From the NCBI GenBank assembly GCA_963814585.1, contig CAWFDF010000012.1, positions 224,001-288,000 on the forward strand: DNA of 64,000 nt, read 5' to 3'. The notes under the pieces are model-generated. The model worked only from the letters and a program-made list of their open reading frames with translations. It was not told the origin of the DNA and ran no database searches. A program made the translations under genes and the position numbers. Shown piece by piece: positions 1-64,000 of this stretch (the first letter of the stretch is position 1; each line of letters begins with the position of its first letter). This DNA is from an uncultured delta proteobacterium. GTDB lineage: Bacteria; Myxococcota; Myxococcia; Myxococcales; Anaeromyxobacteraceae.

Positions 1-27
1 GAGCAGGACGGCGGTCAGACGGCGCAT
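1..27 (-). CDS. 5' end of a gene running off the window (MRRLTAVLL..., signal-peptide-like)
   Basis: ATG at 27..25 on the minus strand, preceded by a GGAGG RBS (cctcc at 36-40). Confidence 0.55.
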
Positions 28-155
28 CGGTGAAACCTCCATGGCTACGGGATTCGTTGGGTGCCCGGTGAGGGGACGTACACTAGATCAACCGGACCCG
101 GAAGCCGATTCCGGAATCCGGACAAGAGGTCGCGGAGGGGCCTCATCTACCACGC

Positions 156-913
156 TCAGCCGCGGAGTCGCCAGCCGGAGCGGAGGAGCATGTAGGCGGT
201 GGTGAGCGCCCCCGCCGCCAGGAGCGTGACCAGGCCGCATCCAGCCCATGGCGAGCCGTCGCCGCTCCCGACCACGGCGAAGCGCAGCACGTCCACCAGG
301 TGGAGGATCGGGTTGACGCGGGCCAGCGCCGCCAGGCCGGGCGGCAGCATCCGGATCGAGAAGAAGACCCCGCCGAGGAAGGTGAGCGGCAGGATGAAGA
401 AGGTCGGGAAGAAGTTCACCTGCTCGAAGGTCTGCGCCCAGATGGCGCTGACCACGCCCCCGGCCGCGAAGGCCACCGCCGCCAGGGTGACCACCGCGAC
501 CGCCAGCAGCGGGTGGGCCACCTGGAAGCCGGTGAAGGCCCCCGCCACCGCGAAGGTGACGGCGCCCACCAGCAGCCCGCGAACCACCGCCGCCAGGACG
601 AAGGCCCCGAGGATCTCGGCGTAGGAGAGCGGGGAGACCAGCACGTCGACGATGGTCCCCTGCAGCTTCATGACGAAGAGCGAGGAGGCGCTGTTGAGGT
701 AGGCGTTCTGCACCACGCCCATCAGCACCAGCCCCGGCACGATGAAGCGGGCGTAGGGCACGCCGCCCACCTCGCGCAGCTGGTGCCCGATGGAGACGCC
801 GAAGACGACGAAGTAGAGCGAGGTGGTGACCAGCGGAGTCGCCAGCGTCTGCCCGGGGACGCGCAGGAAGCGGCGGATCTCCTTCACCAGGAGGGTGCGG
901 AAGCCGAGCGAGA

Positions 914-917
<4 letters not shown>
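156..917 (-). CDS. ABC-2 type permease (YadH-like)
   Basis: C-terminal part of ORF 156..1742: LLVKEIRRFLRVPGQTL, FIVPGL, PLTFLGGVFFS, NPIL motifs; GTG start overlaps the ATPase stop (GTGA). Confidence 0.88.
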
Positions 918-1654
<737 letters not shown>

Positions 1655-1759
1655 GGGCCGGCAATCTACCCCAACCCCCGGGCGCCCCGCACCCGGCGCC
1701 CGGGCACCCCGACCACCCGACTTGTCGGCCATTTCCCGGCATGCCAACGTCGTCGCGCC

Positions 1760-4189
1760 GTGCCGCCAGCCACCATCGACCCCGAGGCCCCCGCGCCGGG
1801 ATCCATCTCCGCGCTCCTCGCCGACCTCGCCCGCACGCCTGCGGTCGCCGAGGGCGTGGCCTGGTCGCCCGACCTTCGACCCGGGACCCGGATCGACCGG
1901 TTCGAGCTGGTGCGCGAGCTGGGGCGCGGCGCCTTCGGCGTGGTCTTCGAGGCGCTCGACACGTCGCTGGGCCGGCTGGTGGCCTTCAAGGTGGTCCGCG
2001 CCGGGCGGACCGAGGTCGCCGAGGACCAGCTGCGGCGCGAGGCCGAGACCATCGCCCGGCTCGCCCACCCCAACCTGGTGACGCTCTACGACTACGGCAG
2101 CTGCGCCCACGGACCCTACCTGGTGCTCGAGCTGCTGCGCGGCCGGACCCTCTCGGCGCGGCTGGCGGCTGGGCCGCTGCCGCCCGCCGAGGCGGTGGCC
2201 ATCGCCGTCGACGTGGCCCGCGGCCTGGCCTGGGCCCACGCGCACGGCGTGGTCCACCGCGACCTCAAGCCCTCCAACATCTTCCTCGTCGAGGGGGGAG
2301 GCGCCAAGGTGCTCGACTTCGGCCTGGCGCAGGCCTTCGGGCGGCGCCGGCTGGGGGGCGGCACCCCCAACGGCATGGCGCCCGAGCAGTGGCGGGAAGC
2401 GCCCGAGGACGAGCGGACCGACGTCTTCGCGCTCGGCGTGGTCCTGTTCCGCATGCTGACCGGCCGGCTCCCCTTCGCCAACGACGAGGGGCGGTCGGTG
2501 CTGGGGCGGGAGCCGGCGCCACGCCTCTCGGTGCCGGGGCACCCCGACCTCGCCAGGCTGATCGCCCGGATGCTGGAGAAGGATCCGGTCCGGCGGCCAC
2601 GGGACGGCGCCGCGGCGCTGACCGGCCTGCTGGTGACGCAGGCGGAGCTCCCGCCGCCGGAGGCCGGGGGCCCGGCCGCCGGCTCCGTCCGGATCCAGCC
2701 ACGCTGGCGGCGCCGGGCTGGACGGCTGCTGGCCGGCGCCGCGGCGCTGGTGGCGGTGGCGGCGCTGGCGGCGGGGTGGGTCGAGTGGCAGCGGCGTGGC
2801 GGCCCGGACCCGCCGCCGTCCGTCGCCGTCCTCCCCTTCGTCGACCTGAGCCAGGGCCACGACCAGCGCTTCCTCTCCGATGGCCTGGCCGAGGAGATCG
2901 TGTCGTCGCTGACGCGGCTCGAAGGGCTGCGGGTCACGGGGCGGGTCTCGGCGGCCACCTTCCGCGATCCCCTCCCCGACCTCCGCAGGATCGGCCGCGA
3001 CCTCGGCGTGGCCACGGTGCTGGAGGGGAGCGTCCGCCGGGACGGCGCCCGGGTCCGGGTGACCGCCCAGCTGGTCAAGGTCGACGACGGGTACCACCTC
3101 TGGTCGCGGACCTTCGATCGCGACATCGCGGATCTCTTCGCGGTCCAGGACGAGATCGCCGGCGCCGTGGTCACGGCCCTCCAGGTGAAGCTGCTGGCGG
3201 GTCGCGGGCCCCACTCCCGGCTCCACCGGACCGCCCACCCGGAGGCCTACGCGCAGTACCTGCTGGGCCGGCAGCTGGATCGCCAGGACCGGGTCGAGGA
3301 GGCGCAGCAGGCGGCGGCCGCCTACCGCCGCGCCGTGGCCATCGACCCGACCTACGCGCCGGCCTGGGCGGGCCTCTCGCAGGCGATGTTCTGGGGTCAC
3401 GCCAACGTCGACGGCTCGGCCGCCGCGCTGAAGCCGGCCAGGCAGGAGGCCATGGCCGCCGCCGAGCAGGCGGTGGCCCTGGCGCCCGAGCTGGCCGAGG
3501 GCTACGCCGCCCGCGGCTTCCTGCGCGCCTCCCTGGAGTGGGACTGGACCGGCGCCCGCTCGGACTTCGAGCGTGCCGTGGCCCTCGATCCGGGCAGCAG
3601 CGAGATCCGCCAGACCTACGCCCGCAACGTCCTCGCCCCCATCGGCCTGCTGGCCGAGGCCCGCGCCGGGGCGCTCCTGGCGACGCAGCTCGATCCGCTC
3701 TCCAACAGCGCCTGGACGTCGCTGGCCGCCATCCACCTCGCCGAGGGGGACCTGGTCCAGGCCCGCCGGGCCGCCACCCGCTCGCTGGAGCTCCGGCCCC
3801 GGCAGGACTTCGCCCCCACCTACCTGGCGCTGGTGGACCTGCTGGAGGGACGGCCGGAGGCGGCCCTCCAGGAGGCCGAGCGGTGCGCCGCGGAGCTCTT
3901 CCGGCTTCAGCTGACCGCGGCGGCGCTCCACGCCCAGGGTCGGAGCGTCGAGGCCAGGGCGGCGCTCGACCAGCTCATCGCCCGCCACGCCACCGACGGG
4001 CCGTTCCAGATCGCCACGGTCCATGCCTGGCGCGGCGAGCCCGACCAGGCCTTCCGGTGGCTGGAGCGGGCGCTGGCGGAGCTCGATGGAGGGCTCATGG
4101 ACCTGCGGCTCGATCCGCTGCTGCGCGGGCTGGTCCCGGATCCCCGCTTCGACGCGCTGCTGGCGCGCCTCCGCCTGGCGGCGAGGTGA
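1760..4189 (+). CDS. Membrane Ser/Thr protein kinase with TolB-like and TPR regions
   Basis: LGRGAFGVV, VAFK, HRDLKPSN, DFG, APE motifs; TM segment; SVAVLPF..DGLAEEI TolB-like motif; TPR-like helices. Start approximate. Confidence 0.88.
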   Translation: MPPATIDPEAPAPGSISALLADLARTPAVAEGVAWSPDLRPGTRIDRFELVRELGRGAFGVVFEALDTSLGRLVAFKVVRAGRTEVAEDQLRREAETIARLAHPNLVTLYDYGSCAHGPYLVLELLRGRTLSARLAAGPLPPAEAVAIAVDVARGLAWAHAHGVVHRDLKPSNIFLVEGGGAKVLDFGLAQAFGRRRLGGGTPNGMAPEQWREAPEDERTDVFALGVVLFRMLTGRLPFANDEGRSVLGREPAPRLSVPGHPDLARLIARMLEKDPVRRPRDGAAALTGLLVTQAELPPPEAGGPAAGSVRIQPRWRRRAGRLLAGAAALVAVAALAAGWVEWQRRGGPDPPPSVAVLPFVDLSQGHDQRFLSDGLAEEIVSSLTRLEGLRVTGRVSAATFRDPLPDLRRIGRDLGVATVLEGSVRRDGARVRVTAQLVKVDDGYHLWSRTFDRDIADLFAVQDEIAGAVVTALQVKLLAGRGPHSRLHRTAHPEAYAQYLLGRQLDRQDRVEEAQQAAAAYRRAVAIDPTYAPAWAGLSQAMFWGHANVDGSAAALKPARQEAMAAAEQAVALAPELAEGYAARGFLRASLEWDWTGARSDFERAVALDPGSSEIRQTYARNVLAPIGLLAEARAGALLATQLDPLSNSAWTSLAAIHLAEGDLVQARRAATRSLELRPRQDFAPTYLALVDLLEGRPEAALQEAERCAAELFRLQLTAAALHAQGRSVEARAALDQLIARHATDGPFQIATVHAWRGEPDQAFRWLERALAELDGGLMDLRLDPLLRGLVPDPRFDALLARLRLAAR

Positions 4190-4198
4190 CGGCGCCCG

Positions 4199-5344
4199 TC
4201 ACCCGAGCTGGGTGCGGAAGCGCGAGACCGCCAGCGCCATCACCCCGACGCCGAGCACGGCCAGGAAGGCCAGCTGGAACCAGAGGTCGGCGAAGCCGGC
4301 GCCGCGCATCAGCACGCCGCGCATCACCTCGGCGAAGTGGCGCACCGGGTTGAACCAGGTGATGACCTGGAGCCACCCCGGCATGCCGCGGATGGGGGTC
4401 ATCACGCCGGAGAGCAGGATGGCGGGCATCATGAAGATGAAGCCGCCCAGGAAGGCCTGCTGCTGGTTCTGCGAGAGCGTCGAGATGAGCAGCCCGATCC
4501 CGAGCGTGGAGAAGAGGTAGAGCAGCACGCCGGTGGCGCCCACCATCAGGCTCCCTCGCAGCGGCACCTCGAAGACCCAGCTCCCCACCGCCACCAGCAG
4601 CAGGACGTCGAAGATCCCGATGACCATGAAGGGGAGGAGCTTGCCGATGAGCAGCCACAGCGGCCTGATGGGCGTCACCAGCACCTGCTCCATGGTCCCC
4701 ATCTCGCGCTCGCGCGCGAGCCCCATGGCGGTGACCAGCGTGGTGACGATCACCAGCAGCGTGCCGGCGATCCCCGGCACGATGTAGGGCGCGGTCTTGA
4801 GCCGCGGGTTGTAGAGGACGCGAGGCGCCAGCACCACCTGCGCCGGCGCCGGGCGCCCCGCCGCCTCCAGCCGTTCCCGGATGAGCCGCTCCCCCACCTC
4901 GCCGAAGTAGCGGGAGGCGGCGCCGCTCGCCACCATGGCCCGGTTGGGATCGCTGCCGTCGAGCAGCAGCTGCACCTGGGCCGGCCGCTGGCTGGCCAGG
5001 TCGTGCGCCAGCCCGGGCGGGAGGACCAGCGCCGCGGCGGCCCGTCCGCCGTCGAGGGCGTGGTCGGCCTCGGGCACCCCGGCCGCATCGCCCGCGAAGC
5101 GCAGGGTCTGGTCGGCCAGCACCCGCCGGGCGTGGAGACGGCTCTCATCGCTCCGATCCTGGTCGACCAGCACGGTCGGCACCCGGTCGACGTCGAAGTC
5201 GACGGCGAAGCCGAAGACCACGGTCTGGATGAGCGGCGCCACGATGAGCAGGACCATGACCCGCCTGTCGCGGATGGTCTGGCGCACCTCCTTCCGGAAG
5301 ACCGCCCCCAGCTGGCGCCGCGCGGTGTGCCAGGAGGCGCTCAC
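4199..5344 (-). CDS. ABC-2 permease (YbhR-like)
   Basis: KEVRQTIRDRR, YNPRL, REREMGTMEQVLVTP, LSG..TPI..MP.WLQ; GTGA overlap with upstream gene. Confidence 0.9.
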   Translation of the reverse strand: MSASWHTARRQLGAVFRKEVRQTIRDRRVMVLLIVAPLIQTVVFGFAVDFDVDRVPTVLVDQDRSDESRLHARRVLADQTLRFAGDAAGVPEADHALDGGRAAAALVLPPGLAHDLASQRPAQVQLLLDGSDPNRAMVASGAASRYFGEVGERLIRERLEAAGRPAPAQVVLAPRVLYNPRLKTAPYIVPGIAGTLLVIVTTLVTAMGLAREREMGTMEQVLVTPIRPLWLLIGKLLPFMVIGIFDVLLLVAVGSWVFEVPLRGSLMVGATGVLLYLFSTLGIGLLISTLSQNQQQAFLGGFIFMMPAILLSGVMTPIRGMPGWLQVITWFNPVRHFAEVMRGVLMRGAGFADLWFQLAFLAVLGVGVMALAVSRFRTQLG

Positions 5345-6477
5345 GCCACCCTCCGCTTGAAGCGGACCGTGGCCAGCCCGAGGACGCCGACCGCGAAGGC
5401 CGCCATGGCCAGCAGGTCCGGCCAGAGCACGTCGAGGCCGTTCCCCTTGAGCAGGATCCCGCGCAGCCCGTGGACCAGGTAGCGGGCCGGGATGAGGCGC
5501 GAGATGGCCTGCAGCGGCAGCGGCATGTTCTCGATGGGGAAGATGATCCCGGAGAGGATGATGGCCGGCAGCATGGCCGAGAGCGCCCCGGCCTGCGTCG
5601 CCACCAGCTGGTTCCTGGCCACCACGGAGATGAGGAGCCCCTGGCCGAGCATGCCGGCCAGGAAGACCAGCCCGAAGAGCATGACCAGTGGCAGGCCGCC
5701 GCGGATGGGGACCTCGAAGACCAGGGCGCCGAAGGCGACCACCAGCAGCAGCTCGAGCAGGCCGAGCACCAGGTAGGGGAGCAGCTTGCCGAGCACGATC
5801 TCGAGGCGCCCCACCGGCGAGGCGAAGAGCTGCTCCATCGAGCCGCGCTCCCACTCGCCGGCGATGGCCAGCGCGGTGAGCATCACCGCGGTGATGGCCA
5901 GCAGGAAGGCCGAGAGCCCCGGCACCATGTAGAGGGCCGAGCGCCCCTCCGGGTTGTAGCGGGTCCAGACCTTCACCTGCAGCGGCGGCTGGAGCCCGGC
6001 GAAGGCGGCGCCGGCCAGCCGCTGGCTCTCGGCTCTGGCGATGGCGTCGGCCTTGGCGAGGACCTGGTTGCCCACCACGGGGTCGGCGCCGTCGAGCATG
6101 AGCTGGACCTGCGCCTTCCGGCCGAGCAGCAGGTCCCGCTGGTAGCCCCGCGGCACCACCAGCGCCGCCACGATGGCTCCGGAGCGGAAGAGCGGCTCCA
6201 CTCCCTCCGGCGCCGGGTGGGCCGCCACGCGGAACTCCCGGGAGCCGTCGAAGGCCCTCGCCAGCGCCCGCGAGGCCTCGCCCTGGTCCTGGTCGGCGAA
6301 GGCCAGGGGGATGTGGTCGAGGTCGGTGGAGACGCCGTAACCGAAGAGGAAGAGCATCACCACCGGCATCACCAGCGCCAGGCCCAGCGTGCGCGGGTCG
6401 CGCCGGACGTGGATGGTCTCCTTGCCGGCCATGGCGCCGATGCGGAGCAGCGAGCGGAGCAGCGGTGAGCGGCTCAC
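5341..6477 (-). CDS. ABC-2 permease (YbhS-like)
   Basis: KETIHVRRDPRTL, YNPEGRS, EWERGSMEQLFASP, LSGIIFPIENMP. Confidence 0.9.
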   Translation of the reverse strand: MSRSPLLRSLLRIGAMAGKETIHVRRDPRTLGLALVMPVVMLFLFGYGVSTDLDHIPLAFADQDQGEASRALARAFDGSREFRVAAHPAPEGVEPLFRSGAIVAALVVPRGYQRDLLLGRKAQVQLMLDGADPVVGNQVLAKADAIARAESQRLAGAAFAGLQPPLQVKVWTRYNPEGRSALYMVPGLSAFLLAITAVMLTALAIAGEWERGSMEQLFASPVGRLEIVLGKLLPYLVLGLLELLLVVAFGALVFEVPIRGGLPLVMLFGLVFLAGMLGQGLLISVVARNQLVATQAGALSAMLPAIILSGIIFPIENMPLPLQAISRLIPARYLVHGLRGILLKGNGLDVLWPDLLAMAAFAVGVLGLATVRFKRRVA

Positions 6478-7412
6478 GGCGGGCCCCCGCCGCCGCGATC
6501 GACCACGGCGAGGAACACGTCCTCCAGCGACGGCGCCGCCTCCTCCACCTCGACCGCCTCGGCCCCGGCCGCGCGCAGCGCCGCCACCACCCCGGCCGCG
6601 TCGAGGCCGGCCGGATCGACGCGCACGTGGAGCCCGGCGCCGAAGGGGGCCACCGCGCGGACCCCGGGCGCGCCGGCCAGCCGCACCCCGGCCGCGGCCA
6701 GGCCGCGCCCGCGGGCCACCAGCACCCGCTCCGGCACCCAGGTCGCCTTCAGGCCGGCCGGCGTGTCGAGCGCCACCAGCTTGCCGTCCACCATCAGCCC
6801 GATGCGCCGGCAGTACTCGGCCTCGTCGAGGTAGTGGGTGGTGACGAAGACGGTGGTGCCGCCGCTCGCCAGCTCGCGGATCAGCTCCCAGAAGGCCCGC
6901 CGGGCCACCGGGTCGACGCCGGCGGTCGGCTCGTCGAGGAAGACGATGCCGGGCCGGTGGAGCAGCGCGCAGGCCAGCGCCAGCCGCTGCCGCTGCCCGC
7001 CCGGCAGGTCCCCGGTGGTGGCGTCGTGCTGGGCGTCGAGCCCGACCCGCTCCAGCAGCTCGGCGGCGCGGATCCGCAGCGCCTTCCCCTCCAGGCCGTA
7101 GGCGGCGCCGAAGAAGAGCAGGTTCTCCTCCACCGGCAGGTCGAGGTAGAGCGAGAACCTCTGGGACATGTAGCCGATCGACGCCTTGACCCGGTCGGGC
7201 GCGGTGGCCACGTCGTGGCCGGCCACGGTGGCCTGTCCGCCCGTCGGCGCCAGCAGCCCGATCAGCATGCGGATGGTGGTGCACTTGCCGGCGCCGTTGG
7301 CGCCGAGGTAGCCGAAGATCTCCCCCTGCGCCACCTCGAACGAGACCCGGTCGACGGCGGTGAAGTCGCCGAAGCGGCGGGTCAGGTCCCGGACCTCGAT
7401 GGCCTGGCTCAC
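6474..7412 (-). CDS. ABC transporter ATP-binding protein
   Basis: GANGAGKCTT, YMSQRFSLY, FLDEPTAGVDP, TTHYLDEAE. Confidence 0.9.
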   Translation of the reverse strand: MSQAIEVRDLTRRFGDFTAVDRVSFEVAQGEIFGYLGANGAGKCTTIRMLIGLLAPTGGQATVAGHDVATAPDRVKASIGYMSQRFSLYLDLPVEENLLFFGAAYGLEGKALRIRAAELLERVGLDAQHDATTGDLPGGQRQRLALACALLHRPGIVFLDEPTAGVDPVARRAFWELIRELASGGTTVFVTTHYLDEAEYCRRIGLMVDGKLVALDTPAGLKATWVPERVLVARGRGLAAAGVRLAGAPGVRAVAPFGAGLHVRVDPAGLDAAGVVAALRAAGAEAVEVEEAAPSLEDVFLAVVDRGGGGPP

Positions 7413-8176
7413 GCGGCCCGCCCGATCGAGTCGATGAAGAGCTCCTCGAAGGAGGGGCGGGCGTGGCCGGCCCGCTCGAAGTCGGCCAGGAGCCGCCCCG
7501 GCGCTCCCTCCAGCAGCAGCCGCCCGTGGTGGACCAGCCCGACCCGGTGGCAGCGCTCGGCCTCGTCCATGTAGGGCGTGCTGATCACCACCGCCATGCC
7601 CCCATCGACGAACTCGTGGAGCAGGGACCAGAGCTCGCGCCGCGAGACCGGGTCGACGCCGTTGGTGGGCTCGTCGAGCAGGAGCACCTCCGGCTCGGTG
7701 AGCAGCGCGCAGGAGAGCGCCAGCTTCTTGTACATGCCGCCGGAGAGCTGGTCGGCGCGGCGGTCGATGAAGGGGGCCAGCCTGGTCAAGGCCAGCAGCC
7801 GGGCCGAGCGCTCGCGGTAGAGCCCGCCGGGGAGCGTCGCCAGCCGGCCGAAGAAGCGCAGGTTCTCGCCCACGGTCAGGTCACGGTAGAGGCTGTACTG
7901 CTGGGGCATCAGCCCGAGCCGCTCGCGCACGGCGCCGTGGCGGGCCGGGTCGAGGCCGAGGATGCGGGCCTCGCCCCCGTCGAGGTCGATGAGCCCGGCC
8001 AGGGCCCGGATGGCGGTGGTCTTGCCGGCACCGTCGGGGCCGACCAGGCCGTAGAGCTCGCCGCGGCTCACCGAGAAGCCGAGCCCGTCGAGCGCCTGCA
8101 CCGCGCCGAAGCGGCGCCGGAGGTCGTGGGCCACGATGGCCGGCCCATCCGCCACGGCGGCGCCCTGGTCCGCCAC
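7409..8176 (-). CDS. ABC transporter ATP-binding protein
   Basis: GPDGAGKTT, LSGGM, LLLDEPTNGVDP, STPYMDEAE; start approximate. Confidence 0.88.
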   Translation of the reverse strand: MADQGAAVADGPAIVAHDLRRRFGAVQALDGLGFSVSRGELYGLVGPDGAGKTTAIRALAGLIDLDGGEARILGLDPARHGAVRERLGLMPQQYSLYRDLTVGENLRFFGRLATLPGGLYRERSARLLALTRLAPFIDRRADQLSGGMYKKLALSCALLTEPEVLLLDEPTNGVDPVSRRELWSLLHEFVDGGMAVVISTPYMDEAERCHRVGLVHHGRLLLEGAPGRLLADFERAGHARPSFEELFIDSIGRAA

Positions 8177-8177
8177 G

Positions 8178-9218
8178 TCAGCGCCCCGTGCCGGGGATGG
8201 TGACCTGGACCGGCATCCCGGCACGCAGCCGGTGGGCGGGGTCCTTCACCGTCACCTCGACCGGATAGACCAGCCGGTCGCGATCGGTGCGGGTCTGGAT
8301 GTTGCGCGGCGTGAACTCGGCCTCGAGCGAGACCGTCCGCACCGTCCCCTCGAAGCGCTCCCCGGGCCAGGCGTCGGCCACCACCACCGCCGCCGCCCCC
8401 GGCCGAACCGCGCCGACCTCGGCGTTGGGCAGGTAGAAGGTGGCCTTGGGCTCGGAGAGATCGACGAGCCGGACCAGCACCGACCCGGGGCTCGCCAGCT
8501 CCCCCGCCTCGTGCGGCAGCTTCCCGACCTCGGCGTCGCGCGGCGCCTGGAGCACGCACTCGCCCGCCAGCAGCCGGGTGCGCGCCACCGCCGCCTCGGC
8601 CGCCTTGACCTGCGCCTCGGCCGCCCGGGCCTGGGCCTCGGCGGCGCCGACCCCGGCCTCGGCCGCCCGGGCCTGGGCCTCGCCGGCCACCGCCTGCGCC
8701 GCGGCCGCCTCCGCCTGGTGGCGCAGCCCGTCGGCGGCCGCCTGGCTCTGGTCGAGGCTCGACTCGGAGACCGCCTCGCCCATGGAGGAGGTCCGCCTGG
8801 CCTGCCGCTCGGCCACGTCGCGCTGGGCCACCAGCGAGGCGGCCTGGGCCCCGGCCGCTGACTGGCTGGCGCGCGCCGCCGCCCGGGAGCTCGCCGCCGA
8901 CTGTCGCTGCGCCGCAGCCGCCGCCGCCTGCGCCCGCGCCGTGGCCAGGCGGGCCTCGGACTCGGCCAGCGCCGCCTCCTGGTCGGAGCAGTCGAGCCGC
9001 AGCAGCAGGTCACCGGCCTTGACGGCCTGCCCCTCGCGCACCTTCACCTCGAGCACCCGGGCGCCGACCCGCGAGGAGAGGTCGACCACCACCGCCTCGA
9101 TCTGCCCCGACCCGCCGGCCGGTGCCGCCAGGGCACGGGCCTGGACCCAGACCTTGAGCGAGATGAGGACCGTGAGGAGCAGCGTGAAGCCGGCGAGGGC
9201 GATGAGGACGCGGCGCAT
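8178..9218 (-). CDS. HlyD/YbhG-family periplasmic adaptor
   Basis: N-terminal TM, V.VREGQAVKAGDLL lipoyl-like motif, Ala-rich coiled coil, AEFTPRNIQT..DR..LVY motif. Confidence 0.88.
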   Translation of the reverse strand: MRRVLIALAGFTLLLTVLISLKVWVQARALAAPAGGSGQIEAVVVDLSSRVGARVLEVKVREGQAVKAGDLLLRLDCSDQEAALAESEARLATARAQAAAAAAQRQSAASSRAAARASQSAAGAQAASLVAQRDVAERQARRTSSMGEAVSESSLDQSQAAADGLRHQAEAAAAQAVAGEAQARAAEAGVGAAEAQARAAEAQVKAAEAAVARTRLLAGECVLQAPRDAEVGKLPHEAGELASPGSVLVRLVDLSEPKATFYLPNAEVGAVRPGAAAVVVADAWPGERFEGTVRTVSLEAEFTPRNIQTRTDRDRLVYPVEVTVKDPAHRLRAGMPVQVTIPGTGR

Positions 9219-9267
9219 GGGTGGCTCTCCGGGAGGTCGCGCATTGGACCCCGCTTCTCCCGCCCGG

Positions 9268-9283
9268 GGCAAGGGTCGTGCCG
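9268..9283 (-). promoter_or_regulatory. sigma54 (-24/-12) promoter of the ABC exporter operon
   Basis: Minus strand reads CGGCACG-ACCC-TTGCC versus consensus TGGCACG-N4-TTGC, 50 bp upstream of the adaptor ATG. Confidence 0.75.
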
Positions 9284-9340
9284 CGCCGCCGCCGGGGCGT
9301 CCCGCCAGGGCTTTCCGGATACCCGCCCGACGGCCAGGTC

Positions 9341-9354
9341 GTCGGATTCCCGAC
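9341..9354. promoter_or_regulatory. Candidate enhancer (bEBP binding) palindrome GTCGG-ATTC-CCGAC
   Basis: Perfect 5-4-5 inverted repeat about 60 bp upstream of the -24 element. Confidence 0.4.
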
Positions 9355-9593
9355 AGGGTGTCAGGAGGGGCGAACGCCCCGCGGGCCAGGCGGCTCCGGA
9401 TCTGCCGGCCGGTCGGCCCGCTCCCGGCCGGCGCCACGCCCGGCATCCGGCGTGCTCCCCCACGTCAGCTGGCGTGGCTCGGCGCCGCTGGCGTGCGTGG
9501 TGAGGGGGTCCGTCGTATCCTCGCGGGGCGGCCGCCAGCCGCCGCGCGCGGATCGGCGCTTGCAGTGGTCGGCTTGCCTGGGAAGGGGCACCG

Positions 9594-10922
9594 GTGAACC
9601 CGCGGGACGGCTTCGAGGAGATCCAGCGACAGGAGATGTCCCGGCTCTTCGGGCTCTTCACCCGCGCCCGCCTGGCCCTCATCCCGGCGCTGGTGGTCCT
9701 CTTCGCCTGGACCTGGTGGGTCGATCCCACCGGCTGGCGCATCGTCATCCTGGCCGTGGCGGTCCCGGTGCTGGCCGCCATCTTCGTCGCGGAGTTCCGC
9801 CGCTGGCAGCGGCGTGGCCTCTCCCGCCATGCCATCGACCGCAACCTGGTGGTCGGCGTCCTCGCCATCGTCACCTTCAGCGTGGTGAGCGGGGGCCTGG
9901 AGAGCCCCTTCCTGCCCGTCATGGTGGTGGTGACCGTCGCCATCGGCCTCTTCGGCTCGCCGGCGGTCGCCACCTGGCTGATGGGCTTCGAGATGCTCAC
10001 GGTGCTCACCTTCACCGTCCTGCAGCTGACCCGCGGCGACGCCTGGCTGCGGCTCCCCGCCCTCACCGGCCAGGGCCGCATCCCCTCCGTCCGCACCTTC
10101 ACGGTGGCCGTCACCTTCATGCTCATGCTGGCGCTCAGCCGTCACCTGGGCCGCTTCGTCCGCCGCGCCTTCGACGCCATGCTGAGGCGGACGGTGCGGG
10201 CCCAGACCGAGTCGCTCCGCGCCCACGCCGAGCGGGCCGAGGAGCTGACCGCCCTCTCCGCCGAGATCGCCCATGAGCTGAAGAACCCGCTGGCCTCGGT
10301 GAAGGGGCTGGCCGGGCTGCTGGCGCCGGCCATGACCCCCGGCAAGGCGGCGGAGCGGCTGGCCGTGCTGCGCCACGAGGTCGACCGGATGCAGGCCATC
10401 CTCGACGAGTTCCTCAACTTCTCCCGCCCGCTGGTCCCGCTGGCGCTCGGCGACCACGACGCCGGCGAGCTCTGCCGCGAGGTGGCGGCGCTCCACGAGG
10501 GGCTGGCCCACGAGCGCGGCGTGGAGCTGGAGGTCGACGCGGCGGCCCCGGCCCCGGCCCGCTGCGATCCACGCAAGGTGAAGCAGGTGCTCATCAACCT
10601 GGTCCAGAACGCCCTCGACGCCTCGCCGCCCGAGTCGGTGGTGCTGCTGCGCGCCTCCGCCGAGCCGGGGGGCGGGGCCCGGGTGGTGGTGGCCGACCGG
10701 GGGCTGGGGCTCGACCCGGCGCTGGGCCGGCAGATCTTCGATCCCGGCGTCACCACCAAGGCGCAGGGGAGCGGCCTCGGCCTCACCATCGCGCGGGCGC
10801 TGGCCCGCCAGCACGGCGGCGAGCTCTCGCTCTCGCCCGCGCCCGGGCGGCGGCACCGAGGCGGTGCTGCTGCTGCCCGGTCCGGAGGCGGCCCCCCGGC
10901 CCGCCGCCAGCGGGGAGGCGGC

Positions 10923-10926
<4 letters not shown>
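9594..10926 (+). CDS. Membrane sensor histidine kinase (one apparent frameshift near 10845)
   Basis: Several TM segments, H-box EIAHELKNPL, N-box QVLINLVQNA, DRGLG, GSGLGL; the natural tail GGGTEAVLLLP...* lies in another frame ending at TGA 10926. Confidence 0.85.
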
Positions 10927-12270
<1,344 letters not shown>

Positions 12271-12790
12271 GGGCCACAGCCGGCCATCGACGGCGTCGAA
12301 GGGATCGGCTTCGCCCGGGCGCCTGCTGGTCGGAGGAGTCGGCCGGGACCAACGGGCCCGGGACGGCCATCGCAAGGGGAAGCCTGTCGAGGTCTTCGCC
12401 TCGGAGCACTTCGTCGAGGCCTGGCAGCCCTGGTCCTGCGCCGGCGCCCCAATCTTCCGGCCCGGCGAGGAGACCCCGGTCGGGCTGGTCGACATCGCCG
12501 GCCCGTGGGAGGCGCACCACTCGCAGGCGCTGGTGATCGCCAAGGCGATCGCGAGGGCCATCGAGGAGCGCCTGGCGGTGGCGGCCAGTGTCCGCGACGA
12601 GGTGATCCGCTTCGCCTTCCGCGCCGCCCGCGGCCGCGAGGAGCCGCTGCTGGCGGTGGACGAGTCGGGGCGCATCCTCGCCAGCAACGGAGCCGCCTCC
12701 TCGCGCATCGGCCTCACCTCGGGGCGGCTCTGCCCGACCTTCGCGGCGAGGTGGAGAAGCTGGTGGCGGGAGGCGGCCGACGGCGCCAGA
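12271..12790 (+). pseudogene. Fragment of an AcoR-like GAF-domain regulator
   Basis: Across frames reads IGF..GACWSEESAGTNGPGTAIA..PVEVFASEHFVEAWQPWSCAGAPI..GLVDIAG; no start codon; two indels near 12318 and 12378. Confidence 0.7.
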
Positions 12791-13443
12791 TCGCCTGCGC
12801 GACCTCGCCTCACGCGGCGCTCACCTTCCGGTCGGCGCCGCCGCGGGCGACGCGCCGGCGCGTACCACTCGACCCCGAGGGCTCCGGGATCGATCGACGC
12901 CAACACCGGCTGGCCCACGGTCGTGGCGTCCCCGGCCCCCGGGGCCATCCGGAGCTGCAGCGGCGGCTCGCCCTCCCGCCAGGAGCGAAGACGACGGCCA
13001 GCCGGTGCCGGGCGCCGTCGAGGCAGAGAGCGTCCCGGGCTTGCCAGTCGCGGGTGGTGGCCTGGCGCCGCTCCGGGGCGCAGGCCTCGAGCGCCAGCGG
13101 GCGGGTCCGGGTCTTCTTCGACTTGCCGCTGCCCGCCAGCACTCGAGCCAGCAGTCCTTCGACAGGACGGTGCAGGTGGGCGGGCGGGCCGGCGCCTCGT
13201 CGAGCCCCAGGTTGGCGGCCCGCGCGACGTCGGAGGTGCAGCGTCAGAGCCGCCCAGGCCGACGAAGAGGCAGTCGGCGGTGAGCCAGCTGAGCCAGTCG
13301 GTCCCAGCGAAGCGCAGCCGGAGCGCCATGTACCAGGCCGACGCCACAGCGCCCCGAGGAGCGCCGAGCGAAGCCAGAGGCCCGGCCGGGTCGGCGATGA
13401 CCACCTCGCGGTCGACGACACGGGGCGGCAGCGCCATGGCCGC

Positions 13444-14925
<1,482 letters not shown>

Positions 14926-15099
14926 GGCACCTCGCGCGAGCGCGGCGTCACCGACCTCCACCTCGCCGGCCAGGCCGACGGCCTTGAGGAGGCCGAGGTA
15001 CCAGCGCTCACGCACCACCAGGAGCGGGAGGCGCCCGGGAGCTCCAGGGGCCGAGCGGCCCGCCGACGCAGCGCCGTCCCGGCTCCCTTCCGCGTCGGG

Positions 15100-15602
15100 C
15101 CGGGACGGGCCCGGGGACCGGCCCGGGCCGCCACCTCGTGGATGGAGTCCCGGGTGACGTAGGCCGTGCCGTGGAAGAGCGCCACCTTGGCTCCCGCGGC
15201 GTCCCGCACCTCCACCTCGACGCGGGAGAGGCGGGCCGAGCGGGAGACCTCGACCGCAGTGGCCGTCAGCGTGCCGCTGGTGGTGGCGGCCAGGAAGGAG
15301 ATGGAGACGTCGATGGCCAGGGCCACCGGCCCGCGGGTGTTGCAGGCCACCGCGAAGGCGAAGTCGGCCAGGGTGAAGACCGCGCCACCCTGGGCGACGT
15401 CCACCCCGTTCATGTGGGCATTCCCGAGCGTCATGCGGGCCACGGCGCGCCCCGGGCCGCAGTCGACCAGCCGGATGCCGGCCCCGGCCGCGAAGCGGTC
15501 GCGGCGGAAGAAGCGGCGGAGGAAGGCGGGCGTGGGCGCGGCCGGCCTGGGGGCGTCGGCAGGAGGCTGGCGACTCCTCGGTGCGGGTCTGGGCTTTGAC
15601 AT
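15100..15602 (-). CDS. PaaI-family hotdog thioesterase (3' end uncertain)
   Basis: [42 protein letters not shown]; no stop at the expected position, ORF reads on to 14721. Confidence 0.8.
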
Positions 15603-15866
15603 GGGTGAGATCGCTCCGCACCGAACGGCGTGACAGGCTCGAGCAGGATCGTCGCTGGAATCGAAGCTGGCACGGCGCCCGGATTCTCCGCAAGGTGGAT
15701 CTCGCCTGTCGCCGGGGAGCACGGCAGCCGTCGACCCCGGAGCACCCCCAGCCGTCCCCCGTGAGCGCCCAGGGATGCCCGCTCCTCGGGGGCCACCTGG
15801 CCCGGTGGCGGCTCACCACGGTGCGGGAGTATCTTCCCGCCGCTACTCGACCCCGCGAGGCCAGGC

Positions 15867-17498
<1,632 letters not shown>

Positions 17499-17596
17499 TC
17501 GCGCTCCACGGTAACCGTGGACGAAAGCGCCGGCCGGCGTTACCTTCCGCCTCCGGTCGGGCCCTGCCCGCCGTTCACCCTCGCACTGGAGTCCTC

Positions 17597-18184
17597 ATGC
17601 TTCGCTCGCTCGCTCGCCTCACCACCCTGCTCGCCGTGCTGGCCGTCGCCTCCCCCGCGCTCGCCCAGGACAAGGGGCAGGCCGCGCCGGCCTCCTCCCG
17701 GCTCTCCGTCGGCATCTCGGTCACCGCCCTCGACCTGACCGCTGCCGAGGTGAACTCGCCAGTCCCGTCGGCCGCCGACATCCTGGTCGGCTTCGACCTC
17801 GGGCAGTTCCGGCTCGAGCCCTCGCTGGGCATCAACCGCTACTCGATCGACGGCGGCCCCAAGGGCAGCGCCTTCAACCTCGGCTGCGGGCTGCTCATCC
17901 CCATCAAGCAGGGGAAGTCGGTGTCGATCTACGCGGCCCCCCGCCTCTTCCTCGGGTTCGTCTCCGCCGAGAACGGGGCCAGCTTCTCGGACTCCGGCAT
18001 CGACCTCACCCTCGCCGGCGCCCTCGGGGCCGAGTGGTTCGCGGACCCCCACTTCTCCATCGGCGCCGAGGCCCGGCTCAGCTACGTGATCCTCAGCGAC
18101 CTGAGCGACGCCGGCGTGATCCTCCGCGACAACGCCTCGATCTTCGCCACCAGCGGCCACGTCTTCTTCCGCTTCTACCTGTAG
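17597..18184 (+). CDS. Small outer-membrane beta-barrel protein
   Basis: Signal peptide ending ALA-Q, alternating amphipathic strands, C-terminal FFRFYL. Confidence 0.75.
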   Translation: MLRSLARLTTLLAVLAVASPALAQDKGQAAPASSRLSVGISVTALDLTAAEVNSPVPSAADILVGFDLGQFRLEPSLGINRYSIDGGPKGSAFNLGCGLLIPIKQGKSVSIYAAPRLFLGFVSAENGASFSDSGIDLTLAGALGAEWFADPHFSIGAEARLSYVILSDLSDAGVILRDNASIFATSGHVFFRFYL

Positions 18185-18247
18185 CGTCCGCGCGCGCCCG
18201 GGGCGCACCTTGCCGGACGCCCCGGGACGCGCTACGCAACGCTGCCG

Positions 18248-20221
<1,974 letters not shown>

Positions 20222-20244
20222 GCGAGGGGCGCCGTGAACGCGAG

Positions 20245-20280
20245 CGCGCCGCCGTCCACGCGAGGTGGAGCGGCGGCGCG
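20245..20280. terminator. GC-rich hairpin between convergent ABC-F and tpx
   Basis: CGCGCCGCCG-TCCAC / GTGGA-G-CGGCGGCGCG stem; no U tract. Confidence 0.5.
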
Positions 20281-20303
20281 GGACGGGGCGCTGCGGCGGC
20301 GGC

Positions 20304-20801
20304 CTACTTGAGCGCGGCCAGCGCCTTCTCGTAGTTCGGCTCCGACCGGTGCTCGGCGACCAGCTCGGTGTAGATGACCTTGTCGTTCTCGTCGAGGATC
20401 ACCACGGAGCGCGCCGTCAGGCCCGCGATGGCAGTATCGAGGATGGTCACCCCCCAGTCCTTGCCGAAGCTGGAGCGGAAGGTGGAGAGCGGCGTGACGT
20501 TGGTCAGACCCTCGGCGGTGCAGAAGCGCTTGGCGGCGAAGGGGAGGTCGGCCGAGACGTTCAGGACCACCACGTTCGGCAAGGAGGCCGCCTCCTTGTT
20601 GAACCGGCGCGCCGAGGTCGCGCAGATGCCGGTGTCGAGGGAGGGCGTGATGTTGAACACCTTCTTCTTGCCCTTGAAGTCGGCCAGGGAGACCTCCTTC
20701 AGGTCGCCGGTGGTGAGCTTGAAGTCGGGCGCCTTCGACCCGACCGCCGGCAGATCGCCGATGGTGTGGAGGGGGTTGCCGCCGATCGTCTGGTTGGCCA
20801 T
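20304..20801 (-). CDS. tpx: Thiol peroxidase (Tpx, atypical 2-Cys)
   Basis: [30 protein letters not shown]. Confidence 0.95.
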
Positions 20802-20954
20802 GTTGACGTCTCTCCTGGTTCAGGTGGTCTCAAGAAGGGTTGGTCTGGGCTCCGAGTCTTGTGCCGATCGGCCAAGGGATTCGAGAGCCCTCGCGGGTAC
20901 ATACCGACGGAGCAACCCCGGCGCCACAGAATGTCACGCCCGGTCACGCCCGCG

Positions 20955-23075
20955 TCAGGCCGGCCGCAGCGAAGCCAGCAGCGGCGAGGGGGTCCCGGTG
21001 GCGGCGATCCAGAGCTGGTGGGCGGTCCGCGTCACCGCCACGTGGAGCCGGCGCCTCGCCTCCGGCTCGTCCGGGTAGGCCCGCGCCGAGGCGTCGGGGA
21101 TGACCACGTAGTCGAACTCGAGCCCCTTGACGCTGGCCACGTCGGTGACGTCGACCCCGGGCCGGAAGCTGAAGGCGCCGTCGAGCGCCAGGCGCGCCTC
21201 GGGCAGGTCGGCCAGCAGCTGGTGGAAGCCGCGGGCGGTCTCGGCCGACGACGCCACCACCGCCACCGAGGCCTGCGGCTCGCGCTCCAGCAGCTCGCGG
21301 ACGGCCCCGCTGAGGAAGAGCTGGGCGTGGGCCTCGCCGGGGAAGTCGAAGCGGACCACGGGCGCGCCGCCCTTGCCGGCGATCGGCGGCTCGGGCGGCG
21401 CCAGCGGGCCGAGGACCAGGTGCGCCAGCTCGGCCACCGGGGCCGGGCAGCGGTAGGTGGTGGCGAGCCGGACGGTGGCGGCGTGCGGGGCCCCGACCGC
21501 CTCCAGCGCCTGCTCCCAGCCGGCGTAGGAGCTGAAGGTCTGCTGGGCCTCGTCGCCGGCGATGGTGATGCTGCGCTCCCCCTGGAGGTGGCTGCCGAGC
21601 ACCGCCAGCTCCACCAGCGAGACGTCCTCGGCCTCGTCGACCACCAGGTGCGAGAGCCGGCGCGCCCCGCTGCCGCCGCGGCGAGCGGCCAGGAAGACCA
21701 GCAGCGGGAGGTCCTCGGCGTCGAGCGTGCCGGCCAGCGACTCGGGCGTGTCCTCGTCCACCGCCAGCCCGTCGATGGTGGCGAGCCGCTCCGGGTCGAT
21801 GCCGGCCAGCGCCAGCGCCGCCGGCTCGGCCAGCTGCAGCCGGGTGTGCCGGACCACCTCCTCGATGGCGGTGGTCGGCAGGTCGCCCCGGGCCTGCTCC
21901 ACCACCCCGGCCACGAACTTCGGGTCGACCAGCAGGTCGCCGAGATCGCGCCGCAGCCCGCGCAGCGTCACCGGGCCGGCCGGTCGCGGCCGCGACGAGA
22001 GCTGCTGGTGGAGCGCCGGGTGGCGCTTCAGGCGGGAGACCAGCGCCGGCGGCTCGGTGCAGAGCCGCGGCGGCGGCACGCCGAAGGCCGACTGGAAGGT
22101 GGCGCGAGCCCAGTCGTCGAGCGTCTTGACCGCCACCTTGTCGAGCCCGAGCGGCGCCAGCAGCCGGCTCGCCAGGCGCGCCAGCCCGGGTTCCGGGACC
22201 ACCACCTGGATGCGCGAGGCCGGGTAGCGGCGCGGGTCGGCGGCGGCGATGCGCGCCAGGCGGTGGAGCGCGACCGTGGTCTTGCCGCTGCCGGCGCTGC
22301 CCAGCACCAGCAGCGGTTCGGAAGGCGGGGCGCTCACCGCCTCCCACTGCTCGCGGTCGAGCAGCGCCGTCACCTCGGCGTCGGCCGGCCGGCCTCGCGC
22401 CCCGACCCCCACGCCCAGCACCCCGGCCCGCGCCGCGGTCCCGGCGCCGCCCCCCAGGCGCGCCCCCGAGATCGAGGCCCGCCTCCAGCCCTCGGGGCCA
22501 CGCACCAGCGCCGTCGTCCCGGCGCTGATCCGGACCAGCCGGCCGCGGTCGATCACCACCACCCGTCGCGCCTCCACCACGCCACGCGCCAGCCGGCCCG
22601 GGAACGGCTCCTCGTACTCCTCGCCGTCCCGGTAGCGGTAGAACAGTCCGGCCACCGGCGCCGCCCGCCAGTCGACCACCCGCACGCCCGACTCACGCTC
22701 GAAGAAGGTGGATCGCCCCAGGCAGTAGTCGCGTACCTCCTTCCCCTCGCGGAGGCGCAGGTGGGCGAAGTAGGGCGCGGCCGGATCCGGGGCGGCCCCC
22801 CCGCGGCTTCGCTCCATCACCGCCCGGACCAGCCCCATCTCCTGGAAGACCGTGGGGAGGTCCTTGGCGGTCAGCTCCTGCGCCTCCTCGCGAAGCTCAC
22901 GCAGCCGCCCTTCCAGCTCGACGCCGTCGTCGTGCCTGGCCCGGCGGGCCGAGAGCGCCGCGTGGACCGCGGCCAGGAGCGCCTCCTCCTCGGCGACGAG
23001 CCGGCGCTCGGCCGGCGTGAGGGCGCCGGACCCGGCTTCCGCGGCGGTGGGGGTGGACGGGCGCAAGGTCGCCAA
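20955..23075 (-). CDS. HelD-like SF1/UvrD-family ATPase
   Basis: N-terminal PYFAHL...VVDWRAAPVA..FY (HelD-like), GSAGSGKTT, VVDEAED, GDEAQQ, YRCP, KGLEFD, HVAVTR; start uncertain. Confidence 0.78.
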   Translation of the reverse strand: MATLRPSTPTAAEAGSGALTPAERRLVAEEEALLAAVHAALSARRARHDDGVELEGRLRELREEAQELTAKDLPTVFQEMGLVRAVMERSRGGAAPDPAAPYFAHLRLREGKEVRDYCLGRSTFFERESGVRVVDWRAAPVAGLFYRYRDGEEYEEPFPGRLARGVVEARRVVVIDRGRLVRISAGTTALVRGPEGWRRASISGARLGGGAGTAARAGVLGVGVGARGRPADAEVTALLDREQWEAVSAPPSEPLLVLGSAGSGKTTVALHRLARIAAADPRRYPASRIQVVVPEPGLARLASRLLAPLGLDKVAVKTLDDWARATFQSAFGVPPPRLCTEPPALVSRLKRHPALHQQLSSRPRPAGPVTLRGLRRDLGDLLVDPKFVAGVVEQARGDLPTTAIEEVVRHTRLQLAEPAALALAGIDPERLATIDGLAVDEDTPESLAGTLDAEDLPLLVFLAARRGGSGARRLSHLVVDEAEDVSLVELAVLGSHLQGERSITIAGDEAQQTFSSYAGWEQALEAVGAPHAATVRLATTYRCPAPVAELAHLVLGPLAPPEPPIAGKGGAPVVRFDFPGEAHAQLFLSGAVRELLEREPQASVAVVASSAETARGFHQLLADLPEARLALDGAFSFRPGVDVTDVASVKGLEFDYVVIPDASARAYPDEPEARRRLHVAVTRTAHQLWIAATGTPSPLLASLRPA

Positions 23076-23155
23076 GTGTAGGCCAGCCCACCCCGCCGCG
23101 CACGGCGGCCGCTTCTCCCTCGACGGGGCGTCGCGGCCGTGCGACCACCTTGAGG

Positions 23156-24383
23156 ATGCGCTGGATCGTCGCGGCCGCCGGCACCGCCCTGATGGGGGTC
23201 CTGGGAACCGTCTACAGCTGGAGCCTCTATGCCCGGCCGCTGGGGCAGGCCTTCGGCTGGTCGGCCCGGACCACCACCGGCGCCTTCTCGACCGCCATCT
23301 TCTTCCTCGGCGTGGGCGCCATCGTCGGGGGGAGGCTGCAGGACCGGCTCGGTCCCCGGCGGGTGGCGCTGGCCGGAGCCGCCCTCTGGGCGATCGGCAA
23401 CGTGGCGGCCGGGCTCGGCACGGCGCGGCTCGGCGCGCCCTGGCTCTACGTCACCTATGGCGTCGTCGGCGGGCTCGGCCTGGGGCTCGCCTACGTGACG
23501 CCGGTGGCGGCCGTCGCCAAGTGGTTCGGTCCTCGCCGGGGCCTCGGCACCGGCCTGGTGGTGATGGGGTTCGGGCTCGGCGCCTTCGTCTACAACCTGG
23601 CGATGCGGGCGCTCGGACCGATGGTGGACGCCTCCGCCATCGGCACCCGCTTCGCGGCGTCGGGGCTGGTCTTCGGCGCGGTGGGGCTGCTCGCCGCCGC
23701 GCTGCTGCGCGATCCTCCGGCCTCCACGGCGGCCGGGGCGGCCGCCGGCCCCGCCGGCGCCGGGGGCTGGCCGCCGTCCCGCGCCCTCCGCACCCCGCAG
23801 CTCTGGGCGCTCTGGGCCATGCTCTTCCTCAACGTCACGGCCGGCATCCTCTTCATCTCCAGCGCCGTGCCGCTGCTCCGGGAGCTGACCGGCATCTCCG
23901 AGGACCAGGCCGTGGCCGTCTACGGGGCCATCGCGGTGGCCAACGGGCTGGGGCGCTTCTTCTGGGGGGCGATCTCCGGATCGGATCGGGCGGCGGCTCG
24001 CCTTCGCGCTCATCTACGGCGTGCAGGCCGTGGTCTTCGCGCTGGTCGGCGGCGTCCACGCCCTGCCCGCGGTGACCGCCCTCTTCGCGCTGGTGCTCCT
24101 CTGCTACGGCGGCGGCTTCGGGACCATGCCGTCGCTCTGCGCCGACTGGTTCGGCACCCGGCACCTCGGCGTCAACTACGGGTGGATCCTCTCGGCGTGG
24201 GGGGTGGCCGGCGTGGCCGGGCCGGGCTTCGTGGCCGCGGTGAAGGACCTGACCGGCTCCTACCTGGGGGCGCTGCCGGTGATGGCGGCGGTGCTGGCGC
24301 TGGCGGTGGCGCTGCCGGTGGTGGCGCGGCCCCCAGGCCCCATGCGGGACGAGGCGCAACGGCCTCCCCCTCCCGTGCGCTAG
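23156..24383 (+). CDS. MFS transporter, oxalate:formate antiporter (OFA) family; one frameshift at ~23978
   Basis: G.VYSWS, GRLQDRLGPR, KWF...RGL.TG, NGLGRFFWG.IS(DRIGR), YGGGFGTMP...D.FG. Confidence 0.85.
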
Positions 24384-24408
24384 GATGGGGCCTCACGGAG
24401 GGATCCAC

Positions 24409-24996
24409 ATGAAGACGCCCGCCGCCGTCCTCGCCGTCGCCCTCGCGCTGCTCGCCGCCCCGGCCGCCCGCGCCCAGCCGGTCTCGGCGCGCTCCGGGCC
24501 GGACACCTACCTCCAGTTCAACCTGGGCGCGTTCCTGCCTCAGGCCAGCGACATCGACCGGCTCGACCCGGGCGTCGCGCTGTCCGGCACGTTCGGGGCG
24601 ATGTTCACGCCCAACGTCGGAGCCGAGGCGAGCGTGGGGTACTACCGCGCCGCCGCCACCGTGAACACGGTCCCGAGCGTCGACACCGCGCTGGGCGTCG
24701 TGCCGGTGCTGGTGAGCCTGCGGCTGGTGGCGCCCTTCAAGGCCATGGAGCTCTCGGCGCGAGCCGGCGCCGGCATCCACTTCGCGTCGCTCTACTCCAC
24801 CGCCACCATCGCCAGCGCCTACGACACCACCACCGCCTTCGGCTGGCAGCTGGGCGCCGGGGCGGCCTTCAAGCTCTCGCCCACCATGCTGGTGGGCCTG
24901 GACGTCCTGGGGACCTTCGCCGAGGCGAAGTTCAGCGGGATCAGCACCGGCCTCGACGGGATCACCGTCGCGGTGACGCTTGGTTACAGGCTCTAG
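24409..24996 (+). CDS. Small outer-membrane beta-barrel protein (OmpW/OmpA-barrel-like)
   Basis: RBS GGAGG, signal peptide ending ARA-Q, amphipathic strands, C-terminal LGYRL. Confidence 0.78.
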   Translation: MKTPAAVLAVALALLAAPAARAQPVSARSGPDTYLQFNLGAFLPQASDIDRLDPGVALSGTFGAMFTPNVGAEASVGYYRAAATVNTVPSVDTALGVVPVLVSLRLVAPFKAMELSARAGAGIHFASLYSTATIASAYDTTTAFGWQLGAGAAFKLSPTMLVGLDVLGTFAEAKFSGISTGLDGITVAVTLGYRL

Positions 24997-25007
24997 TGAG
25001 GTACGTC

Positions 25008-25976
25008 ATGCGAACCACGATCGTCGCGGGAGGCGTGGCGGCCCTGCTGACCGCCTGCGCCACCCCCTCGCAGCGCCCCACCACGGTGGAGTCGCCGGTG
25101 CCCCAGCAGGCCCAGGTGGCCGCGCAGCAGGCGCGCCAGGTGCCGGCGGCCCCCCGCTACAAGCGCAAGGTCGCCATCGGCCGCTTCACCAACGAGACCA
25201 ACTACGGCCGCTCGCTCCTCAACGACGCCGAGCTCGACCGCATCGGCAAGCAGGCCTCCGACATGCTGGCCTCGCGCCTGGTCATGTCCGGCCAGTTCAT
25301 CGTCCTGGAGCGCCCCGATCTCACCAAGGTGCAGCGCGAGCAGGCGCTCGGCGGCGCCGCCGGCCTGGTGGGCGCCGACACGCTCATCATGGGCTCGGTC
25401 ACCGAGTTCGGCCGCTCCATCGGCGGCAAGACCGGCTTCCTCTCCAGCACCAAGGAGCAGATCGCCAAGGCCAAGGTGGACGTGCGGCTGGTGGACACCA
25501 AGACCGGGCAGGCCTACTTCGCGGCCAACGGCGCCGGCGAGGCGCGCACCGAGGTCGGCGAGGTGGCCGGCTTCGGCAGCCGCTCCGAGTACGACGCCAC
25601 GCTCAACGACCGCGCCATCGCCGCCTCCATCTCCGACGTCATCGATCGCCTGGTCTCCAGGCTCGGCGACCGGCCCTGGCGCACCGACATCCTCGAGGTC
25701 CAGGGCCAGCAGGTCTTCATCAGCGGCGGCCGGAGCCAGGGCCTGAAGGCCGGCGACGAGCTGGCGGTCATGGAGTTCGGCCAGACCGTGAAGAGCGCCC
25801 AGTCCGGCTTCGACGTGACGCTGCCGCCCCGGCAGGTCGCGCTGCTGCGAGTCGCCTCGACGTTCGGCGACACCGAGACCAACGAGGGCGCCATCTGCGA
25901 CGTCACCTCGGGCACCGTCGACCGCGCCGCGGTCGGCAAGCTCTTCGTCGCCGAGAGGAAGGCAGGCCAGCCATGA
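25008..25976 (+). CDS. CsgG/HfaB-family lipoprotein
   Basis: Lipobox LTAC; KRKVAIGRF.NET, F.VLER, GAD.LI.GSVTEFG, KVDVRLVD.KTG; FlgT-like C-terminal extension. Confidence 0.8.
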   Translation: MRTTIVAGGVAALLTACATPSQRPTTVESPVPQQAQVAAQQARQVPAAPRYKRKVAIGRFTNETNYGRSLLNDAELDRIGKQASDMLASRLVMSGQFIVLERPDLTKVQREQALGGAAGLVGADTLIMGSVTEFGRSIGGKTGFLSSTKEQIAKAKVDVRLVDTKTGQAYFAANGAGEARTEVGEVAGFGSRSEYDATLNDRAIAASISDVIDRLVSRLGDRPWRTDILEVQGQQVFISGGRSQGLKAGDELAVMEFGQTVKSAQSGFDVTLPPRQVALLRVASTFGDTETNEGAICDVTSGTVDRAAVGKLFVAERKAGQP

Positions 25977-26269
25977 GGAAGCTCACCCTCGCCGCAGCCG
26001 TGGCCCTGGCCGCCTGCGCCGGACCGACCACCACCGTCACCACGGTGGACACCCGCCCGGCCCTGGCCATCTCCGGCGCGGCCTCCGGACTGACGCTGTT
26101 CGTGGACGGGGCCCCGGTCGGCGACCCCCGCCTCTACGACGGCAACCCCAACATCCTCCGCGTCGAGGCCGGCACCCATGACGTCGAGCTGCGCGACGGC
26201 GCCGGCGCGGTGGTCTTCCGGCAGCGGGTCTTCGTGGAGAGCGAGCTCAAGACCGTGGTGGTGCACTGA
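25973..26269 (+). CDS. Small lipoprotein with a PEGA-like beta domain
   Basis: Lipobox LAAC; L.VDG..VG...VEAGTHDVEL; ATGA and TGATG overlaps with neighbours. Confidence 0.7.
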   Translation: MRKLTLAAAVALAACAGPTTTVTTVDTRPALAISGAASGLTLFVDGAPVGDPRLYDGNPNILRVEAGTHDVELRDGAGAVVFRQRVFVESELKTVVVH

Positions 26270-26667
26270 TGGCGGTCGGCCGCAGCGTGGCGCCCCTGGC
26301 GCTGGCGCTCGCGGCCGGCGCCTGCGTCCCGTCCTCCCACTACCACTGGGGCGGCTACAACGAGTACCTCTACGCCCACTACCGTGCGCCGCAGGAGCGC
26401 GAGGCCTGGATCGAGGGGCTCAAGACCACCATCCTCGACGCCGAGCAGCAGGACGAGAAGGTGCCTCCGGGCGTCTACGCCGAGTACGGCTATGCGCTGT
26501 TCGAGGAGGGGAACACCGCCCAGGCCATCGTCTACTACCGGAAGGAGCAGGCGCTCTGGCCCGAGTCGCGCTTCCTGATGGAGAAGCTGGTCCGCAATGC
26601 CGAGCAGCGGGGGCGCCAGCCGAGGCCGCCCACCGAGGGGCCGGCCGGCGCGCTGGAGAAGTCGTGA
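26269..26667 (+). CDS. DUF4810-like lipoprotein
   Basis: Lipobox AGAC; Y.WGGY...LY, KVPPG.YAEYG, E..LWPES. Confidence 0.8.
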   Translation: MAVGRSVAPLALALAAGACVPSSHYHWGGYNEYLYAHYRAPQEREAWIEGLKTTILDAEQQDEKVPPGVYAEYGYALFEEGNTAQAIVYYRKEQALWPESRFLMEKLVRNAEQRGRQPRPPTEGPAGALEKS

Positions 26668-27350
26668 TCACCCCGGCCCGCCTGCACCTCGCCGGAGCGC
26701 TGGCCGCCCTGCTGGCCGGGTGCGTGACCGTCCCCACGCCGGACTACTCGAAGTTCCTGGCGGCCTCGCCGCGCTCCATCCTGGTGGTCCCGGTGGTGAA
26801 CAACACCGTCAACGTCGAGGCGGCCAACTACTTCCTCTCCACCATCCCGGTCCCGCTGGCGGAGCGCGGCTACTACGTCTTCCCGGTGAACCTGGTGAAG
26901 CGGCTGCTCGAGGACGACGGCCTCTCCGACGCCTCCCTGGTCCACGCCGCCGATCCGGTCCGCCTGGCCGCCCTCTTCGGCGCCGACTCGGTGCTCTACG
27001 TCACCGTCCAGCGCTGGGAGGCCCAGTACATCGTCGTCTCGACCACCGTCACGGTCGAGTTCACCTACCTCATCAAGGACGGGAAGACCGGCGACACGCT
27101 CTGGGAAGACCACCGGATCTCCACCTACTCGTCCGGCTCGGGGGGCGGGCAAGGCGGGGCGGCGAGCCTCATCGCCGCGATCGTGAACGCCGCGGTGACC
27201 AAGGCGTCGCCCAACTACATGCCGCTGGCCCGCCAGGCCAACGACCAGGCCATGGGGCCGCACGGCCGCGGGTTCCCGGTCGGGCCCTACCGGGCCGAGT
27301 ACGGCAAGGACTACCCGCGCCCGGCCCCGGCGCCCTCGGCACCACCCTGA
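26664..27350 (+). CDS. DUF799/GNA1162-like lipoprotein
   Basis: Lipobox LAGC; PRSILVVP.VN, PLAERGYYVFPV, FGADSVLYV, TG..LW, GPY. Confidence 0.82.
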   Translation: MITPARLHLAGALAALLAGCVTVPTPDYSKFLAASPRSILVVPVVNNTVNVEAANYFLSTIPVPLAERGYYVFPVNLVKRLLEDDGLSDASLVHAADPVRLAALFGADSVLYVTVQRWEAQYIVVSTTVTVEFTYLIKDGKTGDTLWEDHRISTYSSGSGGGQGGAASLIAAIVNAAVTKASPNYMPLARQANDQAMGPHGRGFPVGPYRAEYGKDYPRPAPAPSAPP

Positions 27351-27364
27351 GCCGGAGCGCCGGA

Positions 27365-27398
27365 CGGGGCGGAGGGGCCATCCTCGGCTCCCGCCCCG
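27365..27398. terminator. Hairpin between convergent lipoprotein and hydrogenase operons
   Basis: CGGGGCGG...CCGCCCCG stem. Confidence 0.4.
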
Positions 27399-27434
27399 CC
27401 TGGCCAGTCCGCCCGGGAGGGCGGCGCCGTCGCT

Positions 27435-29153
27435 TCAGAGCACCTTCACCATGCCGTGGTCGGTCCCGTCCGCGTCATGGGTGTGGATGGCGCAGGCCAG
27501 GCAGGGGTCGAAGGAGTGGATGGTGCGGAGCGCCTCGAGGGGCAGCTTGGGGTCGGCGATGGGGTTGCCCACCAGCGAGGCCTCGTAGGGGCCGGGCTGC
27601 TCCTTGCCGTCGCGCGGCCCGGCGTTCCAGGTCGAGGGCACCACGCACTGGTAGTTCTTGATCTTGCCGTTCTCCAGGACGCACCAGTGGGAGAGGGTCC
27701 CGCGCGGCGCCTCGTGGAAACCGACGCCCCGGAAGCTGCCGGTGGCCAGCTTGGGGTTGGGGTCCGCGAAGGTGGTGGTGTCGCCCTTGCCGATGTTCTC
27801 CATCAGCAGGCCCCAGTGCTTCTGCGTCAGCTCGGCCATCATGGCGGTGCGGATGGCGCGGGCCGCGTGGCGGCCGAGCGTGGAGTGGAGCATGGCCGGG
27901 GTGACGTCGATCTTGTGGATCGACTTGACGGTGGCGACGGCCGCCGACACCCACTTGACGGTGAGCGGGTCCTTGGTGAGGTAGCCGACCAGCACCTGGG
28001 CCAGCGGGCCGACCTGCATGGGCTTCCCGTCGAGCCGGGGCGCCTTGACCCAGCTGTACTTCCTGGGCGCCGGTGACTCGGCCTCCCACGCCCCGGAGAA
28101 CCTGGGGACGGTCTCCTCCTCCCACGGGCCCCGCTGCCAGTCGCCGTCGTAGTGGGAGTGGGCGATCGACTCGGTGACGTTGGCCTTGAGGAACTCGTCG
28201 TTCCAGCTGGTGATCTTCCGGACCTCGGGCTGGCCGGCCATGATGACGCCGCCGGGGAGGTCGAACCTGGTCATCTTGGCGTCGGTGGGGAGGTCGGGCA
28301 CGGCCAGGTAGTTGGTGACCCCGGCACCGTACTTGAACCACTCCGGGTAGAAGCCGGCCACCGCGGCCACGTCCACCAGGTAGCACTGGGTGACGAAGCC
28401 GCTGACCTCGTCGAGCAGCGCCTTGATCCGGTACAGCTTCTCCATGTTGAGGGCGGAGGGGCTGTCGAGGTTGATGGCGTTGGCCACGCCGCCCACCGCC
28501 AGGTTCTGGATGTGGGGCGTCTTGGAGCCGAGGATGGCCACGATCTGGTTGGCCTTGCGCTGGATCTCCAGGGCCTGGAGGTAATGGGCCACCGCCAGGA
28601 GGTTGACCTCCGGGGGGAGCCGCATGGCGGGGTGGCCCCAGTAGCCGTTCTGGAAGGGGCCGAGCTGGCCGGCCTTGACGAAGCCCTCCAGCCTGGCCTT
28701 CACGGCCGTCAGCTCCTTGGTCGAGTTGCCCGGCCAGCTGGAGATCGACTCGGCCAGGGCCGAGGTCTTGGCCGGATCGGCCTTGAGCGCCGCCACCACG
28801 TCGACCCAGTCCAGCGCCGACAGGTGGTAGAAGTGGACCACGTGGTCGTGCAGGGCGTGCGCCGAGATGATGATGTTGCGGATGAGCTGGGCGTTGAGTG
28901 GCACCTCGAGCCCCAGCGCGTTCTCCACGCTCCGCACCGAGGTGATGGCGTGCACCGTGGTGCAGACCCCGCAGATGCGCTGGGTGAAGGCCCAGGCGTC
29001 GCGCGCGTCCCGCCCCTGCAGGATGGTCTCGATCCCGCGCCACATGGTGCCGCTCGACCAGGCGTTCTTGACCACGCCGCCGTCGACCTCCACGTCGATG
29101 CGGAGGTGCCCTTCGATCCGGGTGATGGGATCGATCGTGATGCGCTGACTCAT
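27435..29153 (-). CDS. hybC: [NiFe]-hydrogenase large subunit (Hyd-2 type)
   Basis: TRIEGH, L1 RICGVC, L2 DPCLACAIH plus cleavable C-terminal extension. Confidence 0.93.
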   Translation of the reverse strand: MSQRITIDPITRIEGHLRIDVEVDGGVVKNAWSSGTMWRGIETILQGRDARDAWAFTQRICGVCTTVHAITSVRSVENALGLEVPLNAQLIRNIIISAHALHDHVVHFYHLSALDWVDVVAALKADPAKTSALAESISSWPGNSTKELTAVKARLEGFVKAGQLGPFQNGYWGHPAMRLPPEVNLLAVAHYLQALEIQRKANQIVAILGSKTPHIQNLAVGGVANAINLDSPSALNMEKLYRIKALLDEVSGFVTQCYLVDVAAVAGFYPEWFKYGAGVTNYLAVPDLPTDAKMTRFDLPGGVIMAGQPEVRKITSWNDEFLKANVTESIAHSHYDGDWQRGPWEEETVPRFSGAWEAESPAPRKYSWVKAPRLDGKPMQVGPLAQVLVGYLTKDPLTVKWVSAAVATVKSIHKIDVTPAMLHSTLGRHAARAIRTAMMAELTQKHWGLLMENIGKGDTTTFADPNPKLATGSFRGVGFHEAPRGTLSHWCVLENGKIKNYQCVVPSTWNAGPRDGKEQPGPYEASLVGNPIADPKLPLEALRTIHSFDPCLACAIHTHDADGTDHGMVKVL

Positions 29154-30367
29154 GGCGTCGCCCCTTGCTTGAGACCGGCCGGGACCTCACGCCGCGGAGC
29201 GGGCGTGACGCCGGCGAGGATTGGGAACTTGCGGACCACCAGGACGTAGATCACCGTCTCGGTGGCGATCAGCCCGAGGGTGACGAGGATCTCCACCAGG
29301 CTCGGGAAGTAGACCCAGCCGGTGCCGGGGTTGTAGGCCACCAGGAAGACGTCGATGCGGTAGATGGTGCCGCCCAGCATGGAGAGGAGCGCCCCCTGGA
29401 GCTGATGGTCGGGCCGAAGGTCCCTGGCGGTGGCCAGGAAGCGGACGGCCGCCATCAGGAGGATCACGGTCTCGGCCCAGAAGAAGAGGGCCATGCGCCC
29501 GGCGCTCAGGGTGAGGCCGATCTTGCCCTCCACCGCCAGGATGGCGAAGCGCACCACCACGAAGGCGACGATGACGACGCCCACGTACCGCCCCATGGTC
29601 GCCAGCAGCCGGTGCTCCAGGGGCCGATGGAGGGTCAGGCTGGAGAAGATGGACTCGAAGTAGATGACCCCGAAGCCCATCACGAAGGCGGTCATCAGGA
29701 AGAAGAGCGGGAGGAACCCGGTGTGCCAGAGCGGGTGGAGCTTGAGGCCCGCCATCATCATGAGCCCGCCCAGGCTGGACTGGTGCATGGTGGGCAGCAG
29801 GAGACCGAGGCCGACCAGGAAGGGCAGGGCTCGCTCGGCCCGCGGGTGCCAGCGCCGGGCGGTGGCCGCCAGCGAGGGATTCCGGCTCGCCGACAGCCCC
29901 TCGAGCCAGGCCGGAGAGAGCTCCAGGAAGAGCACGGTCACGTAGGCCATCATGCAGAGCGCCACCTCGAGGAGCACCGAGGTGCTGCTCCACTGGTGCG
30001 GCGACAGCGGGATGCGCCACATGGTCCAGTAGCGCCCCAGGTCGAAGGCCACCGCCACGCCGGCCACGCCGTAGCCGAGCAGGCTGGTGAGCAGGGCCGG
30101 GCGGACCAGCGGGTGGTAGCGCCCCTTGTTGAGGATGAAGACCAGGAAGGCCAGGACGTAGCCGCCGCTGGCCAGTCCGGTGCCGATCACCACGTCGAGG
30201 GCGATCCAGATGCCCCACGGGTAGCCGTCGCTCATGGCGGTGGCCGCCCCCAGCCCCTGGATGAAGCGGTACAGGCCGGCCACCGTCCCCAGCGCCCAGA
30301 GCACCAGCAGCGCCTTGACGGCCGGGGTGAGCAGCTTGCCTTCGACGGCCTGGGCGCGGACGGTCAT
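29150..30367 (-). CDS. hybB: Hydrogenase-2 membrane subunit (NrfD family)
   Basis: YPWGIWI..DV, GRYHPLVRPALL, DLGR.W, LPTMHQSSLG, LHPLWH. Confidence 0.92.
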   Translation of the reverse strand: MTVRAQAVEGKLLTPAVKALLVLWALGTVAGLYRFIQGLGAATAMSDGYPWGIWIALDVVIGTGLASGGYVLAFLVFILNKGRYHPLVRPALLTSLLGYGVAGVAVAFDLGRYWTMWRIPLSPHQWSSTSVLLEVALCMMAYVTVLFLELSPAWLEGLSASRNPSLAATARRWHPRAERALPFLVGLGLLLPTMHQSSLGGLMMMAGLKLHPLWHTGFLPLFFLMTAFVMGFGVIYFESIFSSLTLHRPLEHRLLATMGRYVGVVIVAFVVVRFAILAVEGKIGLTLSAGRMALFFWAETVILLMAAVRFLATARDLRPDHQLQGALLSMLGGTIYRIDVFLVAYNPGTGWVYFPSLVEILVTLGLIATETVIYVLVVRKFPILAGVTPAPRREVPAGLKQGATP

Positions 30368-31245
30368 CACTTCTCCTCCTGGCCGGCCGCGGCCGCGCGG
30401 TGGTTCTTCCAGGCCACGAAGGCGAAGGCACCGAACAGCGCCACCGGGGCGACGAAGCCCTGGTAGATGCCGTGCTGGATGGACTCCACCAGCGCCGGCG
30501 CCGGCTCCTTGCCGAGCGCCGGCAGCCCGAGGGGCCCGAAGCCGACCGGCGACAGGTAGAGGCAGGCGGTGCCGCCGCCCTCGGTCTCGCCGTAGACGCC
30601 GCCCTGGTAGGCCGAGGGGGTCGCCGCCAGCCGGCGCTTGGCCTCGGCCAGCAGGTCGGTCCGGCGGCCCGACACCACGGCGCCGCGCGGGCAGGCCTCG
30701 GAGCAGGCGCAGTCCTTGCCCTCGGGCCAGCGGTGGCGGCACAGCTCGCACTTGACGATCTTGGGGGAGGCCGAGGCCCACTCGAACTTCGGCACGTTGA
30801 AGGGGCAGGCGATCTGGCAGTTGCGGCAGCCGACGCACCGCTCCACGTCGTACTGCACCACCCCGCGCTTGCCCTTGTGCAGCGCGCCCATCATGCAGAC
30901 CGAGGCGCAGGCGGGGTCGGCGCAGTGCATGCACTGGGCCTTGAAGTAGCCGCCGCCGGTCTCGGTGCTCCACTGCTTGATGACCGTGAAGTTGGTGGCG
31001 TTGAGGTCCATCGGCGCGTCGTAGGGCGCGCCGCCGATCATGGCCACGCTGGGCGCCAGGTTGTTGGCCTCGCGGCACCTGGTGGAGCAGGCCCGGCACC
31101 CGATGCAGCGGGTGGCGTCGAAGAGGAGCCCCAGGTCGTCGGGGCCGTGCTGCTTCGGCGTGCGCGCCTCAGCCGGGGCCGCCACCGCCGCGCCGGCGGC
31201 CGCCGCGCCCAGGACCTTGAGCGCCCCGCGCCTGGTCATCGTCAT
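30367..31245 (-). CDS. hybA: Hydrogenase-2 ferredoxin-type subunit
   Basis: Tat signal RRGALK; CIGCRAC..C, CMHC..P.C..VC, CVGCRNCQIACP, CELC; C-terminal ESIQHGIY.GF. Confidence 0.92.
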   Translation of the reverse strand: MTMTRRGALKVLGAAAAGAAVAAPAEARTPKQHGPDDLGLLFDATRCIGCRACSTRCREANNLAPSVAMIGGAPYDAPMDLNATNFTVIKQWSTETGGGYFKAQCMHCADPACASVCMMGALHKGKRGVVQYDVERCVGCRNCQIACPFNVPKFEWASASPKIVKCELCRHRWPEGKDCACSEACPRGAVVSGRRTDLLAEAKRRLAATPSAYQGGVYGETEGGGTACLYLSPVGFGPLGLPALGKEPAPALVESIQHGIYQGFVAPVALFGAFAFVAWKNHRAAAAGQEEK

Positions 31246-32360
31246 GGCGCCTTCTCCTTCTCGGCACCTTCGGCCTTCTGGACCTCGACCGTCAGCTTGC
31301 GCGAGGCCACGTAGCCGGCGCCGGCCGCGGCGCCGACCACCAGGCCGGCCACGCCGACGGCGATGATGCTCTTCTCGCCCTGGGCCGGGTTCATGCCAGG
31401 GTAGGCCATGGGCGCGGTCGGCCTGTCGATGGGGAGGTTGGCGTGGATGGGGACGTTGAAGACGATCCCCTGCTCGGTGCAGCCGATGCACGGGTGGCCG
31501 GTGCCGATGGGCCAGGCGCCCGGGACCTCGCAGTAGTGGAGCAGCGAGCAGTTGGCGTGGGTCTGCGGCCCCTTGCAGCCGAGCTTGTAGAGGCACCAGC
31601 CGTTGCGGTGGCCTTCGTCGCCGAAGGCCTGCGCGAAGCGGCCGCTGTCGAAGTGGGCGCGGCGCGGGCAGTCCTCGTGGATGACCCGGCCGTAGGCGAA
31701 CTTGGGGCGGCCCTTGTCGTCGAGCGCCGGCAGCGTGCCGAAGGTGGCGAACTGCAGCACGGTGCCGAGCAGGTTGTAGGGGTTGGCCGGGCAGCCGGGG
31801 AGCGTGACCACCGTCTTCCCCTGGAGCGCCTGCGACACGCCGACGGCGCCGGTGGGGTTGGGCGAGGCGGACGGGACGCCGCCCCAGGAGGCGCAGGAGC
31901 CGATGGCGATGACCGCCGCCGCATCCTTGGCCACCCGGGTGAGCGTGTCGATGGCCTTCTCGCCGCCGACGTAGCAGTAGATGCCGTCGTCCTTGAGCGG
32001 GATGGAGCCCTCGACGATCAGCACGTACTTGCCCTTGTTCTCCTTCATGGTCGACTCGAGCGCCGCCTCGAACTGGTAGCCGGCGCCGGCGGCCAGGGTC
32101 TCGTGGTAGTCGAGCGAGATCAGGTCGAGGATCAGCTCGCCCAGGTCGGGCGCGTTGGCGCGCAGCAGCGACTCGGTGCAGCCGGTGCACTCCTGGAAGT
32201 GGAGCCAGATGACCGAGGGCTTCTTCCCCTTGGCCACCTTCTCGGCCATCTTCTCGCCGGCCCAGGCCGGCAGGCCCACCGCGGCCGCGGCGGCCGTGCA
32301 GACCTTCACGAAGTCTCGCCGGGAGAGGGCGGAGGTTTCCGCTGACACGGGGTGCGGCAT
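31242..32360 (-). CDS. hybO: [NiFe]-hydrogenase small subunit
   Basis: Tat motif SRRDFVK, ECTGCTES, GSCASWGG, PGCP, H..CPRR, CLYKLGCKGP, C-terminal TM. Confidence 0.93.
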   Translation of the reverse strand: MPHPVSAETSALSRRDFVKVCTAAAAAVGLPAWAGEKMAEKVAKGKKPSVIWLHFQECTGCTESLLRANAPDLGELILDLISLDYHETLAAGAGYQFEAALESTMKENKGKYVLIVEGSIPLKDDGIYCYVGGEKAIDTLTRVAKDAAAVIAIGSCASWGGVPSASPNPTGAVGVSQALQGKTVVTLPGCPANPYNLLGTVLQFATFGTLPALDDKGRPKFAYGRVIHEDCPRRAHFDSGRFAQAFGDEGHRNGWCLYKLGCKGPQTHANCSLLHYCEVPGAWPIGTGHPCIGCTEQGIVFNVPIHANLPIDRPTAPMAYPGMNPAQGEKSIIAVGVAGLVVGAAAGAGYVASRKLTVEVQKAEGAEKEKAP

Positions 32361-32440
32361 TTTGATCCTCCTGGGGCGGGCCACGGTGAAACCCGCCTGA
32401 TGTTCCGGCCATGATCGCCCGAATGGGGTGGTCCTCTGCA

Positions 32441-32454
32441 TTGACCGCCATCAA
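32441..32454. promoter_or_regulatory. FNR/Crp-family binding site upstream of the hyb operon
   Basis: TTGAC-CGCC-ATCAA matches TTGAT-N4-ATCAA at 9 of 10 positions, ~80 bp upstream of the hybO ATG in a locally AT-richer patch. Confidence 0.65.
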
Positions 32455-32639
32455 GCAACGCAAAAGAGGCCTGCAAAAGATTCGCCTCTCCGTGGGCTGG
32501 TCACCTGCACGGGGCCCTGAACGGAGCGGAGCCGGGGGCCCGGCCCGGTGAGACCGGCCGAGGCGGTCCGAACATCGACCCCGCCACCCGCTGCGCTGCG
32601 GCCTGCGGCCATCGACCGCAGCGTGGAGCGAGGCCTCCT

Positions 32640-34070
32640 TCAGTTCCCGACCGGCTCCGGCGTCGGCGACGGCGCCGACGCTGGCGTGGCCCGGCCGAGC
32701 TGTCCGTCGGCGTTGCTCCCCCAGCACTTCACCACGCCGGCCCCGCCCACGTCCGCCAGGACGCAGGTGAAGGCGCGCCCGGCCGCGGCGGCGAGGGGCG
32801 CGCCCCCGAAGGCGACCTCGAGCTCGGCCACGGCGGGACCCGACGGCGCCGCGCCACACTGCGCCTGGTCGTTGCGGCCGGCGCACTTCATGGTCACGTC
32901 GCCCGCCTTCGAGGAGCAGCTGAAGGCCTCGCCGGCTGCGAAGGTGCCGGCCGCCTGGCCGTTGTCGATCCGGTCGGCCGGCACGGGCTGCAGCACCGGC
33001 GTCAAGGTGGCGCGGTTCCCCATCTCGCCCTCCCCGCCCGAGCCCCAGCAATGGAGCGGGGTCCCGACGCCGGCGACGCTGGCGCTGGCGCAGGCATGCT
33101 TGCGGCCGACGGCCACCTTCAGGGCCGGGCCCGGGAGCGGCACCACCACCGGCGTCGCCTTCGGCGAACGCGGCGTGACCGGGTCGCCGGAGCCGGTCTG
33201 TCCCTCCAGGTCGAGTCCCCAGCAGGCAGCTGCCCCGGCGGCCACGGCGCAGGTGTCGTCCCCGGCCGCGGCGAGCGCCGTCGCGCCGCCGCTGACGAGC
33301 GAGGGGAACGGCGTGGCGTGAGGCGCGAAGTCGCCGGTGCCGAGCTGGCCGAGGTCGTTGGCTCCCCAGCACCAGACCGCGGCGCTGGCGCCAGCGCCGG
33401 CGATGGCGCAGGCGTGGCGCGCGCCGAGGGCCAGCGCGGTGGCGCCGGTCAGGGCGGTCGAGACGATGCCGGCGCGGGCCGCCGTGGAGCCGTCGCCGAG
33501 CTGCCCGGCCTCGTTGGCCCCCCAGCACCGGACCGTCCCATCCTGCACGGCGCAGGTGTGGCGGGCGCCGGCCGCCACCGCGGAGATCCCCGATGCGAGG
33601 ACCACGACCGGGCGCACCGACCTGGGCAGGCCGGCGGCCGCCGGGCCGAGCTGGCCGGCGTCGTTCTTGCCCCAGCAGAGGAGCCCGCCGTCACCGGTCA
33701 CGGCGCAGGCGTGGTCGTCTCCGGCCGCCACCGCGACGGCGCGGCAGCAGCCGCTGGCGCAGGCGAGCCACCCGGCCTGGCAGGCCTGGCCGCAGGCGTA
33801 CCCGCCGCCGGCCCCCGGCTCGCAGACCGGCGTGGCGTTGGGATCGCTGGCCGTGCAGGTCGAGCAGGCGTCGCCGCAGGCGTCGATCGACTGGGCCACG
33901 CAGGCGGCGCCGCAGACGTGCTGGGGAGGATCGCAGCTCGGGCCGCCGGGCGTGAGGGGAGGCACGCCGGCCGCGTCGTAGAGGGTGCCGTCGCAGGCCC
34001 CGACGAGGAGGCCGGCCAGGGCGGCGGCGAGGAGGCGCACGGCGGGCGGACGAGCGAGGCGCACGGTCAC
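32640..34070 (-). CDS. Lipoprotein with Cys-rich stalk and RCC1/BLIP-II-like repeats
   Basis: Lipobox LVGAC; repeated (A/G)G..H(A/T)CA....CWG.N..GQLG units; N-terminal Cys-rich segment. Confidence 0.85.
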   Translation of the reverse strand: MTVRLARPPAVRLLAAALAGLLVGACDGTLYDAAGVPPLTPGGPSCDPPQHVCGAACVAQSIDACGDACSTCTASDPNATPVCEPGAGGGYACGQACQAGWLACASGCCRAVAVAAGDDHACAVTGDGGLLCWGKNDAGQLGPAAAGLPRSVRPVVVLASGISAVAAGARHTCAVQDGTVRCWGANEAGQLGDGSTAARAGIVSTALTGATALALGARHACAIAGAGASAAVWCWGANDLGQLGTGDFAPHATPFPSLVSGGATALAAAGDDTCAVAAGAAACWGLDLEGQTGSGDPVTPRSPKATPVVVPLPGPALKVAVGRKHACASASVAGVGTPLHCWGSGGEGEMGNRATLTPVLQPVPADRIDNGQAAGTFAAGEAFSCSSKAGDVTMKCAGRNDQAQCGAAPSGPAVAELEVAFGGAPLAAAAGRAFTCVLADVGGAGVVKCWGSNADGQLGRATPASAPSPTPEPVGN

Positions 34071-35566
34071 ATCCCGTAGAGGACGAGCAGCGTGAGGTTG
34101 GCGACGGGGCGGACCACGCGGTCCCCGTTCAAGGTGAAGACCTTGCCACCCCCGGTGAGGTCGAGGGCGGCGCGGACCGGGCCGATGGGCAGCGAGCCGC
34201 GCAGGGCCAGCCCGCCCGAGAGGTCGCCGGTCTCGAAGTGTCGCCCGTCGGGGAGCGACTGGGTGTTCCAGCCGCCGCCGAGGTCGACGCCCCCCTCGAG
34301 GAGCGCCCGGCCCCCCACCACCGGGAGCAGCGCGCTCAGGCCGCCGCCGACGCGCGCGTACCCGTAGGTGAGCGACTGGTCGGTGACGTCGCCGACGGCG
34401 TAGTCGCCGTGGACCACCAGGGCCACCGGCCCGACCTCGCGCCGCAGCCCGACCCGGAAGCCCGGGACCGCGGCCGTCCCCGGCAGGCCGGTGGCCTGCA
34501 GGCCGGCGCCCACCCAGATCTCCGTCGGCAGCGGCCCACCCTTGGAGCGGGCCACCTCGTAGCGGGTGGGAACCAGCTTCGGAAGCGCGCGGGTCTCGCC
34601 GCGGGCCAGCGACACCTCCCCGCGGGCGCGACCGTCCCGGGCGCGCCGCTCCACCCCGTAGGCGCCGGCCGGCAGGGCCAGGGCCAGCTCGGTGGCGCCG
34701 GCCGGCACCTCGGCGGTGAGCCCGAACGGCCCGCGCAGGACGTAGAGCGCGCCGGGATCCACCGGCACCAGCAACCTGGCCTCGGCGCGGCGGAGATCGG
34801 CCAGCACCACGTCCCCGCGGCCGGACATGCGGAAGTCGTAGGTGGGGTGCTGGGCGCCGGTGCGCGTCGCCGTGGTGTCGGAGACGGTCGCCTGCGAGGT
34901 GTAGCGGAAGGCCTCGGCCAGCGTGACCCGGCCGTCGCCGTCGGCGTCGCCGGCGCCGCGCAGGGCCACCTCCAGGTGGTGGGTGAAGAAGCTGCCGCCG
35001 ATGGCCGCCGACTCCTGGGCGGCCTCCCCGACCGCCGTCGAGGCGATGAAGGCGGTCCCCCGAACCTCGTCGGAGGGCAGGACGAAGTCCAGGCGGGCCT
35101 CGGCGCGCGCCCCCTTGACCTGGGTGAGCGCACCGGCCTCGCAGGCGTCGACCACCACCACCTTGGCCTCGGCGCTGGAGCGGGCCGCCGCCTCCTTGAG
35201 CTCGTCGTAGCCGACGCGCTCGCCTCCGAACTCGAGTCCGCCGGCGCCGGCGTGGCCGGAGTAGAAGACCAGCAGGAGGGTGCGCTCGCCGCCGGCGCGG
35301 GCCGCCTGGACCCGGGCCTCGGCGCGGGCCAGCGCCTCGCGGAAGGCCCCCGCGGTCGGGCCGCGGAGCAGCTCGACCCCGTCCCGGGAGAAGTCGCCGA
35401 GCTCGAGGAGGGCCCGCTCGAAGCGCTCGGCGTCCTTCTCGGCGAACCAGAGCCTGGGCCTCCCCGCCGCCCCCTGGTTCATGCCGGCCACCACGGCGAC
35501 GCGTCCGGGCGCCGCGCCGACGGCGAGCGGCAGGGCGAGGAGCAGGGTGGCGAGGAGGCGGCGCAT
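34067..35566 (-). CDS. Exported caspase-family (peptidase C14) protein with probable C-terminal beta-barrel
   Basis: Signal peptide; His-Cys dyad motifs FYSGHA and VVDACEAG; AQES...GSFFTHHL; DADGDGRVTLAE; amphipathic beta strands at the C-terminus. Confidence 0.85.
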   Translation of the reverse strand: MRRLLATLLLALPLAVGAAPGRVAVVAGMNQGAAGRPRLWFAEKDAERFERALLELGDFSRDGVELLRGPTAGAFREALARAEARVQAARAGGERTLLLVFYSGHAGAGGLEFGGERVGYDELKEAAARSSAEAKVVVVDACEAGALTQVKGARAEARLDFVLPSDEVRGTAFIASTAVGEAAQESAAIGGSFFTHHLEVALRGAGDADGDGRVTLAEAFRYTSQATVSDTTATRTGAQHPTYDFRMSGRGDVVLADLRRAEARLLVPVDPGALYVLRGPFGLTAEVPAGATELALALPAGAYGVERRARDGRARGEVSLARGETRALPKLVPTRYEVARSKGGPLPTEIWVGAGLQATGLPGTAAVPGFRVGLRREVGPVALVVHGDYAVGDVTDQSLTYGYARVGGGLSALLPVVGGRALLEGGVDLGGGWNTQSLPDGRHFETGDLSGGLALRGSLPIGPVRAALDLTGGGKVFTLNGDRVVRPVANLTLLVLYGM

Positions 35567-35570
35567 GCCC

Positions 35571-36323
35571 TCAGGGCCTCTTCTCGAGGAGCAGGGAGTC
35601 GAGCGCCGTGCCCGCGGGGAGCCCGGCGATGGCGGTGGCGCGCCGGACCGCCTCCGGCCCGGGGCCCCCCGCGGCGGTGCGCACCGCGGCCTCCGCGTCG
35701 GCCCAGGCCCATGGCGCCGGCGTGCAGATGGCGACGACCCGCTCCGGCCCCGGCTGGCCGTCGAGCACCGCGCCGCCGGGCAGGTCGGCGCTGCGCTCCA
35801 GGAAGGCCCCGCCCTCGCCCTGAGCCGGGTAGAGGCGCGAGACCTGGCCGCGGGCGTCGAGGGAGAGCAGCCAGAGGTGGCACGGGCGGGAGGCCCGGAC
35901 GCGGAAGCGGAGCGCCGCGCCGGCCTGGACGGCGACGCCGTCGACGGCCAGCCTCGACGTCGTCCCCTCCTGGACGAAGACCGCGAGCCCGAGGGCGCCG
36001 CCGCCCTTGACGCCGAGGTAGTCGTCGGGCGGCGCGGCAGGGCGCACCAGCAGGAAGACGGCGGCGGCGACGGCGAGCACGGGGACCAGGACCAGCCTGC
36101 GGCGCCAGGCGCCGAGGGCGGACCAGCGGGAGCCGGCGGCGGCCTCGACGGCCTCCACCGTGGCGGGGTAGACGAAGCGGGCGAAGTCCTCGCCCTGCCG
36201 CTGCATGGTGGTCAGCCGGGCGGCGCAGGACGGGCAGGCGGACAGGTGGCCGGCGATGGGAGAGCGCTCCGGCGCCAGCAGGTGGCGCTCCAGGGCGAGT
36301 TCGGACGGGCAGCGGGTGGTCAT
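35571..36323 (-). CDS. Zinc-binding (ZAS/zf-HC2) transmembrane anti-sigma factor with extracytoplasmic DUF4384-like domain
   Basis: C...HLSACPSC (Hx3Cx2C), one TM, then beta-rich G..LRFRV...LD..G.VS.LYP domain; ATGA overlap with sigma gene. Confidence 0.8.
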   Translation of the reverse strand: MTTRCPSELALERHLLAPERSPIAGHLSACPSCAARLTTMQRQGEDFARFVYPATVEAVEAAAGSRWSALGAWRRRLVLVPVLAVAAAVFLLVRPAAPPDDYLGVKGGGALGLAVFVQEGTTSRLAVDGVAVQAGAALRFRVRASRPCHLWLLSLDARGQVSRLYPAQGEGGAFLERSADLPGGAVLDGQPGPERVVAICTPAPWAWADAEAAVRTAAGGPGPEAVRRATAIAGLPAGTALDSLLLEKRP

Positions 36324-36814
36324 GGCCGGCTCCGGTCGACGTGGTGACGCGCCAGGTCCAGGAAGCGAGCCAGCTTGCGGGCCACGGTGCGGCGCGAGAT
36401 CCCCAGCACCTCGGCCACCTCCTCCTGCTCCATGCCGTCGACCAGCACGCCGACGGCCACCGTCTGGGTGGTGGTGTCGAAGCGGGCCAGGACCTGCTGG
36501 ACCAGCTGCCGGTCCGGCACCGGGTCGGCTCCGGCCGAGGCGGCCAGCTCCAGCGGCGGGGCCTCGAGGCCCTCCCCGCGGCGCGTGGCGTTGCGCCGGT
36601 GGTTGAGGCAGTGGTTGGTGGCGACCCGGTAGATCCAGGGGAGCACCGTCTCGCGATCCTCCAGCTTGGCGGTGTCACGGATGAGCCTCATGAAGACCTC
36701 CTGCGTCGCGTCCTTGGCGGCCTCCGGGTCCTTCAGGATCCGGAGGCAGCGGCGGTAGACCACCGGGCCGAAGGTCCGGTACAGCTCCGCCGCCCTGGTG
36801 TGGTGCTCGCCCAC
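36320..36814 (-). CDS. ECF sigma-70 family RNA polymerase sigma factor
   Basis: Region 2 A.DATQEVF..WIYRVATNHCLN; region 4 GMEQEEVAEVLGISRRTVARKL; AAGGAGG RBS before GTG 36814. Confidence 0.9.
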   Translation of the reverse strand: MGEHHTRAAELYRTFGPVVYRRCLRILKDPEAAKDATQEVFMRLIRDTAKLEDRETVLPWIYRVATNHCLNHRRNATRRGEGLEAPPLELAASAGADPVPDRQLVQQVLARFDTTTQTVAVGVLVDGMEQEEVAEVLGISRRTVARKLARFLDLARHHVDRSRP

Positions 36815-36953
36815 GTCCAGCCTCCTTCCCAGGTGACACCCGTCACGCCCGGCGAGTGCCAGACCTTTCGACAGCATCTCCGGAAAGCCCGCCACTTCCC
36901 AGTACCCCGGTCGCAGCGGGCCGGCCCGCGCGCCCGGCCGGCTCCAGGCGCCA

Positions 36954-36995
36954 CGAAACCCCGGGAGCGGCCCTGGCGGCGGGCCGTTCCCGGGG
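36954..36995 (-). terminator. Intrinsic terminator-like hairpin after the DUF5666-like gene
   Basis: CCCCGGGAGCGGCCC / GGGCCGTTCCCGGGG near-perfect stem followed on the minus strand by TTTCG. Confidence 0.55.
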
Positions 36996-37021
36996 TCGAG
37001 GAGCGCCGGGGGGAGCGGGCG

Positions 37022-38488
37022 CTACCGGTCGCCTTCGAGCTCGACCTCCCTGGCGGAGAGCACCGGGTCGACCAGGGCCCCCGGGTCCTTGCCGCGGGCC
37101 TTCACCACGGTCTGGCCCGCGGTCACGGCGGCGAAGAAGTCGGCCGGGGTCATCGACGGCCCATCCACGCCGGAGACCTCGGAGTGGCCTCGGAAGCCGC
37201 CGGCCTCGACCGTGCCGGTGGCGACGGTCTTGCCCAGGATGGTCAGCGTGCCGGCCGCGGCGTCCTTGGCGGTGACCACGCCGCGGATGATGGGCCGGTC
37301 GTCGCTGGACCGCTCCACGCGGGTGGCCACCAGCGAGGTGCCGTCGCGGCCTGGGGCGCCGCGGACCTCGACGAGGTCGCCGGCGGCCAGCGAGGCCACG
37401 GCGTCACGCTGCTCGGTGAGGGCGTCGACCGTGACCAGCACGCCGTTGACGCGGAGCGTGCCGACGCCGGCGGCGTCGACGCTCAGGCCGGCGGCCGCAC
37501 CCTGCAGCAGCGCGCTGGCTCGGAAGGAGACCTTGTGCGCCGCCAGCACGCCGTCGGCGCCGAGCCGCCCCTCGGCCTCCACCTTGACGCCGGGGAGGAG
37601 ATCGCCGGGCAGGCCGCCGCTCCAGGTGGTGCTGGCCGACGTGGTCACCGTGGTGCCGGCCAGCACGAAGGAGGCGGCCGTGCCGGAGGTGACGATCCCC
37701 TCGACCTCGGTCTCACCGCCGACGACGCCGGGCAGCCGATCCTCGATCGAGATGGAGGCCGCCTCGATGACCTGGCCAGGCTGCACCGGCTTCCGGGAGC
37801 GGACCTCCACCAGGTCACCCTGGGCGAGGCCGGCGGGGATGACGGCGCCCCCGAGCAGGTTGACGGTGTAGGTGCCGTCGGCGCCGGCGTCCGGCGAGGT
37901 CTTCAGGGTGAAGCCGCCGGCGGCGAGGTTGGAGACGATCCCCTTCACCTCGAAGTCGTCGCTGGTCCCGGCCAGCCTGTCGATGCGGGTGGCGCGCAGC
38001 CCGCCGCGATCGTCGGCCACGCCGGAGACGCGGACCCGCTGGCCCGCGTCCACCGAGCCGAGCCGGGCGACGTCGTCCTCGAAGTGGGTGCTGTCGTCGA
38101 CGCGGACGACCAGGCCGCCCACCGAAAGGGTGGTGGCGTCCCTGGACGCGACCTTCCCCTTCACGGCGTCCTCGAACTCGATCTCGAGACCCTCGCCGTG
38201 CCGCCCGCTGGCGTCGGCGTGGGCCTTGACCCGCACCACCATCCCGTCGCGCAGCTCGGACTCGGGCCGCTCGACTCCCTCGATCTTCACGGTGGCCGGC
38301 GTGGCGATGGAGACCCCGTTCACCTCGATCTGGCCGGCCGACCGGGCGGTGATGGCCCCCTGCAGGTAGAGGTTGGGCATCGAGCCGACCGGGGCTGGCG
38401 CTCCGGAGGGGTTCGAGGTGGTGCCGCCGCAGGCCACGAGCAGGGCGACGGCGGCGAGGAGCAGGGATCGGGAAGCGGTGGTCTTCAT
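37022..38488 (-). CDS. DUF5666-like repeat lipoprotein
   Basis: Lipobox LVAC; about six repeats of (V/L).G.(V/I)...(F/L).V.G..V....T....L..G..V.V.G....(A/G)..(I/V). Confidence 0.78.
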   Translation of the reverse strand: MKTTASRSLLLAAVALLVACGGTTSNPSGAPAPVGSMPNLYLQGAITARSAGQIEVNGVSIATPATVKIEGVERPESELRDGMVVRVKAHADASGRHGEGLEIEFEDAVKGKVASRDATTLSVGGLVVRVDDSTHFEDDVARLGSVDAGQRVRVSGVADDRGGLRATRIDRLAGTSDDFEVKGIVSNLAAGGFTLKTSPDAGADGTYTVNLLGGAVIPAGLAQGDLVEVRSRKPVQPGQVIEAASISIEDRLPGVVGGETEVEGIVTSGTAASFVLAGTTVTTSASTTWSGGLPGDLLPGVKVEAEGRLGADGVLAAHKVSFRASALLQGAAAGLSVDAAGVGTLRVNGVLVTVDALTEQRDAVASLAAGDLVEVRGAPGRDGTSLVATRVERSSDDRPIIRGVVTAKDAAAGTLTILGKTVATGTVEAGGFRGHSEVSGVDGPSMTPADFFAAVTAGQTVVKARGKDPGALVDPVLSAREVELEGDR

Positions 38489-38571
38489 GGGTGGCGCCTT
38501 TCGGGCTGGGTGTCTGGACTGTTGACACCGGGCCCCGGCCGCCACGGGCACGCCCCAGGAGGGGCGCGAGC

Positions 38572-39369
38572 TCACTTGTCGGTCTGCAGGATGACCGGGA
38601 GCCCGCTCTTGCCGCCGCCCACCACCACGATCTTGGTGTTGGGGCTGAGCGCCAGCGCCTGGGTGGCCTCGATCCCCTTCCACTGCAGGTACTCGCTGGT
38701 GAGTCCCTGCCGGACGATCGACTGGTACTTGGCGATGCCCTCCGCCTCCACCTGCTTGCGCTGCGCCTCCTGCCGCTCCTTGTCGAGCGTGAACTTCATC
38801 TTCTGCGAGCGCTGCTCCTCGGCCAGCTTGTCGGCGATGGCGGTCTTGATGGTGTCCGGCAGCGACACGTCGCGGACCAGCACCGCCTCCACCACCACGT
38901 GCTTGCCGGTGAGCGCCTTGAGCACCTCGTCGTAGATCTGCCGCTCGATCTCCTCGCGCTTGGTCGAGTAGATCTCCTCGGGCTGGTAGCGGCCGAAGAC
39001 CTTGCGCGCCTCGGAGCGGACCACCGGCCCGATGAGCTTCTGGTCGTAGTCGGGGCCGATCTTGGTCTGCAGCTCGAAGAGCTCGTCCTCCTTGGGCCGG
39101 TAGCGGATGGAGGCGTCCACCACCATGGTCAGGCCGTTGGAGGAGATGACCGCCAGCTGCTCCTTCATCTCGTGGACCCGGGTGTCGTACGGGATGACCG
39201 AGTTCCAGACCGGCATGACGTGCAGCCCCTCCCCGACCACCTGCTTGGATGTGCCGCCTCCCAGCGACTTGAAGACGATGCCGCGGTGGCCGGACTGGAC
39301 CACCGGGCAGCGGCAGCCCTCCAGGAAGGGCATGACGGCGAGGGCGGCGACGAGGAGGGTGCGGCGCAT
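38572..39369 (-). CDS. SPFH/prohibitin-family membrane protein (possible lipoprotein)
   Basis: G.RGIVF, GEGLH..P.W, IGPDY, R.V.LP..I..AI..KL, EAEG; GGAG RBS. Confidence 0.88.
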   Translation of the reverse strand: MRRTLLVAALAVMPFLEGCRCPVVQSGHRGIVFKSLGGGTSKQVVGEGLHVMPVWNSVIPYDTRVHEMKEQLAVISSNGLTMVVDASIRYRPKEDELFELQTKIGPDYDQKLIGPVVRSEARKVFGRYQPEEIYSTKREEIERQIYDEVLKALTGKHVVVEAVLVRDVSLPDTIKTAIADKLAEEQRSQKMKFTLDKERQEAQRKQVEAEGIAKYQSIVRQGLTSEYLQWKGIEATQALALSPNTKIVVVGGGKSGLPVILQTDK

Positions 39370-39505
39370 GGAGGCTCCTTGGGTGGTTGCGGGGATCGTA
39401 CTCCGTCCCACCTGCGGCCACCCCCCGAATCGGCGGGTCCCGGAATCCACCCGCCCGACCCTGCCGGAGCGGGATCCCGGCCGGGATCCCCGTTAAGGTG
39501 GTCCG

Positions 39506-40963
39506 ATGGAAGGGACCGTGACGCTGCCGCTCTGGGGGGCGCTCCTCCTGCTGGCCCTGGCCGCGGTGGCGCTGCTCGACCGGCTCCTCGTGCCCGGCCT
39601 CCGCTGGTACCTGCGCCGCCGGGTCAACGTGGTCATCGACCGGCTCAACGCCCGGCTCCGGCTCCACATCCAGCCTTTCAAGATGACCCGCCGCGCCGTG
39701 CTGGTGGACCGGCTCACCTTCGACCCGAAGGTGCTCGAGGCGGTGGAGGCGCACGCCCGCGACTCCGGCGAGCCGCGAGCCGCGGTCCAGGCGCGGGTGG
39801 CCCGCTATGCCGGCGAGATCGTCCCGGCCTTCAAGCCCTACGCCTACTTCCAGGTGGGCTACCGGGTCGCCCGCGCCGTGGCCCGCCTGCTCTACCGCGT
39901 CCGCATCGGCTACCAGGACGACGAGGGGCTCTCCCGCATCGACCCGAGGGCCAGCGTGGTGTTCGTGGTGAACCACCGCTCCAACATGGACTACGTGCTG
40001 GTGGCCTACCTGGCGGCGGAGCGGACCGCCCTCTCCTACGCGGTGGGTGAATGGGCCCAGGTCTGGCCGCTGCAGATGCTCATCCGCTCCATGGGGGCCT
40101 ACTTCATCCGCCGCAACTCCAAGGACCCCATCTACCGGCGCGTGCTGGAGCGCTACGTCCAGATGGCCACCGAGGCCGGCGTGGTCCAGGCGGTCTTCCC
40201 GGAGGGCGGCCTGACGCGCGACGGGGCGCTGCGCCCGCCCCGGCTCGGACTCATCGACTACATGCTGCGCACCTTCGACCCGGCCGGAGCCCGCGACCTC
40301 TGCTTCGTGCCGGTGGGCATCAACTACGACCGGGTCCTGGAGGACCGGGCCCTCCTGGCCCAGGCCGCCGGGGAGGCCCCGCGGGGCCTGATCGCCACCA
40401 CCGCCTCGGCCACGCGCTTCGGCCTGCGGCAGGCGCTGCTCTGGTCGCTGGGGCGCTGGCATCGCTTCGGCTACGCCTGCGTCAACTTCGGGACGCCGAT
40501 CTCCATGCGCGAGTGGTCGGCCGCCCACGGCATCGACTGGCGCACCCTGGGCCGGGAGGCGCGCGCGGCGCGGGTCGAGGCGCTCGGCCGCGAGCTCATG
40601 GGGGCGGTGGCGCGGGTGATCCCGGCGCTGCCGGTCTCGCTCCTCGCGACCGCGCTCCTCGAGGGCAGCGGCGAGGCGCCGGTCTCCACCATCGACCTGC
40701 ACGCCCGCACCCAGTCGCTCATGCGCCGGCTTGGCGCGGCCGGCGCCCACGTCTACCTGCCGCGCGAGGACGAGGCCTACGCCATCGAGGTGGGGCTGCG
40801 GACGCTGGTGCAGCGGCGGGTGGTGGAGGAGCGGGACGGCGGCTGGGTGACGGCGCCGGGAGAGGGGCCGGTGCTGCGGTACTACGCCGCCGCCATCGCA
40901 CCCCTGCTGGCCGGGTCGCCCGCCTCCGGCCAGCCCGACCTGACGTCCCGTCTCACGGCGTGA
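39506..40963 (+). CDS. Glycerol-3-phosphate acyltransferase (PlsB-like, LPLAT superfamily)
   Basis: NHRSNMDY (HX4D), GAYFIRR, FPEGG, VPVGINYD. Confidence 0.85.
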   Translation: MEGTVTLPLWGALLLLALAAVALLDRLLVPGLRWYLRRRVNVVIDRLNARLRLHIQPFKMTRRAVLVDRLTFDPKVLEAVEAHARDSGEPRAAVQARVARYAGEIVPAFKPYAYFQVGYRVARAVARLLYRVRIGYQDDEGLSRIDPRASVVFVVNHRSNMDYVLVAYLAAERTALSYAVGEWAQVWPLQMLIRSMGAYFIRRNSKDPIYRRVLERYVQMATEAGVVQAVFPEGGLTRDGALRPPRLGLIDYMLRTFDPAGARDLCFVPVGINYDRVLEDRALLAQAAGEAPRGLIATTASATRFGLRQALLWSLGRWHRFGYACVNFGTPISMREWSAAHGIDWRTLGREARAARVEALGRELMGAVARVIPALPVSLLATALLEGSGEAPVSTIDLHARTQSLMRRLGAAGAHVYLPREDEAYAIEVGLRTLVQRRVVEERDGGWVTAPGEGPVLRYYAAAIAPLLAGSPASGQPDLTSRLTA

Positions 40964-41054
40964 TGGTACAGCCAAGCGCCCCGAAAGCTGATATGGAGCG
41001 GACGTTTGGGCCCCGGAACCCGTGACCAGGCCCCGGCCCGCTGCCGCTCCCGCG

Positions 41055-42143
41055 ATGAACCACCGACTTCTCACCCTCCTCGCCGCCGCCCTGGCCCAGG
41101 GCCTCGCGCCGTCGGCGTCCGCCGAGGACCTCGCTCGTCCAGCTGCCGTCCAGCTCCAGGGCCCTGGGCTCGCCGCCTCGCCCGGCCACCCGGCCGGCTG
41201 GCCCCCGGCCCGGGAGATCCCCGACGCCACCGAGTGCGCGCGGATCCGACAGGAGCTCGGCCTGGCGCGGGACGGGTCGCTCTGCCTGACCGTGAAGCCG
41301 TCCACGGGCAGCGTCACGCTGTTCCTCCCCCTCGACGCGTCTCGCCCGGAGGAGGTGGCCAGCGTCGCGGCCGGCCGCCTCCAGCCCGCCGTCCTCGACG
41401 CCCGGCCCGGCGGGGACCCCGGCCGCCTCGAGCTGGAGGCCATCGGCGTCGACGGGGTCCGGCTGGATCCCCGCTACGAGAAGCTGGCCCGGCACTCGGT
41501 CTACCTGGCGGGCATGGGGGCCGCGGTCATGGGGACCATGATCGTGATGCCCCCCTCGGTCTCGAAGTGGAACACGGTGGACCGGGCCGCCTTCGTCGGC
41601 GCCATGCCGAGTGAGTGGTCCGGCCACGTCAGCCAGGGGCCGATCGTCGACGTCGACGAGTGGGCGGTCAACTACATCGGCCATCCCATCTCCGGGAGCT
41701 TCTACTACCAGATCGCCCGCCACGACGGCTTCGGCGTGCTTGGCTCGACCCTCTACTCGGCGCTGATGTCCACCTTCTTCTGGGAGTACGGCATCGAGGC
41801 CTTCGCCGAGATTCCCTCGGTGCAGGACATCGTCGTGACCCCCCTGGGCGGCGCCCTGCTCGGGGAGGCCTTCTTCCAGGCCGAGCAGGCGCTCGACCGG
41901 AACGGCGGGACCGTGTTCGGCTCGCGGATCCTCGGCGAGACGGCCCGGGTGCTCCTGAATCCGGCCGGCGCCCTGGTCAACGGGCTGGACTGGATGCTGG
42001 TGAGCCCCGCCAATCCCTCGGCGCCCCAGGGGCGCGGCCTGAGCGCCCACTCGACCCTGGTGGCCTACCAGCGGACCGATCCCAGCCGCCCGCAGCTGAG
42101 GGACAACTACCTCGGCGTGCAGCTGGTCTTCACCCTGCCCTAG
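41055..42143 (+). CDS. DUF3943-like exported/membrane protein
   Basis: Signal peptide; GP..D.D.W.VNYIGHPISGS.YY..AR, WEYGIEAFAE.PS.QD...TP..G..LGE. Confidence 0.72.
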   Translation: MNHRLLTLLAAALAQGLAPSASAEDLARPAAVQLQGPGLAASPGHPAGWPPAREIPDATECARIRQELGLARDGSLCLTVKPSTGSVTLFLPLDASRPEEVASVAAGRLQPAVLDARPGGDPGRLELEAIGVDGVRLDPRYEKLARHSVYLAGMGAAVMGTMIVMPPSVSKWNTVDRAAFVGAMPSEWSGHVSQGPIVDVDEWAVNYIGHPISGSFYYQIARHDGFGVLGSTLYSALMSTFFWEYGIEAFAEIPSVQDIVVTPLGGALLGEAFFQAEQALDRNGGTVFGSRILGETARVLLNPAGALVNGLDWMLVSPANPSAPQGRGLSAHSTLVAYQRTDPSRPQLRDNYLGVQLVFTLP

Positions 42144-43671
42144 GGCCACCGGCCCCAGGGCTCGAGGCGCCGGGGCCGGGATCTACGAAGGGCAGCACGG
42201 TCTCCCCGTGCGAGAGGAAGCGGTCGACGGCCTGCGCCGCCTGGCGCCCCTCGCGGATGGCCCAGACCACCAGCGACTGGCCGCGCGCCATGTCGCCGGC
42301 GGCGAAGACGCCCGGCACGCTGGTCATCTTGTCGGCGTCGGTCCAGACGTTGCCGCGCTCGTCGAGCCTGCAGCCGAGCTGCCCCGGCACCGTCTTCTCC
42401 GGCCCGGTGAAGCCGAGGGCCAGCAGCACCAGCTCGGCCGGGATCACCCGCTCGCTCCCGGCCACCTCCTGCGGCCCGAAGCGGCCGTCGGCCCCCTTCC
42501 TCCACTCCACCGAGACCAGCTGCAGCGACCGGACGCGGCCATCGGCGTCGCCCTCGAACTTCCTGGTGAGGACGGCGTACTGGCGCGGATCGGCCCCCTG
42601 CAGCGCGCTGGCCTCCTCCTGCCCGTAGTCGAGCCGGTAGACCTTGGGCCACTGCGGCCAGGGGTTGTCGGCGGCGCGCTGGTCGGGCGGGCGCGGCAGG
42701 ATCTCGAGCTGGGTGACGCTCTTCGCCCCGTGGCGCAGGGCGGTGCCGACGCAGTCGGTGCCGGTGTCGCCGCCGCCGATGACCACCACGTGCTTCCCCG
42801 TGGCCGAGACGTACTGGCAATCGGCCAGCCTCGAGTCGAGCAGGCTCTTGGTGTTCTTGTGGAGGAACTCCATGGCCAGGTGGATGCCTCGCAGCTGGCG
42901 CCCCTCCACCGGCAGGTCCCGCGCCATGGTGGCGCCCCCGCAGAGGACCACCGCCTCGTAGTCCTTCACCAGCCGGTCGGCGGTGATGTGGGTGCCGATC
43001 TCGGTGGAGGTGACGAAGCGGATCCCCTCGTCGGCCAGCAGCTTGACCCGCCGCTCCACGAACTGCTTGTCGAGCTTCATGTTGGGGATGCCGTACATGA
43101 GCAGGCCGCCGATCCGGTCGGCCCGCTCGAAGACGGTGACCACGTGCCCGGCCCTGTTGAGCTGCGCGGCGCAGGACAGGCCGGCCGGCCCGGAGCCCAC
43201 CACCGCCACCCGCTTTCCGGTCCGGACCGGCGGCGGCTCGGCCACCACCCACCCCTCGGCGAAGGCCCGGTCGACGATCTCGGCCTCGATGGACTTGATG
43301 GTGACGGCCTCGCCGTTGAGCGCGCAGGTGCAGCTGCCCTCGCAGGGTGCCGGGCAGACCCGCCCGGTGAACTCGGGGAAGTTGTTGGTCTTGGCCAGCC
43401 GGATGTACGCCTCCCGCCACTGGCCGCGGTAGACGAGGTCGTTCCACTCCGGGATGAGGTTGTTGATGGGACAGCCCGAGGCCATCCCGGCGATCAGGAT
43501 GCCGGTGTGGCAGAAGGGGATGCCGCAGTCCATGCAGCGCGCCCCCTGCTGGCGGAGCGTCGCCTCGGCCCAGGCCGGGTGGGTCTCGCTCCAGTCCTTC
43601 ACCCGCTCGAGCGGCGGGCGATCGTGCCTCGGCTCGCGCGGGAACTCGATGAATCCGGTCGGCTTGCCCAT
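42130..43671 (-). CDS. gltD: Glutamate synthase small subunit
   Basis: MGKPTGF, RCMDCGIPFCH, NNFPEFTGRVCPAPC, GSGPAG, IGGGDTGTDC, RGQSLVVWAI.EGR. Confidence 0.96.
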   Translation of the reverse strand: MGKPTGFIEFPREPRHDRPPLERVKDWSETHPAWAEATLRQQGARCMDCGIPFCHTGILIAGMASGCPINNLIPEWNDLVYRGQWREAYIRLAKTNNFPEFTGRVCPAPCEGSCTCALNGEAVTIKSIEAEIVDRAFAEGWVVAEPPPVRTGKRVAVVGSGPAGLSCAAQLNRAGHVVTVFERADRIGGLLMYGIPNMKLDKQFVERRVKLLADEGIRFVTSTEIGTHITADRLVKDYEAVVLCGGATMARDLPVEGRQLRGIHLAMEFLHKNTKSLLDSRLADCQYVSATGKHVVVIGGGDTGTDCVGTALRHGAKSVTQLEILPRPPDQRAADNPWPQWPKVYRLDYGQEEASALQGADPRQYAVLTRKFEGDADGRVRSLQLVSVEWRKGADGRFGPQEVAGSERVIPAELVLLALGFTGPEKTVPGQLGCRLDERGNVWTDADKMTSVPGVFAAGDMARGQSLVVWAIREGRQAAQAVDRFLSHGETVLPFVDPGPGASSPGAGGPRAG

Positions 43672-43673
43672 GC

Positions 43674-46600
43674 CTAGTTCCCACCCACCCGCGCCTGGTC
43701 CCGCGCGTTCATCTCGAAGGCCGCCAGCTCCGCCTCCTCGGGCGACATCCCGGTGGCCCGAAGCCGGCGCTGCGACTCCAACATGCGCCGGTAGTCGTGT
43801 GGCCACACCTTCACGAACCGCGGCAGGGTGGCCTTCCAGTCGGCCAGCAGCCGCTTCCCCAGCTCGCTGCCGGTGAGGGCCACGTGGCGCTCGATGAGCG
43901 CCCTCAGCGCCCCGGCGTCCTCCGGCTCCACCACCGGGCCGAGCCCGACCATCTCCAGGTTGCAGGAGACGGCGAAGGCGCCGTCGGCGTCGTGGACGTA
44001 GGCCACCCCTCCCGACATGCCGGCGGCGAAGTTGCGGCCGGTCGGGCCCAGCACCGCCACGGTGCCGCCCGTCATGTACTCGCAGCCGTGGTCGCCGACC
44101 CCCTCGACCACCGCGACGGCGCCCGAGTTGCGCACCGCGAACCGCTCACCGGCCACGCCGCGGATGAAGGCCTCGCCGCCGGTGGCGCCGTAGAGCGCCA
44201 CGTTGCCGATGACGACGTTCTCCTCGGCGACGAAGCCGGCGTCCCGGGGCGGGAAGACCGCCAGCGTGCCGCCCGAGAGCCCCTTGCCGAGGTAGTCGTT
44301 GGCGTCGCCCTCCAGCAGCAGCGTCATGCCGCGGGGGATGAAGGCCCCGAAGGACTGGCCGGCCGAGCCGGTGAAGCGGAAGGTGATGGTGCCGGGCGGC
44401 AGCCCGGCGGCGCCGTGCCGGCGCGTCACCTCCGAGCCGGTCATGGTGCCCACCACCCGGTTGGTGTTGCGGATGGGCAGGCTGGCCTCCACCTTCTTCC
44501 CCTCCTCGATGGCCGGCCGGGCCAGCGGCAGGAGGGTGGTGGCGTCGAGGCTCCGCTCCACGCCGTGATCCTGCGGGATCGAGCAGGTCCGGCCGAAGGC
44601 GCGCGGCACCGTGGGCTTGTAGAGGATGCGCGAGAAGTCGAGGTTTCGGGCCTTCCAGTGATCGACGGCGCGGCGCATCTCCAGCCGCTCCGAGCGCCCC
44701 ACCATCTCCTCGACGGTGCGGAAGCCCAGCACGGCCATGTACTCCCGGACCTCCTGGGCGATGAAGCGCATGAAGTTGACCACGTGGGCCGGATCGCCGG
44801 TGAAGCGGGCCCGCAGCTGCGGATCCTGGGTGGCCACGCCGACCGGGCAGGTGTTGAGGTGGCAGGCGCGCATCATGATGCAGCCCAGCGACACCAGCGG
44901 CCCGGTGGCGAACCCGAACTCCTCGGCGCCGAGCAGCGCGCCCACCACCACGTCGCGGCCGGTCTTGAGCTGGCCGTCCACCTCGACGGCGATGCGGCTG
45001 CGCAGGTCGTTGAGGACCAGCACCTGGTGGGTCTCGGCCAGGCCGAGCTCCCAGGGGATGCCGGCGTGCTTGATCGAGGTGAGCGGGGAGGCGCCCGTGC
45101 CGCCGTCGTGGCCGGCGATGAGCACCACGTCGGCGTGCGCCTTGGCGACGCCGGCGGCGATGGTCCCGACGCCCACCTCGGCGACCAGCTTCACCGAGAT
45201 GCGGGCCTTGTGGTTGGCGTTCTTGAGGTCGTGGATCAGCTGCGCCAGGTCCTCGATGGAGTAGATGTCGTGGTGCGGCGGCGGCGAGATCAGCCCCACG
45301 CCCGGGGTGGCGTGGCGCACCCGGGCGATCCACGGGTAGACCTTGGAGCCTGGCAGCTGGCCGCCCTCGCCCGGCTTGGCCCCCTGCGCCATCTTGATCT
45401 GGAGCTCGCGGGCGTTGACCAGGTACAGGCTGGTGACGCCGAAGCGGGCGCTGGCCACCTGCTTGATGGCCGAGTTCTTGGAGTCGCCGTTCGGCTCCGG
45501 CACGTAGCGGGCCGGGTCCTCCCCGCCCTCGCCGGTGTTCGACTTGGCCCCGATGCGGTTCATGGCGATGGCCAGCGCCTCGTGGGCCTCCTTGGAGATG
45601 GAGCCGTAGCTCATGGCCCCGGTCTTGAAGCGGCGCATGATGGCCTCGACCGGCTCGACCTCCTCGATGGGCACCGGCCTGGCGGCCGGCTTGAAGTCCA
45701 TCAGGCCGCGCAGCGTGCAGAGGTGCGTGGCCTGGTTGTCGACCAGCGCGGTGTAGTCCTTGAACGCCCGGTAGTCGCCGGTGCGGGTGGCCACCTGGAG
45801 CCGGTGGACGGTCTCGGGGTTGAAGAGGTGGTGCTCGCCGCCGGCCCGGTACTGGTACTGGCCGCCGGCCGGCAGGCTGCGGTGGAAGACCGGGCGGCGC
45901 GGCGGGAAGCCGCGCTCGTGGCGCTGCCGCGCCTCGGACGCCACCACGTCGATGCCCACGCCGCCGATGCGGGTGGCGGTCCAGGTGAAGTACTCGTCGA
46001 TGAAGTCCTGGTTGAGCCCGACCGCCTCGAACACCTGGGCGCCGTGGTAGCTCTGGATGGTCGAGATGCCCATCTTGGAGATGACCTTGACGATCCCCTT
46101 GGCCACCGCCTTGGCGTACTTCTTCTCGGCGTCGGCGGCCGAGCCCGGGATCATCCCCAGCTTCACCTGGTCGTGGATGGTCTCGAAGGCGAGGTAGGGG
46201 TTGACCGCCGACGCGCCGTAGCCGATCAGCAGCGCGAAGTGGTGCACCTCCCTGGGCTCGCCCGACTCCAGGACGATGCCACAGCGGGTCCGCGTCCCTT
46301 CCCGGATGAGGTGGTGCTGCACGGCCGAGACCGCCAGCAGCGAGGGGATGGGGGCGTCCTCGGCGTCGTGGCCGCGGTCGGAGAGGACGATGATGTTGCA
46401 CCCCTCGGCGAGGCACTCCGAGACCCGCCAGCGCAGGTCCTCGAGCGCCTTGCGCAGGCCGGCGCCGCCCGCCGAGGCCTTGAAGAGGATGGGGAGGGTG
46501 ATGGCCTTGAGCCCCTTGGCCCCGGCCCCGCCGTCCAGCCCCCGGATCTTCTCCAGGTCCTCGTTCCGGATCACCGGCGAGGGGAGCGCCAGCTGGCGCG

Positions 46601-48284
46601 CCGACTCCGGCCTGGCCTCCAGCAGGTTCCCCTCCGGCCCCACGGCGGTGTCCACCGCCATGATGATCTCCTCGCGGATGGCGTCCACCGGTGGGTTGGT
46701 CACCTGCGCGAAGAGCTGCTTGAAGTAGGCGAAGAGGAGCTGCGGCTTCTCGGAGAGGACGGCCAGCGGGGTGTCGGTCCCCATCGAGCCGATGGGCTCG
46801 GTGCCGTCGATGGCCATGGGCGTGATGAGCCGGCTGACGTCCTCGGAGGTGTAGCCGAAGACCTCCTGGCGCCGGAGCACCGTCTCGTGGGCGGGCTCGA
46901 TGATCCGGCCCGGCCGGGGCAGCTGGTCGAGCTGGACCAGGTGCTCCTCCAGCCAGGCCGCGTAGGGCGCCGCGCCGGCGATGCGCTGCTTCAGCTCGTC
47001 GTCCGGGACGATGCGCTGCTCCGCGGTGTCGACGTAGAAGATCCGGCCCGGCTGCAGGCGCCCCTTCTGGACGATCTGGTCGGCGGGGATGTCGAGCACG
47101 CCGACCTCGGAGGCCATCACCACCAGGCCGTCCCGGGTGACGTAGTAGCGGCTGGGGCGCAGGCCGTTCCGGTCCAGCACCGCGCCGATGCGGACGCCGT
47201 CGGTGAAGGCGATGGAGGCGGGACCGTCCCACGGCTCCATCAGGCAGGAGTGGAACTCGTAGAAGGCCCTCTTCTCGGCGCTCATGGCCTGGTTCTGGCT
47301 CCAGGCCTCGGGCACCATCATCATGATGGCGTGCGGCAGCTCGCGGCCGGCCAGCGTCAGCAGCTCCAGCACGTTGTCGAACATGCCGGAGTCGGAGCCG
47401 TCCGTGTCGATCACGGTGAGGACCTTCTGCAGGTCGTCCCCGAAGAGCGCCGACTTCATCATCGACTGGCGCGCGTGCATCCAGTTGATGTTGCCCCGCA
47501 GCGTGTTGATCTCGCCGTTGTGCGAGATGTAGCGGTACGGGTGGGCGCGGGACCAGGACGGGAAGGTGTTGGTCGAGAACCGCGAGTGCACCATGCCCAG
47601 CGCCGAGACCACGGCAGGGTCCTGCAGGTCCGGGTAGAAGCGGCGCAGCTGGGGGGCGTTGAGCATCCCCTTGAAGACGATGGTCTTGTAGCTCAGGCTC
47701 GGCAGGTAGAAGTGGGTGCGGCCCGGGATGGACGAGCGCGACACCTTCTTCTCCACCTGGCGTCGGATCAGGTACAGCTTCCGCTCGAAGGCCAGCTCGT
47801 CGGCCAGCCCCTCGCCGCGCCCCACGAAGACCTGGCGGATCACCGGCTGCGAGCTCCTCGCCGAGGGCCCGAGCGTCACGGGGTCGGTCGGGACGTCGCG
47901 CCAGCCCAGCACCCGCTGCCCCTCGATGCGGACGGTCTCCTCGACGATCCGCTCGCAGGCGGCGCGTCCCTCGGCGCCCGGGGGAAGGAAGACCATGCCG
48001 GCGCCGTACTGGCCGGCGGCCGGGAGGGCGAAGCCCAGCTTGCCGCAGCGCTCGCGCAGGAAGGCGTGGGGGACCTGGAGCAGGATGCCGGCGCCGTCGC
48101 CGGTGTCCTTCTCGGCGCCGACCGCGCCGCGGTGCTCGAGGTTGACCAGCACCTGGAGCGCCTTCTCCACGATGTCGTGGGAGGACCGCCCCTTCAGGTC
48201 GACCACGAAGCCGAAGCCGCAGGCATCCTTCTCCTGCTGCGGATCGTAGAGCCCCTGCCTCGCCGGGTAACCTGCTTCGCGCAT
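43674..48284 (-). CDS. gltB: Glutamate synthase large subunit
   Basis: [66 protein letters not shown]. Confidence 0.97.
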
Positions 48285-48509
48285 CTCTCTTCTCTCTCCC
48301 TGCCAGCCGTGAAATGGACCGGCGAGTGTGACCCATGCCGGGAAGGACCGTCAACCCGTGAGGCCTGACGAAATCCGGGCAGTTGCACGGTTTCCGGGCA
48401 GGTGGTGGCGGGGGGCGAGGGACCGCGCAACCAGCCGGCGCCGCCGGTGTTCAGGCCAGGGAGCGCTCCAGCGGGATCTCCCCCGCTCCGCTCCCGAGGG
48501 AGACCGACC

Positions 48510-49823
48510 ATGAGGATCACCACCTGGCTGGGCGCCGCCGCGCTGGCCCTGACACTGGCCGCCTGCGGCCAGGCCACCGACGACTTCGCCGGCGCCACGC
48601 CGGACGTCGCCGGCCTGACGCTGGAGGTCGAGGGGGGCGCCGCCGAAGGGCTTCCGCTCCTCGCCACCTCGCCCGCGTCCGCGAGCCCCCTGGCCGCCCT
48701 GGCCACGACGCCCGGTGACGGCGACGATCTCGCCACCATCCGGGCCGAGGTCAAGGCCCTCAACGGCGAGCTGCGGCGGGTGATGGAGCGGGTGGAGGAG
48801 GCGGTCCAGGCCGGGGGCACGGCGGCGGTCGGCGGCCGGATGATCTACGGGCCGGCCGATCGGTGCGTGGTGCCGGACGCCAGCGGCGGCTGCGCGGCCT
48901 CGGCCAACTTCGTCCTGGGCGTGAAGCGCGAGCGCGACCACCTCTTCACCTGGCTGCTGGAGGCCCGCCCCGTCGGCTCGACCGTCCAGGCCGACTTCAA
49001 GCCGGTGGCCGCTGGCTGGCTGGCCCGCGGCGGCCAGCGGCACCGGGGGGTCGGCAAGCTCGCCCTCCACCTGCGCAACCTGAAGGCCGTGCAGCCGGCC
49101 TACGGCGGCGACGGCTTCCTGCTGGGCGGCTTCGCCAATGGACCGGTCGTCAAGTCGGTGCACTACCGGCTGGTCGAGTTCACCCCCGACGGCGCCAACC
49201 CCCGGACCGCCGCCTACGTGGGGATGAAGAACGGCAGCGGCATCCGCCGCGTCCGCGTGGCCACGCCGCAGGACCTGCTGGCCCCGCCCGCGGGTGGCGT
49301 GGACATGGGCGACGAGCTGTTGCTGGCCCGCGCCGCCTGGCTCCCCGGCGTGGCCGGGCGCACCTACTCGGTCGTCACCAACTGGAGGCAGCTGGACCGC
49401 ACCGTCGCGCCGCCGGTGCTGGGGGGCCTCCCGCACGGGGACGTGCCGGGCGCCAGCTGGGACTCCAGCTACTACTTCGGCCGCGCCTGCTACGCTCCGG
49501 ACAGCGCCGGGGCGCCGCTCACCATGAAGTTCAAGGAGTGGTACCTGTGCGAGCGGAGCGAGGGACCGGTCGCCTGCGTGGTCCGCCAGGGCGGCGTGGG
49601 CACGGTGGTCTCCGGCACCGGGACCTGGGCCGACGGCTGCAGGCTCGCCGTCGAGCCGCCCGAGCTCGGCGATCCCGGCGACGCCGGGGAGCATCCGGAG
49701 CACGACTCGGACGAGCCGGGCATGGGCGGCCGTGGCATGCAGGCCCCACCGGCGCCGCCGGCCGACCCGAACGACATCGGCGCGCCGCCACCCGGCATGC
49801 CGGGCATGCACCCGATGATGTGA
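48510..49823 (+). CDS. Uncharacterised lipoprotein with Pro/Gly/Met-rich tail
   Basis: GGGAG RBS, lipobox LAAC, coding-like codon usage; no family recognised. Confidence 0.75.
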   Translation: MRITTWLGAAALALTLAACGQATDDFAGATPDVAGLTLEVEGGAAEGLPLLATSPASASPLAALATTPGDGDDLATIRAEVKALNGELRRVMERVEEAVQAGGTAAVGGRMIYGPADRCVVPDASGGCAASANFVLGVKRERDHLFTWLLEARPVGSTVQADFKPVAAGWLARGGQRHRGVGKLALHLRNLKAVQPAYGGDGFLLGGFANGPVVKSVHYRLVEFTPDGANPRTAAYVGMKNGSGIRRVRVATPQDLLAPPAGGVDMGDELLLARAAWLPGVAGRTYSVVTNWRQLDRTVAPPVLGGLPHGDVPGASWDSSYYFGRACYAPDSAGAPLTMKFKEWYLCERSEGPVACVVRQGGVGTVVSGTGTWADGCRLAVEPPELGDPGDAGEHPEHDSDEPGMGGRGMQAPPAPPADPNDIGAPPPGMPGMHPMM

Positions 49824-50296
49824 GTCGCTGGAGGTGGCGGGCGGCGTGGGCCGGCCGCTCACCGGCAGCATCCCGGTGACACGCATCGGCTCCCCTGGTC
49901 GCGTCGGGGCCCCGCCGGGCCGGGGAGCTCGTCCCGCCTGCGGCGCGCCCGCTCGCCAGCGGCCGGTCCGCTCGAGCGGGCGCCGCTGAGGCTGCGCGGC
50001 TCGCTCCCGGCCGGCGGATCCCCACCGCTCCCGGGAGCCTCTCGCCGGTGCACATCGGCTCCCGTGGTCGCGTCGGGGCCCCGGCGATCCCCGGGAACCG
50101 CCGGCCCAGGCCCCGTCCTGGTTTACTCTCGGTCGCAGGCGGGGCGCCTCTTCGCCGCCCCGGGAATCGAGCCGCCCGCCACCCGTTCCGCTTCCGATGC
50201 GGCCCGGGTTGTGCCATGTTCTCGCCCCGCTCGCTCCCCGGGTCCGGAGGATGGAGGCGGGTGCAGCGTGTTCGCCGACGTGCGGCGCGGAGGTAC

Positions 50297-51964
50297 ATGG
50301 TGAGCAACTCTCCAGTTTCCACGGGCGCCCCGGCGGCCGCAGCGAGCGCCGGTGAGCGCGAGGCCCGGTTGACCACCCTGCTGGTCTTCGGCGCCATGAC
50401 CATCGGCGCGGTGATCCAGATTCGGATTCCCCCGGGGCCGACCACGCTGGTGGCGGCCACCGGCATCGCCAGCCTGGTGGTGCTCGGCCTCTCCTTCGTG
50501 GTCCCGGGGCGCCTGCGCAGCACCCTCACCGGCTTCCGCTTCACCTCGTCGCTCCTCATCGCGCTGGCGGTCTTCGCCATCCTCGGGACGCTCATCCTGC
50601 AGGGGAAGCCGGCCGAGCTCTACCGGGCCAGGTACGGCGCGGTGGCCGGGCTGATCCTGGCGCTCCGCTTCGACGACATCTTCCACGGCCTCCCCTATGC
50701 CGGGCTGATGGCCCTCTTCGGCGCCGCCATCCTCGCCTCGGCGTCGCTGCGCTGGCCCATCTCGACCAAGCGGGCCGGCTTCTTCATCGCCCACGTCGGC
50801 CTGCTGGTCTCCGGCGCCGGAGCGGCCGCCTCCAGCATGCTCTCGGTGCGCGGGCGGATCGACCTCTTCGCCGGCGGCGACGTGGCCAACCAGGTCCGCG
50901 TCACCAAGGGCGGCGTGCCGACGGGCGCCTACCAGGCGCTGCCGTTCGAGCTGAAGCTCGACCAGTTCGACCTCGTCAACTACGAGGCCGAGTACCGGGT
51001 CGGCTACTACGAGAAGACCCGCATCGTCCGCGACGGCGTGGCCATGGACGACTACCGGCTCAAGACCAGCTTCGACGCCTACCAGGTCGACGTCTTCAAC
51101 ACCAAGGCCGATCCGGTTCCGGATCTGGCCAAGCATCGCCTCCCGGGCGGCGACTCGTTCAGGATCAAGGCCTTCTACCCGGACTTCGAGGTGGTGCCGC
51201 GCGTGACGCCGGCCGCCAGCGGGCCCCCGGCGCTGCTGGTGACGCTGGCGGGCCGGCCGCACTGGCTGCAGCCGGGCGAGCTGGCCGCCTCGCCCGACGG
51301 CGCGCTGGCGGTGGCCTTCGGCGAACGGCTCCCTCCTCCGCCGCCAGGCCTGGCCACCGCGGTGCTGGTGTCGTCGCTCGATCGGCAGGTGGTGATCCAC
51401 CGCGCCGACGGAAGCGCCTCGCAGCCCTTCGCCGAGGGGCTCGCCCTCCTCGGAGGCGCGGTCCGCCTCGACCAGCTGCTGGTCCACTCGGCGCGTGGCT
51501 CCGTCTACCAGACTCGCAGCCGCGAGCCGCGCCATCCGGCGGCGGTGATCGAGACCAGCGTCGACGGCCGGGTCCAGGAGACGCTGGTGGTCGCCGCCCA
51601 GCCGCGCGGCGTCTTCCTGCGTGACGGCAAGTCGGCCCTGGTCTTCGAGAAGCGGGACAAGGAGGTCAAGGCCTTCCTCTCCCACGTCACCGCACGTCAG
51701 GGCGACAAGGTGCAGCGGGCCGTGGTGTCGGTGAACGACCCGTTCGACTTCGGCGGGTGGATGCTCTACCAGGTCAACTACAACCCGGAGGATCCCACCT
51801 ACTCCGGGCTCGAGGCGGTGCGGGATCCGGGGGTGTTCTGGGTCTTCGTCGGCTTCGGGCTCATCTGCCTCGGCGTCTTCTACATGCTCTACGTCGAGCC
51901 GCGGCTGCGCGCGGGCGGCATCGAGCGCCCGTCGCCCACCACGTCGCCGGCCGCCCCGGCCTGA
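50297..51964 (+). CDS. resB: Cytochrome c biogenesis protein, ResB/Ccs1-like (system II)
   Basis: LA..AILGTLI.Q, GFFIAH.GL, VSVNDP..GG..LYQ..Y, GL...RDPG..WV..G; adjacent to ccsA. Confidence 0.8.
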   Translation: MVSNSPVSTGAPAAAASAGEREARLTTLLVFGAMTIGAVIQIRIPPGPTTLVAATGIASLVVLGLSFVVPGRLRSTLTGFRFTSSLLIALAVFAILGTLILQGKPAELYRARYGAVAGLILALRFDDIFHGLPYAGLMALFGAAILASASLRWPISTKRAGFFIAHVGLLVSGAGAAASSMLSVRGRIDLFAGGDVANQVRVTKGGVPTGAYQALPFELKLDQFDLVNYEAEYRVGYYEKTRIVRDGVAMDDYRLKTSFDAYQVDVFNTKADPVPDLAKHRLPGGDSFRIKAFYPDFEVVPRVTPAASGPPALLVTLAGRPHWLQPGELAASPDGALAVAFGERLPPPPPGLATAVLVSSLDRQVVIHRADGSASQPFAEGLALLGGAVRLDQLLVHSARGSVYQTRSREPRHPAAVIETSVDGRVQETLVVAAQPRGVFLRDGKSALVFEKRDKEVKAFLSHVTARQGDKVQRAVVSVNDPFDFGGWMLYQVNYNPEDPTYSGLEAVRDPGVFWVFVGFGLICLGVFYMLYVEPRLRAGGIERPSPTTSPAAPA

Positions 51965-51976
51965 GGGAGATCGAAC

Positions 51977-52834
51977 ATGCTCCAGTACGTCCTCGTCGAG
52001 CACCCCTTCTTCGCCCTCACCAGCCTGCTCTACCTGGCCTCGACGCTGGCCTACGGGCTGGCCTGGGTCTCCCCGAGCCGGCTGCCGGGCCGCGCCGGGA
52101 CCGCGCTGATGGCCGCCGGCGTGGTGCTCAACACCGGGCTCATCGTCGGCCGCTGGCTGGAGGCGGGCCGCGCCCCCTTCAAGTCCCTCTTCGAGTCACT
52201 GGTCTTCTTCGCGTTCTGCATCGCGCTGCTCTACGTGGTCTTCGAGCGGCTCTACAGGACGCGGCTCTTCGGCGTGGCCGCCGGCCTGATGGCCTTCGGC
52301 TCCATGGCCTACGCCCTGGCCAAGTGGGACGCCGAGATCGTCAAGCTGCCGCCGGCGCTCCAGTCGGGCTGGTTCGTGCCGCACGTCATGGTCTACTTCA
52401 TCGGCTACGCGGCGGTGGCCATCGCCACGGGCGTGGCGGTGGTGCAGCTGCTCTCCAGCCGGATCCCCTTCGTCCACCGCCTCACCACCCTGAAGGCCGG
52501 CTCGGTCCTCTCCGGCGAGCCGCTCGATCTCGACCGGATCTCCTACGACGCGGTCCGCTTCGGCTTCGTGCTGCTCACCATCGGGCTGCTGGTCGGCTCG
52601 GTGTGGGCCAAGAGCGCCTGGGGCGACTTCTGGGTCTGGGACCCCAAGGAGAACTGGTCGCTGGTGACCTGGCTGATCTATGGAGCCTACCTGCACCTGC
52701 GCAAGGTCCGGGGTTGGCGCGGCGATCGGGCGGCCTGGGTCGCCATCATCGGCTTCGCGGTGGTGATGTTCACCTACCTGGGCATCAACATGCTGCCCAC
52801 CGCCGAGGAGAGCGCGCACGTCTACACCAACTAG
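51977..52834 (+). CDS. ccsA: Cytochrome c synthase, CcsA/ResC
   Basis: P.KSLFESL, PALQSGW..PHV, WWD motif WAKSAWGDFWVWDPKENW, C-terminal H.Y. Confidence 0.92.
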   Translation: MLQYVLVEHPFFALTSLLYLASTLAYGLAWVSPSRLPGRAGTALMAAGVVLNTGLIVGRWLEAGRAPFKSLFESLVFFAFCIALLYVVFERLYRTRLFGVAAGLMAFGSMAYALAKWDAEIVKLPPALQSGWFVPHVMVYFIGYAAVAIATGVAVVQLLSSRIPFVHRLTTLKAGSVLSGEPLDLDRISYDAVRFGFVLLTIGLLVGSVWAKSAWGDFWVWDPKENWSLVTWLIYGAYLHLRKVRGWRGDRAAWVAIIGFAVVMFTYLGINMLPTAEESAHVYTN

Positions 52835-52845
52835 TGCCTGGCGGC

Positions 52846-54252
52846 TCAGCGGGAGTGGGACTCGCCGCCGAAGGCGACCGCGTCCTCCCGGTGAGCGCGT
52901 CCGGGCTGGCCGGCCCGGTACTCCTTGAGACGGTACTGGATCTTGCGGACCGAGACGCCGAGCACCTCGGCGGCGCGGGCGGTGGACCCCCCGGCCTGCT
53001 CCAGCGTCCGCAGGATCGCCTCGCGCTCGATCTCGAAGAGCGTGGCCCCGGGGATGAGGCCGCTGGCCATGCCCCCCTCCGGCTGGCCACCCGTGAGGAC
53101 CGGTGGGAGGTCCTCCACCCGCAGCTCGGGGCCCTTCGCATGCGACGCGGCCTCCTCGATGACCGCCTCCAGCTCGCGGACGTTGCCGGGCCACGGGTAG
53201 GTGAAGAAGGCGGAGAGGACGCCTGGCGCGGCCAGGAGCGGCGCGCTCCCCGTGGAGCGGGCCCGGTAGGCGAGCAGGTGGGTGACCAGCGCCGGGATGT
53301 CGGCCTTCCGGTCGCGCAGCGGCGGCAGCGCCGCCGCCACCACGTTGAGCCGGTAGTAGAGGTCGTCGCGGAAGCGACCGTGGCGAACCTCCTCCGCGAG
53401 GTCCCGGCTCGAGCCGGCCATGATCCGCACGTCGGCGGCCAGCAGGTCGCGTCCTCCGCGTCGCTCGAAGACGCCCTCCTGCAGCACCCGCAGCAGCCGG
53501 ACCTGGAGGTCGGGCGGCAGCTGCCCCACCTCGTGCACGTAGAGCGTGCCGCCCCGCGCCTCCTCGATGCGCCCGAGGCGCCGCTGGTCCGCCTCCTCGA
53601 AGGCCCCCTTCTCGTGGCCGAACAGCTCGCTCTCGATCAGCGACCCGGACACCGCGGCGCAGTTGACCGCCACGAAGGGGCGCTCCCGCCGCGGTGACAG
53701 CTCGTGGACGGCCTCCGCCAGGTGGCGCTTCCCCGAGCCGGACTCTCCGTGGATGAGGATGGTCGCCTTGGTCGGCGCCACCCGGCGCACCAGCTCGAAC
53801 GCCGCCACCAGCTCCGGCGCGGTCCCGATCAGCGCCAGCCGGCCCCTGATCCGCTCGCGCAGCCTGGCGATCTCGGTCCGCAGCGCGCTCCGCTCGCCGG
53901 CCCGCTGCAGGATTGCCCCGAGGCGGTTCGACTCGAGCGGCCGCACCAGGAACCCGTCGGCGCCGGTCCCGGTCGCCAGCCGCGCCGCCGGCCCCTCCCC
54001 GGCGCCGCCGATCACGAGCACCGAGGCCAGTCCACCGAGGGCGCGCAGCCTCTGGACGAAGCTCGATCCCTCGCAGCCCGGCGCGGCCGCGTCGACCAGC
54101 ACCACCGCGGGCCTGGTGCTGGCGGCCACCGCGAGCGCCCGGTCGGCGGTGGCGGCCTCGTCGGCCTCGACGCCGAGCTCCCTCAGCTGGAGTCGGAGCG
54201 AGGCTCCGGCCTTCGGGTCGGCTTCGACGATGAGGAGGCGTGCTGGTTCCAT
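52846..54252 (-). CDS. NtrC-like sigma54 regulator with degenerate catalytic motifs
   Basis: Receiver + AAA+ (GESGSGK, ESELFGH, FRDDLYYRLNV, WPGNVREL) + Fis HTH; has GAFEEA instead of GAFTGA and YVHE instead of FLDE. Confidence 0.88.
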   Translation of the reverse strand: MEPARLLIVEADPKAGASLRLQLRELGVEADEAATADRALAVAASTRPAVVLVDAAAPGCEGSSFVQRLRALGGLASVLVIGGAGEGPAARLATGTGADGFLVRPLESNRLGAILQRAGERSALRTEIARLRERIRGRLALIGTAPELVAAFELVRRVAPTKATILIHGESGSGKRHLAEAVHELSPRRERPFVAVNCAAVSGSLIESELFGHEKGAFEEADQRRLGRIEEARGGTLYVHEVGQLPPDLQVRLLRVLQEGVFERRGGRDLLAADVRIMAGSSRDLAEEVRHGRFRDDLYYRLNVVAAALPPLRDRKADIPALVTHLLAYRARSTGSAPLLAAPGVLSAFFTYPWPGNVRELEAVIEEAASHAKGPELRVEDLPPVLTGGQPEGGMASGLIPGATLFEIEREAILRTLEQAGGSTARAAEVLGVSVRKIQYRLKEYRAGQPGRAHREDAVAFGGESHSR

Positions 54253-54284
54253 GGGGCGCAAGGGACCTGTCAGCAAGTACCCTA

Positions 54285-54300
54285 AGCAAGGTGCGTACCC
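54285..54300 (-). promoter_or_regulatory. sigma54 (-24/-12) promoter of the degenerate regulator
   Basis: Minus strand GGGTACG-CACC-TTGCT, 33 bp upstream of ATG 54252, with an AT-rich segment further upstream. Confidence 0.68.
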
Positions 54301-54554
54301 ACCACATTAGGGCCTTTTCGTGCGGTGTGGACGCAGTCTTTGCAGTAAGCGCAATTTAGGCGCACCGCGGCTCATCCTAAAGAGGTATCTCGGCTGGTCA
54401 CGGACGGGGAGTCTCCCCTTCCGCGGCTCCGACCGCCAACCCGCGAAGATCAGCGGGCATCCTCCGCGCTGGCTGGCCCGGAGCGGCCCCGGCGGACCAC
54501 CGTGGTCCAGGACGAGGGGCGACGGCTCGTGCCCAGGCGACGTGGTCCCGCTGC

Positions 54555-54962
54555 CTAGCGCCCCGGACTGGCGTGTCCGGTCGTCGCCGGCGCCGGGTTG
54601 AGGATGGCATCGCGGATCCGCTGCGGCGCGGTCTCGGCGTCGGGCGGATTGGCCAGCGGGAAGCGCGTGGAGTTGTCGAGCAGCGTCAGCCCGACGAGCA
54701 GCACCACGAAGACCAGCGAGGTCACCAGCACCAGGCGATTGGGGCCGGGCTGATCCCAGAGGTGCATGAAGAAGAGCGCCACCAGCGCCCCCTTCACCGA
54801 GGCGATGGTGAGCGCCACCGCCACGCCGGCCGCGCCGGGGATGTGGACGGTGGAGAGCCCCCAGGTGAGCGCCGTCAGCACCATGAGCGCGGCCCAGACC
54901 ATCAGGTAGCGCCCGGCGTGGGAGTGGGCGTGGGCGGTGGCGCCGTGGCCGTGGTCGGACAT
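54555..54962 (-). CDS. Cytochrome c oxidase subunit IV
   Basis: His-rich N-terminus, VW.AL..LT..T, IA..K..LV..FFMHL. Confidence 0.85.
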   Translation of the reverse strand: MSDHGHGATAHAHSHAGRYLMVWAALMVLTALTWGLSTVHIPGAAGVAVALTIASVKGALVALFFMHLWDQPGPNRLVLVTSLVFVVLLVGLTLLDNSTRFPLANPPDAETAPQRIRDAILNPAPATTGHASPGR

Positions 54963-54976
54963 CGGGTGGCTCCGGT

Positions 54977-55592
54977 TCAGATCAGGTAGATGAGCGGGAA
55001 GACGAAGATCCAGATCAGGTCGACCAGGTGCCAGTAGAGTCCCGCCAGCTCGACCGGCACGTGGTACTGCGCGTCGTACTTGCCGAGCCAGGCCCTGGCC
55101 CCGATGATCCCCAGCACCGTCATGCCGATCAGCACGTGGATGGCGTGCAGGCCGGTGATGAGGAAGTAGAGGGTGAAGAAGAGCGATCCGCCCGAGCCGG
55201 CGATGGGGCCGCCGTAGAACTGGCCGGGCAGCTCGGCGTGGAGGAAGTGGTGGCGGTACTCGACCCCCTTCAGGACCATGAAGACCATGCCCATGGCGAT
55301 GGAGGCGCCGAAGAGCAGGCCGGTGCGCCGGTTCTTCCCCTGGGCGATGGCGTCCAGCCCCATGGCCACCGTGAAGGAGCTGGAGACCAGCACGAAGGTG
55401 TTGACGCCACCCAGCCAGGTCTCGAGCCCGCGCGAGGCCTGCGAGAAGGCGTCGGCGTAGAGGAAGCGGTAGACGCCGTAGGCGGCGAAGAGGGCGGTGA
55501 AGAGCAGGATCTCGGTGGCCAGGAAGAGCCACATGCCGAGCCGCTGGGCCTGGCCCTGCTTCTCGAGGCTCTCGAAGTGGTGGGCGACGGCG

Positions 55593-55600
<8 letters not shown>
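54977..55600 (-). CDS. coxC: Cytochrome c oxidase subunit III
   Basis: GMWLFLATE..LF, NT.VL..SS, TGLH.IHV, GLYWHLVD.IWI. Confidence 0.93.
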
Positions 55601-57216
<1,616 letters not shown>

Positions 57217-57239
<23 letters not shown>

Positions 57240-58269
57240 AGACCGGGCCCTCCGACGGCCCGGCGGTGACGGCCGGGGTCCTGAGCGACTTGATGTACTC
57301 GACGACGGCGGCGACCTCGGGAGGCGTCATCCGCCCCTGGAAGGTCGGCATGACGTTCTGGTAGCCGGCCACCAGCTGGGCGGCGGGGTCCATCATCGAC
57401 CGGGTCAGGTAGGCCTCGTCGGCGGTGATGACCTCGCCGGTGGTGAGCTTCTCGTTCCGGCCGTAGAGGTCGATGAAGGTCGGCCCGATGTGGCGCGAGC
57501 CGTCCACCGAGTGGCACTTCAGGCAGCCCTGGTCGGCCGCGACGCGCCGCCCCTGATCGAGGATGGAGGACCCGGGGAGGCCCCGCTCGGCGGCGGTGAG
57601 GGCGGCGTCCTGGGCCCGGGCCTCGCCGCGGCGCTGGTCGGCCAGCCAGGCGTCGAACTCGGCGGCCGGCATCACCACCAGCTCGGCCAGCATGCCGGAG
57701 TGGGAGAGGCCGCAGTACTCGGCGCAGAAGACCTGGTAGCGGCCGGGCGTCTCGGGCTGGAACCAGGTCTGCGTGTAGCGCCCCGGGAGCGCGTCCAGCT
57801 TGAGGCGCAGCTCCGGCACGTAGAAGGAGTGGATGACGTCGCGCGAGGTGATGAGCAGGCGCACCGGCCGGCCGGCCGGAACCCGCAGCACGTCGAGCGA
57901 GGACGGCCCCCCCTGGTAGGCGAACTTCCACATCCATTTCTTGCCCTGCACGAAGACGTCCATGGCGCCGGGCGGAGGCTGGGTGGTCTCCACGAACTGC
58001 GGATAGCCGATGGCGAACCAGAGCAGGAAGAAGGCCAGCGGCACGCCCACGAAGACCGCCTCGTGCCAGTGCCCGGGCTGCACCTCGGGGGTGGCCTCGC
58101 CTTCCTGCCGCCGCCGGTAGCGGATCATGAAGACCAGCGCGGTGGCGAAGATGAGGAGCCCCGCCACCATGGTGGTGATGATCACGAAGTAGTGGAGCCC
58201 ATCCACGTCGCGGGCGTGCTGCGACAGCTGGGGCGGGAGGAAGAGCAGCTTGCGGAGGAGCTCGTTCAT
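57217..58269 (-). CDS. coxB: Cytochrome c oxidase subunit II with fused cytochrome c (caa3)
   Basis: CuA ligands DVIHSF and CAEYCGLSHSGM; C-terminal CLKCH heme motif and MP. Confidence 0.94.
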
Positions 58270-59165
58270 GCCGTCGGCCTCGCCTTCCTGCGCTCGCGCC
58301 AGACCAGCCCCGCGATCAGCCCGCCCAGCGCCACCACCGCGGCGGCGCCGCCCAGGCGGAGCATGCCGAAGGCAAAGGGCTGGTACTTGCGGGAGGCGGG
58401 GTCATAGCGGAAGCAGGTGAGGATGAGCTTGTCGAAGCTGGTGCCGATCCGGCCGCCGGCGGCCTCGACCAGCGAGAGGCGGAAGTCCTTGGGGGGGAAC
58501 TCGATGCCGTACAGGTAGCGGGAGACCTGCCCGTCGGGGGTGAGGACGAAGATCGACGCCATGTGCGCCCACTCGCCGGTGGCGGCGTCCTTGGCGTAGT
58601 GGAAGCCGACGGCGTCGCTGACCCGCCTGGCGGCGCCACCCCGGTCGACCCAGAAGCGCCAGGCCCCGGACCCCTCCGCCAGCCCGATCGACTGCAGGTA
58701 GCCGCGCTGCCGCTCGCGGGCCAGCGGCGGCTGCTCCTCGGGGTCGAAGGAGATGGTGAGGGCGGTGAAGTCCTGGCCGGGCTCGAGCCCGCTCTCCCGC
58801 ATGGCGCGAGCCATGCCCGACATGATCAGGCCGCAGAGCATGGGGCAGTCGTAGTAGACCAGCGCCAGCACCACCGGCTTGCCCTGCCCGAACACCGACC
58901 CGAGCTGGACCGGCTGGCCGGCGGCGTCGGTGAAGGTGGCGTCGAGCGGGAGCCGGGCGCCGAGCTGCTCGTCGACGCGCACCTCCTCGAGCACCGCCGG
59001 GGTGACGTCGACCGGGGTGGCGGCCATCCCCTTCGACTTCCAGAAGTCGGCCCGGGCCGGGGCGGCCAGGGCGAGGAGCGCGGCCAGCACGGCGGCGGGC
59101 CTCCCCGCGAGGGCCGGCATCGTCCGCCGCAGGAGGCCGGGGGTGGTGGGAGGCGCGCTCGTCAC
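58266..59165 (-). CDS. SCO1/SenC-family protein
   Basis: YYDCPMLC (CxxxC), ISFDP.E, AH; C-terminal TM. Confidence 0.88.
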   Translation of the reverse strand: MTSAPPTTPGLLRRTMPALAGRPAAVLAALLALAAPARADFWKSKGMAATPVDVTPAVLEEVRVDEQLGARLPLDATFTDAAGQPVQLGSVFGQGKPVVLALVYYDCPMLCGLIMSGMARAMRESGLEPGQDFTALTISFDPEEQPPLARERQRGYLQSIGLAEGSGAWRFWVDRGGAARRVSDAVGFHYAKDAATGEWAHMASIFVLTPDGQVSRYLYGIEFPPKDFRLSLVEAAGGRIGTSFDKLILTCFRYDPASRKYQPFAFGMLRLGGAAAVVALGGLIAGLVWRERRKARPTA

Positions 59166-59659
59166 GGGCGCGCTCCTCCCCGGGCCCTGGACGCGGCCGC
59201 AGGGGTGGCCGGCGCGGCGGCCGGGGTGGCGCCGGGCGCGTCGACCCCGCCGTTGGCGGCGCCGATGGGCGGCGGCGGCGGCGCCTGCCCGGCCGGCACC
59301 CGGACCCCCTGCGCCACCAGCTCCATGGCCCTGGCGATGGGGAGGTGGATGATGCCCGCCTGGCGGTCGACCCAGCCGTAGCCGTCGAGGTGCGCCTGGC
59401 GCGCCGCCCGGTCTCGGGCGCCGCGGAGGTTGGTGTCGAAGAGCTGCTGCTCGACCAGGCCGATCTTGGTCTGCCCCACCTCGGGGGGCAGGACCGCCTG
59501 CGGCGTGACCGCGTTGCTGTGGCGGACCCAGGCGACGCTGAGGGCGCCGGCCAGCAGGAAGATGGCCAGGGCCCCGAAGCCGACCGTCAGCACGGCCCGG
59601 GAGTCGACCCGGTCGTTCTCGGAGCGGGGGTGGCCGCCGTCGTGGGCAGGGTGGCTCAT
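59162..59659 (-). CDS. Single-TM accessory protein of the ACIII/oxidase operon (ActG-like)
   Basis: One TM, YGWVD....I.LPI.RAM motif, position between actF and sco. Confidence 0.65.
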   Translation of the reverse strand: MSHPAHDGGHPRSENDRVDSRAVLTVGFGALAIFLLAGALSVAWVRHSNAVTPQAVLPPEVGQTKIGLVEQQLFDTNLRGARDRAARQAHLDGYGWVDRQAGIIHLPIARAMELVAQGVRVPAGQAPPPPPIGAANGGVDAPGATPAAAPATPAAASRARGGARP

Positions 59660-60837
59660 TGCGGCTGGTACCTCAGCGACTCCTCGAGATACGGGTCGCA
59701 CACCGGCACGGTGGCGGCGCCACGCATGCGGAAGACCAGGAACGCCAGGGCCAGGCCGCCCACCCCGACGAAGGCGGTCAGGTCGAGCCAGGAGGGCCTG
59801 GGTCCGGCCTCGTGGATGCGGGGCATGATCACCCAGTGCAGGTCGACGAAGTGGACCAGGAGCAGCCAGGCGGCCACCGCGGCCAGCCGGCGCGGGTCCC
59901 GCTTCAGGTCGCGCGAGAGGAGCAGGAAGAAGGGGATGGCGAAGTGGGCGATGGCCAGGAAGATGCCGACCCGCCCCCAGGGGGAGTCGGTCCGGACCAC
60001 GTACCAGGGGATCTCCTCCGGGATGTTGGCGATCCAGATCAGCATGAACTGGGAGAAGGCGATGTAGGCCCAGAAGGCGGTGAAGGCGAGGAGGAACTTC
60101 CCCAGCGAGTGGACGTGATCGGCGTTGAGGTGGTGGCCGAACTGGCCGGGGTCGGACCGGGTCGCCGCGGTGGCGATGACCAGCACCGCGAAGCAGGCCA
60201 GGAAGCTGCCGGCGAACCAGTAGACCCCGAAGATGGTGGAGAAGAAGCGGGGGTCGAGCGACATCATCCAGTCGAAGGACGCGAAGGAGAGCGTGAGCGC
60301 GAGGATGGGCAGGGCGCCGGTGCCGAGGCGGCGCTGCCAGGAGGTGAGCAGGTGCCCGCCGACGGTGTCCTGCCGCACGCTCCAGCGGCGCAGCAGGGTG
60401 GCCACGGCGATCCAGACCGTGAAGTAGATGGCGGCGCGGGCCACGAAGAACGGCACGTTCAGGTAGGGGCGCTTGTGCTGGATGGCGTGGAGCAGCTCGC
60501 CGGTGGCGCCGGACGGGTCGACCCAGCTGAAGAGGTGGCGCATGCCCAGCGCGATGGGGATGAAGAGGACCGCGAAGAGCGGCAGCGTCTGCGGGATGGT
60601 CTCGAGGAAGCGCCGCAGCACCACCGGCCAGCGGGCCTTGGCGGCGTGGAGCGCGCCCAGCAGGATGAGCGACCCCAGCGCGATGCCGACCCAGTAGACG
60701 AAGGCCACCAGGTAGGAGGCCAGCGCCTGGCGCGGCTCGGCCAGGCCGCCGAGCGCGGTCAGGCCGAGCCCGGCCACGCCGACCGCGCCGGCCAGGACGA
60801 CGAGGCGGCGGCCGCCCTGGAAGATGGTGGCGGTCAT
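59656..60837 (-). CDS. actF: Alternative complex III subunit F
   Basis: Polytopic; K.PYLN.PFF, DW.MSL.P.FFSTIFG, FWAY..FSQFMLIW.AN.PEE..WY. Confidence 0.88.
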   Translation of the reverse strand: MTATIFQGGRRLVVLAGAVGVAGLGLTALGGLAEPRQALASYLVAFVYWVGIALGSLILLGALHAAKARWPVVLRRFLETIPQTLPLFAVLFIPIALGMRHLFSWVDPSGATGELLHAIQHKRPYLNVPFFVARAAIYFTVWIAVATLLRRWSVRQDTVGGHLLTSWQRRLGTGALPILALTLSFASFDWMMSLDPRFFSTIFGVYWFAGSFLACFAVLVIATAATRSDPGQFGHHLNADHVHSLGKFLLAFTAFWAYIAFSQFMLIWIANIPEEIPWYVVRTDSPWGRVGIFLAIAHFAIPFFLLLSRDLKRDPRRLAAVAAWLLLVHFVDLHWVIMPRIHEAGPRPSWLDLTAFVGVGGLALAFLVFRMRGAATVPVCDPYLEESLRYQPQ

Positions 60838-61415
60838 CGGGCTTCTCCTTGGAGCTTCTGCAGGGCCTCGGGCGGCACCTGCGCGGCGCTGGCGTGCTGC
60901 GAGAGCTGCAGCGCCCGGACGTAGCCGACCACGCCCCAGCGCTCCTCCGGGGTGAGCTCGGCCGCGTAGCTGGGCATGAGCCCGAAGCCCTGCGAGACGA
61001 CCTGGAAGAGGTAGCCGTCGGGGACGTCTCGGTAGAGGTGCAGGCTGGGCGGCTTGCGCAGCGCCATGTTCAGCGCCACCTGGCTCTGCCCATCACCGAC
61101 CAGGCCGTGGCACACGGCACAGTGGATGTCGAACTTCTTGCGCCCCGTGGCCAGCAGCTTGGGGGCGAGCGGGAGCGGCGCCAGCTGGAGCGGCTTGCCG
61201 TCGGGGCCGATCCCGCGCTGCAGCGCCGGATCGCCCACCGAGCCGAAGGGGACGGTGCCGGCTGGCGGCGCCCGCATGGCCAGGCCGTCGGGGTGGAACT
61301 CGCTCGACTGGTAGGCCTTGTACTTGGCCTGGCGCTGCATCGGATCCAAGCCCGGGCAGCCGGCCAGGAAGGCCAAGGAGGCGACGGCGAGGAGGAGGCC
61401 GGCAGGGCGGGTCAC
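60834..61415 (-). CDS. actE: Alternative complex III monoheme cytochrome c lipoprotein
   Basis: Lipobox LAGC, M..Q.K, MRAPP.GTVP, CAVCHG, G.GLMPSY. Confidence 0.88.
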   Translation of the reverse strand: MTRPAGLLLAVASLAFLAGCPGLDPMQRQAKYKAYQSSEFHPDGLAMRAPPAGTVPFGSVGDPALQRGIGPDGKPLQLAPLPLAPKLLATGRKKFDIHCAVCHGLVGDGQSQVALNMALRKPPSLHLYRDVPDGYLFQVVSQGFGLMPSYAAELTPEERWGVVGYVRALQLSQHASAAQVPPEALQKLQGEAR

Positions 61416-61936
61416 GAGGCGTCCTCCACGATCTCGACCTGGCGCGCGCCCAGCCCGCGCAGGCGGGCGGCCGTGCCGTCGGCCGCCTCGGCGCTCACCG
61501 CGGCCGACAGCCAGAGGCCGTCCACCGAGGCGCTCCGAAAGGCCTCCACCTCGAAGACCGGGTGGTGCAGCCGCGGCATGCCCCAGAGCACGAACAGGCC
61601 GAAGAAGATGGAGAGGGTCGCGAAGAGCACGCCCAGCTCGAAGGTGACCGGGATGAAGGCCGGGGGGCTGTGGGGCGGGCGGCCGCCCACGTTGATGGGC
61701 CAGTCCACGCCCACCATGAACCACTGCATCAGGTAGCCGGAGCTGGCGCCGAGCAGGCCCGCCACCAGGGCGATGCGCGGCACCACCGACTTCTTCAGCC
61801 CCAGCGCCTCGTCGGCGCCGTGGAGCGGCACCGGCGAGTGGAGGTCGAGGTCGGCCTGCCCCTCGGCCCGCAGGGCCCGGGCCGCCTCCAGCAGCGGCGC
61901 CTCGGCGGCGAACTCGGCGACCACGTAGCGCTTCAC
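61412..61936 (-). CDS. actD: Alternative complex III subunit D (DUF3341-like)
   Basis: AEF, SP.P.HG...[21 protein letters not shown]. Confidence 0.88.
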
Positions 61937-63350
61937 GGCGTCACCTCCCGGTGCGCGGCGTGGCCGGCGGCGTGGGCGTCGTGGTGGTCGAGCTCCCGGC
62001 GAAGCTCCTTGACCTCGGCGATGGGCACCACCGGCAGGAAGCGGAGGAAGAGCAGGAAGAGCACGCCGAAGGTGCAGATGGAGCCGAAGAGCAGGCCCCA
62101 GTCGACCCAGGTGGGCGTGTACATCGACCAGCTGGCGGGGAGGAAGTCGCGGTGGAGCGAGACGGCGATGATCATGAACCGCTCGGCCCACATGCCGATG
62201 TTGACGAGGATGGAGACGGCGAAGAGCACCACCAGGTTCCGGCGCATCGACGGGAACCAGAAGACCTGCGGCGCCAGCACGTTGCAGACGAGCTGCATGT
62301 ACCAGACGGGCGCGTAGGGGCCGGTCCAGCGGTTGAGGAAGGCGAAGGCCTCGTACTTGTTGCCCCCGTACCAGGCCATGAAGTGCTCCATGGCGTAGCC
62401 GTAGGAGACCATCATCCCGGTGGCCAGGATCACCTTGGCCATGTTGTCGAGGTGCTTCATGGTGACGACGTGCTCGATCCCGAGGACCTTGCGGGCCGGG
62501 ATCATCAGGGACACCACCATGGCGAAGCCGGAGAAGATGGCCCCGGCCACGAAGTAGGGCGGGAAGATGGTGGTGTGCCAGCCGGGCAGCTGGGAGATGG
62601 CGAAGTCGAAGCTGACCACGGTGTGGACCGAGACCACCAGCGGCGTGCCCAGGCCGGCCATGAGCAGGTAGCCGATCCGGTAGTGCTGCCAGGCCCGGGC
62701 CGAGCCGCGCCAGCCGAAGGCGAAGAGGCCGTAGAGGGTCCGCTTCAGCCTGGTGGGCGCGGTGTCGCGCAGCGTGGCCAGGTCGGGGATCAGCCCGAGG
62801 AACCAGAAGAGGAAGGACAGGGTGGCGTAGGTGGAGATGGCGAAGACGTCCCAGGGCAGCGCGCTCTTGAAGTTGGGCCAGAGCCCCAGGGTGGCCGGGT
62901 ACGGCATCAGCCACCAGAAGAACCAGGGCCGGCCGAGGTGGATGATGGGGTAGATGCCGGCCATGGCCACCGCGAAGAGCGTCATGGCCTCGGCGAAGCG
63001 GTTGATGGAGGTGCGCCACTTCTGCTGGAAGAGGAGCAGGATGGCGCTGATCAGGGTGCCGGCGTGGCCGATGCCGATCCACCAGACGAAGTTGGTGATG
63101 TCGAAGGCCCACGCCACCGGGATGTTGTTGCCCCAGGCGCCGATGCCGACCACCAGGGTGGTCCCGAGCGAGAGCAGCCAGAAGCCCATCCCCGCGGCCA
63201 GCGCGGTGAAGAGCAGCTTCCACCCCCGCGTGGTGGGGGCGTAGAGCGGCTCGACCAGCGCCTCGGTGAGGGCGCGGTCGTCGGGCCGGCCGACCAGGAC
63301 CGGGACGGGCTCGAGCGGGTCGAGGACGGCGGCGGTGGCGGGCTTCACGC

Positions 63351-63354
<4 letters not shown>
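61933..63354 (-). CDS. actC: Alternative complex III quinol-binding subunit (NrfD family)
   Basis: [58 protein letters not shown]. Confidence 0.93.

Positions 63355-64000
<646 letters not shown>

Follow-up and report, generated by a model that had tools for sequence, protein, structure and literature searches.

Four operons combining a sigma-70 factor with a metacaspase were reported in M. xanthus by Asplund-Samuelsson et al. 2012 (PMC3501461), and the same operon structure was reported there for Anaeromyxobacter, Haliangium, Sorangium, Ralstonia, and Fibrobacter. These operons very probably belong to the same family as the operon analysed here. In the text of that survey that was searched, no anti-sigma factor, barrel, lipoprotein, motif, or mechanism is named. 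The DdvS/DdvA pair of M. xanthus (PMC11506125, PMC6061681) resembles the present system in its autoregulated ECF sigma factor and single-pass ZAS anti-sigma factor. A periplasmic caspase-fold domain of DdvA was proposed as the site-1 protease for the juxtamembrane linker, and RseP was demonstrated as site 2. According to these reports, the caspase-fold step is a proposal only, for lack of a signal. In the type III-E craspase (bioRxiv 10.1101/2022.08.17.504292), the caspase-like Csx29 cuts the sigma-binding Csx30 near its C-terminal domain, and DUF4384 is present in one Csx30 group. In the case of FoxA/FoxR/FoxI (PMC11637429), the N-terminal periplasmic domain of an outer-membrane barrel is cleaved and acts on the anti-sigma factor, and the sigma factor induces the barrel gene.

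For the enzyme itself, AtMC4 and MALT1 (bioRxiv 10.1101/2020.03.09.983940, PMC4357240) share an acidic S1 pocket with the present caspase. AtMC4 cleaves itself upon Ca2+ at an inhibitory Lys of its linker, and its Ser84, at the position His-2, forms a hydrogen bond to the P1 Lys (bioRxiv 10.1101/2020.03.09.983940). Two sigma groups of Casas-Pastor et al. 2021 (PMC7826278) were similar to the present sigma factor, as judged by group description only. ECF216 is described as restricted to Myxococcales, with ZAS anti-sigma factors of one transmembrane (TM) segment; EF-hands and a carboxypeptidase-regulatory-like domain are encoded in its neighbourhood. ECF25 has anti-sigma factors with a zinc domain and/or DUF4384, and 16% of it is from Deltaproteobacteria. 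The word caspase was not found in the part of the PMC7826278 supplement that was searched. A preliminary description of the present locus had stated that no mechanism was known for such a module. We also found none in the literature searched, which misses most subscription papers, but the sigma-metacaspase linkage and the caspase-fold site-1 proposal for DdvA were already published. A search for a link to M. xanthus actD returned no paper.

Operon organization and conservation

The operon was located on the minus strand of the window, which is the whole 64,000-nucleotide stretch of DNA analysed. All four proposed genes were found as open reading frames.

36320..36814, minus strand: ECF sigma factor, 164 aa; Pfam Sigma70_r2 and TIGR02937 over cut-off; GTG start behind GGAGG
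35571..36323, minus strand: anti-sigma factor, 250 aa; ZAS residues H26/C30/C33, one TM segment at about 75-93, flexible linker, Ig-like DUF4384 domain at 110-250
34067..35566, minus strand: caspase, 499 aa; signal peptide, caspase domain at 20-260, beta-sandwich at 263-327, predicted 8-stranded outer-membrane barrel at 346-499
32640..34070, minus strand: RCC1 lipoprotein, 476 aa; Cys26, conserved short peptide, Cys-rich region, seven-blade RCC1/BLIP-II-like propeller
36835..36861, minus strand: predicted ECF promoter TGGCAC-N15-GGTGTC, 20 nt ahead of the sigma start
36957..36997, minus strand: GC-rich hairpin with short U tail, possible terminator; z -4.89, 0/200 shuffles
37022..38488, minus strand: DUF5666-repeat lipoprotein, 488 aa, Pfam DUF5666 x4; probable extra regulon member
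38522..38551, minus strand: weaker copy of the promoter-like motif ahead of the DUF5666 gene, 10.5 bits

The genes were coupled by an ATGA overlap (sigma/anti-sigma), a 4-bp gap (anti-sigma/caspase), and a GTGA overlap (caspase/lipoprotein), as the preliminary description had proposed. Its domain calls, namely a sigma factor, a TM anti-sigma factor with Hx3Cx2C, a His/Cys caspase, and a Cys-rich RCC1 lipoprotein, agreed with Pfam and the sequence. That description had missed the predicted barrel and the EF-hand-like loop of the caspase as well as both kinds of motif (Lys-Gly and promoter-like), and it had not connected the DUF5666 gene with the operon. The signal peptide and the lipobox were assigned by visual inspection and hydropathy. 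Hydrogenase and SPFH genes surrounded the operon, and the genome held two RseP genes. The sigma factor matched Sigma70_r2 (E 2e-15), region 4, and TIGR02937 (69 bits against a cut-off of 42.9), and a short protein with sigma2 and sigma4 only is of the ECF type.

The promoter-like motif was found with at most one mismatch in 18 of 35 upstream regions, against 0.25 expected. With the window site excluded from training, the operon site was the top match in the genome (23.5 bits, runner-up 16.8). The conserved motif suggests that the operon may be autoregulated by its sigma factor. A sigma-54 reading of TGGCAC was ruled out by eye, because TGTCCC variants were frequent and the site lacks the TTGC at -12 of the sigma-54 consensus. 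Homologues of the DUF5666 gene adjoined the operon in nine loci, in tandem, divergent, or downstream, and only 0.17% of random 160-nt windows (n=3000) scored at least 10 bits for the motif. The upstream lipoprotein gene probably shares the regulon of the operon. The terminator-like hairpin claimed for this region stood as a hairpin but less well as a terminator, with only three U behind it and no call from the terminator scan. Folding of the 221-nt intergenic region as a whole was ordinary (z -1.38), and the local hairpin alone was unusual.

Of 60 diverse myxobacterial loci, 49 had sigma factor, anti-sigma factor, and caspase in collinear order. The triad was rearranged in two loci, and no sigma factor was near the caspase in the other nine. 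Anti-sigma matches covering the ectodomain adjoined a caspase in 47 of 50 cases (five genomes, counted by eye). In a sample of 301 genomes of the phylum, 231 had homologues. Many genomes carried numerous paralogous sets, and every set had a sigma factor of its own. No caspase relative was found on the plasmids searched. The triad was conserved. As for the fourth gene, RCC1 was one among many interchangeable lipoprotein types, confined to the closest clade. In one subfamily of K-G anti-sigma factors, six of seven members had no caspase within about 4.5 kb (for one, the search was limited on one side by the contig end). A lone caspase of the same subfamily was present elsewhere in four of the five genomes searched for these members, and no such partner was found in the fifth.

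Protein architecture and Lys-Gly sites

Three Lys-Gly bonds were marked in the caspase and the anti-sigma factor.

35111..35116, minus strand: K151-G152 of the caspase, in the loop that follows the catalytic Cys; self-processing predicted here, 88/88
34538..34543, minus strand: K342-G343 of the caspase, where the periplasmic part joins the barrel; release predicted here, placed from the model
36003..36008, minus strand: K106-G107 of the anti-sigma factor; predicted site-1 cleavage site, invariant in 78/78

The caspase matched Peptidase_C14 (PF00656, over cut-off) at 22-245 with E 2.4e-8, and its caspase fold and His-Cys dyad are those of clan CD, family C14. Sequence search of solved structures gave weak matches only (E 0.06-0.9), and the fold search was decisive. 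The best match was AtMC4 (Z 20.5, rmsd 2.9, 207 aligned), and the DdvA CHAT domain scored Z 10.5. H105, C142, D140, E181, and E185 were conserved in 88 of 88 caspases and D45 in 84. D140 is at Cys-2, like MALT1 Asp462 and AtMC4 Asp137, and D45 aligns with the Asp of the metacaspase 'ND'. D45 and D140, by alignment and spacing, and E185, by eye, formed an acidic S1 pocket for Arg/Lys. From the positions of D140 and D45, a basic P1 is therefore predicted. Other marked features were S103 and the EF-hand-like loop at 207-218. The catalytic domain was the slowest-evolving part, with a median identity of 70% compared to 39-59% elsewhere. The loop at 144-169 had low confidence in the structure model. 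At the release site, Lys was found in 78 of 88 caspases (Arg in 8) and Gly in 83. Outside these sites, the caspase was not clearly depleted of K-G or R-G. Proteolysis and self-processing at Lys-Gly are predicted from these sequence features.

The barrel was modelled with eight strands at 348-498 and was closest to NspA (Z 16.9), OmpW (15.2), and OmpA (15.1). Antiparallel strands, a C-terminal aromatic signal (Y-G-M here, Y-G-F in the consensus), and the signal peptide were those of an 8-stranded barrel of the OmpA/OmpW/NspA type. The model thus predicts a caspase tethered to the outer membrane with its catalytic part in the periplasm. Of the exported caspase first described, the signal peptide was retained, but free export gave way to this predicted tether. 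The anti-sigma ectodomain is also predicted to be periplasmic, which would give the two proteins the same compartment. The anchor was not universal: in the distant family, 9 members had barrels and 33 had helical anchors, 11 were short forms, and 24 were of other kinds. The middle domain had no named match in the Atlas (score 0.75). The lipoprotein had the lipobox LVGA-C26, 28 Cys, and seven CWG-type repeats. WD40_RLD was over cut-off, and matches to UVR8 and BLIP-II were consistent with an RCC1/BLIP-II propeller. It is likely the sensor partner of the barrel.

In the anti-sigma factor, DUF4384 was detected at 132-203 (E 1.8e-8), although this Pfam model was too insensitive for surveying the family. 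The ZAS motif H26-x3-C30-x2-C33 was invariant across 105 close relatives and helical in the structure model, and zf-HC2 clusters were matched in the Atlas. The helical Hx3Cx2C N-terminus, one TM segment, and the gene at +1 were those of a class I ZAS transmembrane anti-sigma factor, with a predicted role in sigma inhibition. The ectodomain gave generic Ig-like folds only (best Z 9.0). A search of 8000 candidates for longer, fused forms found none, but this counts as weak evidence. K106 and G107 were the sole invariant columns in 47 anti-sigma factors at 22-47% identity. In the set of 78, their conservation was 100%, compared to 92-94% for the zinc ligands, and K-G was found in 149 of 150 representatives. 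The motif was placed by the model in a low-confidence periplasmic linker, outside the folded domain. A protein with four DUF4384-like domains had no such motif, which meant that the fold does not need K-G.

Lys/Arg co-variation and the predicted switch

In distant families, Arg-Gly replaced Lys-Gly in both caspase and anti-sigma factor. Of 146 non-redundant pairs, 143 had the same residue in the caspase loop and the anti-sigma factor (78 K/K, 65 R/R), and three were discordant (L200, L277, L341). The motif was scored as the first K/R-G at 3-33 residues from the TM segment, otherwise K/R-S, and this rule was set after the outcome of an earlier one, which took the first K/R with G or S behind it, gave 11 mismatches, and mis-scored R-S-K-G linkers. 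In a shuffled linker window, K/R-G occurred by chance in 42%. All three changes on the caspase tree were matched by the anti-sigma factor, but the co-switch amounted to 2-3 independent contrasts and the sign test was not significant. Ser at His-2 (S103), a known S1-pocket position, accompanied Lys anti-sigma factors in 76 of 78 pairs. In the mostly-Arg clade, it was present in 9/9 Lys pairs and otherwise in 17/71. This pocket link comprised four independent contrasts, also not significant by sign test. Lys and Arg systems shared one genome, each matching its own caspase. The second caspase site agreed less, with 17 of 84 close-family members scored as Arg by a crude rule.

The earlier claim that the caspase is a dedicated site-1 protease, in the role of DegS or PrsW, gained partial and indirect support from the triad, the dyad and pocket, the predicted shared compartment, and the motif tracking. 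From sequence and models, we consider it probable that the operon is a self-contained trans-envelope switch, in which the caspase would cleave itself, leave its barrel, and make the site-1 cut in the anti-sigma factor. The lipoprotein would dock on the barrel via its N-terminal peptide and sense a ligand. Docking, perhaps together with Ca2+ at the EF-hand-like loop, might trigger cuts at K151 for activation and at K342 for release. Release from the barrel would be needed because K106 is so close to the inner membrane, at a distance of about 12 residues. The freed caspase would cut K106|G107, the DUF4384 domain would be shed, and RseP could then cut the stump. From TG(G/T)C(A/C)C-N15-GGTGT, the freed sigma factor would transcribe the operon that encodes it, along with a few lipoprotein genes in the neighbourhood.

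Conservation does not separate cleavage from pseudo-substrate binding. The co-variation of motif and pocket would be accounted for equally if the caspase bound the Lys-Gly as a shield, and a signal freed it for a cut by a Prc/DegS-type protease. The periplasmic domain of Pseudomonas FoxA, once cleaved off, is reported to bind and protect FoxR (PMC11637429), and the reported dyad mutants of DdvA had no phenotype at rest. Catalysis might then serve self-release alone. However, the dyad was invariant in the slowest-evolving domain, and an active protease gripping a Lys that is ideal for P1 and lies in a flexible linker would be expected to cut. This shielding role is unlikely.

The basic-Gly motifs could also be targets of a separate trypsin- or gingipain-like periplasmic protease that they share, or flexible turns, with the caspase not acting on the anti-sigma factor. 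This would be consistent with K-G retained in anti-sigma factors without a neighbouring caspase, with its position at the domain edge, and with the few independent contrasts. However, Lys and Arg systems within one genome tracked their own caspases, and the His-2 link and the lone caspases of the same subfamily pointed to a cognate enzyme. In addition, other ZAS anti-sigma factors of the same genomes were mostly motif-free, by eye in four of five (L194, L195, L207, and the second in L203; L205 had K-G). We regard this explanation as improbable. Equally improbable is a caspase that is a sigma-induced effector for envelope protein processing or cell killing, with the anti-sigma cut as secondary feedback: its gene follows a predicted sigma-dependent promoter, lone caspases occur, and the 2012 survey proposed an autolytic role (PMC3501461), but the match of the sole invariant anti-sigma residues with the enzyme motif and pocket would be unexplained, PADLOC gave no match for caspase, anti-sigma factor, or lipoproteins, the RCC1 lipoprotein contained no K/R-G, and each of the many paralogous sets per genome has its own sigma factor.

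For the self-releasing caspase switch, a wider class, widespread in myxobacteria, can be proposed more tentatively. In this class, an outer-membrane barrel and a swappable lipoprotein would serve as receptor, and its own caspase domain would release itself, cross the periplasm, cleave one Lys-Gly or Arg-Gly, and thereby activate a cognate ECF sigma factor. This would be a bacterial caspase relay from receptor to transcription, often with at least 10 paralogous channels per genome and a cleavage code readable from sequence. Given the homologues in 231 of the 301 genomes, the switch, if true, would account for a considerable part of the unassigned myxobacterial ECF sigma factors, and it would give caspases a non-death role in signalling across the envelope. 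To our knowledge, substrates are known for only a minority of bacterial caspase homologues. The K151, K342, and K106 bonds, the pocket residue that tracks Lys/Arg, and the reporter promoter are named, which makes the switch testable by single point mutants.

Comparison with known systems

A route in which a caspase frees itself and then cuts the anti-sigma factor to pass a signal across the envelope would be undescribed in the literature found. In the craspase report, Csx29/Csx30/RpoE is cytoplasmic, RNA-triggered, and CRISPR-linked, and its CHAT-family protease cuts after Met. In contrast, the present caspase has a signal peptide, it and the anti-sigma factor were PADLOC-negative, and the neighbours were hydrogenase and SPFH genes. 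AtMC4 and MALT1 are described as cytosolic eukaryotic enzymes with no barrel or sigma link. The promoters of ECF216 are described as not conserved (PMC7826278), which differs from the motif found here. The FoxA barrel is a TonB-dependent receptor with a non-protease periplasmic domain (PMC11637429), whereas here the barrel has eight strands, the caspase carries a catalytic dyad, and the ectodomain is DUF4384, which argues against TonB-dependent cell-surface signalling. In the case of DdvS/DdvA, the reports describe a TPR-CHAT fused to the anti-sigma factor with proposed site-1 activity, a GTAA-n16-CGT promoter, and a CBASS/CRISPR output. In the present system, the protease has a gene of its own, belongs to C14, and carries a predicted outer-membrane barrel, and the anti-sigma ectodomain consists of an Ig-like domain of 140 aa.

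Operon and conservation of the triad

Inspection of the reading frames and junctions confirmed the four coupled minus-strand genes of the preliminary description. The sigma gene starts with GTG at 36814, with GGAGG just 5', and the Pfam matches across the operon were Sigma70_r2, DUF4384, Peptidase_C14 and RCC1. The anti-sigma, caspase and RCC1 genes each occur once in the genome, and the nearest relatives carry the title Anaeromyxobacter. The terminator-like hairpin proposed upstream was real, with a poor U tail.

A [NiFe]-hydrogenase cluster (window 27435-32441, minus strand) lies immediately downstream and comprises a small subunit with a TAT signal, an Fe-S protein, a membrane subunit and a large subunit. 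It also adjoins the operon in relatives L001 and L002, and it is probably a mere neighbour because it was absent beside more distant loci. Past the hydrogenase genes (24980-27350, plus strand), genes for exported proteins or lipoproteins form a cluster, and one of them seems by eye to contain a small PEGA-like beta domain. At 55001-64000, GC went down to 0.66 and GC and AT skew were both positive, unlike the remaining window.

Of 301 genomes sampled across the phylum, 231 had a relative at E<=1e-15, a count that takes in the source genome and the unpublished G196. Sixty loci were hand-picked for diversity among the 150 matches listed. Sigma, anti-sigma and caspase were collinear in 49, rearranged in 2, and 9 had no sigma within 3.5 kb. 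The caspase adjoined 47 of 50 anti-sigma matches reaching the ectodomain (five genomes, by eye). The co-occurrence survey suggested earlier came out in favour of a conserved triad.

Predicted caspase anchor and variable lipoprotein

AlphaFold modelled the caspase with a mean pLDDT of 84, in the following parts.

Parts of the modelled caspase
Residues 20-260: caspase domain; fold matches AtMC4 (Z 20.5) and MALT1 (Z 18.6)
Residues 263-327: small beta-sandwich
Residues 335-341: helix
Residues 346-499: eight-stranded barrel; matches NspA (Z 16.9), OmpW (Z 15.2) and OmpA (Z 15.1)

Because barrels of the NspA, OmpW and OmpA type keep both termini in the periplasm and have a bore too narrow for threading a domain, the protease domain is predicted to lie in the periplasm on an outer-membrane tether. 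An EF-hand-like loop, DADGDGRVTLAE, sits between two helices of the caspase, and 147 of 181 non-redundant relatives matched a strict pattern.

The variability of the fourth gene had also been raised. Varied lipoproteins were usual there, and RCC1 was limited to closer loci (30 of 44; three of these have it upstream, on the opposite strand), with none across L069-L134. Among the 64 close-family caspases whose flank was long enough, 41 were followed by some lipoprotein gene (22 further caspases had no flank or were short), versus 10 of 248 background genes. Under a looser lipobox rule, a lipoprotein lay 3' of 42 of 55 barrel caspases with an anti-sigma and of 1 of 7 without. Across 16 four-gene loci, identity was 41% for the barrel, 39% for the lipoprotein and 70% for the catalytic domain, so that the first two diverge faster. 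A hydrophobic-hydrophobic-D/E/T peptide right past the lipidated Cys was common to three unrelated lipoprotein bodies. It occurred in 17 of 22 lipoprotein rows of the nearest clade, one locus being counted twice and the pattern being set after inspection; of the genome's 109 other lipoproteins, 1 had it. This variation, fast divergence and shared N-terminal peptide would fit a sensor that docks on the barrel and can be swapped.

Lys-Gly motifs and their pairing

The window's caspase has just two Lys-Gly motifs (K151-G152 and K342-G343), the anti-sigma one and the RCC1 lipoprotein none. The alignments covered 88 caspases, 27-87% identical, and 78 anti-sigmas with a median identity of 27%. K151-G152 was present in 88/88, K342 in 78/88 and G343 in 83/88 caspases. 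K106-G107 of the anti-sigma was present in 78/78, above the zinc ligands, and a second analysis gave the same result. An alignment-free count found Lys-Gly in 77 of 78 anti-sigmas versus 16 of 227 windows further down. It was also present in 149 of 150 independent anti-sigma cluster representatives, the exception having four DUF4384-like domains. In the model of the anti-sigma, a helical ZAS domain is followed by a TM helix, then by a linker of low confidence (94-105) and, from ~110, by an Ig-like domain. P0241, an anti-sigma of 758 aa, begins with a ZAS-like part in duplicate and has four DUF4384-like domains in tandem; K/R-G precedes none of them. Counted against the K/R-G code, six of seven Lys-Gly anti-sigmas of one subfamily had no adjacent caspase; 4 of 5 genomes searched contained, elsewhere, a lone caspase with 44-49% identity to the caspase of that subfamily.

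In distant families, Arg-Gly replaced Lys-Gly in caspase and anti-sigma alike. From 338 caspase loci, 181 passed a 75% identity filter, 159 had an anti-sigma and 146 were scored on both proteins, giving 78 K/K, 65 R/R and 3 discordant pairs. In a phylogeny from which the loop had been left out, the residue in the caspase switched 3 times, on each occasion together with the anti-sigma, which switched 6 times overall. With two to three independent pairs, significance is out of reach.

A column scan across caspases singled out S103, two residues before the catalytic His. The equivalent Ser84 of AtMC4 hydrogen-bonds P1 Lys (bioRxiv 10.1101/2020.03.09.983940). Ser occurred here in 76 of 78 caspases with Lys anti-sigmas versus 18 of 72 with Arg anti-sigmas. 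Inside the Arg clade the values were 9/9 Lys-type versus 17/71 Arg-type. Two of the three discordant loci are among the nine, and their close relatives of Arg type carry Thr. Over four independent pairs the average outcome was 1.9 in the same direction, 0.2 in the opposite one and 1.9 without a difference, which is suggestive of Ser tracking the Lys-type anti-sigma but was not significant. R203 (window ~34960) also follows the Lys type: it is present in 88% of the close family and in 4 of 5 Lys reversions but is rare among Arg types, and it is a possible second specificity position.

Other arrangements were observed. A related family of lipoprotein caspases at L187-L190 carries Lys-Gly directly past the lipid-anchored Cys, once more between anchor and enzyme, plus a C-terminal barrel; Lys-Gly is kept in the three where an anti-sigma was detected. 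Barrel-less Arg-type caspases of ~417 aa (L175, L178, L180, L181) are divergent from their anti-sigma genes, and 33 of 77 classified distant-family caspases have a C-terminal helical membrane anchor. In the clades of L285, L294 and L311 and of L170, L179, L342 and L343, the caspase loop reads R-P-R-D or P-R-K-x-G in place of K/R-G, and the anti-sigma retains K-G or R-G.

Predicted promoter, proposed mechanism and known systems

TG(G/T)C(A/C)C-N15-GGTGT, with seeds chosen by eye, lay 5' of sigma with at most one mismatch in 18 of 35 loci versus 0.25 expected. The window's site was the top-scoring one of its genome, and 13 same-genus genomes gave 28 exact matches versus 3 with the reversed control. 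Further copies lay 5' of neighbouring genes, nearly all lipoproteins: of 19 starts tested, 10 had a copy with >14 bits, one of these starts belonging to the relocated RCC1 gene in L022. The upstream DUF5666 lipoprotein gene, which accompanies the operon in 9 loci, has a weak copy. We infer that the operon's own sigma reads this motif, and its regulon seems to be small and aimed at the envelope. Near the operon, YceI proteins and small lipoproteins of cupredoxin-like type are found repeatedly (L022, L023, L032, L033, L041), two with the motif, a hint of metal- or lipid-related output.

In the best model, which we consider probable, the caspase would process itself and its domain would be freed from the barrel, a step proposed on geometry because the anti-sigma motif lies a median of 12 residues from the TM helix. 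Site-1 cleavage of the anti-sigma at K106 would follow, then the action of RseP (two genes in the genome), and sigma would switch on its own operon by positive autoregulation. Alternatively, the caspase might bind the anti-sigma as a guard or pseudo-substrate, by analogy with FoxA/FoxR, which seems unlikely. It is more doubtful still that the caspase is an output effector, and just as doubtful that K/R-G is a turn motif or the target of another protease.

The operon was judged real, and the mechanism predicted in the preferred model, regulated proteolysis by the caspase, would be a new form of ECF control. The proposed K/R-G cleavage is open to precise, cheap testing. In the literature searched, neither a separate C14 protease anchored by a barrel nor the K/R-G motif was described. 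Sigma-metacaspase gene linkage is already published (PMC3501461). For DdvA, PMC11506125 and PMC6061681 propose a caspase-fold site-1 step that is fused and unproven, whereas here the protease is a separate, predicted barrel-anchored C14 enzyme. In craspase (bioRxiv 10.1101/2022.08.17.504292), an anti-sigma-like protein is cut in the cytoplasm, whereas the protease here is predicted to be periplasmic.
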